A DNA stretch of 32,000 bases from Erysipelotrichaceae bacterium (GTDB lineage Bacteria > Bacillota_I > Bacilli_A > Erysipelotrichales > Erysipelotrichaceae). Shown here in pieces: positions 1 to 32,000 of the stretch; within the stretch, counting starts at the first letter, position 1, and each line of letters opens with the position of its first letter. A program made the position numbers and the translations under genes. Below the pieces are notes generated by a model, which saw nothing but the letters and a program-made list of their open reading frames with translations, made no database searches and was not told where the DNA came from. The stretch is from the NCBI GenBank assembly GCA_030604855.1, contig JAUVVC010000011.1, positions 1-32,000 on the forward strand. Direction: 5' to 3'.

Positions 1-88
1 CTAAAATTCGAACAACACGTGTAACGTTTCCCTCAAGATCGTACAACTTTAATGCTTCACTAATTTCATACTTTGAATATGATGGCAT
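1..88 (-). CDS. Partial ORF (N-terminus only, continues past window start); possibly a helix-turn-helix protein, function unknown
   Basis: ATG at 88-86 is preceded by a GAAAGGA Shine-Dalgarno (complement of about 94-100). It translates MPSYSKYEISEALKLYDLEGNVTRVVRIL... and is still open at position 1. Only 29 codons are visible, and the HTH idea rests on that short pattern alone. Confidence 0.3.
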   Translation of the reverse strand, partial: MPSYSKYEISEALKLYDLEGNVTRVVRIL

Positions 89-172
89 ACTTTTCCTTTC
101 TGAGTCCAACTTTATGTCCGCATGCCCCTCTCTACTTATAGTCAATAAATATAAGTAAGAAAAGAGGAAAAT

Positions 173-601
173 ATGAAAAAATTGATAGTTATAATGCTTA
201 GTATTTTATTATTTTTTGCAGGTTGTAAGTCATCTGGATTTATCGAAGTAGATACGAAAACAGTTAACGACAGATTGGAAAATAGTGATACCTTTATACT
301 ATATATGGGATTATCGTATTGTTCAGCGTGCAAAATATTCCGCTCTGTAGTTAAGAGTTCTATTGAAAAGGAGAACTTTGATGTATTTTATTTAGAATTT
401 GATAAAGTCCCAGAAAAAGATCAAGAACTTCTAACGACAACTATAACAAGTTTTCTAGAACAAAATGAAACTTTTCCTTATTCATTTCCAATACTATTTG
501 TAATAAAAGACGGAGTAATTCTTGATCAGTTTTCCCTTCAACAAGCAGATACTGAAGACAAATTTATTAAAAGAATTAATAATTCTGGTATTTTTGAATA
601 A
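173..601 (+). CDS. Thioredoxin-fold CxxC lipoprotein
   Basis: Lipoprotein signal MKKLIVIMLSILLFFAGC (lipobox FAGC), with an AGAGGA SD upstream. Thioredoxin-like layout: strand FILYMG followed by C-S-A-C, then later FPILFVIKDG (cis-Pro region). The substrate cannot be inferred. Confidence 0.6.
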   Translation: MKKLIVIMLSILLFFAGCKSSGFIEVDTKTVNDRLENSDTFILYMGLSYCSACKIFRSVVKSSIEKENFDVFYLEFDKVPEKDQELLTTTITSFLEQNETFPYSFPILFVIKDGVILDQFSLQQADTEDKFIKRINNSGIFE

Positions 602-630
602 GAACATTTATTTGGATTAATAAGTAAATA

Positions 631-675
631 AAACGGAATTATAAAATCAATTAGATTTATAATTCCGTTTTTATA
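631..675. terminator. Bidirectional rho-independent terminator between the convergent thioredoxin-like gene and cadA
   Basis: A 15-bp stem, aaacggaattataaa (631-645) pairing with tttataattccgttt (656-670), with a 10-nt loop. T-rich tracts follow the stem on both strands. Confidence 0.6.
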
Positions 676-862
676 AGGATAGGCACACATTCATGAACTA
701 TATCAGAATTTTGTGTATTTATAATCAAATTAACATTTTTGAAAATTAATCCATTGTATGTGCATTTAAGATTTAATCATTCAACTAAAAGGAAACAGAT
801 GTTTAAACTCAACTAGACTCTTAATACACTCTATCTATTATTACTCAATAGATTGGTATGAC

Positions 863-3247
863 TTACAAATCACGCGTATTCATAACTCTTAAAGCATTGA
901 ATACAGCTAACAACGCAACACCTGTATCAGCAAATACCGCTTCCCACATGGTAGCTAGTCCTAGTGAACCTAAAACTAAGAATATACCTTTTACAACCAT
1001 AGCTAATGCAATATTCTGAAATACAATTTTTCTTGTTTTCTTTGCAACTCTAATCGCTGTAATAATTTTAGTTGGTTCATCTGTCATTATCACAACATCC
1101 GCTGCTTCAATTGCTGCATCTGATCCAAGCCCACCCATTGCAATACCAATGTTTGCTCGAGCTAATACAGGCGCATCATTAATTCCATCTCCAACAAAGA
1201 CAATATTACCCTTTGTTGTTTTCTGTTTTTCGATTTCTTCGAATTTAGTAATTTTGTCCGTCGGCAACAACTCAGAATAAACCTCATCCAAGCCAAGATA
1301 ATTACCAATTTCTTCGCCAACTACTTTTCTATCGCCAGTAAGCATTATGGTTCTCATAATCCCTAATTTCTTTAAATCTGCAATTGTCTGTTTAGAATCT
1401 GCTTTGACTTCATCTGATACAACGATATAGCCAATATATTTTGAATCACTAGCTACATATACAATACTTCCATTCGCACTAATTTCTTCGAAAGGAATAT
1501 TCTCTTTTATCATTAATTTCGAATTCCCAACATAAACATTTATATTATCAATTTTTAAATTTATTCCGTAACCTGAAATTTCTTTATAGTCACTAATTCT
1601 ATCTAAATCTATTGTCTTAGAATATTTATTCAGAATAGCTTTAGCTATTGGATGATTAGAGTGATTTTCCGCATACGCCGCAAGTTCTAATACATTCTCT
1701 GTGTTATATCCTTCTTCCGAATTAATATTTGTGACAGTAAATATACCTTTGGTTAAAGTACCTGTTTTATCAAAAATAACCATCTCTATATTATTTAATG
1801 CTTCAAGATAATTACTACCTTTTATAAGTATTCCACGTCTTGAAGCTCCTCCTATACCACCAAAGAAACCGAGTGGTATCGATATAACTAATGCACAAGG
1901 ACAAGAAATAACTAAGAATACTAATGCTCTATAAATCCATTCATTGAAACTTTGATTTGGCATTAATAATGGCGGAAGAATTGCTAATGCTAATGCTAGA
2001 AAAACAACAATTGGTGTATACACAGCTGCAAACTTAGATATAAACTTCTCGGTTGGCGCTTTTCTGCTACTCGCATTTTCAACCAATTCAAGTATTTTCG
2101 ACACTGTAGAATCTTCAAAAGATTTAGTTACTTTGATTAAAATTAGTCCATTGAGATTTATAAAACCACTTATAGCTTGATCATCAACAAACAATTCTCT
2201 TGGAACTGATTCACCTGTTAATGCAGCAGTATCAACCATAGATGAACCTTCAATAACAACCCCATCCAACGGTACTTTTTCACCAGGATTTACAATGATA
2301 ACATCTCCAATTTTAACGCTTTCTGGCTTAACTTTAACTATTTCATTGTTTATTCTAATGTTAGCGTAATCAGGGCGTATATCCATCATCTTTCTTATTG
2401 ATCTTCTTGAATTATCAACCGCTATATCTTGAAATAATTCACCAACCAAGTAGAATAACATAACTGCAACACCTTCTGGATATTCACCGATGAAGAATGC
2501 TCCAATTGTTGCAATACTCATCAAAAAATTTTCACTAAAGACTTGCCCACTTCGAATACCCTTTAATGCCTTTAAAACGATATCGCCACCAACAATAATA
2601 TAACTTAATAGAAATATAGCTAATTCAATATTTGATTCAAACTTAAAAATCAATCCTATTGCAAATAATCCACCACCAACAATCAATTTAAATATTTGTT
2701 TATTTAATGAAAAATCATTTTCTTCATCACTTTCATGATCATCATTTTTAACATCATTCGCTAATAAAGTATTCTCTTTGGTATTTGGAAATTTCATTCG
2801 AATATCGGGCTCAATTGTTTTAGAAATACTAAATAGCTTCTCATTCAATTGATTTATATTTATATTTTTGTCAATTTCAACAATCATATTTTGATTCGCA
2901 AAATTAACAGATGCATATTTTACACCTTCAATCTGCGTGATTTTTTTCTCTATTTTGATCGCACAATTAGCACATGATAGTCCTTCAAGTTTAACTTCTT
3001 GTCTAATTACATCATTACTTTTCATTTCCACAACATTAACTTCTGGTTCAATTGATTTAATATATTTCTTAATATTTTCCATTGTACTAACTAAATTTAC
3101 ATCCTCATCATAATCAAATGAAAGTTTTCTATTCACGAAATCAACACTTACATTCGACAAGCCTGGATTTTTTTTAACATATATTTCTATTTTATTGGCG
3201 CAATTCGCACAATCTAATCCTTCTAGAATCACTTTATTATTTTTCAT
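863..3247 (-). CDS. cadA: Cd/Zn/Pb-type P1B heavy-metal-translocating ATPase
   Basis: 794 aa. Two N-terminal HMA domains with CANC motifs (GLDCANCANKIE, GLSCANCAIKIE) and an acidic/His linker (NDDHESDEEND). Membrane CPC motif (SCPCALVIS), DKTGTLT phosphorylation site and GDGINDAP hinge. It lies immediately downstream of a CadC-like repressor gene. Confidence 0.9.
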   Translation of the reverse strand: MKNNKVILEGLDCANCANKIEIYVKKNPGLSNVSVDFVNRKLSFDYDEDVNLVSTMENIKKYIKSIEPEVNVVEMKSNDVIRQEVKLEGLSCANCAIKIEKKITQIEGVKYASVNFANQNMIVEIDKNININQLNEKLFSISKTIEPDIRMKFPNTKENTLLANDVKNDDHESDEENDFSLNKQIFKLIVGGGLFAIGLIFKFESNIELAIFLLSYIIVGGDIVLKALKGIRSGQVFSENFLMSIATIGAFFIGEYPEGVAVMLFYLVGELFQDIAVDNSRRSIRKMMDIRPDYANIRINNEIVKVKPESVKIGDVIIVNPGEKVPLDGVVIEGSSMVDTAALTGESVPRELFVDDQAISGFINLNGLILIKVTKSFEDSTVSKILELVENASSRKAPTEKFISKFAAVYTPIVVFLALALAILPPLLMPNQSFNEWIYRALVFLVISCPCALVISIPLGFFGGIGGASRRGILIKGSNYLEALNNIEMVIFDKTGTLTKGIFTVTNINSEEGYNTENVLELAAYAENHSNHPIAKAILNKYSKTIDLDRISDYKEISGYGINLKIDNINVYVGNSKLMIKENIPFEEISANGSIVYVASDSKYIGYIVVSDEVKADSKQTIADLKKLGIMRTIMLTGDRKVVGEEIGNYLGLDEVYSELLPTDKITKFEEIEKQKTTKGNIVFVGDGINDAPVLARANIGIAMGGLGSDAAIEAADVVIMTDEPTKIITAIRVAKKTRKIVFQNIALAMVVKGIFLVLGSLGLATMWEAVFADTGVALLAVFNALRVMNTRDL

Positions 3248-3260
3248 TTACTTTTCTCTC

Positions 3261-3626
3261 TTATTTTTCTCTAATATGCAAGAATCCTTGACTAAATATA
3301 TCTTTTACATGTTCATCTTTGATTGAATAATAAACAACTTTCCCATCTTTTCTATTCTTCACAAGATTCGATTGTTTCAATAATCTTAATTGATGAGAAA
3401 TAGCTGATTGTGTCATATTTAATAAAGCCGAAATATCACAAACACACATTTCCGACTCATTTAGAGCCCATAAAATTCTCACACGTGTTGAATCTCCAAA
3501 AATCTTAAATAAATCTGCTAAATCAATCAGAGATTCTTCTTCTGGCATTTTGCTCTTAACATTATTTACAACATCTTCATGAATAGTCGTACAATCACAT
3601 TTAGATACTGTTTCTGAATTTTTCAT
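3261..3626 (-). CDS. cadC: ArsR/SmtB-family metalloregulator, CadC-like
   Basis: Winged-HTH core DSTRVRILWAL...TQSAISHQLRLLKQSNLV, plus N-terminal C-D-C and CVCD thiolate motifs as in CadC. The preferred start is ATG 3626 (MKNSETV...), which has AAAGGGGA 5 nt upstream. The longer ORF reaching 3665 has no SD. Confidence 0.85.
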   Translation of the reverse strand: MKNSETVSKCDCTTIHEDVVNNVKSKMPEEESLIDLADLFKIFGDSTRVRILWALNESEMCVCDISALLNMTQSAISHQLRLLKQSNLVKNRKDGKVVYYSIKDEHVKDIFSQGFLHIREK

Positions 3627-3770
3627 TTTATTCCCCTTTAGATGAACGTTTGAACATCTATTCATATATTAAATCTTTTTTAGTGATTTTTCAAGTATAA
3701 TAATTTATATTTATGTAAAGATTAATGCTAATATTTAGATTATTCTATTCGCGTAATTAAATTACTATTA

Positions 3771-3817
3771 AAAAACCGCTTTTCAGCGGCTAGTTCACCA
3801 AATTGGTGGAAGTGAGG
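3771..3817. repeat. Orphan copy (att-like) of the ssrA 3' end (14 nt) plus ssrA terminator (33 nt)
   Basis: aaaaaccgcttttcagcggCtagttcaccaaattggtggaagtgagg matches 6630-6676 at 46 of 47 positions; the only difference is C3790 versus T6649. Sequence beyond 3817 diverges from tmRNA. Confidence 0.9.
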
Positions 3818-4134
3818 CGTGGCACTTTTATCACTTGTTAAAAATTATATAAATATTATATTTGCTTTTAAAATTTTATTCTTTCAAATTTTTACTACAA
3901 GTTTAGTATATATATAAAAACAATAATAGATATTAAATTATGAGTCAAATATGCGGATGTTTTCTTAAACATTTCAGTATTTCTGTTTAAAATCTATCTT
4001 AATTTATAATAAATATAAATAGTATAAGTTGTTATTAAACTATATTAAATATATATTATAAACAGATTGAAGGTGAAATCATTTCATTCCTAGTAATCAA
4101 TTAATATAATAATATTGCACAAGGGAGGTATCCA

Positions 4135-4539
4135 ATGTTAACAATAAATGAACTTTCAAAATCAACTAATACAAATTCTGAGACTATAAGGTATTATGAA
4201 AAAATAGGGATTATTCCAAAACCAAAACTACTAGAAAACGGGTATAGATCTTATGATAATGAATATATTATTAAAATAAAGTTTATTATAAAGGCTAAAA
4301 AACTTGGGTTTACTTTGCGAGAAATCAAAGAGCTTTTTTCTAACGCGCTTGATCCTGTTAAAACTTGTAATAATATTTCTGATATTGCCTTAGCTAAAAT
4401 CGAACAAATAGAACATCAAATCTATGAATTAAGTAAGATGAAAGAACTACTTTATTCTGTTTCAATAGAATGTAATCCTTCATATTCTATAGAGGAATGC
4501 CCAATCATGAACAACTTGATGAAAAATAAAGAAGATTAA
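4135..4539 (+). CDS. merR: Hg(II)-responsive MerR-family transcriptional regulator
   Basis: N-terminal MerR HTH (LTINELSKSTNTNSETIRYYEKIGII) followed by a coiled coil. Cysteines sit at residues 78, 113 and 122. The spacing of 35 and 9 is the same as the Hg-ligand cysteines of characterised MerR (82/117/126 in Tn501). GGGAGG SD. Confidence 0.85.
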   Translation: MLTINELSKSTNTNSETIRYYEKIGIIPKPKLLENGYRSYDNEYIIKIKFIIKAKKLGFTLREIKELFSNALDPVKTCNNISDIALAKIEQIEHQIYELSKMKELLYSVSIECNPSYSIEECPIMNNLMKNKED

Positions 4540-4540
4540 C

Positions 4541-4572
4541 TTGACATTGGAGTATAGTACAGGGTTTACACT
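4541..4572 (+). promoter_or_regulatory. Candidate MerR-type promoter with over-long spacer (TTGACA-N19/20-TTACAC/TACACT)
   Basis: TTGACA at 4541-4546 starts 2 nt after the merR stop. TACACT lies at 4567-4572 (20-bp spacer), or TTACAC at 4566-4571 (19 bp). The spacer contains GTACAG, which resembles the GTACGG half-site of the Tn501 mer operator as I recall it. Confidence 0.35.
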
Positions 4573-4596
4573 TAATAAGTGTAAACCCTGTACTAT
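4554..4596. repeat. Perfect 43-bp palindrome between merR and merA
   Basis: atagtacagggtttacactta (4554-4574), a (4575), taagtgtaaaccctgtactat (4576-4596). The arms are exact reverse complements. No T-tract follows on either strand. Confidence 0.9.
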
Positions 4597-4781
4597 TAAA
4601 TACGTATAAGCAGATTTTAATAGAATACCTCATTACATGTTTTTACAATTACATTTATTTTAGGTGTTCATGCAATTTATTGGGAATAAGTAATAATACA
4701 AAATCTTAAAGAAATAACTTCTGATTAAAAGGACGAAGCATACAAATCTTACAGGATAAAATAACAAAGGAGAAATTATAT

Positions 4782-6434
4782 ATGAGAAAGTTTATATCCA
4801 AAATTGAAGGAATGACATGTAAATCGTGTGAGTTTCATGTCGCAAAAGCATTAGAAAAGGCAAATTTTAAAAGTATAAATATTGATTATCAAAGTGGTGC
4901 AGCATGGTTTGAGATATCAGATGAGGTTGAATTAGAATCAATTTATGACGCATTAGAAGCAACACCCTATAAATTTTCCGAAGTTAATGAAATACCAAAA
5001 GAAAAAGAGTTTATTCAAGAGCTTCTAGATACTAGCAACTTTGATTTTGATATTTTATTGATTGGTTCAGGGAGCGCAGCATTCTCGGCTGCTATAAAAG
5101 CATCAGAATATGGCGTTAGAATTGGAATGATTGAGAAAGGCGTTGTTGGTGGAACTTGCGTTAATATAGGTTGCATACCTTCTAAGGTACTAATTAAAGC
5201 AGGAGAATTAAATAGATCTGCTATTCAAAATCCATTTGAAGGTCTGGAAACATCAGCTAGTCTACCAAATTTAACAAAGTTAGTACATCAGAAAGATCTA
5301 TTAGTGGAAAAATTGAGAAGCGATAAGTATATTGATTTAATCAGTACTTATAATATCAAACTCATCAAAGGTGAAGCAAGATTTATAAATGAGAATGAGA
5401 TTGAAGTGAATGGAAATAAATATAAATCTAAGCGATTTTTAATTGCAACCGGTGCATCCCCATTTATTCCAACAATAAAAGGGTTAGACAACGTAGATTA
5501 TTTAACTAGTACATCAATATTAGACCTTAAGGAAATACCTAAACGATTAACTATAATAGGTTCAGGATTTATTGCTTTGGAATTAGGAACTCTTTTTAAC
5601 AACTTGGGAAGTGAAGTGACTATAATCCAAAGAAGTGATCGTCTATTAAAAACTTATGATACAGAAATATCAAGTTCCGTAGAACTTGCGCTTTCAGCAC
5701 AAGGAATTAAGTTTATAAAAGGAGTTGAATATGAAAACATAGAACAAATTAAAGACATAAGGAAGGTATATATAACTGTTGATGGCCAGCACATAGTTGT
5801 GGATAGTGATGAACTGCTCATTGCGGCAGGGAGAAAAGCAAACACAGAGTTGTTGAACTTAGAAGCAGCTCATGTCGAAGTTGGCTTAAGTGGTGAAGTT
5901 ATAATAGATGCATATTGTCAAACTAGCAATCCAAGAATATATGCTGCTGGTGATGTGACAGATGGACCACAATATGTTTATGTAGCTGGATATGAAGGTG
6001 GAGTAGCTGTAGAAAATGCTATTGGGAATAAGCAAAAGAAAATAAATTTAACTGTTGTGCCAAGCGTAATTTTCACGAGTCCATCTATTGCTTCTGTTGG
6101 ATTGACTGAAAGTCAAGCAATTGTAAAAGGGTATATGGTAAAAGTTTCGATTCTTCATTTAGATGCAGTTCCAAGAGCTTTGGTTAATTTTAACACATAC
6201 GGTGTGATTAAATTAGTTGTAGATGAACCTTCACAAAAGATTTTAGGCGTTCATATAGTTTCGGATCAAGCGGGAGAATTAATCTATTCTGCCACATTAG
6301 CTATAAAATTTGGGTTAACAATTACAGATTTAACAGATACTATTGCACCTTATTTGACTATGGCTGAAGGTTTAAAGTTAGCCGCGCTTTCATTTAATAA
6401 AGATGTTTCAAAGTTGTCATGTTGTGCAAATTAA
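4782..6434 (+). CDS. merA: Mercuric reductase with one N-terminal HMA (NmerA) domain
   Basis: 550 aa. GMTCKSCEFHV HMA motif, FAD-binding GSGSAAFSAA, redox-active disulfide GGTCVNIGCIPSK and a C-terminal vicinal cysteine pair (LSCCAN). AAGGAG SD. Confidence 0.95.
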   Translation: MRKFISKIEGMTCKSCEFHVAKALEKANFKSINIDYQSGAAWFEISDEVELESIYDALEATPYKFSEVNEIPKEKEFIQELLDTSNFDFDILLIGSGSAAFSAAIKASEYGVRIGMIEKGVVGGTCVNIGCIPSKVLIKAGELNRSAIQNPFEGLETSASLPNLTKLVHQKDLLVEKLRSDKYIDLISTYNIKLIKGEARFINENEIEVNGNKYKSKRFLIATGASPFIPTIKGLDNVDYLTSTSILDLKEIPKRLTIIGSGFIALELGTLFNNLGSEVTIIQRSDRLLKTYDTEISSSVELALSAQGIKFIKGVEYENIEQIKDIRKVYITVDGQHIVVDSDELLIAAGRKANTELLNLEAAHVEVGLSGEVIIDAYCQTSNPRIYAAGDVTDGPQYVYVAGYEGGVAVENAIGNKQKKINLTVVPSVIFTSPSIASVGLTESQAIVKGYMVKVSILHLDAVPRALVNFNTYGVIKLVVDEPSQKILGVHIVSDQAGELIYSATLAIKFGLTITDLTDTIAPYLTMAEGLKLAALSFNKDVSKLSCCAN

Positions 6435-6625
6435 GGTTAAGTATTCATTATATATAGAAGTGAACTATATATACATAACAAGATATAACGTACTAATTTA
6501 ACATAATCTTCCCTACCATATTACTTTGAATATTAATCAAAAGATTAATGAATTGGTTTAGAATCTACTTTGATTTTACGAGAATTAATAAGGAGTATTA
6601 GAACATAGTAGCTGATTCTATAGAC

Positions 6626-6650
6626 AAACAAAAACCGCTTTTCAGCGGTT
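6626..6650 (-). terminator. ssrA rho-independent terminator
   Basis: Minus strand reads AACCGCT-GAAA-AGCGGTT followed by TTTGTTTG, beginning 12 nt after the tmRNA CCA end. Confidence 0.8.
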
Positions 6651-6676
6651 AGTTCACCAAATTGGTGGAAGTGAGG
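6630..6676. repeat. att-like copy contiguous with intact ssrA (last 14 nt of tmRNA plus 33 nt downstream)
   Basis: Partner of 3771-3817, matching at 46 of 47 positions. Positions 6663-6676 are the tmRNA 3' end (CCTCACTTCCACCA on the minus strand). Confidence 0.9.
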
Positions 6677-7006
6677 GGAGTCGAACCCCTGTCCAAATTG
6701 TGTCCACATTCAAACGTCTACAGTTTAGTCTGAATTGATAATCATGCAAGTTGCCTCAGACAAGCCTTACATGATGTGTTCAACTGGATTTAACATGACT
6801 TTGATTGAACATCTGATCATGCGATTCCTTGTTTATGGTGCCAAGCTCAACCCCAAGGACAGGGTCAAGGTGACAGCTACGAGCCTTTAGTGGCTAACTA
6901 TGCAGCGAAACTTAATTTGTTTCCGGTTATTGTTTTTTGGCAATTAGGTCGCCACTCCACTGCAGTCTGAATCCAACAGTCAATCTGTCGAAACCATGAC
7001 ACCCCC
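6663..7006 (-). ncRNA. ssrA: tmRNA (SsrA), about 344 nt
   Basis: The 5' end is GGGGGUGUCAUGGUUUCGACAG. The 3' end is GGACAGGGGUUCGACUCCCCUCACUUCCACCA, with T-loop UUCGACU and an encoded CCA. The acceptor stem pairs GGGGGUG with CACUUCC and includes a G3:U pair. An internal tag frame ends ...GGA AAC AAA UUA AGU UUC GCU GCA UAG (GNKLSFAA stop). Confidence 0.95.
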
Positions 7007-7027
7007 ATGTGGGATGGATGCATTGAA

Positions 7028-7056
7028 AGTATATGACTTTTATTACAACTTGTCAA
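7028..7056 (-). promoter_or_regulatory. ssrA sigma-A-type promoter
   Basis: Minus strand has TTGACA (7056-7051), a 17-bp spacer and TATACT (7033-7028). This predicts a short leader of about 15 nt ahead of the mature 5' end at 7006. Confidence 0.7.
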
Positions 7057-7063
7057 TCAAAGT

Positions 7064-7087
7064 AAATCCCGATGTTAGTCGGGATTT
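7064..7087 (-). terminator. Hairpin at the end of the phn/EIIB operon (possible terminator)
   Basis: aaatcccga (7064-7072) pairs with tcgggattt (7079-7087). The loop contains the EIIB stop codon (7075-7077). On the minus strand the trailing tract is only moderately U-rich (ACUUUGAUU). Confidence 0.4.
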
Positions 7088-7383
7088 TTTGCTTTATTCA
7101 AGGTATCCAAAGCTAAATCCAAAACCGCTTCACCGTTCATCGTTCCATAGTTGTTCATATCGATGAACGCATAGGGAATCTTGACTTCCTTGGCATAGAT
7201 TTTGTGTAGATAACGCACTTGAGGTGCGATAAGTAAGACGTCCGCACCTTCTAATCTTTGAAATGAACGAGAGCCATAAGCATCAATCGAACAATCCAAA
7301 TCACGCTTTTTAGCGGCTTCCCGCATCTTTGTCATCAGTAAACTGCTGGATAAGCCCCCAGCACAAAACATGACGATCCTCAT
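7075..7383 (-). CDS. PTS EIIB domain protein, lactose/cellobiose family (orphan; no EIIC/EIIA in window)
   Basis: 102 aa. MRIVMFCAGGLSSSLLMTKMR...ADVLLIAPQV...YGTMNG matches the phosphocysteine loop and overall pattern of ChbB-type EIIB (E. coli ChbB ...FCSAGMSTSLLVSKMR...ADVVLLGPQI...). Its ATG overlaps the upstream phnE stop (ATGA, 7380-7383). Confidence 0.85.
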   Translation of the reverse strand: MRIVMFCAGGLSSSLLMTKMREAAKKRDLDCSIDAYGSRSFQRLEGADVLLIAPQVRYLHKIYAKEVKIPYAFIDMNNYGTMNGEAVLDLALDTLNKAKNPD

Positions 7384-8192
7384 GCGAGCTTCTTACGTAA
7401 CTGAGTTGAAATGGCCTCAACAATCAAGACAAAGATGATCAAGCCGACTAGTAATGCGCCGGCATCTTTCCATCGATAAGCATTGATCGCAAAGATCAAC
7501 GGAGCACCAATACCACCTGCCCCGACCATTCCTAAGATGGTGGCATACTTGACATTGATTTCAAAACGATAAATGGCTGTAGAAAGGAAATTACTTAGAA
7601 GTTGTGGAATGATGCCATATTGAATCTTCTGGATACGATCACAACCCGCCGCATCCAAGGCTTCAATGATGCCTGGGTCCAGTTCTTCAATGATTTCGAT
7701 ATAGAGTTTGGAAATCATTCCCACACTCGCAATCGCCAAGGTCAATACACCCGTGAAGGCACCAGGGCCCGTAACACGAATGAACATCAAACCATAGACA
7801 ACCGCTGGGAAGGTACGGATGACAGTAATGATCGCAACACCAATGTGTGCGACCCATGAAGGAACGACATTTCTAGAAGACAAAAAGGCCATTGGAATGG
7901 AAATGATCGCCCCTACGATTGTGCCTAGAAATGCGATCGCGGCCGTTTCCAACAAGAGATATGGAACGCCACCTTTCGTTGAAAAATTAAGTAGGAATTC
8001 TAGATTCGGTGTAAAGATGCTTTGGATGATCGCACCTGCGATATCCACACCGGTTTCGGTCAACCCCTTGATTTCGACATACTGCGTAGACAGAAATAGA
8101 ATCAAGAGATTAAGTACGATGATGGCTGTGTTCTTAAGCAACACCTTTGGCTGCTTACTCAATTGTTCATTGACACGTGAATTTAAACTCAT
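7380..8192 (-). CDS. phnE: Phosphonate-type ABC transporter permease
   Basis: 270 aa, polytopic. PhnE-type EAA region EALDAAGCDRIQKIQYGIIPQLL...YRFEINVKYATILGMVGAGGIG. ATGA overlap with the preceding permease gene at 8189-8192. Confidence 0.85.
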   Translation of the reverse strand: MSLNSRVNEQLSKQPKVLLKNTAIIVLNLLILFLSTQYVEIKGLTETGVDIAGAIIQSIFTPNLEFLLNFSTKGGVPYLLLETAAIAFLGTIVGAIISIPMAFLSSRNVVPSWVAHIGVAIITVIRTFPAVVYGLMFIRVTGPGAFTGVLTLAIASVGMISKLYIEIIEELDPGIIEALDAAGCDRIQKIQYGIIPQLLSNFLSTAIYRFEINVKYATILGMVGAGGIGAPLIFAINAYRWKDAGALLVGLIIFVLIVEAISTQLRKKLA

Positions 8193-9010
8193 AATAATTT
8201 CTTCCTTATCGTACGACTCAAACTCTCAATCATATATACGGTAATCATCATGACCAACAAAATCAAACCCACATCTGGGTAGACACGCCAACCCAAACGC
8301 TCATTGAGAATCAAACCGATTCCCCCAGCGCCGACATAACCCAAGATAGCCGCATTACGAATGTTCATTTCGAAGTTATAAAGAACTAAAGAGAAATATT
8401 GACCCCAAAGTTGTGGCATGATGGCAACCCAGAACGCCTGGATACGACTTGCCCCACTGGACATCAACGCTTCAAAAGGTCCCATATCGGCTGTATCAAT
8501 CAACTCATAAAACATCTTCGTCATGATGGTGAACGTAAAGATTCCTATCGCCATCGTCCCTGCAAAAGCACCGATACCAAAGATGATTCTAAACAACAAG
8601 GCCAATACCAAGATCGGGAAAGTACGGACCACACTTAGAAATGCTTTGGTGATGAACTTTACAAACTTACTCTTCATCATATTCTCAGATGAGATATAGG
8701 CAGCAGGAAGTGCCAACAAGGATCCAATAACGGTCCCTAAGATGGACATCATGATGGTAGCCAACAAGGGTTCCCAAACCTTCTCAAAATACGCGAAATT
8801 CGGTGGAATCATGCCATCCAGAATGACAAAGAACTGATACCCACGTCTAAAGAGCGTAGCCAGTTTAAAGCCCGTCAACTGGATGCTGTAGAGCGTCATG
8901 AACGTCAAAATAGGAACGACATAGATCGCTGGACTCATCTTCGGTTGGATGACCTTCCCATTACTCAAAGTAATGGGTTTCGGTAGAAACAAACGTTTGA
9001 TTCGTTCCAT
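8189..9010 (-). CDS. phnE: Phosphonate-type ABC transporter permease
   Basis: 273 aa, polytopic. EALMSSGASRIQAFWVAIMPQLW...YNFEMNIRNAAILGYVGAGGIG. It starts 1 nt after the phnC stop. Confidence 0.85.
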   Translation of the reverse strand: MERIKRLFLPKPITLSNGKVIQPKMSPAIYVVPILTFMTLYSIQLTGFKLATLFRRGYQFFVILDGMIPPNFAYFEKVWEPLLATIMMSILGTVIGSLLALPAAYISSENMMKSKFVKFITKAFLSVVRTFPILVLALLFRIIFGIGAFAGTMAIGIFTFTIMTKMFYELIDTADMGPFEALMSSGASRIQAFWVAIMPQLWGQYFSLVLYNFEMNIRNAAILGYVGAGGIGLILNERLGWRVYPDVGLILLVMMITVYMIESLSRTIRKKLL

Positions 9011-9011
9011 A

Positions 9012-9776
9012 CTAGTGTTCCATTAATTCATCATCACTGAGTTCACGTCCATAGATCTCTTTCAAGATTTGGTTATTCACTTTCGTGGATGGACCATCAA
9101 AGATGATTTTTCCCTCTTTTATACCAATCACACGTTTCGCAAACTTCAATGCGATATCCACATGGTGCATGTTCGCAATAACGGTGATATTGAGTTCCTT
9201 ATTGATCTTAACAAAATCATTCATCACTTGATTCGAAGTAACAGGATCCAACGACGCGACTGGCTCATCCGCAAGAATGATCTTGGGTTGTTGAGCTAAG
9301 CAACGTGCCAAGGCAACACGCTGTTGTTGGCCACCGGACAATTGATCGGCCCGTGTATACGCCTTCTCCAAAATACCCACCTGGTCCAAGGCTTCCAACG
9401 CAATGATCTTATTCTTCTTGGTATACAAACCCATCAGGCTCATCCACAACGGCATGTCCGCAACACGTGCAGCCAAGACATTCTTGATGACCGATGTTCG
9501 CTTGACAAGGTTGAACGATTGGAAAACCATTCCGATATCGCGACGAAAACGACGCAACTCTTTCCCTTTCAAACTCGACACATCCACACCATTGACCAAC
9601 AGTTTACCCTCGGTAATGGTATGCATTTGATTGATGGATCTTAAAAGTGTGCTTTTACCCGCACCCGATAAACCAATGATGGCCACAAAATCACCTTGTT
9701 CAACTTCTAAACTGACACCCTTCAGTGCTTGTACGCCATTTGGATAGGTCTTAACAACATTCTGAAACTGAATCAT
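9012..9776 (-). CDS. phnC: Phosphonate-type ABC transporter ATP-binding protein
   Basis: Walker A GLSGAGKST, signature LSGGQQQRV, Walker B ILADEP. AAGGAG SD. Operon context with phnD and phnE. Confidence 0.85.
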   Translation of the reverse strand: MIQFQNVVKTYPNGVQALKGVSLEVEQGDFVAIIGLSGAGKSTLLRSINQMHTITEGKLLVNGVDVSSLKGKELRRFRRDIGMVFQSFNLVKRTSVIKNVLAARVADMPLWMSLMGLYTKKNKIIALEALDQVGILEKAYTRADQLSGGQQQRVALARCLAQQPKIILADEPVASLDPVTSNQVMNDFVKINKELNITVIANMHHVDIALKFAKRVIGIKEGKIIFDGPSTKVNNQILKEIYGRELSDDELMEH

Positions 9777-9795
9777 AGTGAGACTCCTTTGATAT

Positions 9796-9824
9796 AAAAA
9801 AGAGAGCGAGGTTTAACCTCGCTC
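9796..9824 (-). terminator. Intercistronic hairpin plus U-tract between phnD and phnC (partial terminator/attenuator)
   Basis: Minus strand reads GAGCGAGG-UUAAA-CCUCGCUC followed by UCUUUUUU, located between the phnD stop (9834) and the phnC SD. Confidence 0.6.
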
Positions 9825-9833
9825 AATTGCTAA

Positions 9834-10865
9834 TTAACCCTTTGCGACTTCTGCAGCGCGACGAGCACCATCGTAATCCGCATCTGTAACGACTTTATAA
9901 CCTTCATGGTTATAAATCTTGATAGCCGTCAAACCAGCTTCGGTTTGAGCGATTTCGATAAATGATTCTTGAACGGCTTTTTTGAAGTTTTCAGTAACTT
10001 CTAGATTATTCTTACTTACGGAAATCGTGTCATTGAAGATACCTTCAGTAACGCCGATGACATCAGTTTCTTCCCAAATAGGCGTTGTACGCTTCCATTC
10101 CGTCGTCCATTGACCTTCATAGTCACGACGGATGTCCGCATAACCAACACCCACATCACATGTACCATTGGACAGGTTCAAAGCGATATCGCCATAACCA
10201 CCTGGTAATGGGGCCTTGGTCAAATCGGATAACTTCTTGTCAAAGTTTTCCAACAACCACATCGTAGGATAAACATAACCAGCAGATGAAGTAGCACTAC
10301 TGGATACACACCATTGTGCACCATTGACATCATCCCAAGTCAAAGCCGTTCCAGCATTGACTTTTTCAGCCAACATACGACCATATTCGCTTGGTCCAGC
10401 ATAAATCAATGAACGGTAATAAGTGACTTGATTGTTGGAATCGCCTAATGTAGGTTGGCCATCATTCCAATCCTTAGCAACTTCACTGTCTTTATTCAAG
10501 CCAGCACGCGTAGCAGCTAAAGCAACATCCACACCATCAGCGGAATACGCAGCGTATGTTCCACCTGGCAAGAACCCGATATGAGCGGTACCGGCAGCCA
10601 AAGCTTCACCAGCAGCATTATAATCTGTGGTAACTTCGATGGTAACGTTCTGAACGGTATAACCACGTTCGCCCATTGCGTCAATCAACATTTGCTTCAA
10701 TGGCTCTGTCGCTTCCAAGATCAAACCTGGGTCACGGCTAGGAACAAACAATACAACGAGATCTTCAATCGTCGTGTCTTCAACCACTTCAGGCTCTTTT
10801 GCACAAGCCGTCAAGGATCCAATCACTAAGATCGAAATCAACAAGATGCCTAAAATCTTCTTCAT
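9834..10865 (-). CDS. phnD: PhnD-family (phosphate/phosphite/phosphonate) substrate-binding lipoprotein
   Basis: Signal plus lipobox MKKILGILLISILVIGSLTAC. PhnD-like motifs YYRSLIY and the Ser/Thr-rich loop SSSATSSAGYVYP. AGGAGG SD. Confidence 0.8.
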   Translation of the reverse strand: MKKILGILLISILVIGSLTACAKEPEVVEDTTIEDLVVLFVPSRDPGLILEATEPLKQMLIDAMGERGYTVQNVTIEVTTDYNAAGEALAAGTAHIGFLPGGTYAAYSADGVDVALAATRAGLNKDSEVAKDWNDGQPTLGDSNNQVTYYRSLIYAGPSEYGRMLAEKVNAGTALTWDDVNGAQWCVSSSATSSAGYVYPTMWLLENFDKKLSDLTKAPLPGGYGDIALNLSNGTCDVGVGYADIRRDYEGQWTTEWKRTTPIWEETDVIGVTEGIFNDTISVSKNNLEVTENFKKAVQESFIEIAQTEAGLTAIKIYNHEGYKVVTDADYDGARRAAEVAKG

Positions 10866-10875
10866 TCGATGTCCT

Positions 10876-10898
10876 CCTGTAATGTTAAATTACAGGAT
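10876..10898 (-). promoter_or_regulatory. Stem-loop in the phnD 5' leader whose 3' arm includes part of the SD
   Basis: 9-bp arms tcctgtaat (10876-10884) and attacagga (10890-10898). On the mRNA the 3' arm AUUACAGGA runs into the SD CAGGAGG, 7 nt before the AUG at 10865. Confidence 0.4.
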
Positions 10899-10967
10899 AA
10901 TTTTAACATAGACCACCCCTCAGCTCAACGCACAATCAAGCAAGTTTGTTAAGATGTCCAAACATTT

Positions 10968-10976
10968 TGTTATAAT
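10968..10976 (+). promoter_or_regulatory. Extended -10 promoter (TGTTATAAT) predicting a leaderless mRNA
   Basis: TGnTATAAT at 10968-10976, with the ATG at 10983 only 6 nt after the -10 element. There is no SD. No alternative in-frame start exists back to the TAA at 10950-10952. Confidence 0.5.
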
Positions 10977-10982
10977 GAACGC

Positions 10983-12476
10983 ATGAAACAAAATCTTATC
11001 CTCTGCACATCCGATGTGCATGGAACCTTATCCGCCTATTCCTATTTGAATGGTTTCCTTACAAACAATGGTTTATCACGCTATAAAACAGCCGTTGAGC
11101 AATGGCGTATTCAGAATGACATCATCGTTGTGGACAATGGGGACAGTCTTCAGGGCAGCCCTTTGATGACCTATGCATTGAACATGCATGCCAAACCCAA
11201 TCCTTTAGCCACTGTATTCAATCAAATAGGCGTTGATTATGTGAATATCGGCAATCATGACTTTAATTATGGTGAATCTGCCCTATTAAACTATTTGGAA
11301 GATCTCAACGCCTTATGTCTCACATCCAATATTCTTTATCAAAATGAGCCCATTGGACATACCGTTGTCCATCAGACAGCCCATGAACGCATCGCCTTGA
11401 TTGGTTTGTGTACCGACTACATCCCCAATTGGGAGAAACCAGAACACATCAAAAACTTCAAATTCCTAGACCCCATTGAGGTCCTCAAACAAGAAATCGT
11501 TAAAGCGGATGCCGATAAGATCATCGTCTTTTATCATGGTGGATTTGAACGCGATCTAAACGATGGACATCCTACAGAGAAACTCACCGGTGAGAACGTC
11601 GGGTACGCGATTCTAAACACTCCAGGTGTCGATGCGCTCTTCAGCGGTCACCAACATCGATCCATCGCACAAAAAGTCTTAAACAAACCTGCATTACAAT
11701 GTGCACTCAACGCCAATGAGTTCATGGTTCTAGATCTCGATTCAATGAAACCCTCCCTCTATCCAATGAAAGATTACGATGTCGATTCAACGATTGAGAC
11801 CTTGATCAAACCCTTTGATGAACAAACGCAACTCTGGTTGGACCAAGAACTTGGAAGAATTCAAGGTTATGACTTTAAGATCAGAGATGCCTTTCAAGCC
11901 CGTCTACACAAACATCCTTATGTCAGCTTCATCAATCAAGTCCAAAAGGAAGCCACGCAAGCGGATATCTGTGGCACCGCTTTGTTCAATGTGGCCATCG
12001 GCTTGGATGACGTGATCCATTATCGCGACCTGGTTATGAACTATGCCTACCCAAACAGTTTGATCGTCAAGGAAATGAGTGGCAAAGTATTGCGTGCATA
12101 CTTGGAACAATGTGCAGAGTACTTTATCGTCAAAGATGGTCAGATCGCCGTGAATCCCTTATTTGATGAACCCAAGCCTCAACACTTCAACTATGACATG
12201 TTGGATGGGATTGAATACACACTGAAGATATCGAAGCCTGTTGGACATCGTGTCATTGAGCTTAAGTTCAACGGCAAAGTTATTCAAGATGATGATGTCT
12301 TTACGGTTGCGATGAACAATTATCGTGCATCAGGTGGTGGGAATTTCCACATGATCCCTGAATGTCCAACAGTGATGGAGATTCAACGTGACATGACCGA
12401 TATCATGGCAGAGTATATTCAAGCAAAAAAAATCGTGACGGTTGACCATCACGATAATATCCAGATTATTATTTAG
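10983..12476 (+). CDS. Cytoplasmic bifunctional metallophosphoesterase / 5'-nucleotidase-family protein (CpdB/UshA-like, no signal peptide)
   Basis: 497 aa. Calcineurin-type motifs DVHG, GDSLQG, GNHDF, GH(Q)H and FYHGG. The C-terminal 5'-nucleotidase-type domain ends ...MNNYRASGGGNF. The N-terminus MKQNLILCTSDVHG has no hydrophobic signal. Confidence 0.75.
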   Translation: MKQNLILCTSDVHGTLSAYSYLNGFLTNNGLSRYKTAVEQWRIQNDIIVVDNGDSLQGSPLMTYALNMHAKPNPLATVFNQIGVDYVNIGNHDFNYGESALLNYLEDLNALCLTSNILYQNEPIGHTVVHQTAHERIALIGLCTDYIPNWEKPEHIKNFKFLDPIEVLKQEIVKADADKIIVFYHGGFERDLNDGHPTEKLTGENVGYAILNTPGVDALFSGHQHRSIAQKVLNKPALQCALNANEFMVLDLDSMKPSLYPMKDYDVDSTIETLIKPFDEQTQLWLDQELGRIQGYDFKIRDAFQARLHKHPYVSFINQVQKEATQADICGTALFNVAIGLDDVIHYRDLVMNYAYPNSLIVKEMSGKVLRAYLEQCAEYFIVKDGQIAVNPLFDEPKPQHFNYDMLDGIEYTLKISKPVGHRVIELKFNGKVIQDDDVFTVAMNNYRASGGGNFHMIPECPTVMEIQRDMTDIMAEYIQAKKIVTVDHHDNIQIII

Positions 12477-13483
12477 TTGAAGATTTCTTGAAGATAATCA
12501 TATGCTTTGGCATAAACATCAAAATGCTCAGGACTTGTCTCCACAAAACCCTTGATTTGCATCTGTTCAAAGAGAGGGTTTTTAATATCTGCGGAAACCA
12601 TCGCAACAAGCACATTCTGTAAATCTTGCACAAAGACTTCATCATATTTTGTCTGTCCATCCCGATAGACCACCACATCATGGGGAATCGCATCCGTAAG
12701 CGCGAATAATTCCAATTCAGAATAGATCGAAGCACTGCGATCATAGCCCGCGCTCGACCACTTCGATGCATATTGGTCTCGGATGTCCTCCGGTCCAACA
12801 ACGATGTCACAATTTTGATTCGCAACACGCATCATCATTTCATCGTAACCACGGATGACCCGTTCATGTTGGAAGAGTTCCACGATGCGTCGATCATAGT
12901 TTTCAATCAACCACAAACTAGGGTAGATGTAGCCTTCTAAGGAAGTGACCAAGACATGGCACCACTTCGCTCCATTCAAATCAATCCAAGTGAGTTGCTC
13001 ACCGGTATTGAGTTTCTCTCTGAGCTTCATTGCATACTCCGAACTTCCTAAATATAAGGCTGAACGGTGCGTGGAACTTAATGTTTTACTTGCATCAAGT
13101 TGAACAGGATCATTCCAAGCATCCAATTCTGTTGGATCCAAGTTGTAAGAAGGCTCCAGTTGCGTCAACAAAGGCATCAATCCTTGATCTTTCAAATCAA
13201 AGTACGTCAACTTAGAAATGAACGCAATATCCGCCAAGCCACTGATGATCATCTCACCAGCTTGATGATTGCTCGTCGCACGGATAAGCTCCAGTTTTTG
13301 AACATCGTAACCGGCTTCACGTAACTGTGTTTTCAATTCTTTTTCGAAGGTTTGATCAAGCTGATTGAAAGATTCCACACTGATCGATGGTGAAATGGCA
13401 ACGGTTAAAGATTCAATGGGTTTAGGAGCGAAAACCGTGCACGCTTGAAGCAAAAGCAGGCTTAAGAAGAGGAACTTTTTCAT
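12473..13483 (-). CDS. Divergent PhnD-family substrate-binding lipoprotein (paralog of 9834-10865)
   Basis: A canonical lipoprotein signal MKKFLFLSLLLLQAC starts at ATG 13483. The ORF stays open upstream to GTG 13528, which overlaps the EIIB stop. It aligns by eye with PhnD-1, e.g. LTWIDLNGAKWC...GYIYPSLWLIENYD versus LTWDDVNGAQWC...GYVYPTMWLLENFD. Confidence 0.7.
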   Translation of the reverse strand: MKKFLFLSLLLLQACTVFAPKPIESLTVAISPSISVESFNQLDQTFEKELKTQLREAGYDVQKLELIRATSNHQAGEMIISGLADIAFISKLTYFDLKDQGLMPLLTQLEPSYNLDPTELDAWNDPVQLDASKTLSSTHRSALYLGSSEYAMKLREKLNTGEQLTWIDLNGAKWCHVLVTSLEGYIYPSLWLIENYDRRIVELFQHERVIRGYDEMMMRVANQNCDIVVGPEDIRDQYASKWSSAGYDRSASIYSELELFALTDAIPHDVVVYRDGQTKYDEVFVQDLQNVLVAMVSADIKNPLFEQMQIKGFVETSPEHFDVYAKAYDYLQEIFN

Positions 13484-13524
13484 GTGTAATGATTGTATCA
13501 TAAAAAAATCGTATAAAACGATTT

Positions 13525-13824
13525 TCACTCATCCTTCATGAGCTTGCGGGCTTGAGCCAAGACCATTCCACCATTCATGGTGCCATAGGCAACATCATTG
13601 ATGGCTTGGACTGGGCATGGGATTTTTTCTTGCAATTCTTTGACTCGGAATGCGATTTGTGGTCCAACCAAAACAGCATCCGCATCTTGAGCGTACTGAG
13701 GATTGGTCGCCGCAAACGCTTCAACGGTGCAATCATAACCGACTGCCTTTGCCGCATCACGCATCTTGAGGACCAACAGACTGCTGGACATCCCTGCCCC
13801 ACAGAATAATACAATTTTCTTCAT
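13525..13824 (-). CDS. PTS EIIB domain protein, lactose/cellobiose family (second orphan copy)
   Basis: MKKIVLFCGAGMSSSLLVLKMRDAAK...ADAVLVGPQIAF...YGTMNG. The preferred ATG at 13824 is preceded by GAGGTG; the ORF track begins two codons earlier at a GTG (13830). It lies directly upstream of the PhnD-2 gene with no terminator between them. Confidence 0.85.
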   Translation of the reverse strand: MKKIVLFCGAGMSSSLLVLKMRDAAKAVGYDCTVEAFAATNPQYAQDADAVLVGPQIAFRVKELQEKIPCPVQAINDVAYGTMNGGMVLAQARKLMKDE

Positions 13825-13844
13825 GAGCACCTCATTTCAACATC

Positions 13845-13859
13845 CATTATGTCATAATG
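13845..13859. promoter_or_regulatory. Perfect 7-1-7 palindrome upstream of the EIIB-2/PhnD-2 unit (candidate operator)
   Basis: cattatg-t-cataatg at 13845-13859, 21-35 nt upstream of the EIIB-2 ATG. It overlaps a CATAAT -10-like hexamer on the minus strand. Confidence 0.35.
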
Positions 13860-13951
13860 TTCACAAGGTTTCAACGCTTAGAGGCGTTCTATACTTTTAA
13901 GTAAAAAAAGCATATAATAATTGAAAGAGAAGTCATAAAAAAGGAGAAAAT

Positions 13952-14509
13952 ATGGAATACATCGGATATATTTTACTTGGCTTGGTCGTGTTAGTTGGCT
14001 TGTATGTCATGGGTCAATACAATGGACTGATTACCCTCCGCAATCATGTCGAAGAAGCTTTTTCTACGATGGATGTTTATCTAACCAAACGCTATGACTT
14101 GATTCCAAACTTAGTTGAGACTGTCAAAGGTTATGCAAAGCATGAGAAGGAAACCTTCGAAGCGGTCATCTCTGCTCGAAACAAAGCGGTCAATGCGACC
14201 ACGATGGAAGGCAAGATTGAAGCTGAAAATCAAATGAGTGGTGTTTTAGGTCGTTTGTTTGCTTTGGCTGAAGCGTATCCTGAACTCAAAGCGAACGTGA
14301 ATTTCTTGGATCTTCAAAACCAATTGAAAAGTGTTGAAGAAGACATTGCGAATGCTCGCAAGTATTTCAATGGCGTGACCCGACAATACAATACTCGCAT
14401 TCAAGTTTTCCCTACCAACATCATTGCCGGAATCTTCAATTTCACTAAGAAGCCATTATTTGAAGTTGCGGATGAAGCTCAACGTCAAAACGTTAAAGTA
14501 TCATTCTAA
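13952..14509 (+). CDS. lemA: LemA-family membrane protein
   Basis: 185 aa. Single N-terminal TM (YIGYILLGLVVLVGLYVMG), then a LemA-type pattern NGLITLRNHVEEAFSTMDVYLTKRYDLIPNLVETVKGYAKHE. AAGGAG SD. Confidence 0.8.
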   Translation: MEYIGYILLGLVVLVGLYVMGQYNGLITLRNHVEEAFSTMDVYLTKRYDLIPNLVETVKGYAKHEKETFEAVISARNKAVNATTMEGKIEAENQMSGVLGRLFALAEAYPELKANVNFLDLQNQLKSVEEDIANARKYFNGVTRQYNTRIQVFPTNIIAGIFNFTKKPLFEVADEAQRQNVKVSF

Positions 14510-14530
14510 AAGGGTCCCACCCTTTTTTTT
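14510..14530 (+). terminator. Terminator-like hairpin plus T8 between lemA and the DUF2207-like gene
   Basis: aagggt (14510-14515), ccc loop, accctt (14519-14524), within a run of eight T (14523-14530). It is immediately followed by GGAGG and the ATG at 14540. Confidence 0.5.
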
Positions 14531-14539
14531 GGAGGTTTC

Positions 14540-16411
14540 ATGAAGAAAATCTGGTTCATCTTACTCTTCTTGGGTTTTAGCTTCCTTTCTGTCCAAGCAC
14601 AGGAACCCGTGGAGATCACCCACTTCAATACCAACATCGTTATCGATGAAAATGGTCTGATGCAAGTCGATCAGTTTTTGGATGTTCAGTTCAATGAGTA
14701 CCGACATGGCATTTATGCCTACATACCGCAGAGCTATGACATGATCTGGAACATCGATAATCAAGATATTGAGAAGTCTTACTATTTCCCTGTTCGAAAA
14801 GTCAGAGTCATCGGAGATCCTTATGAAATTGAAACTGACAGTTATAACAATGTCTTGATCAAGATTGGGGATGCGGATGATTATGTCTATGGTCCAAAGT
14901 CCTATCACTACAGCTATACCTTACAGTTAAGGGATCTGGATTTGGATGGTCTTCAAGCCCTTTACTTCAACATCGTCGGTGAAGGCTGGCAACTTCCGAT
15001 TCAGAAAACCAGTTTCACCATCACTCTTCCAAAGGCATGGCCATCGGACATCCAATTCTATACCGGCTTCTATGGCGAACAAGGGGATGCGGATATTCAA
15101 CCCATCATCAACGGAAACACCTTGACAGCGACATACGATGTGCCTTTGATGACATTCCAGGCGTTAACGATCTATGCCCCTCTACCCGATGATTTCTTTA
15201 CCTTTATCCCACCTACGGATTTCAGTATGATCATTCTGGGTTCTTTAATAGGTTTATTACTTCTAACAGTGTTCTTGTATTTCAAGTTTGGTAAGGATGA
15301 TTTGGTTGTGGAGAGTGTAGAGTTCAATCCCATCCCTGGTTTAAGCAGTGCTCAGGCAGGCTTTGTCTATGATGGGTTTGTGGATACGAAGGACATTCTT
15401 TCCTTGATCATCGAATGGGCATACAAAGGCTATTTGACGATCACTGAGGAGGATAAGGATGCATTTACTTTAACCAAGTTGAAAGACTTGGACAATACCT
15501 CGATTCGTGCTGAACAAGCACTCTTCAATGGCTTGTTTAAGTCTGGCGATATCGCTACAAAAGATTCTTTAAAGAATACCTTCTATATTTCATTGGCCCA
15601 TGCGAAGAATGATATCTATCGATATTTCCAAGGAAATAAAGAGAGACATATCTACTCCAATACAGCGAGTGCACTGAAAGTACTCTTCGCAAGTCTTTGT
15701 TTTATCCCATTCGCTCTACTCTTTGCGAATGCCTATTACCAAATCAGTTACCAAGGCACACTCTCCTTAGTCATCGCTGGGGCCATCTTTGTCTTTGGTT
15801 CCTTGATTTCCGCATGGTTGATCTATGTGGTCAAACGCTGGTCTTCACAAAAGTCCGCATTGAATATCCTGAGTGCGATTGGTTTGTTTATGGTTGGTGG
15901 TCTATATGTCATCGCCACCTTCGCATTAGCGTTTTACTTCAATGTTCCTGTTTGGACCTATGCGTTCACACTCATCCTTACACTCATCATCTTAGCTTTA
16001 GTGAGCGTCATGGATCGTCGTACAGAATTGGGCATTCATTACTTAGGTAAACTGATTGGACTCAAACGTTTCATCGAGACTGCTGAAAAAGATCGCCTTG
16101 AGATGATGGTTCATGATGATCCAACTTACTTCTATAAGATCCTACCCTATGCCTATGTCTTGAATGTATCCGATGTATGGTCCAAGAAATTTGAAAGCAT
16201 TGCGATCGAACAACCGGACTGGTATGTTGGATCAACACCACATCTTAATTCCTACCTCTTCATGCGTAACTTTAGTCATACCCTCAGCTCCATGAATCAA
16301 GTCATGACTTCCATTCCTCAATCGTCTGGCAAAGGCGGCGGTGGATTCGGTGGTGGAGGCGGAGGCTTCAGTGGTGGTGGCTTCGGCGGCGGTGGCGGCG
16401 GAAGCTGGTAA
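14540..16411 (+). CDS. DUF2207-like membrane protein with poly-glycine C-terminal tail
   Basis: 623 aa. Signal peptide MKKIWFILLFLGFSFLSVQAQ, an extracytoplasmic N-domain of about 200 aa and several TM segments. The tail is SSGKGGGGFGGGGGGFSGGGFGGGGGGSW. Pairing with lemA is the usual context for this family, as I recall it. Confidence 0.7.
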   Translation: MKKIWFILLFLGFSFLSVQAQEPVEITHFNTNIVIDENGLMQVDQFLDVQFNEYRHGIYAYIPQSYDMIWNIDNQDIEKSYYFPVRKVRVIGDPYEIETDSYNNVLIKIGDADDYVYGPKSYHYSYTLQLRDLDLDGLQALYFNIVGEGWQLPIQKTSFTITLPKAWPSDIQFYTGFYGEQGDADIQPIINGNTLTATYDVPLMTFQALTIYAPLPDDFFTFIPPTDFSMIILGSLIGLLLLTVFLYFKFGKDDLVVESVEFNPIPGLSSAQAGFVYDGFVDTKDILSLIIEWAYKGYLTITEEDKDAFTLTKLKDLDNTSIRAEQALFNGLFKSGDIATKDSLKNTFYISLAHAKNDIYRYFQGNKERHIYSNTASALKVLFASLCFIPFALLFANAYYQISYQGTLSLVIAGAIFVFGSLISAWLIYVVKRWSSQKSALNILSAIGLFMVGGLYVIATFALAFYFNVPVWTYAFTLILTLIILALVSVMDRRTELGIHYLGKLIGLKRFIETAEKDRLEMMVHDDPTYFYKILPYAYVLNVSDVWSKKFESIAIEQPDWYVGSTPHLNSYLFMRNFSHTLSSMNQVMTSIPQSSGKGGGGFGGGGGGFSGGGFGGGGGGSW

Positions 16412-16428
16412 GCTCTAACTCTAATGAG

Positions 16429-16457
16429 AAGCAATCTTACAAGGGATTGCTTTTTTA
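16429..16457 (+). terminator. Rho-independent terminator of the lemA/DUF2207 unit
   Basis: aagcaatc (16429-16436) pairs with gattgctt (16445-16452), followed by TTTT. Confidence 0.75.
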
Positions 16458-16463
16458 ATCCAA

Positions 16464-16489
16464 CAAAAAAGTAAGCTCTTCAGCTTACT
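16464..16489 (-). terminator. Rho-independent terminator of smpB
   Basis: Minus strand reads AGUAAGCU-GAAG-AGCUUACU followed by UUUUUGUU. The stem overlaps the smpB stop codon (16485-16487). Confidence 0.75.
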
Positions 16490-16940
16490 TTAATCGACTC
16501 TTCATTACTTTTTGAATCTCACGTTTTGCATCGCGTTCTTTTTCACTTTGACGCTTATCATGAAGCTCTTTACCTTGAGCTAAAGCAATCTCTAGTTTTG
16601 CTCGACCATCCACCAACAGAAGTTGGAGCGGAATGATCGTGAATCCTTTGAGAACAACTTTCTTCTGCAATCGCACGATCTCATGTTTATGAAGCAAGAG
16701 CTTACGTTCACGTGTTTCTTCGTGATTGAAGATATTGCCTTGTGTATAATGTGCGATGTACATGTCACGAATAAAAGCTTCACCATTGACGAAGTGGATG
16801 TATGCATCTTTGAATTGAACGGTACCTTTACGGATCGATTTGATCTCAGTACCGGTTAGAACCAAGCCTGCTTCTACTTTTTCGATGATGAAGTAATCAT
16901 GAAATGCTTTACGATTTACGGATACTATTTTACTCGCCAT
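16485..16940 (-). CDS. smpB: SsrA-binding protein SmpB
   Basis: 151 aa. N-terminal KIVSVNRKAFHDYFI...GTEIKSIR pattern and a basic C-terminal tail. It lies downstream of rnr, as in Bacillus. Confidence 0.9.
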   Translation of the reverse strand: MASKIVSVNRKAFHDYFIIEKVEAGLVLTGTEIKSIRKGTVQFKDAYIHFVNGEAFIRDMYIAHYTQGNIFNHEETRERKLLLHKHEIVRLQKKVVLKGFTIIPLQLLLVDGRAKLEIALAQGKELHDKRQSEKERDAKREIQKVMKSRLK

Positions 16941-16955
16941 AGAACCTCTGCTTTA

Positions 16956-19016
16956 TTAGTCTACCACAAAATCAATCGTTTGCTTAGCTTTATCCGCACC
17001 GATCAATTTAACTTTTACCTTCTGACCCAAAGCGAATTTCTGCTTACTTCCACGCTTTACCAAAGTGTAACGGTCCGCATCGAATTCATAGAAACCTTTG
17101 AGATTGGACACATGAACCAAGCCTTCGACCGTATTGGGCAGACGGACAAAGAAGCCGAATTTAGTTACAGAGGAGATGATGCCATTGAAGGATTCACCGA
17201 TATGTTTGACCATGTATTCCGCCTTTTTCATCGCTTCCACATCTCGTTCTGACTCGACGGCACGCTGTTCACAAATGGAGGTCTCAAAGCCCAAGTCTTC
17301 CATCAAGAGTTCATCACGATGAAGTTCCTGAGGATGATGGGTGAAGACATGTTTACGAAGCATTCGGTGAACGATCAAGTCCGGATAACGACGTATCGGG
17401 GATGTGAAATGACAATAATCTTCCAAGGCCAAACCAAAATGACCTTGCGGGTCTTTATCATATTTCGCTTTAGACATACTTCTCAGTAATAGATCATTGA
17501 CAATTAAAGCCTCATCACGATCTTCGAATTTAGCCAATAATTGTTGGATGACTTTAGGATTCAAATGTTCATGACGAACTTTGACACCCCAATACCAAGC
17601 AATGCGTGAGAATTCCGCAAAACGTTTCTTATCCGGCGCTTCATGCACACGATAAAGGGCTGGAATTTCCATCCACTTCATCTGTGTCGCCACCGCTTGA
17701 TTGGCACAAACCATGAAATCTTCAATCAAGAGCTCAGCCTCGCCTTGTGTACGGGCTTCAATCTTGATGATTTCTTTTTCTTTGTTTAATATGAATTTTG
17801 ATTCAACGGAATTGAAATCAATCGCTCCATCCCGTCTACGACGTTCACGAATACGATGTGCACAATCCAGCATATCCTCAACCATCGGAACCAACGCTTC
17901 AAACTTCTTGAGTGCAGCTTTATCGTTTTTGATCATGCGATTGACATTGGTATACGTCATGCGTTTGCTTGAACGAATGATGGAGGGGTGGATCTCATAA
18001 CTGTCGATTTCACCATCCAAAGTGATCTTCATTGAACAGGTCATCGTAAAACGATCTTCCCCTTCAACTAAAGAGCAGATACCATTCGAGATTGCATACG
18101 GAAGCATTGGGACGACACGATCGACCACATACACCGATGTGCCACGTCGACGTGCTTCTTTATCCAATGCACTGTTTTCGGTGATGTAATAGCTTACGTC
18201 CGCAATATGGACATCCAATTGATAACCATCTGGTAGTTTTTGAATACTGATCGCATCATCAAAATCCTTCGCATCCTCACCATCAATAGTGATGACTGTA
18301 CGATTACGATAATCCACACGTTTCTCATTTGGATCATATGTAACTTTCATGGGGATCGCTTCCACTTCAGAATCGATCTGTTCGTTCCATTCCATTGGGA
18401 CTTGATGATTTAATAATACCGTTAAGATATCCATCCCTGGATCATTCACATGACCTAAGATACGATTGACCTTAACCTTTAATTCTTCATTTCCATACTC
18501 TACGATATCTAAGATACATTGATGACCTTCTACCAAATGGGAGACATCCGAATCCATGAGTTTGATCTTCTGGAGCAGACGTGCTTCTTGGACTTCAAAG
18601 TGTTTACGTTTCCACGTACCCACAAGTTGTGTCGTATTGCGTTTGATGACTTTAACGATTTCACCTTCAGCACTCAAGTCCGCAAAGACTTTCGGTTTAA
18701 CCAAGACTTCGTCCTCATGCATCGCACCTTTGAATTGGTTCGGTGGAATGAAGAGGGAACCATCTTGATGATCCACAAATCCAAAGCCCTTTGGATGAAT
18801 CGTCAGTTTACCCTTGACCCAATCACTCTTATCCATGAGGATAAGTTTTTGTTTCTTGGTATACATGATCTCATAATCATTTTCCAAACTTAAAACAAGC
18901 TTATTAAAAGCTTCGATTTCTTGTACACTTTGTAGATTTAATTTTTTGATCCACTCTTCCACGGTATTGGGTTTATCCTGCGTGGCGAGTAGACGTAATA
19001 GTTCTGTTTTTTCCAT
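16956..19016 (-). CDS. rnr: Ribonuclease R
   Basis: 686 aa. N-terminal OB/cold-shock-like region, RNB catalytic motif IDGEDAKDFDDAIS and a C-terminal S1 domain (GIISSVTKFGFFVRL). Confidence 0.9.
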   Translation of the reverse strand: MEKTELLRLLATQDKPNTVEEWIKKLNLQSVQEIEAFNKLVLSLENDYEIMYTKKQKLILMDKSDWVKGKLTIHPKGFGFVDHQDGSLFIPPNQFKGAMHEDEVLVKPKVFADLSAEGEIVKVIKRNTTQLVGTWKRKHFEVQEARLLQKIKLMDSDVSHLVEGHQCILDIVEYGNEELKVKVNRILGHVNDPGMDILTVLLNHQVPMEWNEQIDSEVEAIPMKVTYDPNEKRVDYRNRTVITIDGEDAKDFDDAISIQKLPDGYQLDVHIADVSYYITENSALDKEARRRGTSVYVVDRVVPMLPYAISNGICSLVEGEDRFTMTCSMKITLDGEIDSYEIHPSIIRSSKRMTYTNVNRMIKNDKAALKKFEALVPMVEDMLDCAHRIRERRRRDGAIDFNSVESKFILNKEKEIIKIEARTQGEAELLIEDFMVCANQAVATQMKWMEIPALYRVHEAPDKKRFAEFSRIAWYWGVKVRHEHLNPKVIQQLLAKFEDRDEALIVNDLLLRSMSKAKYDKDPQGHFGLALEDYCHFTSPIRRYPDLIVHRMLRKHVFTHHPQELHRDELLMEDLGFETSICEQRAVESERDVEAMKKAEYMVKHIGESFNGIISSVTKFGFFVRLPNTVEGLVHVSNLKGFYEFDADRYTLVKRGSKQKFALGQKVKVKLIGADKAKQTIDFVVD

Positions 19017-19020
19017 GGTA

Positions 19021-19041
19021 ATAAAAAAGGCCTAAAGGCCT
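19021..19041 (-). terminator. Short GC hairpin plus U-tract after secG
   Basis: Minus strand reads AGGCC-UUUA-GGCCU followed by UUUUUU. It lies between the secG stop (19043) and the rnr start (19016). Confidence 0.45.
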
Positions 19042-19042
19042 A

Positions 19043-19264
19043 TTAAAAGATGTTTGCTAAAATCACTAAGACGAAGAAGCTGATGCCTAGAGCCAAAGTT
19101 ATGCGGGAGATGGTCTTTTCTGCTCCACGTTCTTTGACATTCTCAAATAGGTTCAATCCACCACTTCCAGAGAAAGCGCTGCTGATACCTTCAGATTTCC
19201 CACTTTGTAATAATGACAACAAGATTAATAAGGCTGATACGATCATGAGTGCGATATCGAGCAT
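19043..19264 (-). CDS. secG: Preprotein translocase subunit SecG
   Basis: 73 aa with two TM segments and the central LLQSGKSEG...FSGSGG motif. AAGGAG SD. Confidence 0.85.
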   Translation of the reverse strand: MLDIALMIVSALLILLSLLQSGKSEGISSAFSGSGGLNLFENVKERGAEKTISRITLALGISFFVLVILANIF

Positions 19265-19291
19265 AGGGTTCTCCTTTCAAGTTGCTTTGAT

Positions 19292-19320
19292 ATTATAGCA
19301 TTGCGAAAAATAAAGTACAA
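19292..19320 (-). promoter_or_regulatory. secG promoter
   Basis: Minus strand has TTGTAC (19320-19315), a 17-bp spacer and TATAAT (19297-19292). Confidence 0.55.
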
Positions 19321-19338
19321 GTAGCACACCGAATGCCT

Positions 19339-19369
19339 AAAAGAAAAGAGTTCAGATTGCTCTGAACTC
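19339..19369 (-). terminator. Rho-independent terminator of the pgk-tpiA-eno operon
   Basis: Minus strand reads GAGUUCAGA-GCAA-UCUGAACUC followed by UUUUCUUUU, 7 nt after the eno stop. Confidence 0.8.
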
Positions 19370-19375
19370 AAGGTC

Positions 19376-21432
<2,057 letters not shown>

Positions 21433-22629
21433 TTATTTCTCTTGAATGACCGCAATACCCGGTAATTCTTTTCCTTCCATGAATTCCAAGGATGCACCAC
21501 CACCTGTCGAGATGTGGCTGAAATCATCTTGGAAACCATTTTCAATTGCTGCACGAGCAGAATCCCCACCACCAATTACTGTGTAAGCACCTGGTAATGA
21601 AGAAATCGCCTTACAAACTTCAATGGTTCCAGTCGCATAGGTCTTCATTTCAAAGACACCCATCGGACCATTCCAAACAACCGTCTTAGCACCTTCAAGT
21701 GCTTTGGCAAACAATTCAACGGATTTAGGACCGATATCCAATCCCATGTAATCACTTGGGATTGCGGAATCATCGGCCAAATAATTATCTGCTTCTTCAC
21801 TGAACGCTGCCGCAACTCTGAAATCCACTGGCAACACAAGCTTATCGCCCGCCTTCGCCATGATTTCTTTTGCCAAATCAAGCTTATCATCTTCACATAG
21901 TGAAGTACCGATTTCCTTGCCTTGAGCTTTCAAGAAGGTATACGCCATCCCACCACCAATGATGACACGGTCAGCTGTTGTTAATAGATTTTCAATGACA
22001 TTGATCTTATCGGAAACTTTAGCACCACCCAAGATCGCCACGAATGGACGTTCTGGATTGTGAACAGCCTTACCCAATGCCACAACTTCTTTTTCAACCA
22101 AGAAGCCCAAGGCGCTTGGAAGAATTTCCGCAACACCCACAGTACTGGAGTGTGCACGGTGAACGGAACCAAAGGCATCCGTTACAAACAAATCCGCCAA
22201 ACTTGCCCAATACTTGGAAAGTTCAGGATCATTCTTGCTTTCGCCTTTTTCATAACGTGTATTCTGAACCAATAAGATTTCTTTTTCTTGGAGCGCTTCT
22301 ACAGCCGCTTCCAACGCTTCACCACGTGTCACATCGCAAAATTTGACTGGCACATTGACCAACTCACCCAAACGAAGCGCAACCGGAGCCATATTATTTT
22401 TCTTCTTATCAGAAACTGTCTTCTCAGGATCTTTATGATCGACTTTACCTAAATGCGATAAAAGGATCAATTTAGCGCCCTGCTCAACCAAATAATTGAT
22501 GGTCGGCAATGCTTGAACGATACGGTTATCATCCTTAATGACACCGTCTTTAATTGGCACATTGAAATCAACGCGAACGATGACTTTCTTACCACTGACA
22601 TTCAAATCTTTGACTGTCTTTTTTGCCAT
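21433..22629 (-). CDS. pgk: Phosphoglycerate kinase
   Basis: 398 aa. RVDFNVP N-terminal motif, with GGGDS and [10 protein letters not shown] at the C-terminus. AGGAGG SD. Confidence 0.95.
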
Positions 22630-22655
22630 ACTATTTCCTCCTTGAGTACCTTTGT

Positions 22656-22684
22656 ATTATAGCATTGACACCTCTTTCATTCAA
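22656..22684 (-). promoter_or_regulatory. pgk promoter (extended -10)
   Basis: Minus strand has TTGAAT (22684-22679), a 17-bp spacer and TGCTATAAT (22664-22656). Confidence 0.6.
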
Positions 22685-22700
22685 TGATTACACCAACGGA

Positions 22701-22716
22701 TGTGAGCGTTTTCACA
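22701..22716. promoter_or_regulatory. Candidate catabolite-responsive element (cre) upstream of the pgk promoter
   Basis: Minus strand TGTGAAAACGCTCACA. The core GTGAAAACGCTCACA fits the remembered cre consensus WTGNAANCGNWNNCW at 14 of 15 positions. Confidence 0.45.
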
Positions 22717-22740
22717 AAAAGAAAAGAGGAAAATCCTCTT
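22717..22740 (-). terminator. Rho-independent terminator of the glg operon
   Basis: Minus strand reads AAGAGGA-UUU-UCCUCUU followed by UUCUUUUUG, beginning inside the glgA TAA stop codon. Confidence 0.75.
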
Positions 22741-24173
22741 TATTTTAAACGAAAATCAATCAGCTCCGCATACTCATGCGCAGACTTCTGCCAAGACACA
22801 TCTTTAGCCATCGCCTGTTTACGCAAGGTCTTGAAATCTTCCTTACGATCCGTGTAAGTTTCCAAAGCCAACCACAAGACATGTTTGAAATCATTCACGT
22901 TCATTGGGATGAAACTAAAGCCTGTTCCTTCCTTGGTAAATTGATTGTACGGTTGAACCGTATCCTTCAAACCACCTGTCTCACGAACGACTGGAAGGGT
23001 TCCATAACGCATCGCGATCAACTGTGAAATACCACAAGGTTCGAACGCACTTGGCATCAACAACACATCGGCTCCCGCATAAATACGGTGCGCCAACGAT
23101 TCATTGTATCCACAATAGAAGACTGCACGACGAGGATAACGGAACTCAATGGCTTTGAGTTCATTCTCAGCCCATGAATCGCCCGTACCCAACACTACAA
23201 CCTGAATATCCCAACCCATGATGTCATGCATCGCTTGGGTCAAAAGACTGACACCTTTTTGATCGGTCAAGCGTGAAACCATCGCTACCAACATCACATC
23301 CGGATCTTCACGTAAACCCAATTCCTTTTGGATGGCAAGCTTGTTCGCTTTCTTACCACGTGTTACGGTCTTTGCGCTGAATTTCTCAGCCAGATGATCA
23401 TCGCTTGCGGGATCCCAAAGATCCACATCAATACCGTTCACGATGCCAAAGAGATCCGCTTGTCTGAGCTGTAAGACATATTCCATGTTTTCACCAAACT
23501 CAGGCGTCAAGATTTCATGAGCATAGGTCTTGGATACAGTCGTAACCAAATCTGAATATAAAATACCCGCCTTCATCGTACTGATGCCATCTTTGAATCG
23601 CAAACGTCCATCAAAGTAGTAATCATTCGATAATCCAAAACAACTTTCTAAAATATCGTAAGGGAAATACCCTTGGAACAATAAATTATGAATCGTAAAC
23701 AAGGTCAAAGGCGTTTTGATGCGCTTCGCATACACCGTCTTTGCCAACAATGGAATCATTCCTGCATGCCAATCATGCGCATGCAAGACATCCGGTTCCA
23801 CGATTTTCTCTTCAATCATTCTTAAAACCGCATGACTGAAGAAAGCAAAACGCTCGCCATCATCACCATAACCATAATAGCCATCCCGTTCAAAATACGG
23901 AGCGTGTTCCACCAGATAGAAGGTCACATCATCGATCACTTTCGAATAGATGGTTGCGATCGTATGAATGACACCGACATCCACCTTGAATGTCTTTACC
24001 TTGGTTAAACTGCTGTGCATCGTTTTCGCTGTCTTTAAATACAAAGGCATGACCACCGATACTTCAAAGCCTTCACCCTTCATTGCCTGAGGCAATGAAC
24101 CAATGACATCCGCCAAACCACCCGTTTTAACAAAAGGTAGCCCTTCCGATGCCACAAACAGCAATTTCTTCAT
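22740..24173 (-). CDS. glgA: Glycogen synthase
   Basis: 477 aa. N-terminal MKKLLFVASEGLPFVKTGGLADV motif. Confidence 0.93.
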   Translation of the reverse strand: MKKLLFVASEGLPFVKTGGLADVIGSLPQAMKGEGFEVSVVMPLYLKTAKTMHSSLTKVKTFKVDVGVIHTIATIYSKVIDDVTFYLVEHAPYFERDGYYGYGDDGERFAFFSHAVLRMIEEKIVEPDVLHAHDWHAGMIPLLAKTVYAKRIKTPLTLFTIHNLLFQGYFPYDILESCFGLSNDYYFDGRLRFKDGISTMKAGILYSDLVTTVSKTYAHEILTPEFGENMEYVLQLRQADLFGIVNGIDVDLWDPASDDHLAEKFSAKTVTRGKKANKLAIQKELGLREDPDVMLVAMVSRLTDQKGVSLLTQAMHDIMGWDIQVVVLGTGDSWAENELKAIEFRYPRRAVFYCGYNESLAHRIYAGADVLLMPSAFEPCGISQLIAMRYGTLPVVRETGGLKDTVQPYNQFTKEGTGFSFIPMNVNDFKHVLWLALETYTDRKEDFKTLRKQAMAKDVSWQKSAHEYAELIDFRLK

Positions 24174-24175
24174 TC

Positions 24176-25291
24176 CTATACCCGGTCTTGCCGCTTCACA
24201 TAGAGAACACTGTTCTCTTCTGCGACAAGCTCTTTAACCTTTGAAACCTGTGCCGATTTATCCACAACGACACGTTTGACATGCACATTCTCACCAATCA
24301 CCGAACCTTCCAATACAATGGAATCCTCAATAACGGCACCTTGTTTCACAATGACACCACGACCCAATACGGAATTGATGATCGTTCCTTCAATATAACA
24401 ACCATTCGCGATCACCGATTTCTTGACTCTTGCGTCTGGTGTGTACTGCGTTGGACAGGAATCGCTGGTGCGTGTATGAATCGGCCAGTCTGGATTGAAC
24501 AGTTGTTTCCCAATCTCATAGTCCGTCAATTCCATATTCACACGATAATACTCATCCAAGGAGTTGATACAAGCCACATAGCCTTTGACTGGATAGCCCA
24601 CCATATTGAGGAGGGGAGCTTGTTCCTGGAGGACATCACGCAATGTGTAGAAGGAAGAAATATTATCCGCTAAATGAATCAAATGGATAAAAAGTTCCTT
24701 ACTCATCATATACGCCGCTAAAGACACATGCCGATTCTTATACTTCCCACGGTTGACTTCAATTTCCTCAACCTGTTTCTTATCACTCAACTTCAAAGTA
24801 TCGACACCAATGAAAGACTCATGTGCATTGTTCACTGTCTTATACAAGACTGTCACATCCACTTTACTTTCTAGATGTTGCTGGTAGACTTCTTCCAAGT
24901 TCACGGTATAGATCATATGACTTGGCATGATCATGACGTATTCCTGCTTCGCATCTTCGATGAAACGCATGTTCTGCAAGAACGCCGTAATATCATGGTT
25001 GTATGCTTCGGATTGGGTTGCTTCTTCACCGGTCAAGATGCGAAGCTTCCCTTGTTTTGAATTGATGTTGTATTGACGACCACTGCCCAAATGTTCAATG
25101 ACCGATCGTGGCTTATGTTTGACATAGACCTGTATGTGTCGGATTCCAGAATTCGTCATGTTTGAAATCGCAAAATCAATCAAACGATAACGCGCCAAGA
25201 ATGAAAGCGAAGGTATCGGACGGTAATTATCCAGACCCTGTACTTTTACCGAGGCATCATCATAATTGATAAGTCCAAGTATGTTGTTCAT
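24176..25291 (-). CDS. glgD: Glucose-1-phosphate adenylyltransferase, GlgD (regulatory) subunit
   Basis: 371 aa. Nucleotidyl-transferase plus left-handed beta-helix layout, but it lacks the GGxGxRL loop of GlgC. Its position between glgC and glgA is as in Firmicutes. AGGGGGA SD. Confidence 0.85.
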   Translation of the reverse strand: MNNILGLINYDDASVKVQGLDNYRPIPSLSFLARYRLIDFAISNMTNSGIRHIQVYVKHKPRSVIEHLGSGRQYNINSKQGKLRILTGEEATQSEAYNHDITAFLQNMRFIEDAKQEYVMIMPSHMIYTVNLEEVYQQHLESKVDVTVLYKTVNNAHESFIGVDTLKLSDKKQVEEIEVNRGKYKNRHVSLAAYMMSKELFIHLIHLADNISSFYTLRDVLQEQAPLLNMVGYPVKGYVACINSLDEYYRVNMELTDYEIGKQLFNPDWPIHTRTSDSCPTQYTPDARVKKSVIANGCYIEGTIINSVLGRGVIVKQGAVIEDSIVLEGSVIGENVHVKRVVVDKSAQVSKVKELVAEENSVLYVKRQDRV

Positions 25292-25303
25292 CGTTCTGTC
25301 CCC

Positions 25304-26425
25304 CTATGCATTCTGTGAAATCAATTCGATTTCACCACTCTCTGATCCCACGGTCACATCTTCAGAAATGCATACTTCATCCGCAACAATCACGCGTTGG
25401 ACGACCGCACCTTTCTTCACATGCGAGAATGGCATCAAGACACTATCCTTCACGACCGCTCCTGCTTCAACCTTTACACCCGTAAAGAGCACTGAATTGA
25501 CGACACGGCCTTCGATTTCACAACCTTGATTGATGTACGCATTTTCAATGGATGCTTCCGGTCCAATGTATTGTGGTGGAACCGTGATGTCTTCTGTATA
25601 GATCTTCCAAGCGGGATCCGCCAAGTTGATTTCATCACGATGATAAATCAAATCCATATTGGCTTCCCATAAACTATCGATCGTACCGACATCCTTCCAA
25701 TAACCCTTGAAGCGATAAGCAAACAAACGTTTCTTTTCACTCAAGAACGTAGGAATGATATTCTTGCCAAAATCATGTTCAGAATCTTCAATCAAGACAT
25801 CATCTTGAAGCGCCTTCTTCAATTGAGGCCAACTGAAGATGTAGATCCCCATCGAAGCCAAATTTGATTTTGGATTCTTTGGTTTTTCTTCAAACTCATA
25901 AATCTGTCCATCCGGATGTGCATTCATGATGCCAAAACGCGACGCATCCTTCAAAGGAACTTCCAAGACCGCAACGGTCAAATCTGCCTTATTCTTTTTA
26001 TGATCTTCCAACATGGCATCATAATCCATCTTATAGATATGATCCCCAGAAAGAATCAATACATAATCTGGATCATATTGATCCACGAAGTCAATATTCT
26101 GCGTAATCGCATCCGCTGTACCGCGATACAAACCAAAACCTTCGCTCTTTTCACGTGGAGGCAAGACATAGATGCCACTATCCTTGGCATCCAAGCCCCA
26201 ACGTTGGTCTTGTGCAACGTATGAATTCAACAAGACCGATTCATACTGCGTCAAAACACCAATGACCTGAATATTCGAATTCGCACAATTACTGAGGGGA
26301 AAGTCGATGATGCGGTATTTCCCCCCGAAATATACCGCAGGTTTAGCAACTTTATTGGTAAGGTCAAAAAGACGTGATCCACGTCCGCCTGCCAATATCA
26401 TTGCGATCATATTATGTTTTCGCAT
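25304..26425 (-). CDS. glgC: Glucose-1-phosphate adenylyltransferase
   Basis: [10 protein letters not shown] motif. The preferred start is ATG 26425 ([14 protein letters not shown]), with AGGAGGG 5 nt upstream. The ORF track extends 10 codons further, to 26455. Confidence 0.92.
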
Positions 26426-26488
26426 GCGTACCCTCCTAGAGTCGGCTATACGCATATTATACCTTTTTTTGTTAATGAACTCTACACG

Positions 26489-27301
26489 CTAAACTGTGAA
26501 CTTGTCACGAAACATTGGCAGGATACCCTTAAGCAGAACCAAACCAATCATCGTGTTGACGACAATCATCACAACCGCTTTGATCAATCGGACCGAGACA
26601 CTTACAATGAAGGGAATGCCGTACATGACATCCAACCATAAGGGCGTAAGCATCAATTGCACGATCATTTCCACAAGAATCAAAGCCAATATCCACAAGA
26701 AAGCATAGCGGTTCTTCTGATGTTTGAGAATGATGTTCAAACTGATCAATAAACCACTCATCAAGACGATCACCAGCGCGGAAAGAACAAACTTGATTTC
26801 CAAGCCAACCGCAATCATGTTTTCATCCACTTTGATCTGATTCGTTGAGAAAACATAAAACATCGCAAGCATCGAAATCAACACGATCGCAATCGTTGGC
26901 CACATGCGAGTATAACGATCATCATTCTTAACAAGTTTCACCACCAGACCTGGGATGAAGCCTACCAATACCTTATTCAAAGTGAAGCCAAAGAACGGGA
27001 AAGCGATCGTCCCCGTCAGAAGCTCCAAGACATCTGCCAACAAACCGCCTACGAACCCCCAAAACGGTCCAAACACAAAACCAATGAACATCAAAGGAAT
27101 CTGTGAGAAACCAATCTTAAGCGATGGGAAGCCGAAAAGTGGAATCATCCAGGACAGTAGGGCCAAAACCACACTGATGCCAACCAATAAACTAACCATG
27201 ACCAAGGTCTTGAGTTCAATTCTTGGTTGACTGATTTTAAAGCTGATGAATGCGATTAAGACGATGGCAAGCACACTTGCGATTTGACTGAATAGAATCA
27301 T
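26489..27301 (-). CDS. folT: ECF-transporter S component, FolT-like (enlarged, 270 aa)
   Basis: Polytopic. The KIGFSQIPLMFIGFVFGPFWGFVGGLLADVL...FFGFTL pattern resembles folate S components as I recall them. Its ATG overlaps the folC stop (ATGA, 27298-27301). No ecfA/ecfT genes are in the window. Confidence 0.5.
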   Translation of the reverse strand: MILFSQIASVLAIVLIAFISFKISQPRIELKTLVMVSLLVGISVVLALLSWMIPLFGFPSLKIGFSQIPLMFIGFVFGPFWGFVGGLLADVLELLTGTIAFPFFGFTLNKVLVGFIPGLVVKLVKNDDRYTRMWPTIAIVLISMLAMFYVFSTNQIKVDENMIAVGLEIKFVLSALVIVLMSGLLISLNIILKHQKNRYAFLWILALILVEMIVQLMLTPLWLDVMYGIPFIVSVSVRLIKAVVMIVVNTMIGLVLLKGILPMFRDKFTV

Positions 27302-28539
27302 GGTTTCACTCCTAGGATCTTAGGTAAGATCAATTGTCGAACTTGTGAGATGAAATACAATGAACCGGTGATCAGACAGGTTCCATTTTGACTGAGATCA
27401 ATTCCTTTTTGAATCGCCTCATGATTATTTTGAATCGCCAAGACATTGCCATGACTGAGTTTATCTAAACTCGCAGCTCGATAGAAATCAAACTCGGTTA
27501 CGATCACCTCATCCGCAATGCTTAATAAATCATCCAACATGACATCGGTTTCTTTATCTCGCAAGGCAGAGAACACGATTACCAAAGGTTTCGGTAAATA
27601 TTGAGCACTTTCAATCAAGGCTGAAATACCATGCGTATTGTGTGCACCATCGATGATGATATGTGGATTTGTGGAGACCAACTCAAAGCGACCCTTCCAT
27701 TGTGTGTCTTTTAGACCATTGATGATATCGTCATCATTGATCTCAAAATAGTTTGAAAGATAGCGAGCTCCTTCAATGGCTAAACTGGCATTCTTGACTT
27801 GATAAAGCGCCGATGTATTCAAATGAATCGATAAGTTATCATAATTAAACCTTATTCCATACTTAAGTTCGATGTTTCGAGCTTCTTTAATGGTATTGAA
27901 CTTCGCATTGCGTTCAGTACAGATCTGTTTGAAAACATCTAAACACTCCGGCTTATCTTCTGATGTATAAAGGGGAACGCCCTCTTTCACAATCCCAGCT
28001 TTTTCCATACTGATCAGTGCAAGTGTATCGCCTAAGATATCCATATGATCAAAACCAATCGTTGTGATCAAACTAATCATTGGAATAATGACATTCGTCG
28101 CATCCAAACGTCCACCTAAACCCACTTCAAACAATGCGATATCCACATCTTGGTCCAAGAAGAAATGAATCGCAATGAGCGTATCAATCTCAAACATGGA
28201 AAGATTGTTTTCTTCAATCAATTTCGCAAAACGATTACCATAGTACAAAAGCTGTTCATCTGAAATGTAAACATCGTTGATACGAATACGATCGTTATGT
28301 ACTTCCAAATGAGGCGAAGTAAAGGTTCCCACCCTTAAGCCAGAGGCTTGCAAGATGGCTCTAAGGTAATTGGTCGTACTTCCTTTGCCATTGGTTCCAG
28401 CAATATGTACGGTTTTGAGTCGGTATTGCGGATTGCCTAAGCTTTCCAACAACGCCTTAAAATGATCGAGACTAAAGCGACCTTTGTTCATACGATTCGT
28501 TGTGTAATCAATGAAGGATTGGATGTCGTTGAATTTCAT
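27298..28539 (-). CDS. folC: Folylpolyglutamate synthase / dihydrofolate synthase
   Basis: Mur-ligase P-loop HIAGTNGKGST. The preferred ATG at 28539 overlaps the ung stop (ATGA). The ORF track begins 3 codons upstream at a GTG. Confidence 0.9.
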   Translation of the reverse strand: MKFNDIQSFIDYTTNRMNKGRFSLDHFKALLESLGNPQYRLKTVHIAGTNGKGSTTNYLRAILQASGLRVGTFTSPHLEVHNDRIRINDVYISDEQLLYYGNRFAKLIEENNLSMFEIDTLIAIHFFLDQDVDIALFEVGLGGRLDATNVIIPMISLITTIGFDHMDILGDTLALISMEKAGIVKEGVPLYTSEDKPECLDVFKQICTERNAKFNTIKEARNIELKYGIRFNYDNLSIHLNTSALYQVKNASLAIEGARYLSNYFEINDDDIINGLKDTQWKGRFELVSTNPHIIIDGAHNTHGISALIESAQYLPKPLVIVFSALRDKETDVMLDDLLSIADEVIVTEFDFYRAASLDKLSHGNVLAIQNNHEAIQKGIDLSQNGTCLITGSLYFISQVRQLILPKILGVKP

Positions 28540-29186
28540 AAACACCACACAATGGGATCCATCCCATTTTGAGTTAAAAATACATTTGCTTTGGAAAATG
28601 GTTTTGAGCCAAAGAAGCCTTGGTACGAAGACAAAGGTGAAGGATGCGGTGCTCTTAACACCAGATGCTTAGGATTGTTTAGAAAAGCTGCTTTTTGTTG
28701 AGCTTTGTTTCCCCAGAGAATAAAGACAATGGCTTGGTCCTGCGCATTCAGCACTTGAAGCACATGATCTGTAAATACATCCCAACCTATTTTTGAATGG
28801 GATAAGGGTTTACTCTCTTCCACACTCAAATACGTATTAAGTAGAAATACACCTTGTGTAGCCCAGTTCACTAAACTTCCACTCTTTGGCAATTCGCAAC
28901 CCATATCATCCACCAATTCCTTAAAGATATTGTTTAAGCTGGGCGGAAAAGGAATGCCGGGATTCACTGAGAAACACAAGCCATGAGCTTGATTCACTTG
29001 ATGATAAGGATCTTGACCCAGAATCACAACTTTGACTTGATCCAGTGGTGTATACGCAAACGCATTGAAGATATCCTTTTTTGGTGGATAAATTGTTTTC
29101 GTCGCATAAGCTTCTTTCAACTGTTCTGAAAGTTTTACGAAATAATCTTGTTTGAATTCAGCTGTTAAAAATTCTTCCCAACGCAT
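28536..29186 (-). CDS. ung: Uracil-DNA glycosylase (family 1)
   Basis: 216 aa, with GQDPYH and HPSPLS motifs. Confidence 0.93.
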   Translation of the reverse strand: MRWEEFLTAEFKQDYFVKLSEQLKEAYATKTIYPPKKDIFNAFAYTPLDQVKVVILGQDPYHQVNQAHGLCFSVNPGIPFPPSLNNIFKELVDDMGCELPKSGSLVNWATQGVFLLNTYLSVEESKPLSHSKIGWDVFTDHVLQVLNAQDQAIVFILWGNKAQQKAAFLNNPKHLVLRAPHPSPLSSYQGFFGSKPFSKANVFLTQNGMDPIVWCL

Positions 29187-29187
29187 A

Positions 29188-30396
29188 TCAAACCTGTTTC
29201 AAAGCATCTCGCTTGGTGTGGTAATTTCTAGCATAGACAACTAAGACGACAATCGCGACGGAACAAAACGTTACTGCCGCGATCAAAGAATACGGTTCTG
29301 GAAGGATGAATGACAAGGCAATCGTCATCGCCATACCCAATAAACGTCCCCCATTCAAGGCAAACTCTTTCGCAATGACCCGTCCGGTGATGTTTTCATG
29401 TTCGGTGTAATCTTGCATCGCATTCATCATGATGATATTGAAGGTGTTGGATACAAAAGGAATCGCCAAAGCATTGACCAGACCAAAATAGACCGCCCCA
29501 ATCAGATTGGGCACCAAGACCAACATCATCGTACTTGTAAACAACAACAGCGCGCCATAGAAATAGATTTGGATACGATTGTTACGTTGTATGACACGAC
29601 TTGCGATGGTATTGGCGATCAAGTTCAAGACCGCAAAGCCCGTCAATAAGTCACCGTATAAACTTCCCTTACCGCCCGTCGCATTATAAATCAAGATTCC
29701 GGTCATCACGATGAGCATGCTGTCACGCAAGCCAAAAATGAAATGACTGGTCATGACATAACGCCACTGGCTATCTTCTTTTAGGCTTAACTTATCCCAA
29801 ACCGTATACGTCTTTGTCTCGAAGAAGTTCTCGACACGTGTTGAGACAAAAGCCGCCAACATCTGTAAGACGATGACGATCCAGAAGATGCGAATATAAC
29901 CTTCTGTATCCGTGGTGGACAAACGTACGATCATCGTTGCCACAAAAGGTGCTACGATCGTCGATGCCGCATTGAAGATACCCATGGTTGAAATGAATTT
30001 AGCACGTGTCTCACGGGTTGAAACCTTAAGGTTCAATTTAACAATCGAGAACCAATACAACCCTTCACCCGAACCAATGATCAAACCAACCACATAGATT
30101 AACAGTATGCTATCCGCAAACAAATGATTAAACATCAACAAGTACCCCAAAGCACTGATGATGATGATCAAACCTGTCGTTAGAATCGTGGATAAAGACC
30201 ATTTACGTGAAATGATTCCCGCAATATAAAAACCCAAAGGAATCATGGTGAACCGAACCATCGCATAAGCTGTCATTGAATAGATGGATCCCGTAAACGC
30301 ATAGAGATAAACATTAACAAAAACAGCGGACATTGTGGCCGCTATAAAATAGATCGCATTGATTAATACCAATAATTTTTCATTCCGATTTAACAT
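29188..30396 (-). CDS. MFS-type permease, substrate unknown
   Basis: About 12 predicted hydrophobic segments and a loop AGIISRKWS after TM2. The preferred start is ATG 30396 (MLNRNEKLL); the ORF is open to 30462. Either start overlaps the upstream gene, which ends at 30380. Confidence 0.7.
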   Translation of the reverse strand: MLNRNEKLLVLINAIYFIAATMSAVFVNVYLYAFTGSIYSMTAYAMVRFTMIPLGFYIAGIISRKWSLSTILTTGLIIIISALGYLLMFNHLFADSILLIYVVGLIIGSGEGLYWFSIVKLNLKVSTRETRAKFISTMGIFNAASTIVAPFVATMIVRLSTTDTEGYIRIFWIVIVLQMLAAFVSTRVENFFETKTYTVWDKLSLKEDSQWRYVMTSHFIFGLRDSMLIVMTGILIYNATGGKGSLYGDLLTGFAVLNLIANTIASRVIQRNNRIQIYFYGALLLFTSTMMLVLVPNLIGAVYFGLVNALAIPFVSNTFNIIMMNAMQDYTEHENITGRVIAKEFALNGGRLLGMAMTIALSFILPEPYSLIAAVTFCSVAIVVLVVYARNYHTKRDALKQV

Positions 30397-31735
30397 CGAT
30401 TTTACCCTCGAACAATTTTGAATGTGCATTGACCCATTGGTCAGATAAGATTGCGAATTCAATTTGCGCTTCTCGTGGCGTCAGTTCCTTATTCCATAAA
30501 CGACGAACGACTTCCATCACATCTATATCATAATACAAAGCAAAAGCCAAATGTTGCGGATAGTCTTGAATGGCAATCAAAGGCTCACTGATCGATGCTT
30601 GATAGGCATACGCAAATTGCTTGCTTCGTTCATCTTTAAATTCAATCGTACTGAGTACATCTAAATTAGCAAGAGGAATATCCGTATGGGTATCCACATA
30701 AACTTGTAAGGCATCCGCTTTGCTTAAAAAAGACATGACTTCGTGCGCTAAACTTGGATATTGAACATCCTTACTCAAAACATAGCCTCTAATATCATGA
30801 AGCAGAGGTCGCAAAGGTTCCGTACTTGATTCCTCTGCCTTTGGAAACACCGACACAACCCATTCACTCGCATGCTTACCATCCCATTCATTGAGATACA
30901 TGAAGTTGGATGCTTGGCTAAAGACGAATTGATCATTTGCCATGACCAAGGGATAATCCCAAACATAATCTTCTGCTAAATTGGCATCGCTTTGTTCCCA
31001 ATTCACCGTGGATAAACGTTCAATAAACGTCAATGCATTGAGAAATTCTTCTTTCTCAATGCCAGGTTCAAAGGATGAGTAGTCTTCAAATAAGTGCCAA
31101 CCGTAGGCTGTTAAATAAGGATAGAACGAAAAACGATCATTCAAAGCTAAAACCAAACTATTGGGACTTTGAGATAAGGTTTCACTTTGCGCAAGTATCT
31201 TCTCAAACGATTCAAATTCATCATGCAGATAGTTATTATTCGCATCCACCCAAGGATAGCCCAATTCTTCCAACTTAGTTTTATTCGTCAAAAAGACGAA
31301 ACCTTCACCGGTATAAGCTAAAAAGCGTTTCCCTTCGACATTCAATTCAGAACTGATTTGATCCGGTCGATTGAACTCGAATCCACTCAATGCATAGAGT
31401 TGATCATACTGTAAAGCAGCCTCATGAACGCCAACATATTGAATATCCTTAGAACCTTCTTCTTCTATCAATAACGTTTTAAGACGATCCGGATGGTCAG
31501 GATAAGTTGTATTCCATAGCGTCTCTAAAGCTAGTCCATATTCCGCATTATCCACTTCCACGACTAAACTTGCGCCTTCTTCAAATTCATAGCGATTCAG
31601 CTCATCGTTATAACAAACCAGATCCTCTTCTAGATCACATTTACGTAATGCTTGTGTACCTAAAAATAAGCCCAACATGAGTGTAGAACTTATGAGAATC
31701 GCAAGTAAAATCAGGATCGATTTTTTCATCTTCAT
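30380..31735 (-). CDS. Membrane-anchored extracytoplasmic protein, possibly MalE-like solute-binding fold
   Basis: 451 aa. N-terminal anchor MKMKKSILILLAILISSTLMLGLFLG with no lipobox. GEGFVFLTNKTKLEELGYPW resembles the SBP family-1 YNK-dlfekaG region, and SFYPYLTAYGWHLFED resembles the pfl-a-GG-lf region. The fold assignment is by eye only. Confidence 0.35.
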   Translation of the reverse strand: MKMKKSILILLAILISSTLMLGLFLGTQALRKCDLEEDLVCYNDELNRYEFEEGASLVVEVDNAEYGLALETLWNTTYPDHPDRLKTLLIEEEGSKDIQYVGVHEAALQYDQLYALSGFEFNRPDQISSELNVEGKRFLAYTGEGFVFLTNKTKLEELGYPWVDANNNYLHDEFESFEKILAQSETLSQSPNSLVLALNDRFSFYPYLTAYGWHLFEDYSSFEPGIEKEEFLNALTFIERLSTVNWEQSDANLAEDYVWDYPLVMANDQFVFSQASNFMYLNEWDGKHASEWVVSVFPKAEESSTEPLRPLLHDIRGYVLSKDVQYPSLAHEVMSFLSKADALQVYVDTHTDIPLANLDVLSTIEFKDERSKQFAYAYQASISEPLIAIQDYPQHLAFALYYDIDVMEVVRRLWNKELTPREAQIEFAILSDQWVNAHSKLFEGKIDVKSE

Positions 31736-31885
31736 TAGTTTACCAAAACGCTTTCATAAGTTCAAACACTATCGTATCCATCCATATGTCAATTAACCCT
31801 TTAAGTAATCGATTACACCCTAATCTCTGGCTTTATCATTAACAACGTTTTAAGCTTTATGCTAGAATGAAACTGGAGGGAAACT

Positions 31886-32000
31886 ATGAGTACCAACTTA
31901 AACAAAATCAGAGAAGCACTCGCGAAACAGACGCAGAAGAACCATGAAATCTTCAACTATGCCATTCCAGACACCTGGTTGGCTTTTGATTATAAAGGTT
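31886..32000 (+). CDS. Partial ORF (N-terminus), function unknown
   Basis: ATG 31886 is preceded by GGAGGG. It translates MSTNLNKIREALAKQTQKNHEIFNYAIPDTWLAFDYKG... and is open to the window end. Confidence 0.5.
   Translation, partial: MSTNLNKIREALAKQTQKNHEIFNYAIPDTWLAFDYKG

Follow-up and report, generated by a model that had tools for sequence, protein, structure and literature searches.

How does a merR-merA unit that carries no mobility gene of its own come to lie between two copies of the end of the tmRNA gene ssrA? The question arises from a 32-kb stretch of Erysipelotrichaceae DNA (32,000 nt, hereafter the window), in which a repeat search returned a 47-nt direct repeat with copies at 3771-3817 and 6630-6676, 2859 nt apart from start to start and matching at 46 of 47 positions (98% identity; C3790 versus T6649 is the sole mismatch). 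Because this pair is the longest repeat found in the 32-kb window, the match is far beyond chance. ARAGORN and Rfam (138.6 bits, gathering score 47) place a full-length tmRNA gene on the minus strand at 6663-7006, so that the right copy consists of the last 14 nt of the tmRNA and the 33 nt downstream; past 3817 the left copy continues as CGTGGCAC..., which is no longer tmRNA. Intrinsic terminators are present on the minus strand in both copies (stems 3791-3774 and 6650-6633), and the genes beside ssrA are PTS IIB, phnE/C/D and 5'-nucleotidase. An earlier note on this DNA had described 47-nt repeats bracketing merR and merA, the right copy joined to a complete tmRNA gene and the left one an orphan, and both statements were borne out. 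Its repeat length holds for the core, but the true unit is longer, as orphan copies carry an additional 26-nt arm (3818-3843). The features of the locus are:

1-132, minus strand: terminal part of an IS3-family element that sits within the cadA cassette (departure from all other cadA-cassette contigs)
133-3770: right-hand 3.6 kb of the cadA cassette (ORFs, Pfam, NCBIfam, matching contigs)
173-601, plus strand: PedC-like, inside the cadA cassette
863-3247, minus strand: cadA P-type ATPase, inside the cadA cassette
3261-3665, minus strand: ArsR/CadC-type regulator, inside the cadA cassette
3771-3817: orphan att copy, read as attL core, with ssrA-terminator copy (stem 3774-3791), dyad CACCAAATTGGTG and, at 3804-3817, the final 14 nt of the tmRNA repeated
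3813-3815: putative crossover TGA of the left copy (TCA when read on the tmRNA strand), from polymorphism linkage, an island-borne 2-nt variant and half-site register
3818-3843, plus strand: conserved 26-nt arm CGTGGCACTTTTATCACTTGTTAAAA, putative P' half-site, after every orphan att copy in all arrays
3818-6629, plus strand: body of the mer cassette (2859-bp unit in six independent contigs)
4135-4539, plus strand: merR-family metal-responsive regulator (Pfam MerR_1 and MerR-DNA-bind)
4554-4596: inverted repeat with 15-bp stem directly past merR (self-match 4596-4554)
4782-6434, plus strand: merA, mercury(II) reductase (TIGR02053, Pfam, translation)
6630-6676: tmRNA-linked att copy, read as attB, with the terminator side as B and the tmRNA end leading into B'
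6663-7006, minus strand: intact tmRNA gene (ssrA), tag GNKLSFAA (ARAGORN, Rfam)
6672-6674: putative crossover TGA in the right copy, from the same linkage, variant and register as in the left copy

Regarding the content of the mer cassette, MerA scores above the TIGR02053 equivalog cut-off (581 versus 454 bits) and shows an N-terminal HMA domain, a CVNIGC active site and a C-terminal CC. MerR remains under the cut-off of the NCBIfam MerR model TIGR02051 (105 versus 151 bits), with the CadR, CueR and ZntR models scoring alike, and its translation contains three cysteines with the expected spacing. MerT/MerP (or MerC/E/F) are absent, there being no further ORF of ≥40 aa inside the cassette; the sole other ORF of this size touching the cassette arms (6545-6709, minus strand) runs through the repeat into the tmRNA gene and is most likely spurious. 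In agreement with the earlier description of a cassette coding for merR and merA only, the ORF list, Pfam and NCBIfam yielded no recombinase or transfer gene in 3818-6629, and no IS element lies within 3771-6676.

The cadC-cadA block to the left of mer is a second cassette of the same type. Its complete form of 5086 bp is att-flanked in other contigs (e.g. L002), where at least 8 different neighbours follow it across contigs. The first 129 nt of the window are 96% identical to L103 and 90% to L105, in both cases adjoining a 471-aa HTH_Tnp_1/rve transposase. In the public assembly collection, 813 indexed blocks contain exactly this CadC protein. A walk to the left of the window with the PedC-like protein led to one 3.7-kb contig only, and no record was found for a 102-aa PTS IIB call. 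A plasmid database contained no match to the mer cassette and only distant ATPase matches to the cadA cassette.

We found that gain, loss and reshuffling affect whole cassettes with exact boundaries, and that cassettes cross species. Contigs differ in whether they carry the mer cassette and in what adjoins it: L061 shows the exact mer-free junction, with cadA cassette, att and then tmRNA, and in L004 the 2859-bp mer cassette adjoins another cassette placed between mer and the next att. The mer cassettes at ssrA in L065 and L063 match that of the window with 99.93% identity, in hosts that differ from that of the window (tmRNA 92% and flank ~75% identical for L065, tmRNA 97.7% and flank ~85% for L063). 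At the att site identity falls sharply to the host level, even inside the tmRNA gene (99.9% versus 92%), which shows that the exchanged segment ends at the site and not in flanking homology. The proposals that the unit had integrated site-specifically at the ssrA 3' end and that it is an att-flanked, non-autonomous cargo formed by accretion are thus supported by the cassette-free junction, the other neighbour in L004, the nearly identical cassette in a host with 92% tmRNA identity and the att-flanked cadC-cadA block. A 2.86-kb circle, which the earlier note had proposed to look for, was not seen, as the right end of the mer cassette was never joined to its left end (attP junction) among assembled contigs. 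Two Logan contigs of ~2.85 kb (L005, L006) were considered as circles and proved to be repeat-bounded assembly fragments.

Further copies of the repeat are abundant: related metagenome and MAG contigs contained 61 distinct att copies, 53 of them orphans, and the 26-nt arm CGTGGCACTTTTATCACTTGGTAAAA stands after every orphan repeat. Cassettes are bounded by the ssrA-terminator copy on the tmRNA side and, on the far side, by the 26-nt arm joined to a repeat of the final 14 tmRNA nucleotides. We distinguished 26 complete cassette types ranging from 853 to 9821 bp (median 1.7 kb), which carry metal resistance, defence and toxin-antitoxin genes and in no case a recombinase gene. Two tandem cassettes (mer, cadA) are present in the window and up to at least 8 in related contigs, with contig Ga0209207_1000177 containing at least 8 orphans plus the tmRNA copy. 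Arrays of small recombinase-less cassettes at the tmRNA end are widespread in Erysipelotrichaceae. An empty attB with native downstream genes was not found among the contigs, and candidate flanks for the distal chromosomal side showed no shared synteny.

Which enzyme could serve these sites? ORFs of ≥80 aa from 38 loci were grouped into 136 families and screened for tyrosine and serine recombinase motifs, and families of ≥140 aa, membrane and ABC proteins left out, were additionally read by eye. Within the arrays of these 38 loci, motifs and reading gave no recombinase and only transposases (IS21, IS256, IS1182-like, IS1595, IS3); Pfam tables of the array contigs likewise contained no recombinase. 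The only match to the motifs, a 215-aa protein, is not a recombinase.

The best candidate is a large serine recombinase (LSR) rather than the tyrosine integrase one would assume. In sister lineages (L067-L077, L086-L090, L098-L100) a 522-527-aa LSR with Resolvase, Recombinase and Zn_ribbon_recom domains immediately adjoins the tmRNA end, a position seen for four sequence types and in hosts of differing relatedness, and its ORF, on the opposite strand, overlaps the tmRNA gene by 76 nt. The nearest NCBIfam model is CcrB with 165 bits against a cut-off of 900, so the protein is not a Ccr; its best solved relatives are SPbeta YokA and the TP901-1 integrase. Neighbours of the LSR gene are an S24-like 421-aa protein and 54-, 167- and 625-aa ORFs without Pfam match, but neither a second Resolvase-domain gene nor homologues of DsiA, ParB or Mom. 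On the LSR islands no conjugation genes were seen and no recombination directionality factor was identified. The LSR gene is missing from the window, and none was seen in the eight own-species contigs that reach the tmRNA. The earlier proposal of a recombinase encoded elsewhere, possibly left of the window, is supported as to its place outside the window; where the candidate is seen, it lies at the right, tmRNA-proximal end of the array and not at the distal left one. In L093 an orphan att is located distal to the LSR island, with an IS256 in between, while in L067, L074, L086, L090, L091 and L098 the contigs do not reach the distal attL of the island.

The arm of the cassettes and that of the LSR islands form a dyad. 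Around TCA the cassette arm matches the island arm of the P0022/P0024 type in exact register at 14/15 positions (positions 8-22); the match falls to 11/15 with the L067 type and 10/15 with the L090 type, and the two attB halves reach 8/15 and 3/15. In 1.58 Mb searched, the 12-mer TTTTATCACTTG occurs only in orphan arms and at the LSR junction of the P0024 type (L086-L089). Terminator variants co-travel with one neighbouring cassette, the arm and the last GG with the other, and the positions GCGG[TT/TC/CT]AG vary independently of either neighbour. A 2-nt variant, CCTCA[TC]TCCACCA, is found only where the islands compared above abut the tmRNA, whatever the host. Variant linkage, the island-borne 2-nt variant and the half-site register suggest that the crossover takes place at the TCA located 9-12 nt ahead of the 3' terminus of the tmRNA. 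Judged from the sequences, the tmRNA-linked copy may be assigned as attB (B'+B), the orphans as attL (P'+B) and the junction between tmRNA and LSR island as attR (B'+P), and the predicted attP is CAAGTGATAAAAA-TGGTGGAGATGAGG-CGTGGCACTTTTATCACTTGG. A crossover at the centre of the dyad CACCAAaTTGGTG, the exact tmRNA terminus, was dropped because the half-sites are in register only around TCA and the island-borne TC variant lies 3' of the crossover.

We consider it fairly likely that merR-merA is a cis-mobilizable cassette, that it belongs to a tandem array built at the ssrA 3' end and that its sites are served by an ssrA-specific LSR, and the mer cassette was probably moved by an LSR encoded on a separate island. 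On excision, an LSR island at the tmRNA could take any number of downstream cassettes with it (attR x distal attL), and the resulting circle with its one attP would integrate at attB in a new cell; the island might later leave alone (attR x nearest attL), which would restore attB and let the cassettes stay. The window would represent the state after the island had left, with attB, mer cassette, attL and cadA cassette in this order. By analogy, the excision logic would be as proposed for Dehalococcoides ssrA-GIs and ccr-less SCC elements. To our knowledge canonical LSRs do not recombine attL with attB, so single cassettes would be mobile only in cis, unless the enzyme is permissive like Ccr. 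The first formation of a unit (terminator copy, cargo, arm) lies outside the LSR model and is unexplained by it. A bolder reading, possible but in our view doubtful, regards the ssrA end as the serine-recombinase counterpart of an integron, where a trans-acting LSR would insert promoter-independent cassettes down to 0.85 kb. It would require an LSR that joins single-cassette circles (attL-type site) to attB, unlike canonical LSRs. If true, each cassette would bring a fresh ssrA terminator, regenerating attB and letting arrays grow without limit, and metal-resistance, toxin-antitoxin and defence cassettes would pass from genus to genus in the communities of wastewater and gut.

Identity blocks as long as 47 nt are more usual with tyrosine integrases, which speaks against an LSR. 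A tyrosine integrase encoded at the distal array end, in a prophage or in the core genome could recombine the 47-nt core with the cassettes as its satellites; long identity blocks that restore a tRNA or tmRNA 3' end are its hallmark (PMC4383910). The L062 prophage, which had no match among phage records in megablast, adjoins the cadA cassette at this very site and brings a separate arm, ...GGAAGTGA followed by ACCATAC. The prophage arm is, however, unlike the cassette arm, which is in dyad register with the arm of the serine-recombinase island, and together with the absence of tyrosine recombinases from ~0.8 Mb of array DNA and from the DNA adjoining ssrA, and of the att from the viral contigs scanned, this makes a tyrosine integrase unlikely. 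It also seems improbable that no dedicated recombinase acts today, with cassettes lost by RecA-dependent deletion between the 47-73-nt repeats and acquired when incoming array DNA recombines homologously. In favour of this, the repeats are long and close to identical, deletion between them gives exactly the L061-type junction, the GCGG[TT/TC/CT]AG variation looks as if produced by gene conversion, and repeats, neighbouring cassettes or ssrA could serve as homology arms. On the other hand, conservation of the 26-nt arm in ~50 cassettes that have nothing else in common speaks for selection on a protein-binding site; the exchanged segment ends at the att and not in flanking homology, and the origin of new units is left without explanation.

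Placement of the merRA block by IS- or plasmid-mediated transposition, with incidental flanking repeats, is very unlikely. The inner 2.56 kb of the mer cassette (4068/4074-6628) does occur att-free at 99.9% identity between IS3-family and IS1595-family elements (L103, L105) and beside Rep3/RepB genes (L104, L106). At ssrA, though, the unit is bounded by att sites and not by IS ends, contains no IS in the window and has a constant length of 2859 bp in six contigs. The copies in IS contexts are without the 250-nt left arm and stop 1 nt short of the att, and so appear to have been captured secondarily from an array. The chance that segmental duplication or faulty assembly produced the repeat is negligible, since the same structure is found in independent assemblies from ENA, JGI, NCBI and Logan and the repeat separates dozens of unrelated cassettes.

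The array type itself is already described from Dehalococcoides ssrA islands and staphylococcal SCC elements, the former being the closest precedent for the LSR-served array favoured here. Dehalococcoides ssrA-GIs use a CcrB-family recombinase, its gene located at the ssrA-proximal edge with an ORF across the att site, and form tandem islands; about half are devoid of any integration module, and for these cis-mobilization through accretion was proposed (2011, PMC3146451). The module comprises DsiB, DsiA, RecF-like, ParB-like and Mom-like proteins, a 700-aa protein and an embedded tRNA-like locus (PMC3146451). Both systems share tandem units and the ssrA 3' end as target with a direct repeat of that end, and the sister-lineage loci alone also share the serine recombinase at the ssrA-proximal edge overlapping the att. 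In contrast to Dehalococcoides, the host is a member of the Bacillota (Erysipelotrichaceae), the repeat comprises 47 nt including the terminator plus the 26-nt arm instead of 20 bp, and the cassettes are much smaller and almost all without recombinase. The six-gene module was not found, its place being taken by the LSR and its neighbours described above, and metal resistance, defence and toxin-antitoxin genes replace the reductive dehalogenase cargo.

SCC composite islands likewise combine a serine recombinase with the 3' end of a conserved single-copy gene and consist of tandem units with direct repeats beside terminal inverted repeats; some units for metal or drug resistance lack the recombinase (ccr-less pseudo-SCC, e.g. 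SCCHg). The type of the candidate recombinase, with CcrB as nearest model, the tandem array and recombinase-less metal-resistance units are shared, whereas the target is ssrA instead of the rlmH (orfX) 3' end and a single recombinase gene far below the CcrB cut-off replaces the ccrAB pair. CIMEs of streptococci are att-flanked, accreted with ICEs or IMEs and devoid of recombination and transfer genes. The cassettes resemble them in these absences and in att sites like those of an integrase-bearing element at the same locus, but described CIMEs depend on ICE tyrosine integrases and occur as single units, while here arrays reach 8 or more units and the probable partner is a serine-recombinase island. 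Integrons, including sedentary chromosomal integrons and CALINs, are also arrays of small cassettes. Common to both are small, mostly single-function cassettes, a conserved ~75-nt repeat, an insertion point regenerated beside a fixed chromosomal site and arrays that are mostly seen with no integrase next to them. Neither an IntI tyrosine recombinase nor attI/Pc is present here, the repeat, conserved in sequence, combines terminator, tmRNA end and arm and does not look like an attC folded from single strands, cassettes often bring their own regulator (e.g. merR), and the proposed chemistry would be double-strand serine recombination. Unlike an Islander-class island, neither the window nor the related arrays have a tyrosine integrase beside the intact target.

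Mercury and cadmium resistance has thus spread between Erysipelotrichaceae sharing ~75% nucleotide identity in neighbouring core genes, carried by units of 3-5 kb without mobility genes of their own. With the LSR reading, the paradigm of ssrA islands and SCC, in which a serine recombinase acts at a single-copy essential gene and passengers lack a recombinase, would reach a third phylum and include integron-like cassettes of much smaller size. The reading also provides testable att sequences for an LSR family whose attB is natural and highly conserved, possibly of use in genome engineering. Short-read assemblies break at each repeat, so that such arrays are systematically under-reported in MAGs and sometimes mis-binned; two of the array contigs had been placed in Bacteroidales and Muribaculaceae bins.

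A 47-nt block occurs twice in the window as direct repeats (3771-3817 and 6630-6676), 2859 nt apart and identical at 46 of 47 positions. ARAGORN and Rfam agree on a single intact minus-strand tmRNA gene (6663-7006), so the right copy is made up of the tmRNA's final 14 nt and the 33 nt that follow. Each copy has a hairpin and a T-run, which score as an intrinsic terminator on the tmRNA strand. Between them lie genes for a MerR-family regulator and for MerA, which passes the curated mercury(II) reductase model; ORFs, domain models and curated models gave no recombinase in this interval. The earlier note, which had described this repeat at the end of an intact tmRNA gene and a merR-merA content without a recombinase, is thus borne out on both points. 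G+C content ranges between 0.21 and 0.37 over positions 1 to about 6600 and between 0.41 and 0.48 right of ssrA, a step indicating that all window DNA left of tmRNA is foreign and not the mer block alone. The sole mismatch between the two copies falls on one of the variable positions of GCGG[CT/TT]AG (3790-3791 and 6649-6650), which read TT, TC or CT across contigs independently of both adjoining cassettes; gene conversion between copies or a mutational hot spot could account for this variation. A perfect inverted repeat with a 15-bp stem (4554-4596, GTACAGGGTTTACAC ... GTGTAAACCCTGTAC), located 15 nt past the merR stop and 185 nt ahead of merA, could be an operator or a terminator.

Related loci, denoted by L numbers, were gathered via contigs encoding identical MerA, CadC or MerR and by two collection scans with att patterns, which yielded about 70 informative loci in Erysipelotrichaceae MAGs and in metagenomes of sewage, digesters and gut. 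The mer block is a member of a cassette array. A third att copy, which the earlier note had suggested looking for in relatives, is present in contig L002 to the left of the cadC-cadA genes, which makes the window's left neighbour another att-flanked cassette, with a complete length of 5086 bp. In all, 61 distinct att copies were distinguished, of which 53 are orphans. Every orphan is directly followed by the 26 nt CGTGGCACTTTTATCACTTGGTAAAA (window 3818-3843), whereas the tmRNA-linked copy runs on into the tmRNA body. The 26 distinct complete cassette types range from 853 to 9821 bp (median 1.7 kb), and on one 47-kb contig (L029 and L042) at least eight orphans accompany the tmRNA copy. Among the varied cargo are aldo-keto reductases with a MerR regulator, a recurrent single-gene RhuM/Fic cassette, ABC transporters, AbiEi/AbiEii, AAA_14/DUF4143 proteins, P-type ATPases, LysR with MatE, and macro-domain proteins. 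No tyrosine or serine recombinase is encoded in any array cassette, the sole mobility genes being secondary IS insertions. The exact sequence of the CadC/ArsR-type protein (window 3261-3665, 134 aa) is indexed in 813 blocks of a public assembly collection, so this cadA cassette is very widespread. Two array contigs filed in Bacteroidales and Muribaculaceae MAGs (L011, L012) have a G+C content of 0.25-0.27 and Erysipelotrichaceae-type att sites and are probably mis-binned.

Six independent contigs agree on a mer cassette length of 2859 bp. In L061 a single att site links the cadA cassette straight to tmRNA, which equals the window minus exactly the mer unit and represents the cassette-free ssrA junction that had been proposed as a check in relatives. 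L058 and L060 have two other cassettes separating the cadA cassette from tmRNA, mer is followed by a different cassette in L004, and the cadA cassette's right end meets at least eight different neighbours across the contigs, one of them a prophage. Identity in L065 and L063 is 99.93% for the mer cassette (2 mismatches in 2812 nt), against 92.2% and 97.7% for the tmRNA and about 75% and 85% for the adjacent core genes, respectively; the cadA cassette is 99.2-99.5% identical in hosts with flanks 73-75% identical. Such cassettes might be exchanged by site-specific recombination or within long homologous segments; the identity step is located at the att site, inside the tmRNA gene, which argues for site-specific exchange. 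Given the exact units, the arrangements in L061 and L004 and this identity step, the original interpretation of an att-flanked, non-autonomous module is essentially right and the mer cassette finding is real.

Through homologues of the PTS IIB gene beside ssrA we reached contigs of a sister species in which a 522-aa protein with Resolvase, Recombinase and Zn_ribbon_recom domains, a candidate large serine recombinase (LSR), is encoded directly at the tmRNA 3' end. Representative coordinates are:

L099, 1494-3062: LSR gene (L099 copy)
L067, 10645-12213: LSR ORF
L067, 10378-10720: tmRNA gene, strand opposite to the LSR ORF

The LSR ORF faces tmRNA and overlaps its gene by 76 nt on the opposite strand (L067, also L086, L090 and L099), with its last 25 codons read from the antisense of the tmRNA gene; the LSR C-terminus would therefore change upon excision. 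The same peculiarity has been reported for Dehalococcoides dsiB (PMC3146451). LSR relatives of 64-69% identity hold the same position at the tmRNA end in three more host backgrounds. The nearest curated family is CcrB, with a score far under the cut-off, and among solved relatives the SPbeta YokA (SprA) and TP901-1 integrases rank best. The LSR types P0022 and P0024 are 89% identical although their hosts' tmRNAs differ by 73 more positions, and the LSR islands are therefore horizontally mobile too. They also encode an S24-like 421-aa protein and small ORFs (54 and 167 aa among LSR neighbours), the gene adjoining the LSR showing a weak match to S24 (LexA-like) peptidase, and L067-type islands additionally carry a type I restriction-modification system. 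Within the same samples the tmRNA end is taken up either by the LSR island or by cassettes (L070 versus L084, ERZ27315071), and samples with both states include ERZ27315071, ERZ27315067 and SRR943324-6.

Searching both strands of 1.58 Mb, we found the 12-mer TTTTATCACTTG 53 times in orphan arms and elsewhere only right after the tmRNA terminus at P0024-type LSR junctions (L086-L089), where it is inverted. The tmRNA end CCTCA[TC]TCCACCA occurs only where P0022- or P0024-type islands abut (L086, L098, L099). All other tmRNAs end in CCTCACTTCCACCA, including those of L017, the sister host of L099, and of L090, whose host is as far from the window as that of L086. This restriction to island-abutted tmRNAs indicates that the bases are island-borne, with the crossover located 5' of them. 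In the set of 53 orphans, variants of the terminator loop are linked to the cassette on one side, and the last GG of the 47-mer plus the arm to the cassette on the opposite side. Shared motif, island-borne variant and polymorphism linkage are three independent observations that fit one model, in which the crossover would be TGA (window 3813-3815 and 6672-6674). Outward from TGA, cassette arm and island arm agree at 14 of 15 positions (positions 8-22, CA.TTTTATCACTTG) with zero shift; the match to the cassette arm is 11/15 for the L067 type and 10/15 for the L090 type, and 8/15 and 3/15 for the two attB halves. The arms would represent the imperfect dyad expected of an LSR attP roughly 50 bp long. 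The tmRNA-linked array copy would then be attB, each orphan attL and the LSR junction attR. The predicted island attP junction is ...CAAGTGATAAAAA TGGTGGAGATGAGG CGTGGCACTTTTATCACTTGG... and that of a mer-cassette circle ...TCTATAGACAAACAAAAACCGC...GAAGTGAGGCGTGGCACTTTTATCACTTGTTAAAAATTA. A degenerate orphan att is located distal to the LSR island in L093, with IS256 in between.

We infer a mechanism in which an LSR island at tmRNA would excise with any downstream attL and carry the intervening cassettes along. After integration elsewhere the island would exit via the nearest attL, restoring attB and leaving the cassettes stranded. In this way each cassette would be left with a terminator copy on the side towards tmRNA and with the arm at its opposite end, the arrangement found in the linkage analysis. 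The window itself has no LSR, the contigs showed neither an island attL nor an attP junction nor a cassette circle, and no recombination directionality factor was recognised. Canonical LSRs are not known to join the circle of a single cassette with attB, and the model gives no account of the formation of new cassette units.

By the respective membership tests the mer/cadA array is neither an integron nor an SCC element nor a tyrosine-integrase island. The closest precedent is found in the Dehalococcoides ssrA-GIs, islands arranged in tandem and delimited by a 20-bp repeat of the ssrA end. Of 31 such islands, 16 carry the CcrB-family recombinase DsiB (ACZ62382) at the ssrA-proximal edge, its ORF overlapping the att site; the 15 others lack an integration module, and accretion has been proposed to make them cis-mobilizable (PMC3146451). 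The same reasoning applies to SCC composite islands with ccr-less units and to streptococcal CIMEs. The Erysipelotrichaceae arrays differ in host phylum, in their longer repeat plus arm, in the integration module, in their very small, integron-like cassettes and in the near-absence of the recombinase from sampled arrays. The kind of system is a known one, that of ssrA-specific serine-recombinase islands with recombinase-less passengers, and what is new is its unusually compact, widespread form.

Some array ends deviate. L057 (GCA_040373375.1, 771-kb contig) carries an array with three orphan att copies at 1-9822 and has no Rfam tmRNA match within 9.8 kb on the proximal side, so that either a very large cassette intervenes or the array is separated from ssrA. 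In L059 the proximal end is occupied by a group II intron (3873-5660; RVT_1 ORF, matches to Rfam D1-D4 and domain V/VI models), beyond which G+C jumps to 0.46-0.56 and no tmRNA follows. In L019 (oriented, 3770) and L024 (2264) the att terminator half joins unrelated DNA exactly at the tmRNA terminus (GTTCACCAAA|ATTATTGAAC), adjoining a 139-aa ORF, a type of junction not accounted for by the TGA-crossover model.

Other mobile DNA was found at or within the cassettes, and the inner 2.56 kb of the mer cassette, the merR-merA core (window 4068/4074-6628), recurs outside ssrA arrays at 99.9% identity:

window, 1-132: end of an IS3-family element, with a minus-strand ORF from near 88 that runs off the window
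L103 and L105: merR-merA core between IS3-family and IS1595-family elements
L104 and L106: merR-merA core beside Rep3/RepB genes

No att sites are present in the L103-L106 contexts, where the core ends one base short of the att repeat at an IS1595 inverted repeat (GGTGTTACTCAAC...). The L104/L106 context is a putative small replicon; PLSDB plasmids gave no match for the mer or the cadA cassette. The IS3 end in the window is 96% identical to L103 301-429 and 90% to L105 1496-1624, stretches that adjoin a 471-aa HTH_Tnp_1/rve transposase; the element of L103/L105 is the one ending at about 132 inside the cadA cassette, where it replaces a stretch that elsewhere encodes a 395-aa thioredoxin-like membrane protein. 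A prophage (L062 1-9850; tail, LysM and SocA genes) occupies the same ssrA site adjoining the cadA cassette, with an arm that differs from the cassette arm (GGAAGTGA|ACCATACATTTTTATACC). In one sewage contig (L001 220-2764) the mer cassette's non-coding left arm is interrupted by an IS21 element (istA/istB), at window position ~4055-4059.

Follow-up and report, generated by a model that had tools for sequence, protein, structure and literature searches.

Two genes for stand-alone EIIB proteins of the lactose/cellobiose family of the phosphotransferase system (PTS) lie beside a Phn-type ABC importer locus in the genome of this uncultured Erysipelotrichaceae bacterium, and one of them, EIIB-1, is a true member of the importer operon, while EIIB-2 is not. 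The juxtaposition itself is genuine, and nothing points to a function beyond ordinary EIIB work for either gene. Our tentative preference, held at somewhat less than even confidence, is that both proteins are ordinary phosphocarriers working in trans, and that the importer operon acquired EIIB-1 at its 3′ end. The observation made in the initial annotation of this DNA is therefore partly confirmed, and its interpretation, that both genes are wired into the importer, is partly supported.

Two EIIB proteins under purifying selection

A six-frame search of the window (the whole stretch of 32,000 nucleotides that was analysed) returned exactly two EIIB genes, both on the minus strand: EIIB-1 (7075..7383, 102 aa) and EIIB-2 (13525..13824, 99 aa from its ATG). 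Their assignment to the cellobiose/lactose family held up, since both pass the PF02302 (PTS_IIB) cut-off of 23.6 bits (65 bits for EIIB-1, 64 bits for EIIB-2) and both match ChbB/CelA structures end to end with E values of ~1e-17 (4MGE_A at 8e-17 for EIIB-1; ChbB, 2WY2_D, at 5.6e-17 for EIIB-2). The two proteins are 41% identical and retain the invariant Cys, the G-x-S-S-S-L-L loop, and the PQ and YG..G motifs. The N-terminal phosphocysteine loop that had been noticed, FC(A/G)(G/A)G(L/M)SSSLL, falls in line with Cys10 of ChbB and places the phospho-Cys at residue 7 of EIIB-1 and residue 8 of EIIB-2. Sugar specificity cannot be assigned because the scores fall under the NCBIfam equivalog cut-offs, and searches of Pfam, NCBIfam and the PDB gave no match of either protein to a phosphatase or ArsC. 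Both open reading frames are unbroken in every lineage and are under purifying selection, with dN/dS of 0.04–0.23 for EIIB-1 and 0.03–0.10 for EIIB-2 at dS values of 0.3 to >2; the dN of EIIB-1 is nonetheless ~4 times that of its neighbours.

As initially annotated, the window holds no EIIA or EIIC gene, and the six-frame search found no GH1 gene either; the same three were not found in the 4.4 kb past its right end. No EIIA or EIIC gene was present within 10 kb in relatives, with the exception of a sister chromosome that lacks both EIIB genes (L015), where a Lac-family EIIC lies ~6 kb from PhnD-2 as part of a sugar island flanked by smpB and DUF2207. Nor was an EIIA or EIIC partner seen in the ~20-kb stretches read from any locus-bearing genome.

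Transcription units and distribution

The importer genes, all on the minus strand, encode the lipoprotein substrate-binding protein PhnD-1 (9834..10865; PF12974 at 98 bits, below the PhnD equivalog and subfamily cut-offs and only weakly similar to PtxB), a PhnC-type ATPase (9012..9776; TIGR02315 at 343 bits versus 266, with model positions 1–243 of 243 covered) and two PhnE-type permeases (8189..9010 and 7380..8192; TIGR01097 at 249 and 229 bits versus 216.7). PhnC consists of 254 aa of nucleotide-binding domain, and a Pfam search found no additional domain. A perfect palindrome, CCTGTAAT-N5-ATTACAGG (10875..10897), overlaps the PhnD-1 Shine-Dalgarno sequence; it is a putative operator or sequestering hairpin, has no other perfect copy in the window and is kept as far as L015 and L016. 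Between PhnD-1 and PhnC, a terminator scan identified a G+C-rich hairpin with a T-run (9804..9824, minus strand) that is predicted to act as an attenuating terminator.

EIIB-1 is the last cistron of this phnD-C-E-E operon, as had been proposed, and its start overlaps the phnE stop as ATGA (7380–7383); an overlap of 4 nt or 1 nt is kept in all EIIB-1-bearing lineages (L001, L005, L008, L089 and L103). EIIB-1 lacks a separate promoter, and its terminator is that of the operon, a hairpin that overlaps the EIIB-1 stop (7064..7087, minus strand), beyond which lie the tmRNA promoter (7056–7028) and the tmRNA (6663–7006). The sole link to the importer visible in the sequence is this predicted co-transcription with phnE, to which EIIB-1 is probably also translationally coupled.

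The arrangement at EIIB-2 is different from the one first described, because it is set apart from PhnD-2 by a terminator-like hairpin, which is conserved, and by a promoter element. EIIB-2 has a promoter-like site of its own (TTGAAA, 17 nt, TG-CATAAT; 13846..13874, minus strand, by consensus scan), and the −35, the extended −10 and a GAGGT ribosome-binding site are all kept in L001, L012, L013 and L089. Contrary to the claim that no terminator separates the two genes, the hairpin AAAATCGT / ACGATTTT begins in the EIIB-2 stop codon (13502..13525, minus strand) as an A-tract, an 8-bp stem and a run of seven T residues. Across 10 of 10 orthologous loci the stem positions are 100% paired; the loops vary, CG replaces UA in a single compensatory change, and folding energies run from −7 to −14 kcal/mol. 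The automated scan missed this hairpin because its stem holds just two G-C pairs. The PhnD-2 frame is indeed open from a GTG that overlaps the EIIB-2 stop, but the true start is almost certainly the ATG at 13483; translation from it yields a lipoprotein signal, MKKFLFLSLLLLQAC, and gene callers picked the same start in relatives.

An extended −10 box, TGATACAAT (TG-n-TACAAT; 13492..13500, minus strand), is found 8 nt 5′ of this ATG, inspection found no Shine-Dalgarno sequence ahead of it, and the PhnD-2 transcript is likely to be leaderless. A TG-n-TAAAAT or TATAAT box occurs 7–8 nt 5′ of the ATG in most lineages compared, including L015 and L016, both of which lack EIIB-2; the spacing is 12–14 nt in L013 and L109, and L096 has no box. 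The hairpin is also missing from L096, where the EIIB stop lies 3 nt from the PhnD-2 ATG. In the metagenome-assembled genome UBA4808 (L009), the EIIB-2/PhnD-2 junction is precisely where an IS91-type transposase lies, with the PhnD-2 promoter intact, and in L108 a 69% identical EIIB-2 orthologue is 7 kb off the locus, beside unrelated genes.

PhnD-2 itself (12473..13483, minus strand; PF12974 at 81.5 bits) is a fast-evolving lipoprotein substrate-binding protein that is 31% identical to PhnD-1, scores under the TIGR01098 cut-off (35.8 versus 112) and had no relative in a PDB search. Its terminator (12432..12455, minus strand, by terminator scan) lies inside the 3′ end of a convergent gene, located between the two units as annotated (10983..12476, plus strand), for a cytoplasmic metallophosphoesterase or 5′-nucleotidase-like enzyme that has Metallophos and 5_nucleotid_C domains, lacks a signal peptide and matches the uncharacterised PDB entries 3QFK and 4Q7F at 2e-96.

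In a gene-neighbourhood survey of 80 species genomes with the same PhnD-C-E-E locus, an EIIB gene was adjacent in only three, all from one Erysipelotrichaceae subclade, so the association is not a feature of Firmicutes at large. The partner conserved across Bacillota is instead the 5′-nucleotidase-like enzyme (61 of the 80 genomes), and the importer cargo is therefore probably a phosphate ester. The adjacency is not peculiar to a single strain, as it recurs within the clade down to 61% identity for EIIB-2 and ~60% for EIIB-1. Among sister lineages, EIIB-1 is cleanly missing from L013, a lineage otherwise close to L008, which carries EIIB-1, and both EIIB genes are missing from L015 and L016. 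The clade also carries more orphan paralogues of EIIB, as well as EIIB genes paired with EIIA, scattered in unrelated contexts, so orphan status and odd neighbours are the rule rather than specific to this locus. The closest EIIB-2 relatives (53–59% identity) either stand alone or are paired with an EIIA but no EIIC; one of them shares a 771-kb contig with a Phn locus that is complete with two EIIBs (L103 and L118). The closest EIIB-1 relative outside the clade (P0206, 55% identity) is part of a GH1-EIIC-EIIA-EIIB operon. Orphan EIIB paralogues in L118 and L114 adjoin genes for thioredoxin, rhodanese and CoADR-rhodanese, and L108 has the gene order ArsR, ArsP_1 permease, Thioredoxin_3, EIIB.

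Possible roles of the two proteins

As phosphocarriers in trans, EIIB-1 and EIIB-2 would be phosphorylated on Cys7 or Cys8 by EIIA(Lac)~P-His, and EIIB~P would hand the phosphoryl group to a sugar held at EIIC(Lac). EIIA and EIIC would be encoded elsewhere, and the two genes would belong to a set of stand-alone EIIB genes dispersed specifically in this Erysipelotrichaceae subclade. There is precedent for such behavior in the orphan cellobiose-family CelB3 of E. faecalis, which contributes in trans (PMC11976118), and in B. subtilis PtsA, a single-domain EIIA that serves several PTS permeases (PMC6148471). This reading is also favoured by the canonical sequences and the purifying selection, the settings of the closest relatives, the EIIC near the locus in L015, the rarity of the adjacency, the clean absence of EIIB-1 from L013, the separate signals of EIIB-2 and PhnD-2, the transposase at their junction in L009 and the off-locus orthologue of L108. 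In the history that we infer, the nucleotidase gene and PhnD1-C-E-E would form the ancestral unit, which PhnD-2 joined before EIIB-2 arrived as a self-contained promoter-gene-terminator unit and the promoterless EIIB-1 was finally captured. Several observations count against this reading: the ~20-kb stretches read from locus-bearing genomes showed no EIIA or EIIC partner, the presence of two independently derived EIIBs within 7 kb has a chance of a few percent by a rough estimate that assumes 3–4 orphans in a ~2-Mb genome, the EIIB-1/phnE overlap survives through saturated dS, L096 has the tight EIIB-2/PhnD-2 spacing, and a purely conventional role would not lead one to expect a sugar-PTS component under the promoter of an organophosphate importer.

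The conserved overlap, the lack of a separate EIIB-1 promoter, the two separately derived EIIBs and the tight spacing in L096 would fit a sensor of the PTS state, a proposal we consider unlikely overall. Here EIIB-1, and possibly EIIB-2, would bind PhnC or PhnE while in one of its phosphorylation states. EIIB-1, made stoichiometrically with the permease, would switch organophosphate uptake on or off by sugar/PEP status, an inducer-exclusion-like control by EIIB in place of EIIA-Glc or HPr. Regulatory binding by EIIB domains is known (PtsG-EIIB with Mlc, EIIB-Mtl with MtlR), the strictly retained phospho-Cys loop means that phosphorylation state could carry a signal, and the raised dN of EIIB-1 under purifying selection fits adaptation to a new partner. 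However, the importer works without EIIB in >60 other species and in the sister lineages that lack one or both genes, the transcription of EIIB-2 is insulated from that of PhnD-2, an extracellular protein, and the MalK mechanism as such, which had been offered as a model, is unusable because PhnC lacks a regulatory domain. A literature search gave no precedent for an EIIB in an ABC importer, in agreement with the initial annotation.

Chemistry on the imported compound is less probable still. A hybrid ABC-PTS system, in which the permease acts as EIIC and EIIB~P phosphorylates the delivered compound or takes a phosphoryl group from it, would suit the transcription of EIIB-1 together with the permease genes and its intact loop, and DhaM with DhaL/K shows that a PTS-derived phosphoryl group can reach a non-transported substrate; it is nevertheless quite improbable, given that PhnE showed no similarity to EIIC, that sister lineages dispense with EIIB, and that the conserved phosphoesterase suggests a cargo already phosphorylated on arrival and hydrolysed afterwards. 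We give even less weight to a PTS-independent, Cys-based phosphatase or reductase, the second idea raised at the outset. The EIIB fold is related to that of LMW-PTP and ArsC, and two other orphan paralogues of the clade adjoin thiol-redox genes, but the loop reads C-x-x-G-x-S-S-S, with Ser at the position of the essential Arg of CX5R(S/T), and the missing catalytic Arg disfavours this chemistry. Cys32 and Cys70 of EIIB-2 are not conserved in EIIB-1 or the orphans and occur also in EIIB-EIIA pairs and GH1-linked EIIBs, and both proteins are far nearer to true EIIBs than to any phosphatase. That the genes are functionless leftovers of a decayed cel/chb operon might be entertained because the smpB-tmRNA region is variable, tmRNA is an integration hot spot and L015 carries a PTS-EIIC island there, but this most improbable of the readings is largely refuted by the selection analysis, the invariant family motifs and the conserved promoter and ribosome-binding site.

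Comparison with known systems

In length (~100 aa), full-length alignment, a phospho-Cys at the P-loop N-terminus and conserved PQ and YG..(N/D)G motifs, both proteins resemble the EIIBs of the Lac/cellobiose PTS (E. coli ChbB, Borrelia CelA; 1IIB, 1E2B, 2WY2, 2L2Q, 4MGE), from which they differ in having an SSS rather than STS loop, in scoring under the equivalog cut-offs and in not adjoining EIIA, EIIC or a glycosidase. They share with LMW protein-tyrosine phosphatases and ArsC a related alpha/beta fold and a nucleophilic Cys that opens a phosphate-binding loop, but lack Arg at Cys+6 and any sequence match to those families. Control of an ABC importer by a PTS protein, the logic first suggested, is known for EIIA-Glc and MalK (4JBW; PMC6906923), but that case involves a beta-sandwich rather than the EIIB-Lac fold and a MalK regulatory domain, absent from PhnC, that supplies 45% of the interface (PMC6906923). 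Like PhnCDE, the phosphonate importer of the E. coli phn operon, and the phosphite importer PtxABC, this system has PhnC and PhnE proteins that pass equivalog cut-offs and substrate-binding proteins in PF12974, whereas PhnD-1 and PhnD-2 fail the PhnD and TIGR01098 cut-offs, C-P lyase and phosphonatase genes are absent, and the conserved partner is the cytoplasmic phosphoesterase. Further parallels are CelB3 (PMC11976118) and PtsA/YpqE (PMC6148471), single-domain cytoplasmic PTS components that are also encoded away from their permease genes; unlike these, EIIB-1 closes the operon of a non-PTS ABC importer, in a clade that holds several such orphans.

EIIB proteins and the locus around them

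The best-supported reading of this locus is that ordinary EIIB proteins of the PTS occupy an unusual, clade-restricted genomic position. The window derives from an uncultured member of the Erysipelotrichaceae, and the same locus is present in the MAG UBA4808 (L009 among the related loci compared), which encodes a 97% identical copy of the lipoprotein PhnD-1, one of two substrate-binding proteins of the locus. The first genes in order along the minus strand are secG, rnr and smpB, followed by LemA and DUF2207 genes on the plus strand, EIIB-2 (13525-13824) and the second binding protein PhnD-2 (12473-13483) on the minus strand, and a convergent Metallophos/5_nucleotid_C gene (10983-12476; hereafter the nucleotidase) on the plus strand. 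The minus strand then carries PhnD-1 (9834-10865), PhnC (9012-9776), two PhnE genes (8189-9010 and 7380-8192), EIIB-1 (7075-7383) and tmRNA (6663-7006; tag GNKLSFAA), the last with a near-consensus promoter at 7056-7028. No Rfam family besides tmRNA was found in the window.

Both EIIB genes are as the initial annotation described them. Their products match PF02302 at 65 bits (EIIB-1) and 64 bits (EIIB-2) over profile positions 1-89/90, against a gathering threshold of 23.6, and align over their full length with 4MGE, 2L2Q, 1H9C, 2WY2 and 1E2B (E 1e-10 to 6e-17; ~1e-17 to ChbB/CelA), which assigns them, by sequence, the fold of the solved EIIB-Cel proteins. Cys7 of EIIB-1 and Cys8 of EIIB-2 align with ChbB Cys10 at the start of the P-loop and are invariant in all orthologues, and both proteins retain the phospho-Cys loop together with the PQ and YG..G motifs. 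By these marks both are canonical EIIBs, predicted to be phosphorylatable. Scores against the cellobiose/chitobiose equivalogs (NCBIfam NF007796, NF007155 and TIGR00853) fell below the curated cut-offs, at best 67-72 bits against 110 and 55-70 against 157, so no sugar specificity can be named.

The absence of EIIC and EIIA partners from the window was likewise confirmed, as a six-frame search, with Pfam analysis of the remaining ORFs, found no EIIA, EIIC or GH1 gene in the 32 kb. None occurs in the 4.4 kb of contig past the right end or in the left extension, a 3.7-kb contig only, and no EIIA or EIIC of the same family lies within 10 kb of the EIIBs in L001-L013, L089-L091 or L100-L109. A local duplication was considered as the source of the pair and rejected, since EIIB-1 and EIIB-2 are 41% identical to each other and each is 53-59% identical to EIIBs elsewhere. 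A redox cascade marked by EIIB-2 Cys32 and Cys70 was also set aside, as these residues show no conservation in EIIB-1 or the orphan group and are found in EIIB-EIIA and GH1-linked EIIBs as well.

One earlier hypothesis held that the EIIB fold acts here as a phospho-cysteine enzyme akin to LMW phosphatases or ArsC. This is disfavoured, because LMW-PTP and ArsC need a C-X5-R-(S/T) loop, whereas EIIB-1 has C-A-G-G-L-S-S-S and EIIB-2 has C-G-A-G-M-S-S-S; the Cys+6 residue is Ser in place of the needed Arg in every EIIB orthologue, and no search (Pfam, NCBIfam, PDB) returned a phosphatase-family match.

The flanks of the locus differ among relatives. To the left of the tmRNA gene, within window 1-7056, lies a low-GC heavy-metal island (26-35% GC, against 41-45% in most of the window to the right) that encodes a PedC-like lipoprotein, a CadA-type P1B ATPase, an ArsR/CadC regulator, MerR and a MerA-like reductase. 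In relatives this spot is occupied by other cargo, namely a serine-recombinase island (L001, L005, L008), a transposase (L089) or DUF2089 (L090), so the tmRNA gene is an integration hot spot. At the other end, the smpB-DUF2207 gap of ~70 nt in the window is filled in sister chromosomes by a sugar island (L015 1-4330; L016 780-4320), which in L015 contains a Lac-family PTS EIIC, ~6 kb from PhnD-2, with two GFO/IDH/MocA oxidoreductases, an HbpS-like gene and RpiR, and in L016 is made up alike, except that an MFS transporter replaces the EIIC. The L015 insertion therefore marks this neighbourhood as a variable slot for sugar genes, and its EIIC indicates that Lac-type PTS permeases are present in the group.

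Transcription units

The proposal that two orphan EIIBs are wired into a phosphonate-type ABC importer locus stands for the genes themselves and for EIIB-1; it fails for EIIB-2 and as a general association. EIIB-1 belongs to the same transcription unit as the importer permeases: the phnE TGA and the EIIB-1 ATG overlap (ATGA, 7380-7383), an overlap of 4 nt or 1 nt is present in every EIIB-1-bearing lineage, and no promoter-like site was found upstream of the gene. The unit ends in a hairpin that overlaps the EIIB-1 stop codon, immediately ahead of the tmRNA promoter. Upstream in the same operon, a strong G+C-rich hairpin and T-run between PhnD-1 and PhnC (9804-9824) is likely an attenuating terminator that yields binding protein in excess of the membrane components, in which case the output of EIIB-1 would be as low as that of the latter.

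EIIB-2 adjoins PhnD-2 but is insulated from it. The gene has its own promoter and ribosome-binding site, both conserved, and an element consisting of an A-tract, an 8-bp hairpin and T7 begins at its stop codon, so that the earlier statement that no terminator separates the two genes is wrong for the window. The element folds in 10/10 orthologous loci, in which the loops vary and one base-pair change, UA to CG, is compensatory. The GTG start noted earlier for the ORF after EIIB-2 is an ORF artefact, as the lipoprotein signal MKKFLFLSLLLLQAC begins at the ATG at 13483, and a TG-n-TACAAT box lies 8 nt upstream of this ATG, without a Shine-Dalgarno sequence. A TATAAT box 7-8 nt upstream of the PhnD-2 ATG is also found in L015 and L016, both of which lack EIIB-2, so PhnD-2 brought its own promoter and is probably leaderless. 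Only in L096, the most distant lineage (61% EIIB-2 identity), are EIIB-2 and PhnD-2 3 nt apart, with no hairpin between them.

Further features accompany these units. The spacing of 7-8 nt from the PhnD-2 -10 box to the ATG holds in most lineages compared (window 13483-13500; L015 ~7330-7351; L016 ~7327-7348) and widens to 12-14 nt in L013 and L109; together with the missing Shine-Dalgarno sequence, it suggests that this secreted lipoprotein is translated from a leaderless mRNA. In L009 (270-1090), an IS91-family transposase gene (Zn_Tnp_IS91 + Y2_Tnp) sits exactly at the EIIB-2/PhnD-2 junction, adjoining the T-run ahead of PhnD-2 in place of the EIIB-2 terminator hairpin, with the PhnD-2 promoter undisturbed; elsewhere across the locus L009 is identical to L001, and its contig ends within the IS91 element. 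A perfect palindrome, CCTGTAAT-N5-ATTACAGG (10875-10897), of which the window has no other copy, overlaps the Shine-Dalgarno sequence of PhnD-1 and is conserved down to 75% PhnD-1 identity (L015, L016); it could act as an operator or, in the RNA, as a hairpin that sequesters the Shine-Dalgarno sequence. A shared regulon through a second copy of this palindrome upstream of EIIB-2 was rejected, as no perfect second copy exists there and matches with 2 mismatches occur at chance level.

Distribution, accretion and selection

Both EIIBs were added recently, in a single clade whose genomes also contain other, scattered orphan EIIBs, and both are dispensable. In a scan of 80 genomes, one per species, an EIIB adjoins PhnD-C-E-E in three (L009, L012 and L013), the position after phnE being readable in 66 genomes and >3 kb upstream in 68. 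These three encode PhnD-1 proteins of at least 85% identity; L009 has EIIB-1, its EIIB-2 position being obscured by the IS91 element at the contig end, L012 has EIIB-2 on a contig that stops short of the EIIB-1 position, and L013 has EIIB-2 only. The double-EIIB architecture is complete in metagenome contigs L001-L005, L089-L091, L103, L104 and L106, the LemA/EIIB-2/PhnD-2 arrangement persists to 61% EIIB-2 identity (L096), and the protein database holds ~22 EIIB-2-type and ~11 EIIB-1-type clusters at 90% identity. Genomes with the locus include MAG UBA4808 (DHGC01), SKS3.bin96 (JAJZTY01) and SMAG_U955 (DASSDQ01).

Sister lineages form a series that shows stepwise accretion of PhnD-2, EIIB-2 and EIIB-1: in L033, L037 and L039 tmRNA follows LemA, the nucleotidase and PhnD1-C-E-E, L015 and L016 add PhnD-2, L012 and L013 add EIIB-2, and the window group adds EIIB-1. 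In L013 the phnE stop leads directly to the terminator and tmRNA promoter. Because the PhnE and PhnC of L013 differ very little (dN 0.04-0.07) from their counterparts in L008, which has EIIB-1, L013 has probably lost EIIB-1 without other change. L108 has a 69% identical EIIB-2 orthologue 7 kb from its nucleotidase and PhnD-1 genes and no PhnD-2; the gene order there (8255-10303) is ArsR, ArsP_1 permease, Thioredoxin_3, EIIB.

The nearest relative of EIIB-1 outside the clade (P0206, 55% identity) lies in a canonical GH1-EIIC-EIIA-EIIB operon, and the nearest relatives of EIIB-2 (53-59% identity) are stand-alone EIIBs or EIIB-EIIA pairs without EIIC (L092, L111, L113). Stand-alone EIIBs are found beside aldo-keto reductase, MFS and TetR genes (L093), between lrgAB and an acetyltransferase gene (P0172), and upstream of thioredoxin, rhodanese and CoA-disulfide-reductase-rhodanese genes (L118 and L114, 10001-12800), the Thioredoxin_3 gene of L108 being a second instance of a thioredoxin-type neighbour. 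The 309-aa gene after the L093 orphan was checked as a hidden PhnD-2 and is not one. L118 and the complete Phn locus L103 share a single 771-kb contig, Ga0247728_10004, so genomes of this clade carry at least three orphan EIIBs.

Both EIIB genes are maintained by selection, with dN/dS of 0.04-0.23 for EIIB-1 and 0.03-0.10 for EIIB-2 at dS from 0.26 to saturation, compared with 0.01 to 0.16 for PhnE2, PhnC, PhnD-1 and PhnD-2; dN of EIIB-1 is ~4x that of the adjacent PhnE2. When the window is compared with L001, dS is 0.28 for EIIB-2, 0.40 for PhnD-1, 0.89 for PhnC and 1.3-1.7 for PhnE2, EIIB-1 and PhnD-2, a mosaic that indicates recombination within the locus. Across 7075-13824, LemA, EIIB-2 and PhnD-1 of the window are 97-99% identical to those of L001/L005 (dS 0.3-0.4), and identity is 81-85% for PhnD-2, the nucleotidase and EIIB-1 (dS 1.4-1.7 for PhnD-2 and EIIB-1). 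In such near-identical strains this points to allelic replacement by recombination, and possibly to diversifying selection acting on the surface lipoprotein and the genes next to it.

The importer and the possible roles of EIIB

The lead of wider reach is the pairing of PhnD-C-E-E with a cytoplasmic 5'-nucleotidase-like enzyme, conserved across Bacillota and routinely mis-annotated as a phosphonate transporter. The nucleotidase has no signal peptide, contains the metallophosphoesterase motifs DxH, GD, GNHD and GHxH, and is matched in the PDB by 3QFK and 4Q7F (2e-96), both uncharacterised. It directly adjoins PhnD-C-E-E in 61 of the 80 loci of the one-genome-per-species scan, and loci that bear it range over Erysipelotrichaceae, Paenibacillus, Cohnella, Bacillaceae, Acholeplasmataceae, Izemoplasmatales and Clostridia. 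Importer and cytoplasmic phosphoesterase are a widely conserved functional unit, and we infer that the cargo is a phosphate ester, not a phosphonate; the module is probably a system for uptake and hydrolysis of phosphate esters, perhaps nucleotide-like.

For the EIIBs, the most likely reading, at somewhat less than even odds, is that they remain phosphocarriers linking an EIIA(Lac) and an EIIC(Lac) whose genes lie elsewhere, EIIB-1 then being a promoterless gene that would have been captured at the operon end. Action in trans has precedents: CelB3 of E. faecalis is such an orphan (PMC11976118), and PtsA of B. subtilis is a stand-alone EIIA (PMC6148471). The initial annotation proposed instead that PTS phosphorylation state controls the importer, and EIIB-1 as a sensor of that state which binds the translocator is the main rival reading, though rather unlikely. 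The conserved phnE/EIIB-1 overlap, the tight EIIB-2/PhnD-2 junction of L096 and the occurrence, within 7 kb, of two EIIBs of independent origin argue for such a sensor, the chance of the last being a few percent by a rough estimate that assumes 3-4 orphans and a ~2-Mb genome. However, both EIIB genes are dispensable, the association is absent in >60 other species, and PhnC consists of a nucleotide-binding domain only (254 aa; TIGR02315 match spanning 1-243/243, with no further domain). It is more doubtful that EIIB-1 is a phosphorylation-dependent accessory subunit of PhnC/PhnE that couples phosphate-ester uptake to the sugar/PEP status of the PTS, in which event EIIB-2 may do the same for PhnD-2-dependent transport.

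A literature search for a link between EIIB and phosphonate transporters yielded incidental co-mentions only. Action of EIIB-1 on the importer would represent a new class of PTS output, the first in which an EIIB, rather than EIIA-Glc or HPr, controls an ABC importer, and in Bacillota would couple phosphorus scavenging to carbon status. In the more likely event that EIIB-1 has no such action, the case is a useful caution that clade-restricted adjacency, even with start/stop overlap, can come from capture of a promoterless gene and does not thereby establish a mechanism.

Comparison with known systems bears on both the cargo and its control. The locus resembles the PhnCDE phosphonate importer in PhnC (TIGR02315, 343 against a cut-off of 266) and in both PhnE proteins (TIGR01097, 229 and 249 against 216.7). 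It differs in its binding proteins, as PhnD-1 falls short of the PhnD-type profiles TIGR03431 and TIGR01098 (35 against 261 and 79.7 against 112), PhnD-2 falls short of TIGR01098 (35.8 against 112), both belong only to the broad PF12974 family, and among solved structures both show at best weak similarity, to PtxB. It differs also in lacking a linked pathway for C-P bond cleavage, with no C-P lyase phnG-M, phnW/X or phosphonatase gene in the window. In inducer exclusion by EIIA-Glc, the ATPase MalK has a C-terminal regulatory domain that makes up 45% of the EIIA-Glc interface (PMC6906923), whereas PhnC has no such domain, so any control of this importer by an EIIB would need a different contact.
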